64,000 bases of DNA from Octopus bimaculoides (taxonomy: Eukaryota), in contig NC_069006.1 of the NCBI RefSeq assembly GCF_001194135.2, positions 26,096,782-26,160,781 on the forward strand, given 5' to 3'. The notes under the pieces are model-generated. The model had not been told where the DNA came from, searched no databases, and saw only the letters and a program-made list of their open reading frames with translations. Position numbers and translations under genes: made by a program. Below, piece after piece: positions 1-64,000 of this stretch (within the stretch, counting starts at the first letter, position 1; every line of letters starts with the position of its first letter).

Positions 1-313
1 TTTAACACAGATTGGGTGGGTGGGAGTTTGTTTATTTATTTGTTCATTTATTAATCAGCAACAAGTTTTAACATTGGAAGTTTTATTAAAAGGGAGATTT
101 TTTTTTTTAGAAATGCTTTTTTGTGACAATTAAGAAAAACAAAAAATTTCTATTAGCAAAATGAACTCTTTAACATTTAAACTGGTCAGATCCGGCCTCT
201 CGTTCTTACCCTGCAATGTCATTCTAAGAATTAACAGTTACCTCATCAAAATCTCAAAGCTATGAGATAATGAATGATTAATTAAAAACAAGTGAAATTG
301 TGCCTGTTGGAGG

Positions 314-634
314 TGTCATACAAATGGCACTTGTGAAATTATAATTGTGACCATTGGCGGTAGCATGATCTTTGACTGGTGGGCATCACAGGGGTGAGGA
401 CAGGAGATGGAGACCATTTGCAAAATGCTGTGCTGGGAAGACTCATTAAGCCGAATGAAACCATAGTTGTGACTGTTGTCGGTTAGCCAAATGAAGTTGC
501 AGTTGAGGCCATTGCCGATGTCATGGAAATGGCATCCATGAAATCATAGTCGTGGCCATTGTCAGTGTTATGTGAATGGCACCTGTGAAATTGTCGTCAT
601 GACTGTTGCTGGTATCATGTAAATGGCACCCGTG
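314..634 (+). repeat. Degenerate 47-bp tandem repeat
   Basis: Units at 314-360, 519-565, 566-612 and a partial at 613-634 share TGTCAT...AATGGCAC..GTGAAAT....T.GTG.CCATTG; half-units lie between them. Confidence 0.7.
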
Positions 635-3600
635 CCGGTGGCACATAAAAGTACCCATTACACCAATCTATAATGTCCACAATGACCCTCTTACATTTCA
701 CCCGCAACTACACCTTCCTAATAAATTTTGCTCACATCAACAACAATAACACCTTTATTGGTGATTTTGATTTCACATTTCAACCTCCGCCTCCTCCACT
801 GCTCCTCCCCTCCAAAGATACTGGTCATAGTACAAACATCAGCCCATCTGTTGGCATTTATTGACCAAAAACTCAGCAGGTTTTAGCATTCGATCGAATA
901 TTAAAATCACAACAACAACCATAATAATAATAATAATAATAATAATATTTTAAAAAGGATTGACGTAACTCTTCACAAAGGTAAACAGTCAAGATGAAGG
1001 GCGCGATTCGACTGTAAGCTATTTTATTGGTTATAGAAAATCTATAGATTATCACTTCAAATGTGTGTGTGTGTGTGTGTGTGTGTAATAGAAACTACAA
1101 TTTGTGGTTTCTTAATGCCATTCTGCATTTGGCCTACAATCAAGATAACCATCTTTGAGACGATGTCGAAATTTTGAGTCTTCTACAAGCGATTCCACTC
1201 TGTTGTTCACCAAGTGAACAGAGAGATAATATCTCTTAAGACTGGTTTGTATTGTATAATGAGTTTTAATTACTCTGAATTGCTTAATTAGTATCTGCTT
1301 AGTGGTTAGAAGGAAGTGAATATGATAGGTGTGGGTTTGCGTGGTGGTAGTAGTGGTGGTGGTGGTGGTGGTGGTAGCAGTAGTAATTAGCCAAAGTAGG
1401 GTGACTTCCAATTGCTCTGAATAAATTAACTGAGATGCTATTAGACACATCTAAATGTCTAAACTAAACTGTTGACATAATAGGAGGGAAATTACTCAGG
1501 AATGCCATCTGTAGAGAGATATATAGTTAAGTGCATGCTAACATTTGCTGTTAGTGTGCCTTGTATTTTTTTAAAGATAATACATACAAAATGGGGGGGG
1601 GTGAGCTGTTTTATGTTCAGAGTGGCCAGATCCAGCCTCTCACACCTGCCCTGCAATGTCATTCTAAAAATAAACAGTTACATCATTGAAATCTCAAAAC
1701 TGTGAGATAATGCAAGATTAATTAAAAACAATGTGAATAAATAAGTTTTACATTTGAACGAGAAATCAGAATGCTAAAGGGATAAAAAAAAAAGATAAAT
1801 TTGTTGAAGAATTTTATGATACAATAAAAAAAATAAAAATTTAGTTAAAAATAAACCAGAATCTAGGGTCAGTCAGTTTCTAATTGAGCCGTTCCTTTCT
1901 GAAGTGTGTGTCACAATTGAATCCAGTTCTTTGAAATGGTAAAAATGAAAGGAATCCATTCAAGTGCTTTTAACAATAGCTGTTTGTAAATGTTAAGTAG
2001 CACCTGTTGTTTTTGTTGTTTTAATCTCATCATGATAAGAGAAACTTGGAGAATCATTTGAATCATTTCAAATGAGATTAAATGTTTTGCACTTCACACA
2101 TTCTCTATACATTATCAGGAAAAATACAGCAACTCAACACAATTAATCAATTGATTTTTACATGAATTTCATTTTAAAACTGTTTGATGCTTTGCAAAAT
2201 TATGCAATTAACCAAATAAAAAACAATTATCTGGTATGCAATTAAGTAGAGTCAAATGATATATGTACGGAGACATAAGCTTTTAACGGTTCCAGCCAGT
2301 GGACTGTTAACCACACTGGTTAGGTTTCAGGACCTCTTCACCTGCTAGAAATGGCAGCCAAATCTCCCTTATCTCTCTCTCTCTCGCTCTGACATACACA
2401 CACACACACACACATATAAAAGTAAGATTGGTCATGATTGGAACGCTTTTGATCATTGGTTGTTCAACCTTGCCTAAAATAGAGGCAATGGTCAAAGCTA
2501 AATACTAATGACTGTGTGTGTGTGTGTAAGCGTTTGTATGTATGTAAGTGGTGGTTATTTGTTAATTAGAACAGGGGGCTCCAACCACCAGAAAAAGCTT
2601 GGTGACTTCTGACTTAGAGAACCACTACCATGGCATACACAGTATGGTCATCTGGGTATTTTAGTGTCCAGGCAGTTCCTGTGTACCTGCTATTGTTTGA
2701 CCATAGGTCAGTTTCATCAAAGCAGACTTATGGTCAAACACATTCCATGTGTGACCAGAATACGAGGTGATTTGGCTGCTCTGCCTAGCAAGGCCAAGTG
2801 ACCTTGTAAGGTACAAAAACCATAACTGCAGTCCAAGGCCCAGTGAATGAAATGGAGTTTAGGAGACATACCATACTTGGGCTCCTGGTGACAATACATC
2901 TTGCTTGTATTTAATGGTTTAGAAAAAGGGCTTGGAAGAAGTAATACACCCCCCCCCCCCATCCTGCATCATCTTAAGGTATGGATACACTGGACAGTTG
3001 TTGCCACAGGTCCAAGGACACCACAAATCTAAGCGCCAATTCTGATCTATGTATACCATGGTTTGCTATCAATAAATAAATACTAGAGGGCTCAGAGCAT
3101 TGATTTGCTTGGGAGCCTCGTGTGTCTCAGGGCCTAATCAGACCTATGTATGCTGTAATTTGTTGCCAATAAATAAATACTATAGGACTGAGTATATTGG
3201 GAACCTCACAGGTGTAGGGGCGTACTTCAAATCGATGAAGGGCCCAGTGCATTGAGTTGTCTGGAGGCCAATAATATGGCTAAGATGGCCCTAACCCCAT
3301 CCCTGATAAAACTCTCTCTGAGGATACCCTGCCTAATGCATTCTGAATACAGTACTTGGATCTGATGAAATGATTGTATAGGCTGGGCAGGCCATAATGT
3401 TGTTGTTATTTGTGTGTGTTTAATGGAGCCTGTGTGGGAGTGGTAGCGAGATATGCTTGATGTTTTGTATGTGTAGTTGTCTATCGGACGGCGGCGGTGG
3501 TGATGGTGGTGGTGGTGGTTGTAGTAGTAGTAGGCAACACCAGCAGTATATTACAGTCACTAAACTAAATTTGTCTACTCATTATTGACAATACAAAAGT

Positions 3601-4199
3601 CACTGGAAATATTTGGACAAGAAAAAAGAAAGACTACGGTTGACAGGAAGTAGATTCCACTTGTTAAACACTCAACATACGTATACATACCTATACACAC
3701 ACACACACACACACACAGAGACAGACGTCAGAATGACATATCTGTCGTGATCCTGAGAAACTGGCTTCTGAGCGCTCTTCTTCTTCTTCTTCAAATGGTG
3801 GTGGTTGTTGGTTCTTAAAGGAAATAATTATTAAAACATTGCAGTCGCTCATAAAAGCATGTCAAGTATTTCTCTACGATGTTATGAAGCTATTTGGCAA
3901 GGAAATCATCCAGCCCTTTATTATAACATTAGCAACCTGGACTTCGTAGCACTGGGTTCATTTATCGGATTTTCTTATTCGGGAAATTTTTACCGATTGC
4001 AAACAACAAGTCTTCGAGTTTGGTGACGTCCACAGGAACGTTACAAGGAAACACACACTCAAACGCATACACACTCTTCACACACACAACAAACACACAC
4101 ACGTGTTAGCAAGTTAATCGTCAGAAAACGTTTTGATCTTATAAGATTTTTGCTGGTTTCAAAACCTTTTCTTTTAATTCTCTTGTCTCTAATCTGAAC

Positions 4200-4233
<34 letters not shown>

Positions 4234-4319
4234 TGTATGATTAATGTAAACATTTAGGTGTGTAAACTGCGATTCGTAACAGCTGACTTGAAGAGGAAGT
4301 GTGTGCACACACATACATC

Positions 4320-4355
<36 letters not shown>

Positions 4356-4517
4356 CTGTTGCTCCTTCCAGCAGTTGTCATAAGAACTTGCAGCAGGTAA
4401 AACATTTGAAACTGGTCAAAACCACCGGTCCTTAACCGCTAATCAAGATCTTTCTAAACATATATACTTATGTAGATATAATATCTATATCTGTGTATAT
4501 ACTAATTGTATTTCGAC

Positions 4518-4696
4518 ATGTCTTTGGAGGACAAATATTTACCGGCCGAAACCTGGTCCCTGTCGTCGTCGTCCAGCGAGGACCTTCACGGCGCAGGCGA
4601 GGACGACGGCGGCGGCGGCGGCGCCGATCAGCGACGATCCAAAAAGAAAATGTCGCGGATTAAAAGACATTCGTCCCTCTTGAAGAAACTACTCAG
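4518..4696 (+). CDS. RAP1GAP: Probable first coding exon ([60 protein letters not shown])
   Basis: GC/CpG-rich, coding-like island; ATG at 4518; donor AG|GTAGGT at 4697. Phase 2 matches the exon at 34502. No family homology in this segment, so the link rests on phase and composition. Confidence 0.7.
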
Positions 4697-5196
4697 GTAG
4701 GTACCAATCCCAACCATGACCATCACCCCCCACCGACTACTATTTTTACAACTTTAATTTACTTCGAATAAGTTTCTTTTTTGTGACTTTCTACTTTCTC
4801 TTCGCCTCTCCACGTTTTATGACTAATTCATTCACCTGTCCAGGTGTACCCATGCTTTATTTCTCTCTCTCTCTCTCACGCACGCTGCTAAAAATAACAG
4901 CTAAATCTCCCTCGGATGATCTCACTGTACCGCCGTCAGTTAAGGACAGTTTCCAGCCCGTCGCTGAGGGGGTTCACTGGACGGCACTGTACCCAACGCT
5001 CCTCATTATTCAATGGTACACCCTTACATCTATTGTGATACACTGATTTCGAAACTCCGCAGCAAAGTCTGGGGACCGACCCGGACGGTTTCCATAATGT
5101 AGGCCTCAGTCCGACTCCCTCGCACAGTGGAGGCGCATGGAATGTCACTGTTGGAATGTCTTGCTTTGTTCGACCACGACTGACCTGGGGCTAAGC

Positions 5197-5246
<50 letters not shown>

Positions 5247-5827
5247 ATATATATATATATATAAATATATACATATATATATATATACATATGTAATATA
5301 TATAAAATCTTCCCTTTTAAGGTCACCATATTTCTTTCGCTTCCTTTTCCTCACTTTTCTTTTCCTTTAAAATAGATACGGTATGTTGACAAATATGTTG
5401 TGTCTATATAAGTATGTGTGTGTATAAAAAACACCGACATTGTGTGTTTAAATTCGTTCGTGTTTGTTATGATGTATATAAGTTGCCCACGCATAAACAT
5501 TCATTTCTAGTGTATAATGTGTTTAATACACGCATTCCTAATGCGTGTGTGTGTATACACATGCATATACATACGTGTGTGTGTATACACATGCATATAC
5601 ATACGTGTGTGTGTGTATATATATACATGCATACGCGTGTATGTGGATGTAATCTGTCAATTATGTAACCCTACAAGTCGTCTAAGAAAGTTCCACATTT
5701 TTATTTGTTCCATTTTGTCTGGATTTGTTTGGTTCAGGGTGTGTTTTGTTTGTTTTGTTTGTGTATGTGTGTGGTGCTTATTATGTGTATGCATGTATGT
5801 AATGTGTGTGTGTGTGTGTTGTTTGTC

Positions 5828-5868
<41 letters not shown>

Positions 5869-8800
5869 TCCCTTCTTTCTGTTATGTCCCACCAAAAGAA
5901 ATAAAACCAATTATTTTTCTCCCTCACACCTTAAAAGCCACGCTTCGCTGACCTTGAATCGATTTCAGCAAATAATATTTAACAAACAATATTAAAGAAA
6001 TGAAAAAAAGAAAGAGAGAGAAAGATGGGGGGAGGGGATACGTTTTACACAGGACTTCTGTTGATTCTTTTAAATTTTTGACGTGAATCAAAAATAAAAT
6101 ACAATTTTCTGATAAAACCAAAAATATTATNNNNNNNNNNNNNNNNNNNNNNNNNNNNNNNNNNNNNNNNNNNNNNNNNNNNNNNNNNNNNNNNNNNNNN
6201 NNNNNNNNNNNNNNNNNNNNNNNNNNNNNNNNNNNNNNNNNNNNNNNNNNNNNNNNNNNNNNNNNNNNNNNNNNNNNNNNNNNNNNNNNNNNNNNNNNNN
6301 NNNNNNNNNNNNNNNNNNNNNNNNNNNNNNNNNNNNNNNNNNNNNNNNNNNNNNNNNNNNNNNNNNNNNNNNNNNNNNNNNNNNNNNGTGAGCGCAAAAA
6401 GGCCGAGAGAGGATCTTTATCTGTATATTTACAACTTTCACATCCTCCTTGTTTGTCTTGACAAAGCGACTTGTTTAAATTGTATTTACAAAACATTATT
6501 CGTTGTATTCCTCTCCACCGTCCCCCCGCTCTGTCCCTCTTTTGTCAAAGCCTGAACTTCAAGCTGACCAACCAGCGTGCCTCCACGTAGTCATTTGATC
6601 TGCTAGAAATAACAGTCGAGTTTCCCTTAAATCACACTTTACTCTCAGTGTCAGATTTAGATGAAGAGAGATTCCATCTTAACGGTCTACGACAGTCTCA
6701 CAGCTATTAGCAGTTTAGCATTCAGCATATTCTGTCAAATGTTATGCTTATTTATTCACATTGTTCAATGTGACACAATATACTTAGCGCTCATCCTAAC
6801 TCAATAGATTGGCGTCACACATGTTCACTTTTATCTCTGAAAGATTACCAAGAATTATTATTAACTGGAAATTATCTTCCATTTTACAGTTTTTCATTTT
6901 ATTTTTATCTGTTCACTCAGGAAGAGGAGTTACGATAGCACTGTGGACCATTTTCGGTGGGGATGGGGGCAGATTTGGATATGATAAGAGGAAAGGGGGA
7001 AGTTTTTTGACCTGAATGTTTCCTAGAGAGTGGGCCTTGTTAAAGGCACCCAAGGCCCAGGAGGGGAGATGTCGTTGAATTGGGGGAACAGCTTGAGTCT
7101 TCCAAGAATCAGACCATCCCCTCTTACAATCTTCCTCACAGTTTCCCTCTACATGATTATAACTAACAAGGCATTGGTCAAATGAACCCTAACCCAAGGG
7201 GACACACAGGTTGAGATTGAACTCTAAATCCGGTGGCTGCAAAGGAAGCTCCTTAAATGCACAGCCCCGACATTTTAGTTGGCATTCCCTTGTTTGCGAC
7301 GACGAGGGTTCCAGTTGATCCAATCAATGGAACAGCCTGCTCATGAAATTAACATGCAAGTGGCTGAATACTCCACAGACACACATACCCTTAATGTAGT
7401 TCTTAGGGAGATTCAGTGAGACACAGCATGTGACAAGGCTTGTCCCTGTGAATTACAGGTACAACTCATTTTTGACAGCTGAGTAGACTGGAGCAGCGTG
7501 AAATAAAGGGTCTTGCTCAAGGACACAGTGCTTTGCTAGGAATTGAACTCATGACCTTGCAATTGTGAGTTGAATACCCCTAACCACTAAGCCATGCACC
7601 TTCACACTATATTTTAGTATAAACAATCTCGTTAGTCAGTTTGATTAATGACTGGTGATAATTAAGAGCATAGCTTTTTCAGACTCTACTTGAGAATCCT
7701 AAAATTTGTTATGGTTCTGTAAATAAAAACAGCAGAATGTGAAGTTATGGGCCNNNNNNNNNNAGAAAAATTGAAGAGGAAGAAGAGGAGTACAAGAGGT
7801 GGAAGTAATAAGTAAATTAAAACTGAATTATCCCCAAAGTAGAGGGTCGTAAAATGTTGTTTAGACACACATAAACAGACATTCCATTCTCGTTAGTTAA
7901 CGAGGTGGTTCTGTATGAGAATTTATTCTTATTTTCGTAACCACTTTTCAAAAATTGCTTGTATTTGTGGTTTGTTGTTTTAGATTTTGTTTAAGAATGG
8001 ATAATTGGTGCGCACATGTGAAAGTGCATCTCCCAGTGTGCACATTTGTATCTGGAGATGGCCAACACATCAAAAAGAAAAACAAACAAAAAAACCCAAA
8101 CAAACGAGTGTATTTAATTGTCCTGATTAGTATATCCACTAGATTCAATATGTAACAGGGTGTTCCTTTGTTTGGTGAATCATTTAGAGTTAATTACACC
8201 ACAATTAAATGGGCTGTCATTTCTGAATCCAAATAAATTTGTGTGTCTGACTCACTCTGGACTGTGAAAGAATTCATATTTTGCTGATGAATACGTTTTT
8301 TTTTTTGTCTTTTTTTTGTTATTTTATTCCTTTTAAAAATATATTTCATATATTTTTTAATGGTTTTTATAACTAGTAAATATTGCTGAATAAATTCTTT
8401 CTAAAGGCCGCTACAAGAAATGCATTTATGCATTTCTCCCAGCAATTATATCCACGTACACATGCATAATAAGAGTTTGGTTAATACTGAATTTTTCATA
8501 CCAATCTACCCAAAACTGCCTCTGGTTCTATGAATGCTCCAAAATATCTGCTTAATAATAACTAAGTTATTTTATTATGCATGAAGGTGCATGGTTCACC
8601 CCCAACATCACTTGACAACCAATGTTGGTGTGTTTACGTCCCCATAACTCCAGTTGTCTGCTGAGCAGAAATTAGTGTACTGACTGAGTACAAGATTACT
8701 CCGGATGATATGGAAGTGAGAAACCCTAAATGTGGAATGTGTGTGTGTTGGGATGAGGACCATAACCAGTTATTAGAATGTGCTGTGGCCATCATCACTT

Positions 8801-9985
8801 CCCTGGTTCACCACTAACTATTTTGTCTCAGGTCTTTCTTTCAAGAATGTTGACCTTCTTCAATAATTTTCCAACAATTCATCTGTTTCCTGCAGCTGTT
8901 CATGAACTAGATTAACCATGTTGATCTCAACAGTCCCTTGGAGGCCCGGCCATTAGCATAGTTTATTCCACTTATACATTGTCTTGCACCATTCCTTGGT
9001 CTCCAGCTGCACACATCTATCTTTTGAATTTACAAAAAAAAAAGAAAAGAAAAAAGGCGTCTACCACAGATGGACAAAGCTATTATGTAGCATACGACGA
9101 TGATGATGATGATGATGATGGGCCTTTCTACTATAGTCTCCAGGCCTGAAATTTTGTGGGAGGAGACTAGTCGATTACATTGACCCCAGTGTTTCACTGG
9201 TACTTAATTTATCTCATTCGAAGGTGGAACAGACTGTCATCTCTTCGGCCCCATGAAAGAGGGTTTGAGAGGCAAACATTATTCCAGTGACGAGGAAGTG
9301 AAAACTGTAGTGAATAAGTGGCTGAAAGAACAGTCAACAGAATTTGCAATATAATGAATATAAAATATCTATAGTAATGATTGATAATAATAATAATAAT
9401 AAAATTTACTTAATATATTAAATTTATATTCTATACATAAAGAATATACATCCCATGTGGTATATATATGTGGTGTGTGTAGAGATCACCTGTGATTGTA
9501 GGTGATAATTATTGGATTCTTACGGTACATGTGAGAAATGTGAGTTATCAGTTCTTCTGATAGTCATAACCTATTTTCTTGTAAAAGGAAATGTAGGTAA
9601 GACTGGTTTCTTGATAATGTCTTCTAACAGAATAGGGGGAAGTAGTTAGGGGTTAAGAAAGAACTAGTGGTACACCAAAAATAGTTGCTGTTCCCAAAGC
9701 CTTATTCTCTTATTATCTATAATATCTGATATCAAAGATGTACAACCGTTCTCATATTCACTCCACCCCTCATAAGATCCCTGTTTAAAATCCAATCTTT
9801 TATCTCTTAAGATGCAAACTATTCAACATTTTTCAGATTTTTCTCTCAGAAATAATGCCACGTAAGGAATTCATTCTTTGTTTTCTTTGATGTAAATCTA
9901 ATTTTTGCTTTGCACAACAATCTATTTATGTTGGACAAGAATTTCTAATAACACATATTCACACACGTATACATATATACATTCA

Positions 9986-10020
<35 letters not shown>

Positions 10021-11338
10021 GCATGCATTCAGTGAACTTATCTCATTGCTCTTCTTGGGTGGTAAATTTGAGCTGTTGCCAAGTGTGGCACTGTCAAGTA
10101 ACCCTTACGTGCCTCTTACAGATTTTTCTGTGCTGATTGAGTCTCACCTGAACCCTTAATAGAGTCCACACTCTGCATCTTTTGTTTTTGGAAGATAGGG
10201 CATCATTAAGCTTTAACTGCTTGGTCGTTGGGAACCCCTAGGAGAGACCCCCACTCTCTTGTCCACATTGAGATCAAGTCTCCAGTTGAAGGGTCACCCC
10301 TAAGTACCATGCTGGTGCAACACCAACAAGCATATTTATTCTGCTACTTTATTGGAGTTTATTTGTTGAACTGCTCAGTTAGGGAATATAAAAAGACATA
10401 ACACAAACACACACACACATACATATTTACACACACACACACACACATATATATATTTATACATAATTAGGATAAAGTCATTAATTAATGATTTATCCAG
10501 TGGCCAGTGTACAAAAAACCATATGGGTTAAATTATTTAAAGTATGGGATGAATATTTTTATAATTATATTTTTATATATTCATAATTATACTTTAAATA
10601 TTTATTTTTATTTTTATTTTTTATAATTATGCTATATGTATATCATCATCATTATCGTTTAATGCCTGTTTTCCATGCTGGCATGGGTTGGGCATTTTAA
10701 CAGGATCCAGCAAGCCACAGGACTGCACCAAGCTCCACTTTCTGCTCTTTGGCATGGTTTCTCTGGCTGGCTGCCCTTCCTGATGCCAACCACTTTACAG
10801 TGTGGACTGGGTGCGTTTTACATGACACCAGCACCTGTGAGAGGTCATCAAGTAGTTTATATCCCTGACCCTGCTGTGATGTGCCTAGATTTCTAATGAA
10901 CACTGTAACTAATCTATATATTTGTAGATATATGTGCACAGGCCATAGAGAAATCATATTTGATAATGGATATAAGACTGTTAATGTGAGGCCTTTTGTG
11001 TTGTTGAGTCATTCACCTTCCTCTGAGACTCCATAAAAACTGACTGCATTAGCACAGTTTAAAACACTACTGTCCATCCTACATTCTGAGCATTTCCACT
11101 CTTCTCCACCCCTATTTCTTATCCCTCTACAACTTGTTCTATGAAATAGGTGCAGGCATGGCTGTGCAGTTTAAGAGTTTACTTTTTTGCAGCCCCATGG
11201 TTTCGTGTTCAATTCCACTGCATGTCACATTGTGTCACTGACTTTTACTATACAGAAGCCCATTGTTTGTGTGTGTGTGTATACATATGTATGTATATAT
11301 GCTTTATGTATGTGTATGTATATATCTACACGTATGCA

Positions 11339-11372
<34 letters not shown>

Positions 11373-12363
11373 NNNNNNNNNNNNNNNNNNNNNNNNNNNN
11401 NNNNNNNNNNNNNNNNNNNNNNNNNNNNNNNNNNNNNNNNNNNNNNNNNNNNNNNNNNNNNNNNNNNNNNNNATATATATATATATATATACATATATAT
11501 ACATATATATACATGTGTGTGTGTGTGTGTGTATAGATGGGCAGTGTACAAAGTCAAAGCAAAACATTGTCTTTTATCTCCCTGTCTGATATTATGACAG
11601 CTACACACATCCACACATTCTCAGCTATTGTTTGCAATTACAAACATTTCCAAACTAGACTCTACACAACTCTCTTCTTCTCCTTCTTCTTCCTCCTCCT
11701 CTACCTGTTCTCAATATGATGCTTCCCTATACCATTTCACACACACACTGTTCACCACTTCCTTGTTATGCCAGAAAAAGGTGACTCACCATTCTTATAT
11801 TGCTTTGGATAATGACATATGGTGGAAATTGGGAAGGTTGAGGGGTTGAGCGATTTTGTTTTTTATTGCCAGAAGTTTTCTGTGGGGGATTGTTTTTGTT
11901 GTTGTTTTTGTATAATGAAATAAATAAATAAATAAATAAGGTGAGTGTTGTGAGATCAATGAAAACAGTGAATGGTGTGTGTGTGTGTGTGTGGATGTAA
12001 CAGGTTTCAAACCACTGCTGAAGGAATTAGTCACCTCTGCTTATTTTCATTCAAGATAACATATCTCTCCACTCACCCACCCACCCACCACTGCATGTAT
12101 ATATAGATAAACACACACACACACATACATAAACTCATACACGTCTGTCTGTATATATANNNNNNNNNNNNNNNNNNNNNNNNNNNNNNNNNNNNNNNNN
12201 NNNNNNNNNNNNNNNNNNNNNNNNNNNNNNNNNNNNNNNNNNNNNNNNNNNNNNNNNNNNNNNNNNNNNNNNNNNNNNNNNNNNNNNNNNNNNNNNNNNN
12301 NNNNNNNNNNNNNNNNNNNNNNNNNNNNNNNNNNNNNNNNNNNNNNNNNNNNNNNNNNNNNNN

Positions 12364-12407
<44 letters not shown>

Positions 12408-15126
12408 TGCATACACACACACACACCTGGGTTTTTTTTTTGTGTAACTGCATCTTTGCAACCACCTCTCACTCCTGTTATTTCAACTTAACAACAAATG
12501 CAGAAGATGGATGTGTTATTGTTGCTGCTGCTGCTGCTACTGCTGCTCTAGCTGCAGCATCAGTTGGTGCATTTCACATCCTTATTTTTAAATTGTGTTG
12601 ATGTTTTAACCCCAGGTCCAACCTTAACCCAAACTCTAAGACCTGATGATCAAAAGCATTCCAGCCACGACCAGCTCATCTTCTTACATAGCTATGACTA
12701 CATTATCTGATCTGGCAATTCCTTTTTTGTGGAAAAAGAAACCCAGTAATTTTGAGGACATTTAGCTGCTGTTTCTAGTAACCACCTAAAAGCTGTTGTT
12801 GTTGTTGTTAATGGTGGTTATTTCTGGAAGATTTCTGGTGTTTGTAATGGTTCTATGTTTTATAACAATTTGATTTTCTTCAGAAAAATCGTTATTCAAT
12901 TTGTTTGTTTAGAGAACCTTTCATGCATGGGGTGCCACAGCCATCCTTGGGTACTCTTGTGGAACAAAAGTGGATGTACTTGGCTGGAGAGTACAAGACA
13001 GGGGTATGTATCCTGCTGGAACAATGAGACAAGACAACTAGGGAGAGTCCATCTGCTAAAAATAGCAGCCGTGTCTCCCTCAAATCACACCGTACCATCT
13101 TGATAAAATGGTTTCATAGCTCTAAAGATGCAACAATGCAAGATGGGTCACTGCTTGGTCAGAGATGTCCTGGGGTTAAACAGTACCTCGAAATAGTGGG
13201 GTTAGGGTATGTGTGGTGGTAAAGCCCAGAGTAAATATTGTGGAATAGAAGTGAATTAAAAGTGTAGCAGCTGTTGATATCAGATACTCGTTAAAGGTAA
13301 ACACAATCATCTTACTTCATTTAGGAACAATTAAAAACTTGAGTAAATCTCATTTGTATGGATTCTAAAACAGAAGCGAAACCATAATAATAGAAATTGT
13401 TGCAAAAATAGTCGACAGAATTCAGTGGTTTTGTCAAATATTTTCACTTGAATATTTCTATGTCGTCATTGTTGATTTTAAATGTCACATCCAAGAATTT
13501 AGTTTCTTCTTTGCTGAATGTTTGCTTTAAGGTGATGACGTTGAGGAATCTGTTCGTCAATTTTTGCATAGAAGAGTCGATGGCATTGACTGCACGGTAA
13601 TATTGGTGGAGGTCGAGGTTGATTTTGTTGAGTCTTTCTCTCCTGTCGTTTGATTTCTTTCTTTTCTTTTCTGGTGGCTTTGAAGTTTTTGGTTCCGATG
13701 GTAATGGAATACCGCCACTTGGTACAATCTCAGGTTTGTGTTTTAAACAATTTAAACTCAATTCCAGTGGTTTTGAGTTAGCCCTTGTATCTTCGAAAGG
13801 GATCAACCCCATGCTCTTTTTCCTGAAGTGAGCTCATTGAATAAGACTTGGCATGGGGACTTTGACTCTTCCATTCTTGCATTTCTTTGTAGAAATGCAC
13901 CAAAGTTGGGGTTTCTTTGCCTGTCATCCTTTCAGGTCAATAAAAACTAATTGACTGTGATTCAGTCGACTCCAGAGAAGGACTACTGTAACTGAGTTGA
14001 CCCCAGTAATTGACTGGGGTTGATGTGATTCAAGGCATGAGCCTCTACATGGTCACTTGAAATGCTAAAAATTGCAGTCAGATTTCTTCAGCTCGTACAT
14101 TAAATAAAATGCCTTTCAGCAGTATTTAGTTGTGGCCCTGTGCATTCTGAGTTCAAATTCTGCCAAAGTAAACTTTGTCTTTCATCTTTCTGCTCTCAGT
14201 AAAATACCAGCAGAATATTGGGGTCAACTGAATGTTCTTATAAATCATTGTAAATGGGAATTAAAAGACTGAGAGGGAGAGAGAGAGAGTTGGTGAAGGC
14301 TGATCTCTGTGAGTTGAACTTTGAGAAGGGGTTCACAACAAGGACTGCCAAAAAGGACAAGGTACTGTGTTGGAGAAGACTTGGGCCGAACCATGCAAAC
14401 ATAGAAAATCAGATGTAAAATGACAATGATGATGATGATGATGATGACTAAGAAATATAGTTGTAATGAAAATAAGAAGTATGTCTAAATGCAGTCGGTG
14501 TAGTATTATTTTTAACTAATAATAACACCATTTGATAACGACTATAAACAAGGTAAATGCATTAAAACAAGCAAACCTTCTTCTATTTATACAAGCAGTT
14601 TTGAATGAGGACCATATGCCTTTCACTGGTGGTTTATAAATGAAAACATCACAGAAATTCACTTCTCACCCCATGATGGGGCAGTAACTAGCAAAACAAA
14701 CATTTCTATCGACAAAAATAGAGGAATGAGGCAAGAAATGCATTTTAATAAATAGATTATTACTTCTAGATTTTATTTATTCATATTTTTTTTCATCTCT
14801 TTTTAAAAATAATAAAATATTATTTCAATATTGAAATGAAGCAGTTGGGTCTCAAGGAGACTGTTAGTGGCGGAGGTGGTGGTGGTGGTGGTGGTTGGTG
14901 TCGGCTGGTAGTTAATACAGCTCGTAAAGTTATGATCTGTTGGAGGTGAGGGCTCAATGAAGGGTCGTGCCCCTTAACCATTGGATGTTTCTAGATGTAT
15001 TTGCAACACATCTAGTCTAGATACAATGCAATATGTTGTAGAAGTTGTACAGATAATTTATGAACACTCTATGACACATCCCAATATGCCTAACACTGGA
15101 AAATATAAACACAGACTTGGACGGAC

Positions 15127-15167
<41 letters not shown>

Positions 15168-18100
15168 CGTGTAGTCAGTGTAATGTGGTGTTCTCTCAGT
15201 CATTCTTCTTGAATTAGTGTAGGCATTATAATATATTCGCTCAGGTGTTGTCATAATTAATCACCTGTGTACCTGTCCATCCATCTATCAACCTATCTGT
15301 CTATCAACGTAATCCATCTACCTGTCTACCTGTCAACTCGTTTATCTACCTTGCACACTATATTACCTCATTGTTGCCAGTTTTGTGTGACTCACCCCCA
15401 ACCAGCTCTCTGTCTATGTCCTCTTGTGATGGTTTCAAGATAAGCAAACAGGTTTTCAGAGGGTTTCATCATTGTAAACAACTGTTTGTTTAATCAGTTG
15501 ATTGGTGTTTAATTTCAGCCTCCAAACTCTTTGACACAGGAAAATTAATCACCTCCATTTCCTTCCTTTTTCTACAGTTTTCCAAAATTCCAATTTTTTT
15601 TCTTTCTCTTGTTAGAATCATAGCTAAAACAACACAACTGATCTTGCAGTTGTGTGTATGCATGCGTGCATGTGCGTATTTATAAATAATTTTTCCCTGC
15701 AACCATGGCTGTGTGATAAGATGTTTGCTTCCCAACCACATGGTGCTGGGTTCAATCCTACTGCAAGGCACCTTGGGCAAGTATCTTCTACTATAGCCCT
15801 GGGCCAACCAAAGCCTTGCAAGTGGATTTAGTAGATGGAAACTGAAAGAATCCCATCATGCTTTTTATGTGGGACCTTGGTTTTAGAATCCCAGTTCTGT
15901 TGTGGTGGGCAGGTCTTCTCATGTACTGCAATGCACCACATATGTCAGGGTAGGGAAACCTTTTTAATACCAGGGGTGAATTGCAGGTCGGGGGGGGGGG
16001 TTGGAACGTAACATCTGCGATAGTCGAGGGATTACTGTATAGATTATATTCTGTTGCATTCGTCCGTTCCTTCTCTCTGTCACTCACCTCCCTTCTCCAA
16101 CACTTGTTACACAATCAGGTCTTCAGTCTGTCACAAATGAAATGAAACGACAAAGACACGTGTGGTGGGAGATTTGTTCTCTGTATTGTCTTGTTTTACA
16201 ATTCAAATTATTGTTTTTATGCTTTCACCTGGAGTTTATTACAGGATACATTAAATCAGTTTATGTACTAAGGTTACTTATGTATCAGTCAATCCTTTCA
16301 CAAAGCAACTGGGGCCCTCTTTAATTTGTTTCTGTGATATTTGTACTGATTGTAACCCTCATATTGCTTTTACTGTTTAACCCCCATGAAACCGTGAAAT
16401 ATAGTCCCTTATTTATTTCACGGGAATCACTTGTGAATCTGCATGTTATATTCTTGTTATGGTGCAAAATGAGTAGGAAAGCAATTTAATTCTGAAATTT
16501 GGTAGGCAAAGTGCTAATTAATTTGAAAACTAATGAAGAATTTGGAGAGATTTTGTTACTTAACATTTTCATTGTAAAGTTTAACTCCACCAGAGTTAAC
16601 TTTGCCATTCATCCATTTTGGTTTAGTAGAATAAAGTATCAATTTTATGCTGCGGGTCTGTAGTGGGGTTGGCATCGAAATGTCAAAACTGAAAAACACA
16701 ACTCAATTATTTTATTGGGTTTCTTCCATTTTCTTACATCAGAGATAAAATCAAGTCAGTCTGTCAATTAGGTTTGTTCTACATTAATATTAGAGGGAAC
16801 CCGGAGTTGATAACAGAGTAAAGGACAGGAGTTAATACAGAGAAGGGGACAAGGGTTTTATAATGGGAAAAGTAACTGGGGTTTATAACAGAGAGGGGGG
16901 GGGGGAAAGGGCTTCTCTGTGAAGAAGCAAAAAAAAAAAGAAAGAAATGAAATAAAGTTGTTGACTTAGCGATTAATTATTCTGATTATAATCAGTTGAA
17001 GAGAAAATGGGCCAATATAGAGTGGGCCCTGATATAGTATATAGTGTGGGCCATATGTGCTATCAGGTGTCACTAAAATTATGTGAGATTTAAGAAAACC
17101 CAAAATTTAATGAAAATCACCACACACACACACACACAAGGGGATATTAGGGACCTCAAAGTATTTAACCTTGCAGAATTAAAGAACTGATTGGAAGAAA
17201 TTCTTTGAGTTGAAGTCTGAGAAAGTGTTAAGCCAGTTGTTGCTTGGTATGTACTAATAAAAAAAGTTAGTAGCCCTTGCAGTGCTTCAGTATAATTAGG
17301 GAAATTAATTAGTCTACCATCAGCTTTTCTCAAAGTAATCAGGAGAATTGAAAACATTTACCACGTTTTTGTTGTTTTATTTTGTTTTGTTTTTTCGCTA
17401 CTTTCTTTTTTTTTTTTCGTTTATTTATTTTTACCATAGCAACCTCTTGTTGAAGGAATGGGGTTGATCTGTCTGAAAATCTCATGAGTCACTGCCTCTC
17501 TATTGCAAATCACTGAACGTGTGTGCATGTATGTGTATGTGTGTGTGTGCATGCATGCATTTATATGTGCATGGGGGCGTGTTAGATCAATAGATATGTC
17601 CATTGATATTTAGATCTGAATCCGTACATTGTAGAAAGTGAAAAAAATGGTGCAACAACAAAGCAAACAACATTAATCCCAACTGACTTGTCATTCTTAT
17701 TTACTTTGCTGCTTTCGTTGCCATGGTTACCTATACGAAGATTCGCACCTTTTCTGTAGAACTAACTGTTGCTACCTACCTATCTTTCTATCAACCTGCC
17801 CTCCCAGTTATCTAACACCCTACCTCGCTATCTATTAACTCTACATACCTATATACCTACCTTCTACAAACCTGTTTACCAATCTACATACTTATGTACT
17901 TATCTTGCAGCTAGTAGCTACCTATCTACCTATTTATCTACAAATTCACCCACTTACTTATCTACCAACCAGCCTATCTACCTATAATTCTACCCATCAG
18001 TCTATATTAACTACCTACCAACTTATCTATTAACCTACATATCTATGTAGCTAGGTACTTACCTATTTATCTACCTGTCTGCTTATCTACCATCCTCCCT

Positions 18101-20417
18101 ACTCCCCTATGTGCCTGTCACTTTTGAAAATTGTTGGCTGTGATTTGAGCAAGATGTGGTTGCTATCTCTAGAAGATCAAGTAACCACATTCATGGGGCG
18201 CGTTCCTTTGCAGTTACCTGAATTCAGGTGACAACATGTGTTGCCTTCTTTGTCCACTGAACTGGTCGTCACTGCTGTAATCACCTGTGTGTATGTAAGT
18301 GTATGTGTGGTTACATATGTATGTGTATGAAAGTGTATATGTATATGTAAGTGTATGTTTAAATTGATGTTTGCATCCATAGACGACCTAACATGTATGT
18401 AGATGCTTTATGAAAAGGATCTACAAATATACACACACACATACTTATACATGCATATACACACGTTAATTCCAAAGACCCTTTACCACTTAAATACAAT
18501 GTAAAAATTTTTTGTTTTTTTTTTAGTTAAAATTTTGTTTTGGTAGCCATACCAGTTTCCATTGTCTGTTTTGTGTATGGTTTCTACAGCTGGATGCCCT
18601 TTCCTAACACCAAAATCATCCCTACCACATTTTTCTGCCTCTTTCTTCCATGCTGATGTCAGCTGTTCCCTCCAAGACAAAATCCCACCATTTGTTGCAT
18701 TCCTTTGTCATCTCATTTGTGAAACTCATCTCCTTCAATATCAGCGATCACCATTTCCGTCCTTGGTCTTCTCCTCCCATTACATTCTTCCACATCAATC
18801 TCCTGCCCACTTCTTCACCCGTCTGCCATAATTCATACCCATGCTAACACAGATTGTTGTCTCTCCTTTGATTCCTCTTTTATCCTCAGTTTATCTCTTG
18901 CCTCACCCTTCACCTCTCTCTACTGTTACACATACAGCACAGCATGCTTGCCTCATTTTCTCTCCTCCCTTTGCTACATCTTCTACATTCGGCGCCCACA
19001 TCTCACTGCCATGCAGCATCACAGTTCATACACATGTATTGTACAATCCGTCCTTCACTCAGACTGAGAATCTCCTTGCTATCAGCAGAGATAAAAACTC
19101 TTTGAACTCTTTCACCCTGTTTCTAATTTTGGCCACTACACCCTCCCCCACCACTACTGATTATGTCACCTAGGTAACAGAAGCTATCAACTCCATCTAT
19201 AGAAATATATGTGTGTGTGCATGTGGAGAGAACAAAACTGGAGAGTTTATCAATAATTTATGAACTAATTCTCCAGTTTTGTCTTTTTTTTTTTTCCTTT
19301 ATACTCTGTGATCTTTCAGACTTGGACTGTTTTTGAGATCTCTTTATAGTTTCTCTTCTTCCATTTAATACACAGATGGTGTTATAAATACACTTGTATA
19401 TATAAAAATACATCACCACCACCACCATCGTCGTCATTTAACGTCCGTTTTCCTTGCTGACATGGGTTGGACAGTTTGACAGGAGCTGGCAAGACCGAGG
19501 TCTTCACTGGGCTCCCTTGTCTGCTTTGGTATCGTTTCTACAGCTGCATCCCTTTCCTAACACCAGCTACGTGGCACCTTGGGCAAGTGTCTTCTACTAT
19601 AGCCTCGGGCCAACCAAAGCCTTGTGAGTGGATTTGGTAGACGGAAACTGAAACAAGCACATCGTATATATGTATATATATATATATGTATGTGTGTGTA
19701 TATGTTTGTGTGTCTGTGTTTATCCCCCCAACATCACTTGACAACCGATGCTGGTGTGTTTACGTCCCTGTAACTTAGCAGTTTGGCAAAAGAGACTGAT
19801 AGAATAAGTACTAGGCTTACAAAAAATAAGTTCTGATTTGCTTGACTAAAGGCGGTATTCCAGCATGGCCGCAGTCGAATAACTGAAACAAGTAAAAGAA
19901 TAAAAGAAATATATAGAGATAGACAGACAGGTAGATAGATACTGGTATTTACTATCGACCTCACTTCTACCCCTATTCATCGATTCTCTGCATTCACCTA
20001 CCTCTAACAGTGTGTCACTGTCTTTTCACCACCTGGCATGAAGCCACCTGCCACCCCGCCTCACTGCTACAAACCCCTTCAGTCATGCATTTTCTTTGTC
20101 TTGAAATTTACTTGCAGTCAACATCAAGGAAAAAAGTAGCCATTACATTCTGTAAAGTGGTTGGCATTAGGAAAGGCATCGAGCTGTCGACATCACGACA
20201 ACGCAGAGGTTAGAGCTCTGCGTAAGTCTCTGGTTTGTTGGATGCTGTGAAGCCATCCAACTCATCATACCTTTGTAAACACGTTGGACAGACATTAAAC
20301 GATGTTGGTGTGTGTGCGCACACACACACTTTATATAAAATATAGCGATCCTATCAAAACGTCCAACTCGTGTCAGTATACAAAGCGGACGTAGAAATGA
20401 GATGCACACACATATAA

Positions 20418-20451
<34 letters not shown>

Positions 20452-20909
20452 TATACACACACACACACACATACATTTGTGTGTGAATGTAATTATATAT
20501 ACATATATGTGTGCGTGTGTATACATTTACACCTATCGTGAATATACACGTGACCAGGAAGATATTTGTTTCTTTCCCTACCTGTATTCAGAGGTGAACC
20601 ATTATCATCCCTACCTTTCTTTTGTATTATTTTTTGTTTGTTTGTTATTTCGCGCGCTTTCCCCCCTTTTTATCCATCCTCGTTTTCGATTCTTTAACCA
20701 CCCAATTTTCTGCCTCACTCACTCTCTCTCTCTCTCTCTCTCCTTTTATATTCTTTTACCTTTCTTTTCTTCTTACCCTCTTCTCCATTTTATAAGCGTT
20801 TTACTTCTCATATTTATTATCTCTCTTACTCTCCCTCTCAATACTTCTGCCTATCTCTTTCCTGTTCTCTCTTTCTCTCTCTTCCAAAACACTCCCTTTT
20901 CTCTTTGAC

Positions 20910-20946
<37 letters not shown>

Positions 20947-22420
20947 ATCTCTTTTGGCTCCCCCCCTATCTTTCTGTGTTTGTATACTTTTGGAACTCCC
21001 CATTTCCTCCACAGTCTCATTCCACCCCCCTTCCCTCGCTCTCTCTCTCTCTCTCTCTATTAATGCTTGTTTTTCTTCTCTTTACAACCACTTTCACATT
21101 TTTCCCCGTCGTCGTCTCCTTTCTTTCATCAACCTCCCTCCCTCCCTCTCCTACCCACTTAACCTCCTTCCTCTTTCTTCCCCAACAAAACACGCAGGTG
21201 TCACCCTCTTTCTTTCCCTCCCCTTCTTAATCAACATTTACATCCTACCCCTCCCTCTCATACTCCACTTTCTCTTTCACTCCTCCTTCCTCTATCTGTC
21301 TGTCTCTGCGTTAGTCTTTCATAAAATGATATACACACACACACACACACAATAGATAAATAACTGATAGCTTGTAGGAAGTGTTTCAATTCCTATCAGG
21401 TGTTATCCTTGTCCATCCAGTCACCAGCGCGACCACCACTGTCGAAAGGATATTTCCTTAAATGGACGAATATTAAAAGTTCAGTTTTTCAAAGTTTCCA
21501 CACAAAACGCACACACGGGACGATAAAAATAAATAAGGGCTCACCTCCATTGCCCCCAATTATTATTATCTCGCAAGGAGCCTCGATTATCTTTATTCCT
21601 CCATTTGCGATGGAGTTTGCCCCGGTAGAAACTAAAGGGATCTTATTTCGTGGAAGTTTATTCTTGAAACCAAGAGGTTTGGTTATAGTTTTACAACAAA
21701 GGACTCTTCCCTAGACAGACAGACAGACAGACAGGTACAGTTGATGGCTTTGTTTGTACTTCTAACTTCCTTAAGTTTGCTCTGTTTAATTAGCCCGACA
21801 GACGTTCTTTAGGGACTTCACAAGGTACATGTACACGCACACACACCTTGTCTAATCTCTCTCTCTCTCTCTGTATCTTATCTTAAATGTATTTATAACT
21901 AAATACACCCATTTTGCAGAATTATATATATATATCGTTTTTGTAGAAAATCGTAAATTCGGAGAAGAAGCATACTCTAAGAAGTAGATCCGTCTATATT
22001 TGTTCCTGGTGAAGGCCGGTTTATAGGGTTACCCAGGGTAACCCTACAAACTGACCTTCATCAGGAATAAATAAATACATATATATTATCTTTTGACATA
22101 AATGTGTATGTATGTGTGTGTATATAAACAATGTGTTGAAATATAGCAATCACTTACTTAGTGGTTAGGTCGTGAATCGATCCAACGATCCGAGGGACCT
22201 CTAGCTATGAAATCTCCCTCAAAACCACATACTTAATATCTTGAGGTAAAACAAGACACACCAGATAGTTTACTCTCGCGCATTTGCAGATCAACAATAA
22301 GACGAAACGGTCACGGCTGGGTTGTCTTCGAGTATAAATTCGTTCAGAGCTGACCTGCGGTTAAACAACAACAACAACACGTGCTCCCTGGAAGTTCGAC
22401 GTAAAATATGTTTGTGGTTG

Positions 22421-22476
<56 letters not shown>

Positions 22477-25400
22477 GCTGTCGGTTACCCGAGGACGTTG
22501 GTTCAATCCCCAGCGGTTGCCACTCCTTCATTCAGTTAATGTCCTTAGGAAAGGGATGAGTGTCACCTTAGCTACAACTTCTGCAACACAAAAGGTTGTG
22601 TGTTTGTGTTTATAAATCGAAGTGGTATATATATATACACAAGCTGGAGCTGTGTACGTATTGCTGAGTTCCTTACCTTGTTTGAGCTGCGGTCATGCTG
22701 GAACAGTGTCTCACGAGCTGATTAAAAGAACCTCTAGAGGAGGGGAGACGGTCGACCGGCTAGAAATGGCAGCCATACCTCTATTCGAGTCAAGTCTTAC
22801 CGTCTTATAAACAAAGACAATTGGATAACATCGTTCGAGTCGGGCTATTCCAGGAGAAAGATAGTGTGGTCGTCACGGTTGGAATGGTCTGTTTGCTCTA
22901 TCGGAGCAGAGACTGGTTAGGATAACAAACACACCGCCACCAAAGCAATGTCTTGTATATAAACACATATAAACCGAATTTGTGCCTTGTTATACAAAGT
23001 TGTCTATGTCTGTTTACCGGTGATGGTCAGTTAATCGAAGCATTGAATGAAATATCGATCAGCTCATGCAAAGATTTATTTTTAGACACTTGATACACTC
23101 GTTCTATTAAAACAGCAATTGTGTAAATAATAAAGCAATTTAATAAAATTAATTAATCCTGTGACTAATTATAAGTTTTACATCGTCTTATTTTGTTAGA
23201 GATCATTACAGTGTGTATATATACACTTGTGTGTGTATATGTTTGTGTGTCTGTGTTTCTTCCACCACCGATGTTGGTGTGTTTACGTCCCTGTAACTTA
23301 GCAGTTTACCAAAAGAGACCAAAAGAATATGTACTGGGCTTACAAAGTATAAGTCCTGGGGTCGATTCGCTCGACTAAAGGCAGTGCTCCAGCATGGCCA
23401 CAGTCAAATGACTGAAACAAGTAAAAGAATAAAAGAATATATATATATATATATATANNNNNNNNNNNNNNNNNNNNNNNNNNNNNNNNNNNNNNNNNNN
23501 NNNNNNNNNNNNNNNNNNNNNNNNNNNNNNNNNNNNNNNNNNNNNNNNNNNNNNNNNNNNNNNNNNNNNNNNNNNNNNNNNNNNNNNNNNNNNNNNNNNN
23601 NNNNNNNNNNNNNNNNNNNNNNNNNNNNNNNNNNNNNNNNNNNNNNNNNNNNNNNNNNNNNNNNNNNNNNNNNNNNNNNNNNNNNNNNNNNNNNNNNNNN
23701 NNNNNNNNNNNNNNNNNNNNNNNNNNNNNNNNNNNNNNNNNNNNNNNNNNNNNNNNNNNNNNNNNNNNNNNNNNNNNNNNNNNNNNNNNNNNNNNNNNNN
23801 NNNNNNNNNNNNNNNNNNNNNNNNNNNNNNNNNNNNNNNNNNNNNNNNNNNNNNNNNNNNNNNNNNNNNNNNNNNNNNNNNNNNNNNNNNNNNNNNNNNN
23901 NNNNNNNNNNNNNNNNNNNNNNNNNNNNNNNNNNNATAAGAAAATTATGTGTTTGCTTTAAAATTTGAGATCACATAGACAGTATTTTACGTAGGATATG
24001 GGTAGTTCCCATGAGCACTATCTTTTGAACTTCAGCCATTTTGGAGTTTCCTGGTATCTGAGCTAGGTAGTAATCAGCCCGTTTCGCTGTCATTGTTATT
24101 ATTATTATTATTATTATTGTTATTGTCGCTGTTGTCTTTATTTATTTCCTTCAGCTTCTATCTGGTTTGCAAAAACTTTAAATTTAGAACCGGGTCAGAT
24201 ATGTTTAGAGCAAACTAACAACCTACTTCACAAAGACAGAAAGAAGAAAAGAATAATAGCAATCTAGATGTTTTTTGTTGTTTTTGTCTATTTCTTTTTT
24301 CTTTTTTTTCTTTTGTCGTTTTAACTTTTTGTTATGTCACGGGTTTTCTTAGACATGTGGAAAAACATTGCTTTTGTTTTCCTATATTCCCAGTAGAAAG
24401 TGGGACAAAACTGGTCACTGTTTATTTTCCCCCGTCACGCATATATTTATATCACAGTGCTCCAGCATGGGCCACCTTACAGTGACTGAAACTTGTCATG
24501 TCAGATCTATGGCTATTTGGAAATATATATATATATATGTTTATAGTCCGACCTTATAAGATATATAATCTTTATCTTACTAAAATTGACTTGAAACCAT
24601 GGTACAGAATATAGATTGGTAAAAGTTTTTATTTTTCATTTCCTTTCGAAATTATCCCTAATTTTTGTGNNNNNNNNNNGGCACCTGTGTATGTAAAGCC
24701 GATAGTTAAGTGGGTGTTAAGACATTTCACTGATGAGGTTTAATAATACTGAAACATGGGGTTATCTCTGTATTTAGCAGAGAGAAGCTTCTTATCATAT
24801 TCCATACCTAGCCCATTTTAGATTTCAGAGTTGTCTCCCTCGCCTGTTTTAACCAGAATTAATCATTGAGGAATGAGTTTTTTTGTTTTTCCTGCTCCTT
24901 TCATAAGTGCATAATCTTAACTACTCAACATCTTTTGGGGCTCATTGTATGGAATCCACAATGAGCCACTTTCAAGGCACTTGACCATTTAACATCCTAC
25001 TACTACCATACCACTCCTGCAGTCTTTCCTTCTCCTCCTCCTCTGCCAAGAATTCACAATGACCTCAAACCCACAAGAGTAAACGAGAGAAACAGAGACA
25101 GGCAGAAACAAGGAAAATGTCTCTTGTATTTGAATACTATGCAAATATCCTCTTAAAATGTTTTCATTTAATTTTTCCAAAATTTAATTGTTTTCCATTC
25201 TTAAAGTGGAAAAAGTCTCAATGACTGAAACCGGTACTGAAATCATTTTAGCATTTTCTACCTCTAAATCATCCTTCATCTGAAAGTAAAACAATAAATA
25301 CTTGAACTGTTCAATCACCATTTGGTTATTTTTACCTCCACCTAAGCGAAAGTGGAGGTATTGTTTTCAGCCGTGTTTGTTTGTCTGAGGACAAGATATC

Positions 25401-28231
25401 GCAAGAACTAAGGGATGGATTCAGATGAAACTTTTTGGGATGTTTGACCTCATGACTGGCACAAACTGATTAGATTTGGGGATTGATCCAGTACCGGACA
25501 AGGATTCTGGATTATTTTTCCTGCTTTTCTTTTTTTTTTACTTAATTTTATTGAGAGCAATTGGGTTCCTTTTTAGTATTCTCGTTTGTGAGAGCAGTCA
25601 AGTTTATTTCAGATATTCTCATTTTAAAAACCATCTCTGGCCAATCGTTGAGAGGACCCTGTTGTTGCCTTGGTGGAGGTTTGTGCTCTCCAAGTGCTCT
25701 TGTTTTGTTTTTGTTTTTTTTTACGCAGTTTTTAGAGATGAATATCTTTGCATTCTTCCTGGGTTGAATCCTGACATTTAAATAAACTTTTTATTCTCTG
25801 AAACAGTCAATTGCACATTTATATTTATTCCTATTTTGGTATTCAGAAAATCCTCTGTTTCTCTGTTGTTGTTCATTTATGGCACTGGTTCCTGACCTTT
25901 GCTTCAGGAATTAGCTTCTTGTTAGAATTGTGTAAAAATGGCACCAAAACAAAAAATTTTTTAGTTTTTAAATATTTGTTAAAATGTAAAATGTCCATTG
26001 ATAGTGTTGTAATTTAGAAAACTCGTTAATATAAGCACGTTGGTTGTTATTTGATTTCTTTTCTTAATATTTTCCCCAAGCAACAGGACCACAAAAGGGT
26101 CAATAAAATAAAGTACCTACCTAATAATACTGGTACTTTATTTTTAGTCAATGGTATCAACTCCACCCTTGAAACTGCTAACCTTTACCTCAGTCAGAAT
26201 CCACCACCACCACCACCATCATTGTTATGTTTATAAAAGTTTCATGTAAGTTGCTACTGCACCGTCGGGTGCACCTTCCCCTCCTCCATGTTCCTGTTTT
26301 GTGTGTGTGTGTGCACAGTATTGTGTTTTAAGGTGTGTGCAAAAGTGTTTCTAGGCTCCTGGCTCTTGTTGTTTCTGGTGTTATTTTAGTGTAGAATTTG
26401 TGGTATGGCAGTCGGTGGGGGGGGGCGAACTACTGTACAATGTTATGTCTCAGGGTTGGGTGGTTGATATTACATTGTGTGGGTTTTGTTATATTGTTGG
26501 GTGGTAAGTGTGTACAATGACGTACTGGCATGTGGATTCAGTTTATATATACACATGCACACACACACACACACACACATGCACACACACACACATATAT
26601 ATATATATTTTTATCTCATTTGATTTCTGTGTAAACACGTTTTATGTAACCTGTCTTCATAATATCTCTTTCATCTGACACCCCAACTGCAATTAAAACC
26701 CTCATCATCATCATTAATAATAATAATGTTGTTTTTGAGGTTGTTGTTGTGGTTGCTGTTGGCGGCGAGCTGGTAGAATTGTTAGCAGTATCTCAACTGT
26801 TTTTACATTCTGTGTTCAAATTCCGCCAAGGTCAACTTTGCCTTTCATCCTTTCAGGGCCAATAAATTAAGTACCAGTTGTGTACTAGGGTCAATCTAAT
26901 TAACTGGACCCCTCTCCAAACATTTCAGGCCTTGTGCCTATAGTAGAAAAAATACCCTTTCAGGTTCAATAGAATAAGTACCAGTTGAACACTGGGGTCG
27001 ATGTAATCAATTCATCCCCACCTCACCCTAGCTGCCCTTGTGACAAAAATTTGAAATAATAATAATAATAATAATAATAATAATTATTATTATTATTATT
27101 ATTATTATCGTTTTCCTATTTTAGAGGGAGACATATTGAAGTGTTTTAGGGGTTTTCAAGGGGATGAAATTGTCAAAGGACAATGTGTTGTGTCATCGTT
27201 GATTCTTTAAAGTGATGACTTGAGGAAACGGTAACTTGGTGGGCGCCAGGAATTTGGTGTCGTTTCAAAGTAGTCTTAGAATTTTGTTGAGTGTCATCAT
27301 CATCACAAGCATCAACTGAAGAAGACAGTGGAACAATTCTTAAAAGTGGACCTGATTACAAATGTACTTAAAAGATTGCTCTTCTAACGAGCTGTTTGAA
27401 AAGTATCTCACAAGGACATCATTATAAAAATGACAAGAATTTCTAAAAAAAGGAGCATAAATTAATAAAGTCTGTTCTGACAAATCGAAACATGAAATTT
27501 TTCAGTTAGTTTTGTAAATTTTTGGTAAAATGCCATCAGAAGAAAAAAACAAGGCTTAAATCATTAGCCTTGTTGATCGTAAATCATTAGCCTTGTTGAT
27601 CGTAAATCATTAGCCTTGTTGATCGTAAATCATAAGCCTTGTTGATCGTAAATCATAAGCCTTGTTGATCGTAAATCATTAGCCTTGTTGATCGTAAATC
27701 ATTAGCCTTGTTGATCGTAAATCATTAGCCTTGTTGATCGTAAATCATTAGCCTTGTTGATCGTAAATTGTATTTGCAAATTTGGTGTAATTTTCAGCCT
27801 GAATCCTTTATAAATCCGTCTTAAGAGGTCCTTAGTCATTCATTTATTATTTAGATTAACCTTGATGCATCTGTCAGTTTGTTGGAACTGGTTTAGTTCA
27901 TTCCCAGGGGACATCAAGTGACTCATTTTTGTGGCAGTTTGTGTAGAGAAAGCAGGGGTTACATTAGGCTCCACCCCTCGGGACTGGTTAGGCCAGATAT
28001 CAACTTGGAATTTCGAAATTGGTTGGGAAATCAATAACCCTGAATTGGGACCCATTCCTGGTACTGTCTGCTGGATGGAAACGATTTTGAGGCTTGTGTA
28101 AGGCAGGATGGTTTCTGGAGAGACACAAATACAAACACGGACTCATACACACACACGTACACACACACACACACACACACGTACACACACACGCACACAC
28201 GCACACACACACGTACACGCACACGCACACA

Positions 28232-28263
<32 letters not shown>

Positions 28264-31200
28264 GGCATGATGATAAACATCAATTAAAACTGAAATTCCT
28301 GTGTTCTTCAAAGTCCCTTACACTGAGTCTGAAAAAACTCCCTTTCTAAGTATTGCTTTTGGAAAAGTAACCAACCTGTAATTGGCCTGCTGGAAACCAG
28401 TAAACAACAGTGCACTTCTTCGTTAATTGCAGTGTGTAATTAAAATAATTTAATAAACTTGTCGATTAATACAATTACCACAAGAGATGTCTTTCTTCTT
28501 GGACTATTGATCTCTGACTTCTCAGATCAATGGAATCAACATTAATCCTCTCTCTCTCTCTCTTTCCTCTTGTAAATTAAAAGTATCTTAACAAGATTAC
28601 AACCTAATTACATTTCTCTTTCCTATTTTATCACTCCACTTGTTGTTCTTTCTTCTGGTTACTCCACCACCTTCGCACATCTATGTTCTTTCGGTATTTC
28701 TATAAAATACCTCCTCCTCCTCCCACCTGTTGCCATTATCTTGCAATCTTTGTTCCAATCCTTGTTTTTTCCAAAATATAACATCTTTCAAGATCTCTCC
28801 ATATTCCTACAACTTTACACTTAGCAATTCTTTACTTTTATTTATTTATTTATGTTCTTTAATCAAAGAAGATTTATTTGATGGTTCCATGTGAATTGGT
28901 AGAATCGTTAGGGGTCAGATTCAAGGTTCAGTGATACTTTGTCCATATCTCGACATTGTGAGTTCAAATCCCATCGAGGTCAACTTTGCCTTACATCCCT
29001 TTTGGGGTTGATAAATAGGGTACTAGCCTAGAACTGAGGTTGATCGTTCTCTCTTTCTCCCTCCCTCTCTTACTCTCTTTCTTTCTCACTCTTTCTCTCT
29101 CCCCACCCAGGATCCAACCTTGAAACCTTGTGCCATGCACATTCAGCTTGGGGTTGGATTGCATTAAAGTAGTCACCTGTTACAGGTGTGTGTGTGTGTG
29201 TGGGTTGAGTAAGCTGAATCAACCCCAATACTTATCTTTTTAAGCCTTGCTAAGCTGCTAAATTATATTCAATTATAATCAAAGACATACATTTTATATA
29301 TATATATATATGTATGTATATATATATAACAGGCTTCTTTCAGTTTCTGTCTACTAAATCCACTCAGAAGGTTTTGGTCAACGTGAGGCTATAGTAGAAG
29401 ACACTTGCCTAAGGTGCCACAAAACAAGGCCATGTGGTTGGAAGCAAACTTCCTACCACACAGCCGTATTCTTTTTAATTATCTCAATGAAAATCCTCCA
29501 AAAACGAGGAAACAATATTAACAAACTATCATCCATTTGTTATTTGATGAATGGATGACAACAAAATTTGGTTATAAAATCGTATGGGGTGGCAGGAATG
29601 TTTCTTATATTCCAGCAAATACAATAATAGCTGAATGATCATCGTTAGAAGCTAACAATAAATCTAATTAGACATTTCTTTAATTTTCCTTTTATTTTAT
29701 TTGTTGATTGTGTTTTTATTGAATTCATTGTCTTGATTTCTTTTTGTCCTTCTCCGTTTCCATTACGCTTTCATTTTCATTATAATATGTGTTCGCACTG
29801 AATTCAAGGTATTATTTTTAGAAAATACTTTTCTGTTTGTGCATATATTTAATTACTTGAGATTCACCTTTCTTCTAATACAAAAAGTAAAGCAATTGAC
29901 ACGGATTTAGAATAATAAATAACATTTATTTAAAACTCACTTGTCACTCACACTTTCTTTTGTCAAAGAAAATATATCAATAGACCTGTTTATAAAACAA
30001 CACATTTCCTCTCTCTCTCTCTCTCTCTCTCTGTATGATAAAACCTCAGCTCTCCGCTCTCCCCATGCTGTAGAAAACTTGTCCAAACCTCATAAACTTC
30101 CTTATATCAATAAAGACAGTCTCTCCCTCTCAATCCTCCTCACGTACCAACGCTGTATATTACATCGTCGTGCATCTATTGCAGTGTTGCAGTCCATGTT
30201 ATTTTAAAACATGCAACACATGTCGTCTTAACACTCAAATGTTATTAAAAGTCAAATCTCTCTTTGATTCGTATTGTCTAGTTTTCTGTCCCCACGTAGG
30301 TCCCTTTTCCTTTAAAATTACACTTAACTTTTCATGTAAGGCTTTGAATCTTCTCTGTATTAACCCTTTCGATACCAACCCACCCAGGACTACCTCTTGC
30401 TCTGTGAAACAAACTCCCTTTAGCATTTAAACCAGGGCTGGCTAACCTGAGGCCCGGGGCCGCATGTGACCTGCAGACTTTTATCTTGTGGCCCAGAAAA
30501 ATAAAAAAGAAAGATACTTCTGTTTTTGCAATGATAATATTTCATACTGAATCAACGATCATTCATTCATTATTATAGCACGAGAAAGCAAAATGCTTTC
30601 AATTCTGTCAATATACAAGCAACCCTCAAAACACTTTCTGTGATTAAAATGGCCAGCAATGTAATTCGAGTTGGCCAGGCCTGATTTAAACCAACCATAT
30701 CCAGCTTAAATATTCTACCTATTTTATGTTCAAACTGGCCAGATCTAGCCTCTCACACCTACCCTACAATGTCATTCTGAAAATAAATAATCACATCCTT
30801 GAAATATCAAAGCTTTGAGATAATGCAGGATTAATTCAAAGTAAGGAGTAGAAAAGCATTATATCTGACAAATTAATCCAAACGCTAAAAGGGTTAAATG
30901 TTTGAATCAATCCCATGGCTAGCATAAATCTCAAAAAAGTCAGTTAATTCCTAACACAAAACAGAATATTTTGGGGCCTGATATGACTGGTTTAAATTCT
31001 CAAGGGTAGAATATCCTGGCATGTCTTTGTGGCACAAAACACAAGTTCAGGTTTTGCTTTCCCAGAATCCTGCTGCATGTAAAAAAAAAAAAAAAAAAGA
31101 ACATTACATGATTTATTGTAAAATATGTAATTAATTGTTTGCATAATTAAATTTCATGGGGAAACGATCAAAGACGAAAGAAGGAACCAAACAAGGGATC

Positions 31201-32196
31201 ACGAAAACTAAAACCTTAATTTCTTATTATATTTCCGTTTACAGGGGTGAAACATGTTAAGAAGACCCTAATAAGTTGTCTGCACATATCATGCGTAACT
31301 AACCACAACTAGCATTAACGGGGCCAGGGGTCTGGGGATGCGGTTTTGAGTAAGTTTCTTCAGACTAGTTTAGTATCCAACTTATAGAATCCAGCTGTGT
31401 CTGTTAACGGGAGAGATTTCGGTATCAAATCACCAAAGAAATTGTTAGGAAAGCTTTACATTGAACCTTACAGGTTGCTAAACTCTCTGCTTTCGTTTGC
31501 TTTCTTATCACGCCATGGGAAAAGGTCAGAAATACAAACAGGANNNNNNNNNNNNNNNNNNNNNNNNNNNNNNNNNNNNNNNNNNNNNNNNNNNNNNNNN
31601 NNNNNNNNNNNNNNNNNNNNNNNNNNNNNNNNNNNNNNNNNNNNNNNNNNNNNNNNNNNNNNNNNNNNNNNNNNNNNNNNNNNNNNNNNNNNNNNNNNNN
31701 NNNNNNNNNNNNNNNNNNNNNNNNNNNNNNNNNNNNNNNNNNNNNNNNNNNNNNNNNNNNNNNNNNNNNNNNNNNNNNNNNNNNNNNNNNNNNNNNNNNN
31801 NNNNNNNNNNNNNNNNNNNNNNNNNNNNNNNNNNNNNNNNNNNNNNNNNNNNNNNNNNNNNNNNNNNNNNNNNNNNNNNNNNNNNNNNNNNNNNNNNNNN
31901 NNNNNNNNNNNNNNNNNNNNNNNNNNNNNNNNNNNNNNNNNNNNNNNNNNNNNNNNNNNNNNNNNNNNNNNNNNNNNNNNNNNNNNNNNNNNNNNNNNNN
32001 NNNNNNNNNNNNNNNNNNNNNNNNNNNNNNNNNNNNNNNNNNNNNNNNNNNNNNNNNNNNNNNNNNNNNNNNNNNNNNNNNNNNNNNNNNNNNNNNNNNN
32101 NNNNNNNNNNNNNNNNNNNNNNNNNNNNNNNNNNNNNNNNNNNNNNNNNNNNNNNNNNNNNNNNNNNNNNNNNNNNNNNNNNNNNNNNNNNNNNNT

Positions 32197-32248
<52 letters not shown>

Positions 32249-33539
32249 TATGTACATGTTACTTGAATCACATTCTATCTACTAGTATTGTTTAACCACA
32301 AGTCAATCCTAACTGAGCAGGCTTGTGAGTAAAGGTAATCCCCCCATGACCACCCCATTATATTGTTTCATAATTCTGTAGAATTACATTCATCTAATGT
32401 ATTCGTCCATCCTCCTTTTTTCTTATCTATATATAAATATAAAACTGTGTGGTTCAAAGGAAATTTGGCTGCTATCTCTAGCTGGTTGAGCAGCCAAGTA
32501 GGGGCTCCTTCTATAAGCTTTCATCTCCTTTCCTGTAGAGAAAGGATGTAATGACTGTTCCAAATTTAATTACTTGTTATATTGCTCAGGATATTTGCAT
32601 AACCTTCTGCTTTCCTGGTTTTCCATTTGCTTCAATGTCAGTCTAAAGGTCAAATCGATTCACAACGATTTCAAATTATCAAGTTGCAGCAGTTGTGGCC
32701 TGGCTTTGTGGGTAAGGAGTTTGGTCTGCGACCACGTGGTTACAGGTTCCATCTCATTGTGTGGCACCGGGAGCAAGTGTCTTCTACCATTCACCATCTT
32801 GACTTGGTGAATGCTTTGAGTGGAATCTGCTTGTGGAAAACCATGTCATTTATGACTTTATATATAAACACATATATACACACACACACTTCTTGACCAC
32901 AGCTCTCCTGTGCCCATAACTGCCCCTCTTGCTCCCAATACAGTTTTGGCATTTTATCTCGTGTTTTTTCACCCCCACCCCCAATTGTTTTGTTAGAAGG
33001 GGCTGCACAGCATCTCTGACCATTTTTTCAGGTCTCTAGTTAGGGAGGAAGTTGTCTTTTGATTGGAGACCTGGCCTGAATGCCTGCTCCAGTAGGGGCT
33101 GAAAGGGCCAGGAGCAGACACAGTCACTTGGCTGAGCTCACCACATACAAATCATGTTGAGCCATGGTCAACGTAGCAGATGCTTTTTCCAATTAGCTTT
33201 GCAGTGGGATTGAACCCCCAAGACCATCTACTTACAAAACAAACTTCTTAAGCACGCAGTCACATTGCCACGGCAACCGAACATTGCTTCCCATGAACTG
33301 TGAATGGTACAAAAATTGAAGCGAGAAGGACAAAACCTCAAGGCAAAGATAACGACCACCCGGCTGAGGTTTTTTTTAATTCTTATCACAGTGTCATGGC
33401 TTTATCACATCATTTTAAACATTCAGGTTATCAAAATCCCCCCCCCCAAAAAAAAAGATGGCAGTAGCAGTAGCAGCGGTAGTAATTGCTGATAGTGGAG
33501 GTGCATGACTTAGTGGTTAGGGTGTTGGACTCATGATTG

Positions 33540-33575
<36 letters not shown>

Positions 33576-33633
33576 GTGAGTATATGCATATATACGTACA
33601 CACACACACACATACATACACACAATCAATCAG

Positions 33634-33666
<33 letters not shown>

Positions 33667-36600
33667 GGATGAGAGCTGGAAATGTTTAGTGTAGAAGACA
33701 TGTAGCAGTGCTCAAATAATTTGAACTTAAAACTCTGAAATCTTTATCCAGGACCAGGTTAATTGGGTAAAAAGTGGCTGTAAAAGAAATCCAGGTGAGC
33801 TGATATGGAGATAAGAATGCAGATAAACACAATTATTTTGGGGGTGTATAAACCAAGATACACATAACTAAATATATTCAGAAGATAAATACATGTACAT
33901 GCATATATATATATATAAGATAGATAGATAGATACATACATAAATAAAAAGATAGATAAATAGACAGACAGCTGGATGGACGGACAGACAGATAAATACA
34001 TAGACAAATATATTTACATTGACCATTATATATTTATCTTTACTGGTTGAGGTAGGGGGTATTGCCCATAGCCTTTGCAGTCTCTCTGAGACCAGTGAGA
34101 GATTGATGTTATGTTTAAACTATTGCTGGTCAACATCTGCAGGAAGGACATGACCAAGGAAAAGATTCCAGAGGGATGAAGCTCTGAGGAGGAAGGAACG
34201 GTTAGTGTTTGGGCACACCAGGAGTGTATATTTGTGCATGTGTGTCTCTGTATTTGCCTGTATCTGTGTATATTGGTGTAAGCACATGTCATGTTGTCTC
34301 TCTCTCTCTTTATATTGAAATGTAAATTAGATGGTTAATAAATACTGGTGAAGCACTCAAAGACAGTGCTTCAGCATGGGCACAGCCTACCCATCAAAAA
34401 CTAGCTTTAAAAAAAAAAGTATAAAAATCCCTTTGTTTCCCTTTCTTTCTTTGTTGTTGAATTTGGTTTATTTTTAAAACTGTTTTTGTTATTTGTTTCA
34501 GGAAACACACCATGGATGGTCAATTATACTGTGAACCACACTTTCCTCATGACTCGGTCAGTTCACCATCCTCTCTCACAAATGATAAGGACAAGGTAAC
34601 TATTACTCTCCTCATTTTCATTAACTTTTCTCGTTTATTCAATAATTAACATGATATATAATACCAGTTATATTCTGGGGTTGGTGTAATCAAACTCCAC
34701 TTCTACCACCACCACCCGTACTAAAATCACTGGCTTTCTCCCTATTTGGAAACCTTGTCATCACAGATTCTTTATTTTACATTTTATTGTTGTTTATCTG
34801 GCCTCAGATTAGCCATGAATAAACAAGCCTATGGTCAGTGTCATTCCAGTTCTGTATATATATGTATATATACACAAATATACAAAAAAACAACACTCAT
34901 TATTATATTAGGAGATTCTACACACATTTTAACACTTTAAAGTATACTTATATATATATATAAACCCATGCTAGCATGGAAAGCGGACGTTAAACGATGA
35001 TGATGATGATATATATAAGGTTGAGGAGGGTATTGGATTTAACCAAACCCCGGAGGATACAGGTAATACCGAGTAAGTGCTGTATACCGATTAGTTAGCC
35101 CCAGTCGTTGTATGAACAGGATTGGGGATTATAGGTCGTGTATTAGCGTGTGTATATGTAAATATATAAAAACAAAAAGATAAAGAGAGCAAAGGTAAGG
35201 TTGAAGAATTTTATGGATAGAGTCTTACAGCTGTTTCTGGGAAGATCCAGTACTTCCCTTCATCGGAGACAGAAAAAATAAAGTTATCTATTATTATATC
35301 CANNNNNNNNNNNNNNNNNNNNNNNNNNNNNNNNNNNNNNNNNNNNNNNNNNNNNNNNNNNNNNNNNNNNNNNNNNNNNNNNNNNNNNNNNNNNNNNNNN
35401 NNNNNNNNNNNNNNNNNNNNNNNNNNNNNNNNNNNNNNNNNNNNNNNNNNNNNNNNNNNNNNNNNNNNNNNNNNNNNNNNNNNNNNNNNNNNNNNNNNNN
35501 NNNNNNNNNNNNNNNNNNNNNNNNNNNNNNNNNNNNNNNNNNNNNNNNNNNNNNNNNNNNNNNNNNNNNNNNNNNNNNNNNNNNNNNNNNNNNNNNNNNN
35601 NNNNNNNNNNNNNNNNNNNNNNNNNNNNNNNNNNNNNNNNNNNNNNNNNNNNNNNNNNNNNNNNNNNNNNNNNNNNNNNNNNNNNNNNNNNNNNNNNNNN
35701 NNNNNNNNNNNNNNNNNNNNNNNNNNNNNNNNNNNNNNNNNNNNNNNNNNNNNNNNNNNNNNNNNNNNNNNNNNNNNNNNNNNNNNNNNNNNNNNNNNNN
35801 NNNNNNNNNNNNNNNNNNNNNNNNNNNNNNNNNNNNNNNNNNNNNNNNNNNNNNNNNNNNNNNNNNNNNNNNNNNNNNNNNNNNNNNNNNNNNNNNNNNN
35901 NNNNNNNNNNNNNNNNNNNNNNNNNNNNNNNNNNNNNNNNNNNNNNNNNNNNNNNNNNNNNNNNNNNNNNNNNNNNNNNNNNNNNNNNNNNNNNNNNNNN
36001 NNNNNNNNNNNNNNNNNNNNNNNNNNNNNNNNNNNNNNNNNNNNNNNNNNNNNNNNNNNNNNNNNNNNNNNNNNNNNNNNNNNNNNNNNNNNNNNNNNNN
36101 NNNNNNNNNNNNNNNNNNNNNNNNNNNNNNNNNNNNNNNNNNNNNNNNNNNNNNNCCCCCCCCGGTCACCGAAATGAAATGTAAGACTACTTAAGGAATT
36201 GTATTTATTGTCTGTTCTGAGAGCAGTGCCACTGCTGTAGTGGGGTCGGCTGTCTCATGGCCAAACTGTCAACTCTCTGTTGTCTTATGTAAAAAAAAAA
36301 GGAAAAAAAAGCAAAAGAAAACCCCAGCTTTTAATGAAATGGAGGGATGTAAGCACTTGTGTGCTTCGTGCTCAGTGTTGTCTCACTTGTGAAGTGGAAG
36401 ATGAAGTCATTCGAAGAAGCTGTGTGAACAGAAGCACAACCATAGCAGTTGCTGTTGTTATTGTTGTGGTAGTAGAAGTAGTAGTAGTAGTAGTAGTAGT
36501 ATGTGATATGGTCACCACCCAATAAGGTGGACTGTCTGTCAGATATATGTATATATATATAGAATATCTGGTTATCGAGAGGAGAGATGACCTCGGTCAG

Positions 36601-39600
36601 ATTGTGGGTATAAGCGGGTGAGTTGCAAGTTATTAAGAGAGGAAGCAACTATGGATATGAAACAAGTTTGCGGAGCTGGTTTGCATCAAGGCTGGTTTCT
36701 CTCTTTTCTCCAAAGACACAGCATTTGTGGTAACATGATCTGAAACAGTCGTTAAGGTGTTGACTGCATTAAAAATGTAGATTTTTACCGAAACACCTGA
36801 AGGAAACGTCATAAGAAGCAGGGATTATCTCATTTGATACTACAGAACAGGTAAATGGTAAATATTTATTTCTTTTAAGGCATGGCTCTGTGGATAAGAA
36901 GTTTGCTTCAAGGCTAAGTGAAATAGGCAGTGACCCAGCATGGCCACAGTCCATTGAATGAAGTGAGTAAAAAAAAAGTAAGAGACAATAGTGACCAGTG
37001 GTCAAGTGAATAGATGCATTACTTTGGGCTGTTTCCATTAATCCCCGAGGTCTTAGAACAAGAGAAATGGTTTCGTAGTTGTTAGAGATTAAATAAATGG
37101 TTCTGCCTTTCCATTCTGATAATAGAAAAAAGAATTAAGACCAGAAAGATGTGAGAGATTTGTCTGACAGTTGTTAAGTTAAACAGATAAATAAGTAAAC
37201 GGAGATAAGTCTGTCTAGACAATAGACGTAAAAAAAAAAAAATAATAATAATACTAATGGTAATTGTATCTCCAAGTCGTTAATTTACTAATGTAATCAA
37301 TTCATTTAACAATGTGTTCATTATTGATTGCAGGCCACTAATTGAATTGATGATGGCTTAAGTTTTCTTCTTTGTTATTTGGAGAAGAGATTAGGAAACC
37401 AGATTCTACGAAAAGATTTTATTGTTTTTCTTTGTTGCATTTCAGAGAATATTTATCATATCTTCCAAACACCAGATCAACGATGACAAATTCATTTCAC
37501 TAAATTCTTCATTATTTTCAAAATCAATTGAAACAAACGCAGAATATTTTAACAGAAATATGGTAACAAAAGGGTTAAAGGGATCTAAATGAAAACCTTT
37601 TGTCAAAACAACCTGTCTCGTCAGAAATGTGTTATCAAAAACATTAAACTGTTGACTGATCAATGTTGGAAATTATGTAATATTATTTATGGCTGCATTT
37701 TCTGGTGGAATCCAATGTACTTCTCTGGTGCTGGTGCCACTGCACCCAGTTACACTATATAAAGTATCTGGTATTGGGACAAGCCTTAGAAACCATCCCC
37801 AAAATGGAATGTTTCGAAGGAGCTGTCACCCTCCCCCCCCCCCCCTGACTGTTAGAAGGCCAGTGACACTGAACACAGAACTGTCCAACCCATTGTATAC
37901 AATGGACCTGACAATGATGATGATGGTGGTGACGGCAATGGAAACAATTACTCTTACAAGTTTTAATTGTACATGTAATATGTCTCTTGTTCAGTATTAT
38001 TCTAATTTGGTTATTTCTGTTGTTTTGTGTGTTCATTATGAAATATGTTTGTTGTTTTGAAGACAAGAAGTGTTTTTATAACCCTTTAAGTTGCAAAGTT
38101 ATTTTCTTTGTAACAACTACAATGTTCATTGCACTGAATTGATCTGGAAGTTCATTATGGACTGTTAACGAAGTTAGAATGATAATGAGTTGATGATGTA
38201 TATATAATTAAGGTTTGCTTTGTAATAATAATAGAAGCCACAGAGCTTTAGTTACCAGTGTCTGGTTAAATGTGTATAATTTAGTAGTGGTAGTAGTAGC
38301 AACAGCAGTAGTAGTAATAAGGCTTTACAAAAGAGGGTTTACTAAAAACGTTGGGGACAGAAGAGGACCATGTGGGGGTTAGATAAATGGAAAAAGTAGA
38401 AAAATGGTGATGATATAAATTCTAATATAAATTCCTTGAAAGAGTGAGCTCTTTCAAGGAATTTATCTTAGAATTTGTGTCTTTAATAGAGAGAGATTTC
38501 CTAGGGCTGCTCAAGAAAACCCCACAAAACCTCTAGGGCAAGTGCCCTCTTCACATCATTTTCCTTCAATTTACAGACACACATGCTTATGGGGTAGGCC
38601 TGTTCACTGGGACTAATCTTGGAACATTCATCCACCTTTTAACAAAATTGCTGGGAAAGTGTGGGTAGAATAATAATAATAATAATCTCTTCTACTGTAG
38701 GCACAAGGCTTGAAATTTTGTGGGGAGGGGACTCATTGATTATTTTGACCCCAGTGTTTCACTGGTACTTATTTTATCAACCCTGAAAGGATGAAAGGCA
38801 AAGTCAACCATGACAGAATTTGAACTCAGAATATAGTGACGAGTAAAATGCCTCTAAGCATTTCGTCCACCATAATAATAATAATAATAATAATAACAAC
38901 AATACATTGTAGTAGAAAGTAAAATAGTAAAACAACAACAACAAAAAGAGAAACAAAAAGAAGCTATTAAAGTGGGGGGAAGTACTTTTTCAACGATGGT
39001 ACTTTCTACTTAACTGTTCTTATCAAACTAACCAGAGACTATTAATTAACTAATTGGCTACCACTTTCAGTAAATAAAATAACTGCATTGTTAGTTTATA
39101 CCATGAATGGAATATGAGGTTGTTGTTATTGTGCCTTAATTAGTCTTCATAGTCTCTCTATTTTCCTCTGGCCTCTCCAACAACAACGACAACAACCCAT
39201 TGGCGAGCTGGCAGAATCGTTAGCACACCAGGCATAATGCTTAGTGGTATTTCGCCCGTTGCTACGTTCTGAGTTCAAATTTCACCGAGGTCGACTTTAC
39301 CTTTCATCCTTTCGGGGTCAATGAAATAAGTACCAGTTACGCACAAGGGTTGATGTAATTGACTCGTCCCCTCCCTTGAACTTGCTGGCCATGTGCCAAA
39401 CATTATTATTATTATTGTTGTTGTTGTTATGATTTTCATTATCTCTGACTCTTGTGAACTTTACTGCTTATGACTACCACAATAAATACACTGTGTGTTT
39501 ATAAGTTTGTGAAAATTCATTTGCAATTACAATCATTTATTTTTTTGCTCTCTTTTTTCCCCAGATGTTTGAGTTGTTGGAGAGAATGCAGAGTGACAGA

Positions 39601-41386
39601 ATAGACAACCAAAGGTGTGACATGTCTACATTTCACAAGGTAAGTCTTAAGCCTCCATCATTTACCTTCCTTTATTTCATTAATATCCTATTGAGACGGG
39701 ACTTGCAAGGTGTGCCTTTCATGCTGGACTCTCCATTTAATTGTATTAATGCTCTGTTGTACTCACCTAAAATACACATCTTTATCTACTGATGGCCTCA
39801 CAAACCCATTTGAATATATCTCAGTTGAAAGACTCTTGAGGTAGTAAAGGTGACACACAAGTGGCATAATGTCAGAATTAGCACCATTTGCTGAATGGTT
39901 TCAATGTTAACCTCTCCTCACATCCGCCTTGTCTGTTTTAGTCATCTTCACCAATGACAGTCCATCACAAGTTTCTTCCCGTTTTATCTACTCGACACAT
40001 CCATTTATTCATCTGTTTCCGCATCATTTATTGCAAAAGATGAGTAGCTATCATTTGTATCGCAGTTCACTGAAATATTCTCTAATTAAAACTATATAAA
40101 GGGCAGAGAATAGAACACTGAAGAGGTTGGGCCCCACTTAAAAGTTAACCACACTCTTATGAATATGAACAAGTTAGTTTTGTTTTTAACATGTCTGTAT
40201 GTGGGAGTGTGTGGAGAAGGAGAAAATGCAAATTTGACAATCTTTATAAAGGACAAACCTATACCAGTTACATGCTGTGATTGGATAGTTTAATGTTTTA
40301 TATATAGATTTATATGTAGATTTATATAATGTGTGTTTGTGTGTAAGGTCACATGCACACACATATAAACAAAGGAGGAATATTTCGTATTGGAGTGGCC
40401 TTCCTCCTTGAATGTATATCAAATTATTTCTTGCTTTATTTTCATTCGACTCCACTATCGAAAAGAATAACTGTTAGATATATATATATGCATATGTGCA
40501 ATGAAAATTGTATTTCACTCACGGTCACTTGAGATTTAAGAAAAAAAAAACCACTATGATTCCCAAGAACAAATCTGGTCAGGACGATGCTTATGTTGGA
40601 CGTAAGTGGCAGTCTCAGAGAAAAGCTGCCAGACAAACAATATCGTCCTTCATCGAACTTCACAAGAGGAATTACGAAATTGTGTTGAGCGAGTTTTTAA
40701 AAGTCAGCATTTATTTATTTATTTGTCTATTGTTAATTTCTTAATTTGTTTTGATTGTTATTTTGTTTTGTTTTCTTGATATAATTTTAATTTCAATTGG
40801 ACATATATTTATATATATATATATATATNNNNNNNNNNNNNNNNNNNNNNNNNNNNNNNNNNNNNNNNNNNNNNNNNNNNNNNNNNNNNNNNNNNNNNNN
40901 NNNNNNNNNNNNNNNNNNNNNNNNNNNNNNNNNNNNNNNNNNNNNNNNNNNNNNNNNNNNNNNNNNNNNNNNNNNNNNNNNNNNNNNNNNNNNNNNNNNN
41001 NNNNNNNNNNNNNNNNNNNNNNNNNNNNNNNNNNNNNNNNNNNNNNNNNNNNNNNNNNNNNNNNNNNNNNNNNNNNNNNNNNNNNNNNNNNNNNNNNNNN
41101 NNNNNNNNNNNNNNNNNNNNNNNNNNNNNNNNNNNNNNNNNNNNNNNNNNNNNNNNNNNNNNNNNNNNNNNNNNNNNNNNNNNNNNNNNNNNNNNNNNNN
41201 NNNNNNNNNNNNNNNNNNNNNNNNNNNNNNNNNNNNNNNNNNNNNNNNNNNNNNNNNNNNNNNNNNNNNNNNNNNNNNNNNNNNNNNNNNNNNNNNNNNN
41301 NNNNNNNNNNNNNNNNNNNNNNNNNNNNNNNNNNNNNNNNNNNTATGTTGGAGAAGCAACTCAATGCTAATCCCTGTATATTTATG

Positions 41387-41427
<41 letters not shown>

Positions 41428-42127
41428 AAAAAGGGTAATTGTGCTGGTAAACAAATTAGATACAATAAATATATCGAATATATTAAATATGATATATTCG
41501 ATATGTTTATTGCATTTGATTTGTTCATCCCCATAATTGCTTCTAGATCCACTTAACCTAATCCCTCTTATAGCCGTTCTTTACCCTGTGGAATCGGTCT
41601 CTTGTAAAGATATCAGAGTTTAAGTTTGAATCTTTTGAGCACTTCTAAGTGTTGTCTTTTTAGAGAATCTCTGGCTCTCATCTCTGAACTATGTACATAT
41701 ATATATGTGTGTGTGTGTCTGATGATGGCTTAGCTGGCTAAAACTTCAAAGTCACTGTCAACAATATTCTTGTTTAAGAATAATAAATTTGTGCTCTACA
41801 AAAGTATAGAGTGACCCATCAGATTGATGTAAAATTGCTTTTATTAAAACGGAACCTAAACACACACACACACACACATTATGTGTGTGTGTAAATTGTC
41901 ATTAATGCAAACAAATGGAGGAATAGAAGAAACGGAAGCTGGAAATGCATAGAGAATATATTAGAATTAACCAGAATTTTAATTTTATTTTCATATATAT
42001 ATATGTATTTTTGTAATCACAAAATAACCTAACTCTTTGTTCTTGGAAACTACATTGATCGTGTATATATATATATTTGTATATGCAAGCATGTTTGTAT
42101 ACATAGATACACAAGCGTGTATGTATA

Positions 42128-42161
<34 letters not shown>

Positions 42162-42919
42162 TATATTATGTAAAATATATTTTCTTCTACTGCAGAGGGC
42201 ATCCAACAACAACACGCCAACATCCAACAGCTCTAACCATATATCCACTGGAGCAGGTAACAAACTCCAGTCTCCGTCACTTGGAGACATGTCTCACACA
42301 TCCAACAACAGCAACAGTTGTAGTATGAGTAGTAGTAACAGCACGCCTGTTCCAGACAACCAAAAATCCAGAAAGGAAGGGGTAAGTACGACGACATTGT
42401 TGCTCTTCGTTGCATTTGTCTCTTTTTTAGTCTTTAAAATTTGATTCCAACAATGGTGGGTCTTTTTTTTTATCACAGAAAAAAAAAAGACAACTATTAA
42501 ACAGGATGTTTAAAATCAATTGTTAAATTGCCATCAAACAACAACTGCAGCAACAACAAAAGTTTGGGATTGGTACTAAACAAAGTTGTAATTTAAAGTG
42601 TTGAGTGGAATGGAGTGGAGTGGAGTGGAGTGGAGTGGAGTGGATGAGTGTGGTTGGAGGGGAGGTGGAGGAGGGAAGGCATTACAAGAAACTCAACAAC
42701 AAATTGTCTGTTTTATTTGCCAGCAGTAGTTGGGGGGGGGGGGTTAGTTTTTTTTCTTTTCGTGTTTTTCATTGGATTTTCCCCGCAAAAGAATTACCAT
42801 CTCTTTTGTGATGTTACTAACTGTTGACGAAGAACGATTGTAATCATCAAAAATATGACGTATAAATATAAAGAAGCACATATTTGTATATACATGATGG
42901 AAAACACACTCACACACAT

Positions 42920-42959
<40 letters not shown>

Positions 42960-45900
42960 GGTGTTTGGGCTAAATTTGACTGTTTGCTTGAAAGAAAAGA
43001 AAGCAACATCCCATCCCAAAATGTAAAGAATTAAAGAATCATATCATATCAACTAAATTATGGTTGGGAGGTAACAATTTGCTCAAAGTCTTTTCCATTC
43101 TTCCCGAGCATCAAACTAATACACCTGNNNNNNNNNNNNNNNNNNNNNNNNNNNNNNNNNNNNNNNNNNNNNNNNNNNNNNNNNNNNNNNNNNNNNNNNN
43201 NNNNNNNNNNNNNNNNNNNGACACGTAAAAGCACCCACTACACTCTCTGAGTGGTTGGCGTTAGGAAGGGCATCCAGCTGTAGAAACTCTGCCAAATCAG
43301 ACTGGAGCCTGGTGTTGCCATCCGGTTTCACCAGTCCTCAGTCAAATCGTCCAACCCATGCTAGCATGGAAAGCGGACGTTAAACGATGATGATGATGAT
43401 GATGATATAAAGACTAGTGCTAAATCTATTTTCCATTTCCTTCATCAATTATTATCTCAACTAATCCTGTGGAATTCCTGATAGATCGTGAGGAAATATA
43501 TCCCAACCTTGAATGACACCAGGTAGCCAGCAACTGTGGATGTACTTTACTCAACACACTCATTGACATATACCCATTACACACACACACACACACACAC
43601 ATGCATGGAAATAGATACTCTTGAAGCAAAAGTAGTGTGTGTTTGTGTGTGTATATATATATTCACATACACACACACACATGCATATGCACACACAACA
43701 TTCTGTTTAATATTCAGTGTCAAGATTAAGTAGAAATTATATATGTTAGTGTAAAAAATAATAAACAAAAGGAAAAAAAAAATGTGCAAAACTCTTATAA
43801 AAAGTCAGTCCCTTCTGTGAGTGAAACAATAGAATTGAAGGCAGCTGGTGATGGTGATGGTGTGTGTGTGTGTGTGTGTTGGCAAGTAGTAAATCCAAGA
43901 CGTCACCCAAGTTGGACAGAATATTTCATTGTGAGGAAGAAAAGCCTGTCATTGTGGTCAGAACTCTCTAATTGGAAAAAGATTGAGGTAACGTTAGAAC
44001 TGTTAATTATTATCATTATTGTTATTATCCTCCTCCTCCTCATCATTATTATTATTATTATTATTAAGGTGGCAAGCTGACAGAATCGTTAGCATGGTGG
44101 ACAAAATGCTACTGTGTCTGTTTTAGCAGGGATTTTACGGCTAGATGCCCTTCCTAACACCAACCACTCCGCAGAAAACACAATGCACTGCCTGGTCCAG
44201 GAATTGAACCCATGGTCTAGTAATCACAAGTGCAATACCAGGCCATGAGCCTATATAATACATAATGCAAAAATACCTGCAGACTGCAATTACCAATAAA
44301 AATGTTTCTATGTGGCCTGATATCAAATGCTCCATGGTTTGATGTTTTGGGTCCCCTGTCTTAGGCCACATCTAAAGAAAGGTTACCCCCAACCTCAGTT
44401 AACACTCATAAACATACTCCTGCCTCTGGCCCACTGGCACGCTGTCTCCTCTCTCTGCCTTTTTCACTGGTACTATAATGGCCTCTGCTCTTTGAAAGCT
44501 GGCTTTTAAACAACAATAAGCAACCACCTTTGTCTAGCAATTCCTTCAATCATCTCAGTTGAATGAGGCTTTACCATTCTCTACAGTATACGTGAGACCC
44601 TTCCATATTTATATACACATATCATTATTCATACAAATTTCACATTCAGCTTCTATGTCTCCTTGTATTATATACACCCAAGCACTCCTTGTATTATATA
44701 CACCCAAGCACTCCTTGTATTATATACACCCAAGCACTCCTTGTATTATTCCTCATTTTGTTAAGAATTTAAGCAAAGTAAGGCAGGTGTTTATTTTGCT
44801 GCGTGGGTTTTACTCTTTTTAAAATGCTGGTTGTCAGTCTGGGACGCACAGAAGTGTGTGTGTGTGCGCGCGCAAATGTGTGCATACCAGTGAGTCTTTG
44901 TTGCTCTATTTCCTATCTAAACCTTGCATGTGCATATGTCTATATATATCTATATATGTGCGTTTGTATAGAGATATGTGTATAGCTGCTGTCTTCTGAC
45001 AGTCATACCCGTCATACAAAAGTCATACCCGTCATACAAAAGTCATACCCGTCATACAAGAGTGACACTGCAACAAGCAGGTGCTCTTCTTCCTGTTTTT
45101 TTGAAATGGATTTATCTCGTTAATGAGTGGGCAACCGCAAGGATGAGTCAGTGACTGGAAGTGAGGACATTAACGAAATCTCTCTGCCCCCTCCCCTTAT
45201 ACGTAGACGCTTGCAGTGTTAATTGATCATCTCAGATCTGTAACCTTTTTGATTCCTTCTTTGTTTACTACATCAAAGTGACCCCCAATGTGTATGTGTG
45301 TGTGTGTGTAAAGTCAACACTGTGTTATTAAGAAGAAGGAGTGTCAACCTAGTTTATGAGACACTGGGGTGGGTACAGAGAAGTGTTTACTCTGGCTGCA
45401 TGTGTTTGTGTGGGTGTAGGAAGAAAGACACTGCAGTTTCTGGTTGTATATACACATGAACATATGGCCATTTAATTTATACACACACACACACACAATC
45501 TAAACCATAGATGAAATAGTTTCATCAATTGTATATCCTGGATTTCAGCTGCATAGAATTCTGCATTGTACTCTTCTGTGTTGGATTACTACTATGTGAT
45601 CTGATAGCCAGGTTCACTAGAAGAGCTTTCTGTGATGGCCACATGATTCTCTGAATCTATAAATCTATTTATAGATAATGTGGTTGTGTGTCTGTGTGCT
45701 TATATTTCACTCACTGTGCCTCACCATTTAACCCATTAAATTCTTCCAATAGGTCATAATGTTATTAAACGGATCTGTGATAAATTTTGTTGTTGATAAA
45801 AGAAATATTGGTTTCCAGTGTTTTAACAGTTGTGGAATTTCTCTGGTATTTATACCTACACTACTCTTTGATCAGTTTGGAATCCTGTCACCAAATGGTG

Positions 45901-48900
45901 TCTTATTCCAAGATGTACACTGGAAAAAAAATTGCTAGAACATTTCATAATAAAAAACAAAAAGAATGCCTTGTGGTATTTAATCCTGCCAAGGTTAAGT
46001 TTTTCCTTTGTCCCTCAGGGTCCCATAAAATGATGCAACTCCATTCAAGGGTACTTGTGTTCCTTTGGGATTCTCAGCCAGGTTTCTTTTATCTTGTACT
46101 TGTTTCAGTCATTAGACTATGGCCATGCTGGGGCACTATCATAAAAACTCTTGAGTATGAGTGAATGAATGATACAGCAAAACATTGTGTTATCACTCTT
46201 TAATCTTGACTAACACACACACACATCGTTTAATGACCCACTTGATGTTAATCTCTCCTCGTAAACTCTGTTGTCTCACTTCCTTTGTGGATGATAAGAT
46301 GGGAGAATCTCCTTTAGCTTGTTGTTGCCAGTCTTCATTCTTTAAAGAAAAGGAACTTCATTAAAGACACTTCAGAATCCCCCCCAAAATACTTCAACTC
46401 TGAACAATATATCACAGTCAAAGATATCTTCAACAGCTACTACTACTACTACTACTGCTGCTGCTGCTTACTTTTGTTGTGACAAACTGAAGCAGGGCTT
46501 GTATAGAGTCACTCGACATGCCCAAAATAGCTGCCAAATCTCCCTCAAATTATATCTTATCATCTTAAAAAGGAGAGGGCACGTATGCATGCAGGACATC
46601 CTTGATATCTAAGATCTTAAATAAAGACTGGACAGTCATGGCTGGATCCTTTTTCATCACAGTTTTGCCTGTTCAGTCACATCTGACCCATGGCTAAACG
46701 GCAACAATTGATATAGCAAACACAGATGAACATATCTGAACTGTTTACAAGTTTGTGTCCTATACACATCACTGCTCAGTGCTTCCAGTCTACATTTCAT
46801 CTGCGGTGAGCTGCTGAATAGCACAACCAGTCACTTATGGGAAGATTGTAAGAGGGACCTGTTTCTTATGTCAGTTCACAGTGTCTGTGGCTTTCTGGTC
46901 TCTGCTGCTGATGAGGAGATAACCACTCCAAAATGCAAGCATCCAACAGTCTGCTTAAGGAATGCTATGGACTGACTTGGTGTATTCACACCTATTTGTT
47001 TACAGCAAGGATTTTCCTCCATGGCGAAATGCATTGAATTGCTTCCTTACAGGTTCAAATTGTGATTCAAACATATTTAAACTTCCAACAAGTTTAACTC
47101 AAAAAGTTTTGATCAATGGCAAGCTGTGGTAGTTAAACGTTTCTGAAGTGAAACGCAACAAGATCTAACTTGAGACCCCAAAGTTGTAAAGTAAACATTG
47201 TAATCACACAGTCATGCCTGACCTCGTTTTTTTTTTTTTTGATAAAGAAGGAAGTAGATGTCTCCTCCTTGTGAACAGTGTGTGCTTTAACGGATGTTGG
47301 TGTGAAGGAATCCGTTTTAGAATTGGAGTCTATTTTGGGCCTGAGGCACGACTGATTAAGGAACGGTGAGGGAGACACAAAATACAAATTAAAATATTAA
47401 CACATGATGGATTTTTAACAAATTATTTGAAATGCAGCAGGTGGGTGAGTGTTTGTGTAGAGAGACAGACAGACAGACAGGAGGGAGAGAGAGAGAGAAC
47501 TATACTATCAAGTGTGTCCTTCTTTCTTTAAGATGATAGTCTGTTCTCTAAGGGAGATTTAGCTACCGTTTCTTACGGATCAGCTGTCTGACATCATGAC
47601 TTGCTCATTATCTCTCACATGCCTTAATGGTCATTATTATTAAAGCTCGTTAATAAAAAATTCAGCTTTTATTTATTTCCTTCTGCCAAATCTGGTTGCC
47701 ACAGCATTACAGATTTCATCATTTTGTGCATCCATAGTTTTCGAAAGGAAATCATTTAACCATGCAGAACTCAAACTTAACGAGTTTAATAATCACAAAT
47801 GTAATGACATCGGGAGATGTTTTAACGAGGACTCTGATGATAATTGCCTCAGTGGAAGCCGTGCAGTGGTTGTTATTGTTTGAGAGAAGCAGTGATGGTG
47901 ATAGTATTTGCCTAAAAGCATAAATATTTTGATTTTCTAATTTAGTGAGACGCACCCCTGCGTGTGTGTGTGTGGTGCAGGTGCTGGGGTGCTCATGTGT
48001 CCTCCATATGAGCCGTATGAAGAAGCAATATGATCTCTGTGTGGCATTCATTACTCAAATGCTGTATGTGTCTACTTTTGGTATATTGGTGAAGTAGGGT
48101 AAAAGTTGAGAGCTGTATGTTTGAGGTGATGGGCAGGGGTGGAATGCCATGCAGGACATTCAGCATGGATGTGAGTGTGTGGGGAGGATGTCCTAATTAA
48201 CCTCTTACACGATGTCCTCATTAACATGGGTTTGGTTGCTGTTTGCTGCAAATAATTTAAAGTTACAATAATAATAATAATAATAATAATAATGATGATG
48301 ATGATAATAATAATAGTTTATTATTTTTTTTGGGGGGGAGGGGTAGTGTCAGCCCTGGTTCTTTCTACCCCCATTGATCAGGTTGGCACTGCAAGTCGCA
48401 TTGGCACGCCATGTGTCTGTCTGTCTGTCTGTCTGTGCACAAGTCTCATTTTTTTTATTGGTGTCAGTCACTGCACTTTGGCCATGCTGGAGCACCACCT
48501 TTAGTCAAGCAAATCGGCACCAGGACTTATTCTTTGTAAGCCTAGTACTTATTCTATTGGTCTGTTTTGCCGAACCACTAAGTTACGGGGATGCAAACAT
48601 ACCAACATCAGTTGTCAAGCAATGGTGGGGAGGACAAACACACACACACACAAACCACAATACTAAATGCATTTTGGTTGGTGATTGTATTCAAAAAGAA
48701 AGCTGATGGCAGTCGCTTCCAAACAATTAATATGGTTTTTGTTATCTAATTTTTATTGAACAAACATCTAATTAAATACACTGATTAAGTGTTTCAAGTG
48801 ATTGTCATCAAAATAATCCCCAAAATAGTTTGAGGGATTTAGTAAAATAATTAAATTCATTTCAATAAAGCTGCCGTCTTGAACCCAACAAAGAGGGTCT

Positions 48901-49152
48901 TACTTAAAATTAGGATCAAAGGTTTAATTTAGAATAGGGAGATTACAAGATATATAAGTTTATGTGCCTGGTGTATATAAAATAGATAGTTTTATATCGT
49001 GGCCCCAAGCACCATCTCAATTGGTTGATGTTAAAAGTGTGGAAGGAACATGTCGAGTTAAATCTCTCATCTTGTGCAGGTTGTGTTTAGTCATTCAGTA
49101 AAGAGTCAGTGGTAACAATACTTCAATACCACAATATATATGTGTGTGTGTG

Positions 49153-49197
<45 letters not shown>

Positions 49198-50274
49198 TCA
49201 CACATACACATGGATGTATACATCCATGTGTATATATGTAAGTGTGTGTGCATATATATCTACATATATTTTTTCAGAAGTCACTTACAGCAATAAACAA
49301 ATGGACAGAAAGACATGACTGATATATATACACACACACACATATACCTACATATATACACAACACATTCAAATTAACTTTTCCAGTCCAAAAGAGATTT
49401 TTAACCCAATATTTTCCTGGCTTTATTTGCTTCAAAATCCATTCTTACAAAAAGCAATTATTTCTCATTCTTTCAAAACTTATTATTTATTATGATGTCA
49501 ACAATAATTCCAAATATCTTTTTTCTTTTTCTCTTTTTCCAGCAGCAGGATTTCTTTGATACCATCATGAACCTCCAGTCTCGTCGTATCGATGACCAAC
49601 GTTGTCCTCTTCCTCAAACATTGACGCTTTCCTTACCTGTAATTATCTGCTTTACCTTTTTTCTTCTTACAATCTTCTTCTTCTTCTTCTTCTTCCATCT
49701 CTATTGGCTATTATTCTCTTATCACTGGTTTCGGTTGTCAGACTACGACCATGCTGGGGCACCACTTGAAAGATTTCTTTAGTTGACCAATCAACCCCAG
49801 TATTTCACTTTAAGCTGGATACTTATTTCGTCGATCTCTTTTCATTGAACCATCTCTCTTCATTTCATAAACATAAACAAACCAACACTGTTTGTCAAAC
49901 AGTGAGAAACAAAGACACACACACACACACTAGGCTTCCACATAGTTTTGCATCAACCAAATTCCCTCTTGAGGCATTGGTTGGCCCATGGCTATTCTCA
50001 AAAATACCTACCCAAAGATGTTATTCTATAGAATTTATTATCTCCTCCACGACCCCTGTCTGTCTGTCTGTCTGTCCATCTCTCCCCCACTTCCTCCCTG
50101 CTGAAACAGACAGTGCAGCCTGGTGCTGTCTTCTGCCTTGCCAGACCCTGTCTAACCGTCCAACCCGATGCCAGCATTGAAAATGGACTTTAAATGATGT
50201 TGACGACACGTGTGTGTGTGTGTGATTTTGCTTGGAATTAGGCAAATGTGTCTGTTGATTGTCGGGCATAATTT

Positions 50275-50309
<35 letters not shown>

Positions 50310-53300
50310 NNNNNNNNNNNNNNNNNNNNNNNNNNNNNNNNNNNNNNNNNNNNNNNNNNNNNNNNNNNNNNNNNNNNNNNNNNNNNNNNNNNNNNNNNNN
50401 NNNNNNNNNNNNNNNNNNNNNNNNNNNNNNNNNNNNNNNNNNNNNNNNNNNNNNNNNNNNNNNNNNNNNNNNNNNNNNNNNNNNNNNNNNNNNNNNNNNN
50501 NNNNNNNNNNNNNNNNNNNNNNNNNNNNNNNNNNNNNNNNNNNNNNNNNNNNNNNNNNNNNNNNNNNNNNNNNNNNNNNNNNNNNNNNNNNNNNNNNNNN
50601 NNNNNNNNNNNNNNNNNNNNNNNNNNNNNNNNNNNNNNNNNNNNNNNNNNNNNNNNNNNNNNNNNNNNNNNNNNNNNNNNNNNNNNNNNNNNNNNNNNNN
50701 NNNNNNNNNNNNNNNNNNNNNNNNNNNNNNNNNNNNNNNNNNNNNNNNNNNNNGGTGGGTGGGTGGGGCGTACATGAGAGAAAGAAGCAGTTTGTCACCA
50801 TTTTAGCTCACATGATGACAACGTGGACACACATGGAAACACTTACGTACATGTGTGTGTGTGTGTGCATATACACATACAATCACACACCACACACTGC
50901 CTTGTGGGTTTGTCTCCAAAATTCTACTGATGAGGCCTTCTGATGATCAAAGCCTGTTGTAGAAAACACTTGTCCCAGGTGCTACATGGTGAGATGGGGT
51001 GCTCATATGTCCTCCATATGAGCCGTATGAAGAAGCAATATGATCTCTGTGTGGCATACATTACTCAAATGCTGTATGTGTCTATTTTTGGTGTATTGGT
51101 GAAGTAGGTTAAAAGTTGAGAGCTATATGTTTGAAGTGATGGGCAAGGATGGAATGTCATACACACACATATGATGAGCTTCTTTTAGTTTCCTTCTACT
51201 AAATCCGTTCACAGTCCAAGGCTGTAGCGGAAGATACTTAGCCAGAGTGCCGCACGGTGATATTGAACTCACAGCCATGTGGTTGCCAAACAAACACCTC
51301 AACCACACAGCCATGCTTGTGCCCCCTCCATCCATCACTTGGTGTCCCTGTTGGTGATGGTGCCATGTAAAAAACAGACATCCAGTCCACTCTGTAAAGT
51401 GGTTGGCATCAGGAAGAGCACCCAGCTGTAGAAACCAAGCCAAAACAGCTGGCTGGAGCCTAGTGCTTCTCTCTCTCCCCCACCGCCAGCCTGGTGCCAG
51501 CTCCTGTTGAACTGTCTAATACATGTCAGCATGTGAAACGGACATTAAATGGTGATGGTGATGTAAACCCACATGCGCAATTCATATGCGCATGATTTTT
51601 GTCAAGTGATATTGTCACTTGAATGACAGGAAATGAGATGAAATGAGTTTTGGTTGTTTTGGAAGGACTTTGAGGCAACAACTGTTGCCATTGTTTTGAG
51701 GATGGAGCACGAAAAACTGGTGATGATGCTGCAACACTATATGGAAAGCATGAAACAAAGATGGTGACGATGGTGGTGATGAAATGCAGTTCAACAGGGT
51801 CAGAGTGAGAGGAGATTGTTGTTTCACAGCGTCAGAGCATAAGAGAGTCTTGGTGAAAGTTTTATAATAAAATTTGTGTCATAAAATGGAATCCTAATCA
51901 GGTTAATTTTTGTGGCATCAGATTAAATATGGACATTTGGCATTTCATTCGGTTTTACACAAATGCACAGTTAGAAAATTGGAGATATGTTTTTGTTTTT
52001 TTTTCCAATGTACAAAGAGGATAACAAGATGTGTTTACATCTGTTTCTAGTTCTATCTTGAAAAGACTTAAAACCTGTAGGTTGTCTACTTTAAAATTAA
52101 TTTTTCTAATACATAACTGCATTTGGCCATAAGTAGTTATTATTTAATCATGTCACTGACAAACATGCAATATGCAAATTGGTCTTGCTCTTTTGACTAA
52201 GTTTTGGTTTGTGGTGGACTTAAATAGCAATTTACTGTAAGTTCTCTTCATAGGTGGAAGAATGAAAGATGATTTGTCCACTGATGAGAAATGTCAGGGC
52301 AATTTCCTTCGTTTTTTTTTTCTATGTAGAAAGGGAATAACAAGATGCATTTACGTCTATTTACAGTTCTTTAGCAAAAGAGGATTTAAAACTTTAGTTT
52401 ATACACTTTATCTTAGGTTTTCTAATATATTCTGTGCTGTGCCTAATATTTATTATTATTATTATTATTAGAAATCATCATTATTGGCAAACTTTTTAGT
52501 ATTTAATTTTCAGTAAAATGAAACATTGTCTCTCCGTTGTTTAACAATGATTATTTTGTTGGTATTTAGATGCTGTCCAAACCTGGGCCTTACCCCATGA
52601 TTGTTCAGATGCAAGCAAATGGTTACCGGCTGGAAGAAGCAAGCCTCAACCCTGGCAAGGTCAAGCTAGAGACTTCAAAGTTTGAAGATGCTAAAGTGTA
52701 CCGCAAAGATTTTCGTGGTAAAGTAAGTGTTCCCGTTTTCTTTTCTTTTTTTGTTGTTGTTTTTGTTTTCTTATGTTTGGTGAGACAAAGAAGGGTCCAT
52801 TACTGATGGTCCATTACAGAATGACATTGTAGGGTAAGTGTAAAAGGCCAGACCTAGCCAGGTAGAATATTTGGGCTGGATAGAGCGGAGTCAATCCTTT
52901 AACATTCGGCCTCCTCTGTCGATTCTAAAACTTATTTATTTACATTGTTTTTTTAATTAATCATTCATTATCTTCTAGCTTCAAGATTTCTATGATACAT
53001 TGTATGTTTTAGAATGACATTGTAGGCTAGGTATGAGAGGTCAGATTTGGCCAGTTTGAACATAACATGGGTAGAATGTAAGCACTAGATACGGCTAATT
53101 CAACCCTTTAGAATTCAAATTACTCTGTCAAATGTAACACTTGATGTGATTGTTTATTTTTAGAATGACATTGTAGGGTTTGTGTGAGAGGCCAGATGTG
53201 GCTGGTTTGAAGATAAAACAGACGCAGTATTTGGGCCAGATATGGCTGGGTTCAAATGCTAAATGGTTAATCCATTACTTGGTTTTGGGGCCCTTAAATG

Positions 53301-56300
53301 GAATTGCTTCTGTTGTAAATCTTCAGATCAAGGTTTTCAGCCTGGGGATAAATTCTATGCACAAGTAACAGTTGAACACTGGGGTCGATGTAATCAACTC
53401 GTCCCCTCGCCCAAAATTGCTGGCTTTGTGCCAAAATTTGAAACCATTATTATTATTATTTTGTTTATTTATTTTCAGGAACATATTAATTACATAATGT
53501 ATGATGAAACCATTGGACCAATTGTGATGTCAATAAAGTTAGAAAATATGTCTTCATCAGAACAGATTTACATTATATTAAGGTAAAGAAAAATCTCTTT
53601 AATTACTGTTTATTTAATTAACAGAATCTGCTCCAGGACCCACCTCCCACCCATATATTCCCAATTTGAATCAGAATCATTAACTTCTCCAGAACTTTTT
53701 TCTTCTTTTCCTCCGCCTCATCATCATCATCATCATCATTATTAAATTGACCCCTGAACTTGACTTTTACTTTTTATTGACCCCAGAAGAGCAAACCTGA
53801 AGTCATCCTTGGCGGGATTTGAACTTGTAACCCAAAGGGTTGTCACTTGATATCACAAGTCTTTTGTCTGCTCTTCTCTCCATCCTGTTTGAGCACAGAA
53901 TGAATGTCACACCTTCCTCTTGCCAACATCCACAGAACTTGTTGTTTATTTTATTTGTGAGCCTGAGTCAGCTTACTCAAAGTCAGGTTTGGGATTGACT
54001 AGGTTGATTGACCTTTGACCCCATCATCTTGGGGGGGGGGCATCCATGTTGACTGACCTTTGACCCTGGACGCAATTTCAGTTAGATTTATTTGAGTTTC
54101 ATCTTCTGTTAATTTATTGATTCTGTCACTGTTTGTTGATTGATTGCTCTATTGATCTTTTATAGGACACGGCAGTTTACAAAACGGAAACTCGTTCAGT
54201 TCAATAAAAATGATAATCCGACACCACAGAGTCTAGCAAGGGTAAATATGGACCCTTTCCTTCGATTTTAGATTCATTAATTTTCTTTCACAATGTTGGT
54301 GTTGTTGGTGTTGTGAACTTGATCAAAAGTGATTCCATATATCGTGAATATAATAAAAGTTGACAATTTTTTTTTTTTATCTTAGATTTTTTTTTGTAAA
54401 CAAATAATACAATATTACATAAGCATTTTATTATGTTTCTTTCTTTTCTGGAAACTCGACGCGTACCGGCAGCTGATGGCTCACGGACCAGCACCGGGCC
54501 ACAGACCACTACTTCGAGCAGCACTGTCATAGGGTGTGAATTTAGAGTGATTTGGCTTCTATTTCTAGCCTTGTGAACGACTGTATTCAGTAGATATACC
54601 TTTGTGGGCATATCAGGCGCACTTAGTCCCAAAACATATCATGGGCCCTATGCAAAGTCGGGCCTACCATAAGCTTTAATATACTAAAAAACCTATTTTC
54701 CTCAATATGCCGAAGTTGGGAGACGTTTAATGTCTGCGTAAACCCAAAAGGTTTATCAAAGTTGTCTCCCTTGTGTTGAGAAAACGTTTTGAGATTAGCT
54801 TTTTTTTTAAGATGGTTTAAAATTGATTTGTGAAACAAAATTACTGAGCGGTGTAGCATTCATTAAAATTAAAATACTTTATTAACGAGCCATGATAAGT
54901 TCACACACACACACACACACACACAGTCTCTCTCTCTCTCTCTCTCTGTCACGCACGCACATATACACTCTCTTACGCATTCTCTATCTCTCACACACTC
55001 TCTCTCTCTCTCTCTCTCTATCGATCACATATTTAAACATTTCTGGCAATTTTAGACTAAATAGAATGACTGCTGCTGCTGTTTCCACAAGTTTGTCGTT
55101 TTAACGAAACACTATCAATGGTGTAAAAATGGCTGGTAAATCACAATTTGATTAAAAACAATACCAATTGTGGAAAATCTGATTTCTATGTATTTATTTT
55201 AAAAAGAAATTGCTTCCTACATTTTACAGGGTGAAAAACCATTCTCACTCTCTCCTTCCTTTTTGTCCCGTCTCACTTGACAATTCTACTAGAATTGGTA
55301 AAATGTAGTTTAATATCAACAGGCTGTAGAGATGTTAGCTGGGGAGAATTTTTAATCACCGCAAGATTAAGCCGTTCCGACCATAACCGTCTTGTCTTTA
55401 CGGTGATATCCATTCCACCGTATTCTTCTTATAGAGGAGCAAGAGTCGATACGAACAAGATTTGGTTGCCGTGTTTCGTATGTTGAGAAACCACCAGGAG
55501 GCGCTCTCGTTGACAGTTATGCATTTAGTAGCAAAGGGGAATAACTCTTACCTGTATATTCTCCAACTCTAACTTATTTTAGAATCTTTTCAGGTTTTTT
55601 ATTTTTACTTATCGATCTGTTTATTTATTTCAGGCCCTTCTTGATGAAATAAATGTTGAAAGGGTTTCACCTTCCTTATCACTCAAGGTAAGTCTCAATA
55701 TGTTTCCATCTTTAATTACCGGTATTTTCTTTCCTCTTTCTCTCTCTCTATTTCCACTCACACACTTTAGGTAATGCAGTGGAGTAAAAAGGTTGATTTT
55801 AGAATCAACAGTTCCCAGTCTTAGGGTGCACAACTTAAACTGGAAGACGCAATACAACTTTGAAATGGTCACAAATTCAAAATCTTTTACTGTTTGAAAT
55901 ATCTGGGAAAACGTTCCTGAATATATTAAACAGTGAGAGAGATTAGGTATGAGAGCCACAACACAGCATTTACTGGAGGTTTTATTATGTTATACTATAA
56001 GAAATTCTACATACAATGTTCAGTAACATTCACTAGAGAGGTATGAGGTCCACAACACAACATTTACTGAAAACCCAAAACAGAAATATTTTCCAAAGAA
56101 AAGTATTAGCCATTCACTTTGCTCTGCTATATTGTTGTTGTTGTTGTCTTGCAAATCCACTCTCAAGACTTTGGTTGGACTGTCGCTGTAGTAGAAGACC
56201 CTTGCCTAAGGTGCTACACAGTGGAACCAAACCCAGAACCATGTGGTTGGGAAGCAAACTTCTTACCACACAGCCTTGCCTGTGCCTATAACCTGAGAGT

Positions 56301-56690
56301 CTTGGAGAAATATATTGTTATCGCTTGATGCTTCCAGTTTTATATGGGGTCATCCGTTTATTGAATCAAGATATGTTTGAAGATTTAATGGGAAGAGAGG
56401 TTGCTATTGCCGTAAAGTCTTTTAGCCAAATGTTTGGTCTGGAGTTGGAAATAGTGACAGATGGACAAACAGTCAGACATGTCTTATAATTCCTATTTGA
56501 ACTTCTTTTTTTTATACAGGCATCTGACCTAATCATGGATTATGATGAACATGTTTTATGTACTACTTATAAGTTTGGCATCATTTACCAACGTTTTGGC
56601 CAGGTGAGATCATTTTGCAAATATTTTCTGAATGATTTTAAAGGGTTTATTTATATATACACACACACACATATATATACACACATACAT

Positions 56691-56721
<31 letters not shown>

Positions 56722-57777
56722 CCAATAGGTAGATAAGTTTGGTGAAGCAAGGATTTAGAACTCAAATCATGAGTATATATAATTTCTACCGATTATTGAC
56801 CCTTTAGCATTTAAACCAGTCTTATCCAGCTGAAATATTCTTTCTGTTTTGTGTTCAAACTGGCCAGATCCAGTCTCTCGCACCTACCCTACAATGTCTT
56901 TCTAAAAATAAACAATCACATCATCGAAATCTCAAAGCTATGAGATAATCCATGATTAATTGAAAACCATATGAATAAATAATTATGACATTTGACAAAA
57001 TAATCTGAATGCCAAAGGGTTAACGAGATAACGTGATTAGTATAAACTGTTGTTACAGAAATGTGAGATTAACTGGGGTTTTTTTGTGTTTTTAGAAAAT
57101 ATTACTTTTTTTTTTTTTATTTGAATTCTTTAGGTAAAAGAAGAAGACTTGTTTGGAAATAGGAACCATGGACCTGCTATGGACGAATTCTTAGAACTTA
57201 TAGGAGATCGAGTGAAGCTGAAAGACTTTCCTCANNNNNNNNNNNNNNNNNNNNNNNNNNNNNNNNNNNNNNNNNNNNNNNNNNNNNNNNNNNNNNNNNN
57301 NNNNNNNNNNNNNNNNNNNNNNNNNNNNNNNNNNNNNNNNNNNNNNNNNNNNNNNNNNNNNNNNNNNNNNNNNNNNNNNNNNNNNNNNNNNNNNNNNNNN
57401 NNNNNNNNNNNNNNNNNNNNNNNNNNNNNNNNNNNNNNNNNNNNNNNNNNNNNNNNNNNNNNNNNNNNNNNNNNNNNNNNNNNNNNNNNNNNNNNNNNNN
57501 NNNNNNNNNNNNNNNNNNNNNNNNNNNNNNNNNNNNNNNNNNNNNNNNNNNNNNNNNNNNNNNNNNNNNNNNNNNNNNNNNNNNNNNNNNNNNNNNNNNN
57601 NNNNNNNNNNNNNNNNNNNNNNNNNNNNNNNNNNNNNNNNNNNNNNNNNNNNNNNNNNNNNNNNNNNNNNNNNNNNNNNNNNNNNNNNNNNNNNNNNNNN
57701 NNNNNNNNNNNNNNNNNNNNNNNNNNNNNNNNNNNNNNNNNNNNNNNNNNNNNNNNNNNNNNNNNNNNNNNNNNNNN

Positions 57778-57809
<32 letters not shown>

Positions 57810-60800
57810 GGTCACTCGACAGTAAATCAAACGTCTATAAATGCTATTTGTAATTTTGTGTTGACTTGAATGGGAAAATGTGTTGCTGAAGAAGGACTCC
57901 AGCTTGAATAATTTTCATGATGTTTTAAGGTGGTGAGCTGACAGAAACGGAAGCATGCCAGGTGAAATGCTTAGTGGTATTTTGTCTGCCGTTAAGTTCT
58001 GAGTTCAAATTCCACTGAGATTGACTTTGCCTTTCATCCTTTCAGGGATCAATTAAATAAGTACCAGTTACGCACTAGGGTCGATGTAATTGACTTAATC
58101 CCTTTGTCTCTCCTTGTTTGTCCCCTCTTTGTGGGCAATAAAAAAATAAATTTTCATGCTGTTTCATATTTAGTTGCTTTTGTTAAATTCCTTCAGTTGT
58201 TAAACACGAATAAATCTTGGAATTCAATGGTTTTGATTGACTGTCAGCTGACCTTTGGCCAACCCTGTATTGTTTCTGTTGATTGTACAATTCTCTTCTC
58301 TATCCACCTCCATCGTTACATGTCCCTTAATTATTGTTCTCTTCTCTTCTTCTCTTTACAGTTACAGAGAAAACGACACATCGGCAATGACATTGTAGCA
58401 ATAATCTTTCAAGAGTCGAACACTCCATTTGTGCCTGGTGCCATTGCATCGCAATTTATCCATGCTTATATCGTCATTCAGCCAATTAACCCAAACACAG
58501 ATGACGTCAAATATAAGGTGAGATTCATATTCAAACACCACGTGCTACATGTTTAGGGAGTTGATGGTTTCATAGACAAAATGAAAGGGTTGGGTTCTGG
58601 GTTCAGTCTTGCTGCGTGGCACCTTGGGTAAGAGCCTTCTACTATAGGCTTAGGCCAACCAGAGCCTTGTGAGTGGATTGAGAAAATGTATTAATGGCTA
58701 CGAATTCTACTAATTATCTTCTTTAGTTTTCTCCTCCTCCTACTCCTCTTATCACTACCATTAAATACTAATTATGATGGTTGTTTTTTGTCAATAGGTT
58801 GCAGTGACTGCTCGCAATAATGTGCCATCTTTTGGCCCTTCATTGTCACAACCAGCTGTCTTCAACAAGGTAAGTTATTTCAGTTACTCAGATTATTTAG
58901 CAACATAGAGACTGCTTTGGCATAGCAATTGTGGTCTTAGAACTTGGTCCTTGGAAAAGAGTTTACCCTAGCTTCAGGTTGATCAAAAGCATTTGCTGGA
59001 AATCTACCAGGGACCTTCTTTTCGTATGTGGGTGACATATTGTATAAGATGGCAGAATCATTTAAGCGCGCCAAACAAAATGCTTTGCAGTATTTCACCT
59101 GCCTTCCTATTCCGAGTTCAAACTTCACTGAGGTTGACTTTGCCTTTCACCTTTTTTGGGGGTCAATAAAATAAGCACCAATTGATGGTCTTTTTTATCA
59201 AACATCCTGGCAGCTGAGACAATCAATGGAGGAGTTTTGTTGTTCAAAAACAGATTTATATTCTCTTTTATTTGTTTCAGTCGTTGGACTACGTCCATAC
59301 TGGAGCATCAGTTTTGATATATAGACATTGTTCTGAATTATCAATTTTTATCTTTTAGGGACCAGATTTTCGAGAATTTGTCCTCACAAAACTCATCAAT
59401 GCTGAACTTGCTTGTTTCAACGCAGCCCAATTCGCTAAACTTGGGGTAAATTTGATTTTTTTTTTTTATTTCACTATTTCAAGCAATAATTAGTTTGTTC
59501 CTCTCTCTCTCTCTTTCCCCTCCTTCCACACCAACATTACCCTTATCTGTGCCCCTCACCAAAGATTTTCTTTTTCTCGTTTAGGACCGAACTCGCGCTG
59601 CTTTGTTAGACTCACTCTATGATGACCTTGACAAGAGCAATGCCGAGATTTTCGGAGCATCAGGATCGAAACAAGAAGGAACGAAATTCATAAACTCCTT
59701 CAAACGAGTGTTGAGTGGGAAGACCAGGACGCAGCCTCTTGATTCTCGAGACAACAGGAAATCAAATGGTTTGCCTGCACACTTGCCAACGGTTGGTGAA
59801 GACGAGAAAACTCCACCAGTGGTGAGTCTGGACAATCATTATCGTCGTTTAGCCTCTGTTTTTCCATGCAACAACAACCAAATAAAAACTTGTTAAAAAC
59901 TTCAATGTTTATATTTCTTGCTTTTCTTTTTTCTTCCATCCAGGTCAAGAAATCCCCAACCAACTTCAACAGCCTCACTCGTAATTTCTCTGGAGGTTTT
60001 GACAAAAAGAACAAAATGTATGTTAAATCAGATTCTCTCTGAAGCATGCCTAAACGTTATCCTCTTCTTCTTCTTCTTCCTCCTCTCTGCACATAGCATC
60101 GGCAGCTGTTAACTTATCTGTCTTGTTGCATTTACTTCATGTTTTTATGTTTTGTTTCCTTTGAAATTATGTTTCTATAAACAGAGTTTGGATTGGTTTA
60201 GGGCAGTGGTTCGCAACCCTTTTATGTAAATTTGTTTTCCCATGACCCCCTTTTAATATGCTTATCCTTTATATATATATATATCATCATTGTTTAACCT
60301 CTGTTTTCCATGCTGGCATGGGTTGGATGGTTTGACTGAGGACTGGTGAAACCAGATGGCTACACCAGGCTCCACTCTGATCTGGCAATGTTTCTACAGC
60401 TGGATGCCCTTCCTAATGCCAACCACTCTGAGAGTGTAATGGGTGCTTTTTACGTGCCACCAGCATATATATATATATAAATAAATATATGTATGTATAT
60501 ATATATATATATCAAATTTTGAATTTAGTTCATGTACCCCCAGCGCTACCTTTGCAGACCATCAGGGTCCACAGACCCCAGGTTGGGAACCACTGGTTTA
60601 GTGGGTAAAAACAGGGGCAAGGAAAGAGTTTTAATGGTGGTGAGGAATGGCTGAGCCAAGCATGCAAAAGAAAATGTGGGGGAGACTAGACACAGTAGTG
60701 ATGGAGAAGGGTTAAGGTAAGTAAGTATATTTATTGAATAGGGTCAGTTGTAAGTTGGGGAACCAATGAAATAGCAGCAGAGGTGTGGATGGAGAGGAGG

Positions 60801-62287
60801 AAAGGTGTAGGTTGGTAACGAGCAATTAGCTGTTAATTAGAATGAACAGCTTTAATATGAATCTGGTCTAGAATATGCAGATGTATGATAAACATTTTGC
60901 GACAGATGTATAAACTTTACAGTAACATAGAAACATAGCTACGGTGATGTAATTTATAACATAGAACATGGTTATTGTGATGTAATTGCTAGAGGGCTGA
61001 CCACTGTCCTTTGCTGAAGTATTTTTGAACTGAAAATAATAAAACCCAGATTTCTTATAGAAAATATCAGGGATTTTGATGCTTTATCCCTGTTTTTGTT
61101 CAAGAGATGATGGAGCAGTGAAAATAGGTTTATGTTGAGAGTTACTGTCAGGATTTCGGTCCTGTTGTTGTACGATATTAGATTGTTAAATCTTCGGTTT
61201 AAGATCTTTATAAAGGTCATGTGGGTCTGACAAGAGTTGATGGCGTTCTATGTGAATAACTGTTAAAATTTTTATAATTGGCTTGTGTGTCCGAGTGGGA
61301 AGGAGGGAGCCTTCAGGGTTGGGGAGGGGGGCTTAAAATATATTGAATTAATAAACTTTATAATTGCATGTGTTTTCTCAGGTGAATCAGCCAAATCTTG
61401 TGTATTTCTTTGAGAATATATTATTTACATTTGTGACAAGGAAGCCATAAACTTTGTTGTAAATTAAACAGTCGGACTTCATTTGCTCTGACAATTCAAA
61501 AGAATAGGAAATAAGATAATCGCCGTTAACAAAGAACACCATTTCTTTATATCTTTGAGATACCCCCATTCTATTTAACCAATTACCTCTGTGTAATAGT
61601 CCTTCTCAATCTGAGTTGATAAAGGTCTACCGACCCCTTTATTGCACAAGAAGTCTTCATAAAACTTTGTCTTACTGCTGGCTTGCTTCTCAGTTGACCC
61701 CTATTAATTGCATCCCCTAATGTCAGTTTAGCTTTTCAGTAAATCTGAAACCCCAAATCTATTGCTTCTAAAACTCAAAGCACCATTTTTATTCTGAGTA
61801 AATCTTACTTTTCTGATCCCCTTTCTCTCCACACCTCCCACCCCCACCTGGAAGCATCCAGCTTTGTTTGTTCGCTTATAAATCAAATGCAATTAAAAGC
61901 ATGACTTAATTAATGCAATAAAGCACACGGTGTTGTAAGCTACATCCCTGCCACCCGACAGATTTGCTCACCTCATATCTTTATTAAACTGTTTCCCAGC
62001 CATCTTTCAATGTCTCTCACTAATAAAATTAATTCTTGAGTTTTTTTTCCTTTTCATTATAAACCCCCTTCATCATCTGACAGGAAAATATCTTTAAAAT
62101 ACTAAATTTTTAGGCAGGGGTGAGGTGTAAACATTTGAAAATCTACCAATTTTAATCAACTGTAATTGTTTTTATTCTAATTTGCTAGGAATCGAATTGA
62201 TAGTCAGAGCAGCCAGTCAACGTATCGAACATGCAGTACTCCCCCAAGCCCACAGTCCAGTCCTAGCAGCTCAAACTCCACATCAAG
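4518..62287 (+). CDS. RAP1GAP: Rap1 GTPase-activating protein gene (spliced, 3'-incomplete): N-terminal extension, two GoLoco motifs, RapGAP domain, Ser-rich C-terminal region
   Basis: 17 exons read by hand with AG/GT boundaries and mutually compatible phases. Translation contains hallmark RapGAP segments: [87 protein letters not shown]. Confidence 0.96.
5180..5290. repeat. Compound microsatellite (CT)n(TA)n, representative of dozens of (CA)n, (TA)n, (CT)n, (AAT)n, (GAT)n, (TCAA)n and (GGAGT)n tracts
   Basis: Directly visible; these tracts generate most of the spurious [16 protein letters not shown] ORFs and flank most N-gaps. Confidence 0.95.
7280..7605 (-). mobile_element. tRNA-derived SINE, near full-length
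   Basis: Reverse complement begins GTGAAGGTGCATGGCTTAGTGG (A-box-like)...GAGTTCAATTCC (B-box-like), then GTGTCCTTGAGCAAGAC (CORE-like). A related head occurs at about 33490-33540. Confidence 0.75.
9232..9345 (+). mobile_element. Mariner (Tc1/mariner) transposase C-terminal fragment
   Basis: Translates to [38 protein letters not shown], matching the mariner (YSPDLAP)SDYHLF..LK..L.G..F.S.EEVK..V..WL pattern. Confidence 0.85.
13447..13551 (-). mobile_element. Possible Penelope-like reverse transcriptase fragment
   Basis: [35 protein letters not shown] resembles the PLE RT segment IKFT.E.S...I.FLDV.I; the match is short. Confidence 0.45.
13559..13915 (-). mobile_element. Degenerate RTE-clade LINE 3' coding fragment
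   Basis: Minus frames give [24 protein letters not shown], then RRYKG*LKTTGI...[16 protein letters not shown]...KRQERK...[12 protein letters not shown]. This is the RTE C-terminal region with a CxxC knuckle and in-frame stops. Confidence 0.75.
15701..15856 (+). mobile_element. SINE family B (tRNA head plus CORE-like CCTTGGGCAAGT), 5' half
   Basis: GGCTGTGTG.TAAG...GGGTTCAATCC...GCACCTTGGGCAAGT.TCTTCTACTATAGCC; at least 10 homologous copies in the window. Octopus OR1/OR2 are known CORE-SINEs, but identity to them was not verified. Confidence 0.8.
15975..16039 (-). mobile_element. Tigger/pogo-like (TcMar) terminal fragment
   Basis: Reverse complement TA|CAGTAATCCCTCGACTATCGCAGATGTTACGTTCCAACCCCC: a TA target plus a CAGT..CCCTCG terminus. 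Confidence 0.5.
17765..18100. repeat. Imperfect (CTAC/CTAT)n tetranucleotide region
   Basis: Continuous degenerate TACC/TATC/TCTA periodicity. Confidence 0.85.
18650..19150 (-). mobile_element. Degenerate RTE-clade LINE fragment (post-RT region)
   Basis: Minus translation [19 protein letters not shown]...[21 protein letters not shown]...[12 protein letters not shown]...GRRRPR...[15 protein letters not shown] matches the RTE MLHGSETW / NEASMLRWMC / GRGRP pattern, with stops and frameshifts. Confidence 0.85.
19571..19910 (+). mobile_element. SINE family B, 5'-truncated copy with intact 3' end
   Basis: Shared blocks CCAAAGCCTTGTGAGTGGATTTGGTAGACGGAAACTG, GGTGTGTTTACGTCCC.GTAACTTAGC and CCAGCATGGCCGCAGTC...GAAACAAGTAAAAGAATAAAAGA. 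Other copies at about 23215-23440(+), 29330-29465(-), 32690-32850(+), 48455-48660(-), 49712-49945(-), 51160-51320(-), 56145-56285(-), 58575-58680(+). Confidence 0.85.
20560..21310. repeat. Long polypyrimidine (CT-rich) low-complexity tract
   Basis: About 750 bp strongly C/T-biased on the plus strand, with embedded (CT)n arrays. Confidence 0.85.
21997..22073. repeat. Near-perfect 77-bp palindrome (38-bp arms, 1-nt spacer)
   Basis: Centre at 22035; 33 Watson-Crick pairs, 3 G-T pairs and 2 A-C mismatches on the plus strand. Confidence 0.95.
26761..27060 (+). mobile_element. SINE family A (GGCGGCGAGCTGG head; GAGTTCAAATTCCGCC.AGGTC.ACTTTGCCTTTCATCCTTTC core), composite copy with two different tails
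   Basis: tRNA-like head and B-box, shared core, (AAT)n tail. Other copies at about 9122-9215(-), 14130-14225, 28900-29045, 38688-38875(-), 39200-39400, 53340-53460, 53745-53835(-), 57928-58140, 59065-59180. Confidence 0.85.
27558..27764. repeat. Minisatellite, 9 x 23 bp (AAATCATTAGCCTTGTTGATCGT)
   Basis: Counted directly; units 4 and 5 share the same T-to-A variant. Confidence 0.97.
30416..30893. mobile_element. piggyBac-like MITE interrupted by a nested hAT MITE
   Basis: Left end CCCTTTAGCATT, right end AACGCTAAAAGGG+TTAA; removing the insert restores the family sequence. Confidence 0.75.
30433..30683. mobile_element. hAT-superfamily MITE with perfect 8-bp TSD
   Basis: Imperfect TIRs CAGGGCTGGCTAAC and GTTGGCCAGGCCTG; ATTTAAAC duplicated at 30425-30432 and 30684-30691. 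Confidence 0.85.
34099..34200 (-). mobile_element. CR1/L2-type LINE C-terminal fragment
   Basis: [33 protein letters not shown] resembles the SFF.RT..LWN.LP..V.P......FK..IN ending of CR1-group ORF2. Confidence 0.6.
34502..34595 (+). CDS. RAP1GAP: Exon (R)[31 protein letters not shown]
   Basis: T-rich tract plus TTTCAG acceptor; AAG|GTAACT donor; 94 nt, phase 2 to 0, open frame; contains an internal ATG at 34512. Confidence 0.75.
35222..35270 (-). ncRNA. Minimal type I hammerhead-ribozyme-like motif (Penelope-type), variant or degenerate core
   Basis: Minus strand reads GTCT-CCGATGA-A-GGGAAG-TACTGGAT-CTTCCC-A-GAAAC-AGCT-GTA-AGAC: 4-bp stem I, 6-bp stem II, palindromic stem III (ACAGCTGT) and a GUA cleavage triplet. 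U4 is C and there are extra As flanking stem II. Confidence 0.55.
39200..39400 (+). mobile_element. SINE family A full-length copy
   Basis: TGGCGAGCTGGCAGAATCGTTAGCAC...GAGTTCAAAT...GAGGTCGACTTTACCTTTCATCCTTTCGGGGTC...AATAAGTACCAGTT...(ATT)n tail; ends about 165 bp upstream of the GoLoco-1 exon. Confidence 0.85.
39565..39639 (+). CDS. RAP1GAP: GoLoco motif 1 exon ([25 protein letters not shown])
   Basis: TTTTTTCCCCAG acceptor, AAG|GTAAGT donor, 75 nt, phase 0-0; matches the GoLoco pattern F-E-L-L-x-x-x-Q-x-x-R-x-D-x-Q-R-C. Confidence 0.9.
41463..41512. repeat. Inverted repeat, 21-bp arms with an 8-nt loop
   Basis: CAATAAATATATCGAATATAT and ATATATTCGATATGTTTATTG; one T-G wobble. Confidence 0.9.
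42196..42381 (+). CDS. RAP1GAP: Ser/Asn/Thr-rich linker exon ([13 protein letters not shown]...QKSRKEG)
   Basis: TTTTCTTCTACTGCAG acceptor, GGG|GTAAGT donor, 186 nt, phase 0-0, open frame. Confidence 0.8.
43220..43407 (+). mobile_element. Retroposon family F 3' end with (GAT)n tail
   Basis: ...GAGTGGTTGGCGTTAGGAAGGGCATCCAGCTGTAGAAAC...CCCATGCTAGCATGGAAAGCGGACGTTAAACGATGATGATG. Copies at about 10648-10850(-), 18540-18620(-), 19423-19565(-), 20110-20300, 34966-35010, 51355-51565, 60284-60464(-). Confidence 0.8.
44659..44749. repeat. Tandem repeat, 3.5 x 26 bp (CTCCTTGTATTATATACACCCAAGCA)
   Basis: Counted directly; the copies are identical. Confidence 0.95.
45001..45060. repeat. Tandem repeat, 3 x 20 bp (AGTCATACCCGTCATACAAA)
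   Basis: Counted directly. Confidence 0.95.
46505..46660 (+). repeat. Old, diverged interspersed repeat family D (CTAGAAATAGCAGCCAAATCTCCCTCAAATCACAC core)
   Basis: Recognisable core also at about 2335-2370, 4885-4930, 6590-6640, 13050-13110, 18135-18180(-), 22190-22260, 22745-22850, 32455-32490(-), 47515-47590(-), 55370-55500(-), 62445-62560; class not determined. Confidence 0.6.
47986..48150. repeat. 165-bp direct repeat, copy 1
   Basis: Ungapped match to 50996-51160 with 10 mismatches counted by eye (about 94% identity). Confidence 0.92.
49543..49638 (+). CDS. RAP1GAP: GoLoco motif 2 exon ([32 protein letters not shown])
   Basis: Long pyrimidine tract plus CCAG acceptor (tandem CAGCAG follows); CCT|GTAATT donor; canonical D-Q-R triad. 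Confidence 0.88.
50996..51160. repeat. 165-bp direct repeat, copy 2
   Basis: See copy 1 at 47986-48150. Confidence 0.92.
52570..52722 (+). CDS. RAP1GAP: Exon [12 protein letters not shown]...[11 protein letters not shown] (start of Rap1GAP conserved region)
   Basis: TTTAG acceptor, AAA|GTAAGT donor, 153 nt; resembles vertebrate VLGREGPFPLI...ARIYRKHFLGK (recalled sequence). Confidence 0.92.
53479..53582 (+). CDS. RAP1GAP: Exon [34 protein letters not shown](R)
   Basis: TTTTCAG acceptor, AG|GTAAAG donor, 104 nt, phase 0 to 2; EHxNY motif. Confidence 0.93.
54009..54066. promoter_or_regulatory. Two identical DR1-type nuclear-receptor motifs (TGACCTTTGACCC) 45 bp apart
   Basis: Exact 13-mers at 54009-54021 and 54054-54066 equal GGGTCA-A-AGGTCA on the minus strand; function untested. 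Confidence 0.35.
54166..54241 (+). CDS. RAP1GAP: Exon (R)[25 protein letters not shown]
   Basis: TTTTATAG acceptor, AGG|GTAAAT donor, 76 nt, phase 2 to 0. Confidence 0.88.
54460..54526 (-). mobile_element. Solo hAT/Charlie-like terminal fragment
   Basis: Reverse complement CAGTGCTGCTCGAAGTAGTGGTCTGTGGCCCGGTGCTGGTCCG resembles CAGTG.TTCTCAAAGTGTGGTCC-type ends; no partner TIR found. Confidence 0.45.
55634..55687 (+). CDS. RAP1GAP: Exon [18 protein letters not shown]
   Basis: TTTCAG acceptor, AAG|GTAAGT donor, 54 nt; resembles EDVNVDRFYPVLYPK. Confidence 0.9.
56520..56603 (+). CDS. RAP1GAP: RapGAP domain exon [28 protein letters not shown]
   Basis: TTTATACAG acceptor, CAG|GTGAGA donor, 84 nt; DEH and KFGxIYQ motifs. 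Confidence 0.96.
56800..57019. mobile_element. piggyBac-like MITE (about 220 bp)
   Basis: Ends CCCTTTAGCATT and AATGCCAAAGGG, flanked by TTGA and TTAA; CCC..GGG termini with a TTAA target are the piggyBac signature. Partial copies at about 165-295, 1605-1785, 6715-6780, 30416-30893, 52815-53271. Confidence 0.75.
57134..57234 (+). CDS. RAP1GAP: RapGAP domain exon [33 protein letters not shown] (runs to gap edge)
   Basis: CTTTAG acceptor; conserved EEELF and EFL..G..V.LKDF motifs; the donor is hidden by the N-gap starting at 57235. Confidence 0.93.
57235..57777. other. Assembly gap that probably hides a conserved RapGAP exon (FRGGLD...FHVSTxLP...QQ)
   Basis: The upstream exon ends in phase 2 at the gap edge and the downstream exon starts in phase 0. 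No FRGGLD-coding sequence was found in 57778-58361. Confidence 0.8.
58362..58517 (+). CDS. RAP1GAP: Catalytic exon [52 protein letters not shown]; asparagine-thumb codon AAT at 58386-58388
   Basis: Pyrimidine tract plus ACAG acceptor, AAG|GTGAGA donor, 156 nt; RKRHIGND is the established RapGAP catalytic signature. Confidence 0.98.
58798..58869 (+). CDS. RAP1GAP: Exon [24 protein letters not shown]
   Basis: CAATAG acceptor, AAG|GTAAGT donor, 72 nt. Confidence 0.96.
59359..59445 (+). CDS. RAP1GAP: Exon [29 protein letters not shown]
   Basis: TTTTAG acceptor, GGG|GTAAAT donor, 87 nt; [10 protein letters not shown]-type motif. Confidence 0.96.
59585..59821 (+). CDS. RAP1GAP: Exon [17 protein letters not shown]...[12 protein letters not shown]...EDEKTPPV
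   Basis: GTTTAG acceptor, GTG|GTGAGT donor, 237 nt; RTRAALL..LY and F..SFKRV motifs. Confidence 0.95.
59944..60017 (+). CDS. RAP1GAP: Exon [24 protein letters not shown](M)
   Basis: Long pyrimidine tract plus CCAG acceptor, AT|GTATGT donor, 74 nt, phase 0 to 2. Confidence 0.8.
60204..60595. mobile_element. hAT (Charlie-like) MITE containing a nested family F retroposon
   Basis: TIRs CAGTGGTTCGCAACC and GGTTGGGAACCACTG (14/15 match); TSD GTTTAGGG and GTTTAGTG (7/8); insert at about 60284-60464 inside a (TA)n tract. Confidence 0.85.
62189..62287 (+). CDS. RAP1GAP: Ser/Pro-rich exon (M)[32 protein letters not shown](R)
   Basis: TTGCTAG acceptor, AG|GTATAC donor, 99 nt, phase 2-2 matching the previous exon; no stop, so the gene continues beyond the window. 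Confidence 0.8.
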
Positions 62288-63827
62288 GTATACACAACCA
62301 CATTAGTAGTCATTACAAAAGCAAAACATCAAACATTGTCTGACGTTTTTAACAAACAGAAAATAAGAGAGAAAGACAACAACTGGTCTATCACACACAC
62401 ACACGTGTTAGTATGTTGAGCCTGTTACCAAGGCAACCTCTCTGTTGTCACCTGACCTGCTAGAAGAAAAAAATAGATAAACAACATCTGCTCATCTTAA
62501 ACCTAGATACACTGTGTCTGTGAAAAAAAAAAGGCAAGATGGTCATGGATTGAAAGCCTTGGATTCCAGTTCTCACTGATCAGGATTCACATAAAATATA
62601 TTAAAACTAATCCATATATATATACACACACACACATATATATATATATATGTACATACATACACACACACACATATATACATACATACATACACACACA
62701 TATATATATACACATACAGACACACACATATATACTTACAAATATACATGCATACATATACACACACACACACACAGAGGGTTGTCCGAAACATTGAATC
62801 TAATGGCTTTTTGCTTTTTATTTTTTAATAATTTTCTCTCAAATGGTTCTCTTATGGAATTTATCTGACTGCATCAAAACTGTTCTCATGGCCCTGAGAT
62901 TTGGGTCCTTACTTAATGAGCTCCCAGCAAGGGTTTCAACAATTTTGATCTTTTGAAAGTTTTGAGTCCGTACCAGTCTGTAAAGTAAAAAGAAATATGT
63001 AAAATAAATACAAAAAGAATGTACATACAAACCAAGCATATACATACATGTGTGTGTGTGTGTGTGTGTAGAATAAGAAATAGAAAGGAAAATAAGGAAA
63101 GTTTGCAACAATCCAAAGAGGAATGTCTCTGTAGGGTGCAGCCCCTTGAAAGCCAACTGCATCCTTCAAATATATTGAGGTTTTACAACTTTCCTCACTG
63201 CCTCGTTAGCTTTCCTCATCTCCAATTTCATTTATTATTATACTTCTATACCACAATGCTTCAAGCAAACTATAACACTTGTCTTATATACATGTGTGTG
63301 TGTTAGGCCAATTATCTATAGATCTCGAGTTTTTGGGGCCACTCAGTATTCCATATCTGTAAACTCACTGAGAAGGACTCAAAGGACCAAACACTTCACA
63401 TCTGTTGTCTAAGTTTCTGTAATTTTCATTGGGGTCGTTTTTTGTTGCACAGCTTGCACTTATATCAGTTTTAGAAATATTTCTGCAGAAATTCACAGAG
63501 CATGAAACTTGAGCTACACTTGCAGCAGGTTACTTGAGTCCACACTTCACTTTATTTTGACCCCGCCCCCCACAAGCATTCCTTCACAGCAACACAGAAA
63601 TATATTTACATGAATCATCTAATTCATTTGTTCATACAGTAATGGATGTGAATGTAATTAAGTAAATGAATCTATATTACACATACATATATATATATAT
63701 ATACGCACATACATATATAAATATATGCACATACAAAGTGTGGAGGTTTAGTTCACAAGTGATCTCAACGATTGGGTGCGCTGTCTATGATCAAGCACAT
63801 CACACCCATGGCCATCCTGTGAACACC

Positions 63828-64000
63828 ACCAACTTATGCAACACAGGCCTTTCCTAAGACTGTCTGGTACCAACTTATACAACACAGGCCTTTCCTAAGA
63901 CTGTCTGGTACCAACTTATACAACACAGGCCTTTCCTAAGACTGTCTGGTACCAACTTATACAACACAGGCCTTTCCTAAGACTGTCTGGTACCAACTTA
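63828..64000. repeat. Minisatellite, 41-bp unit (ACCAACTTATACAACACAGGCCTTTCCTAAGACTGTCTGGT), 4 full copies plus a partial, running off the window
   Basis: Counted directly; the first unit has one substitution. Confidence 0.97.

Follow-up and report, generated by a model that had tools for sequence, protein, structure and literature searches.

An Octopus bimaculoides Rap1GAP mRNA with two GoLoco motifs, each on its own exon

A main mRNA with two GoLoco motifs

In the Rap1GAP orthologue of Octopus bimaculoides, two exons that belong to the same mRNA each encode a GoLoco motif. The 5' half of this gene lies on the forward strand of the window, by which we mean the whole analysed stretch of 64,000 nucleotides. 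The exons in the window matched the Pfam domains Rap_GAP (119 bits) and Rap-GAP_dimer (108 bits), and their top protein matches are annotated as rap1 GTPase-activating protein 1; by sequence, the gene is thus a Rap1GAP orthologue. GoLoco-1 is encoded at 39565-39639 (75 nt, 25 aa; Pfam and RNA contigs of eight runs) and GoLoco-2 at 49543-49638 (96 nt, 32 aa; Pfam and RNA contigs), and a Ser/Asn-rich low-complexity spacer exon (S/N exon) lies between them at 42196-42381 (186 nt, 62 aa). All three are phase 0-0, and both the exon borders and Pfam agree with the initial annotation, which had described the same layout. When the exons were scanned alone with PF02188, GoLoco-1 reached 30.0 bits and GoLoco-2 41.1 bits, the cut-off being 25.1 bits. 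The exons starting at 39565, 42196, 49543 and 52570 have lengths that are multiples of three, polypyrimidine-AG acceptors and GT donors. A six-frame search of the whole window with an 8-residue GoLoco core pattern returned both motifs and one spurious site without a helix, and shuffled sequence gave a mean of 0.6 matches.

The RNA evidence consists of Logan contigs and not of reads; each depth is the mean of a contig, and the contigs leave out minor isoforms. In these contigs a single open frame runs through an upstream exon, GoLoco-1, the S/N exon, GoLoco-2, a 54-nt exon and the exon at 52570. Runs X1, X3, X4 and X5 provided contigs of 2.8-4.2 kb with record coordinates contiguous across the exons, and contigs beginning at the S/N exon extend through GoLoco-2 in runs X2, X7, X13 and X16. 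Position 39639 abuts 42196 and 42381 abuts 49543 with the frame open; in the run X1 contig these joins fall at positions 255->256 and 441->442, with zero inserted letters. The proposal of a two-GoLoco Rap1GAP therefore holds, since the domain scores fit Rap1GAP and both motifs sit on one mRNA. The case that one exon belongs to a different transcript or is never spliced in is contradicted by the RNA contigs that both GoLoco exons share.

Twelve assembly gaps interrupt the window, two of them inside 39565-49638. Since the contigs join the flanking exons without an insert, the gaps at 40829-41343 (RNA joins 39639->42196 and 40702->42196, nothing between) and 43128-43219 (direct join 42381->49543) lie within introns and conceal none of the exons that make up the main mRNA. 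The 54-nt exon, which encodes LQEPEAEVPKQDEDIVRE (18 aa) and sits between GoLoco-2 and the 52570 exon in RNA, is not present in the window sequence. Since RNA contigs have these 54 nt inserted from 49638 to 52570, this linker exon is probably located in the gap at 50310-50753; its Argonauta counterpart lies about 1.4 kb 3' of GoLoco-2. The following exon, 52570-52722 (153 nt, phase 0-0, AG/GT borders), opens the conserved Rap1GAP core (PGPYPM region) and overlaps part of P0001 (A0A0L8FH80_OCTBM) at 100% identity. Through tblastn of the Argonauta protein P0158, splice contexts and Pfam, the exons of the dimerisation and Rap_GAP domains were placed within 53479-60018, with borders approximate within a few nucleotides: 53479-53582, 54166-54241, ~55634-55688, 56520-56603, 57134 into a gap, 58362-58514 or a few nucleotides further, 58798-58869, 59359-59445, 59585-59821 and 59944-60018. 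The gap at 57235-57777 conceals about 40 residues of the GAP domain.

Alternative 5' ends and motif number

As the initial annotation had pointed out, and as can be read directly in the sequence, an ATG stands immediately 3' of the acceptor at both 39565 and 52570. The ATG at 39565 does not serve as the main start, because RNA contigs place a conserved in-frame coding exon, E0 (34502-34595), directly before it. The homologue of E0 in other Rap1GAPs is the MDGQLYCE.H segment. E0 contains an ATG at 34512 in an ACCATGG context, and the 28 residues that it encodes form the end of a LIM domain in long isoforms. At least three upstream partners of E0 occur in RNA, of which the main one continues the LIM-domain frame and encodes ..RCDAPLTLRS, followed probably by YR, of which the Y is deduced from a single mismatched letter. 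Another 5' exon, the minor alternative E0b, also splices to GoLoco-1; its 3' end was verified at 36818-36850, with a GT donor at 36851, and the contig has about 340 nt further upstream. An in-frame stop at 36812 would make ATG 39565 the first in-frame AUG in the E0b transcript only, and the E0b contig of run X16 has a depth of 4.2 versus ~1200 for the main form. The methionine at 52570 is an internal conserved residue (best Logan match P0002 compared).

A further alternative first exon, E1b (~40252-40702), splices to the S/N exon and so skirts E0 and GoLoco-1. From 40252-40439 onward its contigs match the genome without interruption up to 40702, next to a GT donor, and resume at 42196; they contain no upstream partner for E1b. 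With the last in-frame stop at 40502 and an in-frame ATG at 40556, translation from ATG 40556 is predicted to give a GoLoco-2-only isoform with a different N-terminus. E1b was present in at least 18 RNA runs from six studies, and its depth relative to the contig joining GoLoco-1 to the S/N exon was 36.7 vs 49.5 in X7, 18 vs 61 in X2, 31.6 vs 563 in X13 and 12.8 vs 1210 in X16. The last 30 aa and the donor position are conserved in Argonauta. The octopus E1b frame is short, its conservation with Argonauta is limited to these last 30 aa, and short upstream ORFs are present in the E1b leader.

The initial annotation had proposed that the motif number varies among transcripts through skipping of these exons. 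The variation was borne out and the route was not: the variation seen comes from E1b, and the contigs on the four exons contained no exon-skip junction (each exon in 4-8 of the nine runs; contigs drop rare variants). The zero-motif form suggested along with it was not seen in the RNA contigs.

The second GoLoco exon across lophotrochozoans

An orthologous second GoLoco exon of 84-96 nt, phase 0-0, was found in all seven lophotrochozoan loci examined, octopus included. With AG/GT borders, it measures 93 nt in Batillaria attramentaria and Lottia gigantea, 84 nt in Mytilus edulis and Sinanodonta woodiana, and 87 nt in Owenia fusiformis; in Argonauta hians the tblastn match spans ~93 nt (38026-38118). 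Pfam GoLoco scored 27-41 bits on the second exons of Batillaria, Lottia, Mytilus and Owenia. Judged by these sequences, the second exon is not cephalopod-specific, as it also occurs in snails, mussels and an annelid. The deposited models at four loci (Mytilus, Sinanodonta, Lottia and Owenia) lack it, and among the seven loci only the Batillaria and Argonauta models contain both motifs. The tandem arrangement is therefore neither cephalopod-specific nor widely annotated, and the possibility that two-GoLoco Rap1GAPs are widespread and already annotated fails on its second part. In the library searched, no paper linking GoLoco to cephalopods was found, and a looser search that also took in Rapgap1, molluscs and annelids gave nothing relevant.

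In 22-residue peptides from five taxa, second motifs share 56% identity between taxa, versus 42% between first and second motif within a taxon, and the first and second motifs are matched equally well (53%) by the single motifs found in vertebrates, arthropods and a nematode. The Argonauta assembly has the same exon order as octopus, including the spacer and 54-nt exons, and its S/N spacer is longer (87 aa). The Batillaria model, the only other one compared for the S/N spacer, lacks it and has an intron of 407 nt between the GoLoco exons; in this comparison the spacer exon is thus confined to the two octopods.

We weighed four other readings of the locus. That the three symmetric exons are cassettes skipped in some tissues, giving two, one or zero motifs from one promoter, we hold possible but doubtful. 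Phase 0-0 throughout means that any skip keeps the frame, and the Mytilus and Owenia isoforms and the single Sinanodonta model omit the second exon despite good genomic splice sites, so that outside octopus the exon is optional, or at least missed. However, the sole 3' partner of GoLoco-1 is the S/N exon (eight runs), that of the S/N exon is GoLoco-2 (four runs), GoLoco-2 is partnered only with the S/N exon and the 54-nt exon, and the sole 5' partner of 52570 is the 54-nt exon. Contigs of 1.7-4 kb are also unbroken from the S/N exon onward, and this evidence as a whole speaks against skipping, though weakly, since assemblers remove short low-coverage bubbles. Use of the two motifs as mutually exclusive exons, the usual fate of equal-phase tandem duplicates, would suit two adjacent, homologous exons that are alike in phase and similar in length in 7/7 species, and the GoLoco-1-only deposited models of Mytilus, Sinanodonta and Owenia. 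It is highly improbable, as octopus RNA contigs carry both exons in every run examined and the Batillaria and Argonauta models contain both; the shared contigs refute it for octopus, and it may apply in other lineages. The chance that the arrangement is an assembly or annotation artefact, arising from a mis-join across gaps or from exons of two genes, is negligible. Despite the gaps in the range of the two motifs, independent RNA contigs from several studies hold all exons in one open frame with zero mismatches, which refutes the artefact, and the independent Argonauta assembly has an identical exon order.

It also appears unlikely that in octopods GoLoco-2 alone is functional and GoLoco-1 is decaying, so that the protein acts as a single-GoLoco Rap1GAP, although several features point that way. 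By sequence, GoLoco-1 is the orthologue of the one GoLoco that other Rap1GAPs have, and its core is RIDNQR in octopus and RINNQR in Argonauta, with Asn at the acidic position before Gln-Arg, versus R-x-D-[DE]-Q-R in all non-cephalopod GoLoco-1 or single motifs compared. Its Pfam score is 30 bits in octopus and 29 in Argonauta, versus 41 for GoLoco-2, and it matches the LGN GoLoco peptide (PDB 4g5s) at E = 0.12, versus E = 1.3e-4 for GoLoco-2, whose core is canonical. The E1b isoform, moreover, omits GoLoco-1 entirely. On the other side, GoLoco-1 passes the Pfam cut-off and retains both arginines, the Gln and the amphipathic helix, and its only three differences between Octopus and Argonauta argue for constraint. 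With Asn at the acidic site and a score just above the cut-off, octopod GoLoco-1 may bind weakly or differently.

Comparison with known systems and proposed explanation

Vertebrate RAP1GAP resembles the octopus protein in having an N-terminal GoLoco, a Rap-GAP dimerisation domain and then the Rap_GAP catalytic domain, and in both, alternative 5' ends alter the GoLoco content. In human Rap1GAP1b (Rap1GAPII) the full motif prefers G-alpha-o-GDP, and the truncated motif of 1a prefers G-alpha-o-GTP, an earlier example of G-alpha recognition that differs between N-terminal isoforms (PMC12329598). Vertebrate RAP1GAP has one GoLoco, full or truncated, whereas in octopus two exons, each encoding a full motif, flank a low-complexity spacer, and the octopus alternative first exon deletes a whole motif where the vertebrate counterpart truncates one. 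No vertebrate isoform with two motifs occurred among the 121 homologues compared. The Rap1GAPs of insects, chelicerates, a nematode, Mytilus, Tegillarca, Bradybaena and Owenia are orthologous throughout, with the MDGQLYCE.H exon, GoLoco-1 and the PGPYPM core aligning, but their deposited proteins have one motif. Both motifs stand upstream of Rap_GAP in Batillaria BaRGS_00030812 (hypothetical protein), where, unlike in octopus, they are adjacent without a spacer exon, and in Argonauta GAB1603800.1 (rap1 GTPase-activating protein 1-like isoform X1). Neither record name mentions tandem GoLoco. Tandem GoLoco motifs with short linkers, as in the octopus gene, are found in GPSM2/LGN, GPSM1/AGS3/Pins, PCP2 and GPSM3/G18, and octopus GoLoco-2 is nearest the LGN peptide; these scaffolds, however, lack Rap_GAP, and they either link G-alpha-GDP to spindle orientation or have GDI activity, with no coupling to a small-GTPase GAP. 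A Rap_GAP protein of Tigriopus californicus, TCAL_06421, likewise has two GoLoco-like motifs, but ~200 residues separate them and the first, WRFNDQRC, has diverged; this looks like an independent gain.

We consider it probable that a two-motif main mRNA, an ancient second exon and an E1b-driven motif number together explain the locus. The dominant transcript encodes, in one frame, the LIM tail, GoLoco-1, the 62-aa spacer, GoLoco-2, the 18-aa linker and the dimerisation and catalytic domains. The two GoLoco exons appear to be old paralogues, the second most likely derived from the first in a tandem duplication that preceded the split of molluscs and annelids, a timing bounded on one side only (the loci scanned are lophotrochozoan). 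At all seven loci the second exon persists, short and in phase 0-0, 3' of GoLoco-1 and 5' of the PGPYPM exon. E1b starts transcripts 3' of GoLoco-1 and splices to the spacer, with a predicted GoLoco-2-only protein as the product. By analogy with the family, each GoLoco would bind one G-alpha-i/o subunit, so the two-motif form could engage two G-alpha subunits, or one with higher avidity, and the E1b form would engage one. If this is true, motif number would set how strongly Gi/o-coupled receptors recruit or regulate the GAP that switches off Rap1.

A dominant Rap1GAP mRNA with two GoLoco exons

The exons of the window, when concatenated, scored 119 bits for Rap_GAP (PF02145) and 108 bits for the Rap-GAP dimerisation domain (PF21022), with a Pfam cut-off of 27 bits for each, and these domains place the gene in the Rap1GAP family. 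The GAP domain is partial in the window: about 40 of its residues are missing (Argonauta residues 381-421, HFRGGLDTSYGQ...STLLPYSEGDSQ) and presumably lie in the assembly gap 57235-57777. The best 120 protein matches came from taxa across animals, with 60-70% identity over the core, and were overwhelmingly named rap1 GTPase-activating protein 1, indicating orthology to RAP1GAP and not to SIPA1 or tuberin. The O. bimaculoides fragment A0A0L8FH80 was 100% identical to the window, and a protein search with a 170-aa N-terminal query returned a same-species fragment as its sole match. The remaining gene was laid out to about 60018 by tblastn with the Argonauta protein.

As the initial annotation had described, two GoLoco motifs lie on separate symmetric exons, GoLoco-1 (39565-39639, 75 nt, 25 residues) and GoLoco-2 (49543-49638, 96 nt, 32 residues), and a Ser/Asn-rich exon of 62 aa lies between them (the S/N exon, 42196-42381, 186 nt). 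Downstream follow a linker exon of 54 nt, which is outside the visible window sequence and known from RNA contigs, and the 153-nt exon 52570-52722, with which the Rap1GAP core begins. All five exons are phase 0-0, so that the frame survives any skip, and the four located in the window have pyrimidine-rich AG acceptors and GT donors.

The window contains 12 assembly gaps, and we considered whether the tandem pair could be an artefact of them. The RNA evidence consists of Logan contigs of public runs from the same organism. Contigs of 2.8-4.2 kb from four runs (X1, X3, X4 and X5) carry an upstream exon, GoLoco-1, the S/N exon, GoLoco-2, the 54-nt exon, the 52570 exon and downstream sequence in this order, with zero mismatches; in the X1 record, the five exons from GoLoco-1 onward occupy positions 181-255, 256-441, 442-537, 538-591 and 592-744. 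The gap-artefact reading is rejected by these contigs, in which the exons are in order and the frame is open. Since the exons are contiguous in RNA, the gaps 40829-41343 and 43128-43219 are intronic and hold no exon of the main mRNA, whose frame runs through without interruption. The same contigs answer the concern that one GoLoco exon might belong to a different transcript or never be spliced in, and they reject mutually exclusive use of GoLoco-1 and GoLoco-2, as both exons are present within single octopus RNA contigs. In the dominant octopus mRNA, both motifs thus share one frame with the dimerisation and GAP domains and precede them.

The 54-nt exon (CTCCAGGAACCAGAGGCAGAAGTCCCGAAACAGGATGAAGATATTGTCAGAGAG), which encodes LQEPEAEVPKQDEDIVRE, is placed between 49638 and 52570 in the RNA contigs, and no copy of it was found anywhere in the window. 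Its equivalent in Argonauta hians, HPEPEVEVPKQDEDIVRE, is located about 1.4 kb after GoLoco-2 (locus L005:39489-39542). Because of this position and the absence from the window, the octopus exon probably sits in the assembly gap 50310-50753.

In GoLoco motifs, an amphipathic helix leads into a conserved Gln and a [D/E]-Q-R triad, whose Arg contacts GDP in the RGS14 and LGN complexes. When each peptide was scanned alone against the Pfam GoLoco profile (PF02188, curated cut-off 25.1 bits), GoLoco-1 scored 30.0 bits and GoLoco-2 41.1 bits, and both octopus motifs are therefore family members by profile. GoLoco-2 has the complete helix, Gln and triad signature, with a canonical DQR, and aligned with the LGN GoLoco peptide of PDB entry 4g5s at E = 1.3e-4. 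The alignment of GoLoco-1 with the solved LGN peptide was weaker (E = 0.12); this motif keeps the helix, the Gln, the Q-R and both Args, and Asn replaces the acidic residue. The Asn is found in both octopods (RIDNQR in octopus, 39604-39612; RINNQR in Argonauta, L005 about 22243-22251), and an acidic residue precedes Gln-Arg in all non-cephalopod GoLoco-1 and single motifs compared. With Asn at the acidic position of the triad, octopod GoLoco-1 may have a lower affinity for G-alpha or favour another nucleotide state. In the six frames of the window, the GoLoco core pattern matched the two GoLoco exons and one spurious site; the shuffled-sequence control gave a mean of 0.6 matches.

The second GoLoco exon across Lophotrochozoa

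The initial annotation had left open whether the tandem arrangement is specific to cephalopods or general, and had proposed a GoLoco and Rap_GAP profile comparison. Deposited proteins are mostly single-motif: 88 of 121 Rap1GAP homologues had one strict core match, and only one had two, from the caenogastropod Batillaria attramentaria. An exhaustive profile search of 1.84 billion representative proteins gave three two-motif Rap_GAP proteins among the best 150 matches, namely those of Batillaria, Argonauta hians and the copepod Tigriopus. The profile of the tandem region (A1) recovered mostly short GPSM1 fragments and missed the Batillaria protein P0012, and is thus uninformative on distribution. 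In the Tigriopus californicus protein (P0259/P0306), the two GoLoco-like motifs are about 200 residues apart, and this pair was probably gained independently of the lophotrochozoan one.

The genomic loci gave a different picture, with a second GoLoco exon in 7/7 lophotrochozoan loci examined, octopus included. The exon is part of the deposited model in Batillaria (93 nt, phase 0-0, 407 nt after GoLoco-1) and in Argonauta hians (about 93 nt, the approximate span of a tblastn match). In Mytilus edulis, an 84-nt exon (L002:25291-25374, GADFYELLLKYQSRRLEDQRCALPVPLQ) is missing from three deposited isoforms, and the models likewise lack those of Sinanodonta woodiana (L003:10139-10222, 84 nt), the annelid Owenia fusiformis (L006:85717-85803, 87 nt, AHELFESLLRFQAIRMDDQRCHMPLSPNQ) and Lottia gigantea (L004:6108-6200, 93 nt), where both GoLoco exons are upstream of a truncated model. 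These four unannotated exons have AG/GT borders, and each falls in the interval from GoLoco-1 to the following coding exon. The Sinanodonta exon, which reads RRYEDQR, falls outside the first GoLoco pattern and was found by tblastn; the second exons of Batillaria, Lottia, Mytilus and Owenia scored 27-41 bits for Pfam GoLoco.

A cephalopod-specific origin of the second motif is rejected by the orthologous exon in snails, bivalves and an annelid; the exon is old and common to molluscs and an annelid. The possibility that two-GoLoco Rap1GAPs are widespread and already annotated was borne out only in its first half, since the exon is in every lophotrochozoan locus examined but only two deposited models at these loci include both motifs. 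In a comparison of short peptides from few taxa, second motifs were 56% identical between taxa, first and second motifs within the same taxon were 42% identical, and the single motifs of arthropods, a nematode and vertebrates were equally near to both, at 53%. The simplest reading of these sequences is that a tandem exon duplication predates the mollusc/annelid split.

The search for the spacer exon covered the two octopods, which have it, and the Batillaria model, which lacks it. The Argonauta hians rap1 GTPase-activating protein 1-like isoform X1 shares the octopus plan, but its spacer is longer. Two near-identical Argonauta Rap1GAP models (P0158/P0305, 801 and 804 aa), which could be haplotigs or a recent duplicate, are on different contigs; the main difference is how long the Ser/Thr/Gly/Asn runs of the spacer exon are, and the spacer therefore changes length quickly.

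Several multi-GoLoco proteins are known, including LGN, AGS3, PCP2 and G18. As a side observation, the uncharacterised protein LOC132446637 of the cod Gadus macrocephalus (P0159, 1162 aa) has tandem GoLoco profile matches in 14 separate stretches, which would form an unusually large GoLoco array. The combination of GoLoco and Rap_GAP is a recognised conserved metazoan architecture (PMC3971589). In the literature searched, we found no description of a two-GoLoco Rap1GAP or of a conserved second GoLoco exon across Lophotrochozoa; the two-GoLoco form is already present, unremarked, in two deposited gene models.

Alternative 5' ends and motif number

Apart from a rare transcript, GoLoco-1 is preceded in RNA contigs by the exon 34502-34595, which has an ATG at 34512 in an ACCATGG context and codes for a segment conserved in molluscs, an annelid and insects. 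In run X16, this exon has at least three upstream partners (contig depths about 605, 162 and 23), none of them within the window. The most abundant partner keeps the frame and reads ..RCDAPLTLRS, then probably YR, where the Y is deduced from one mismatched letter. This frame corresponds to the end of a LIM domain detected by Pfam in the Owenia orthologue, where the domain is fused to GoLoco and Rap_GAP. No LIM exons were found in the window by tblastn and pattern searches, and the octopus LIM exons are in gaps or beyond the window. The Batillaria annotation has a LIM gene as a separate gene just upstream. Because of the LIM tail in octopus RNA, the Owenia fusion and this adjoining Batillaria gene, an N-terminal LIM domain seems to be part of long lophotrochozoan Rap1GAP isoforms. 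Insects retain a remnant of the LIM-tail segment, TDGELYCQPH.

The ATGs directly after the acceptors at 39565 and 52570, which had been noted, are mostly incidental as hints of start codons. The ATG at 39565 aligns with a Leu or Ala position in other species, and that at 52570 codes for a conserved Met inside the protein. Only in the rare transcript from a minor 5' exon that ends at 36850 (36818-36850), spliced to GoLoco-1 at a contig depth of 4 vs about 1200, would the 39565 ATG be the first in-frame AUG, since the frame has a stop at 36812.

A second, widespread transcript class lacks GoLoco-1. In four runs (X2, X7, X13 and X16), the GoLoco-1 contig ends exactly 30 nt inside the S/N exon, as happens where an assembly graph branches, and the second upstream partner of the S/N exon maps to 40673-40702, in the intron after GoLoco-1, followed by a GT donor. 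We termed this exon E1b. Its contigs follow the genome without a break as far back as 40252-40439, no exon joins them further upstream, and one starts with adapter letters; E1b is therefore an alternative first exon, with a canonical donor and presence in several samples. The junction from E1b to 42196 was observed in four runs, and the exon itself in at least 18 RNA runs from 6 studies. Relative to the contig joining GoLoco-1 to the S/N exon, the E1b contig depth was 36.7 vs 49.5 in X7, 18 vs 61 in X2, 31.6 vs 563 in X13 and 12.8 vs 1210 in X16.

In E1b the reading frame is open after a last stop at 40502 and contains an ATG at 40556 with A at position -3, which predicts an alternative N-terminus of 49 aa joined to the S/N exon and a protein with GoLoco-2 only. 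The last 30 residues and the donor position of E1b are conserved in Argonauta (63% identity), with no detectable similarity between the DNA sequences; conservation of protein but not of DNA argues for coding constraint.

Skipping of the symmetric exons was the route to 2, 1 or 0 motifs in the initial annotation. The RNA contigs showed no junction that skips GoLoco-1, GoLoco-2, the S/N exon or the 54-nt exon. Contigs drop rare variants, as assemblers delete short low-coverage bubbles, and are thus weak for detecting skips, which may still occur. Contigs beginning at the S/N exon were unbroken for 1.7-4 kb, and no zero-motif transcript was seen among the RNA contigs examined. Alternative first exons are the sole mechanism observed for changing motif number. 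The tandem arrangement and a variable motif number (two, or by prediction GoLoco-2 only) therefore stand, with the choice of E1b as the observed source of the variation; cassette skipping as an observed mechanism and cephalopod specificity do not.

Possible function and significance

GoLoco motifs bind G-alpha-i/o-GDP and act as GDIs. By analogy with the family, each octopus motif would bind one G-alpha-i/o subunit, and the two-motif form, with its flexible 62-aa spacer, would be bivalent and the E1b form monovalent. A wider proposal, which we consider rather unlikely as a whole, is that octopods have put an ancient and usually missed lophotrochozoan exon into their main mRNA together with a disordered spacer, that the protein would act upstream of Rap1 as a bivalent Gi/o detector engaging two G-alpha-i/o subunits at once, and that promoter choice at E1b would switch neurons or tissues to the monovalent form. 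As part of this proposal, and by analogy with human Rap1GAP1a and 1b, GoLoco-1 with its divergent NQR and GoLoco-2 with its canonical DQR might even read different G-alpha nucleotide states.

Whether human Rap1GAP1 recognises G-alpha-o-GDP or G-alpha-o-GTP depends on the form of its N-terminal motif, and this controls membrane recruitment and Rap1 inactivation (PMC12329598). The alternative N-termini of human Rap1GAP1a/1b alter the motif, as already known. Rap1GAP belongs to a small set of proteins that connect Gi/o directly to a small-GTPase switch, and in recent work small differences within its single GoLoco decide which nucleotide state of G-alpha-o is read (PMC12329598). As an advance in domain-architecture evolution the result is modest and does not represent a new kind of system. 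A real coding exon is missing from the gene models of several lophotrochozoan genomes, and the conserved second exon gives the GoLoco module of Rap1GAP a longer and richer history than the single-motif view. The octopus provides a natural isoform pair, with two motifs vs one, that bears on G-alpha-dependent control of Rap1.
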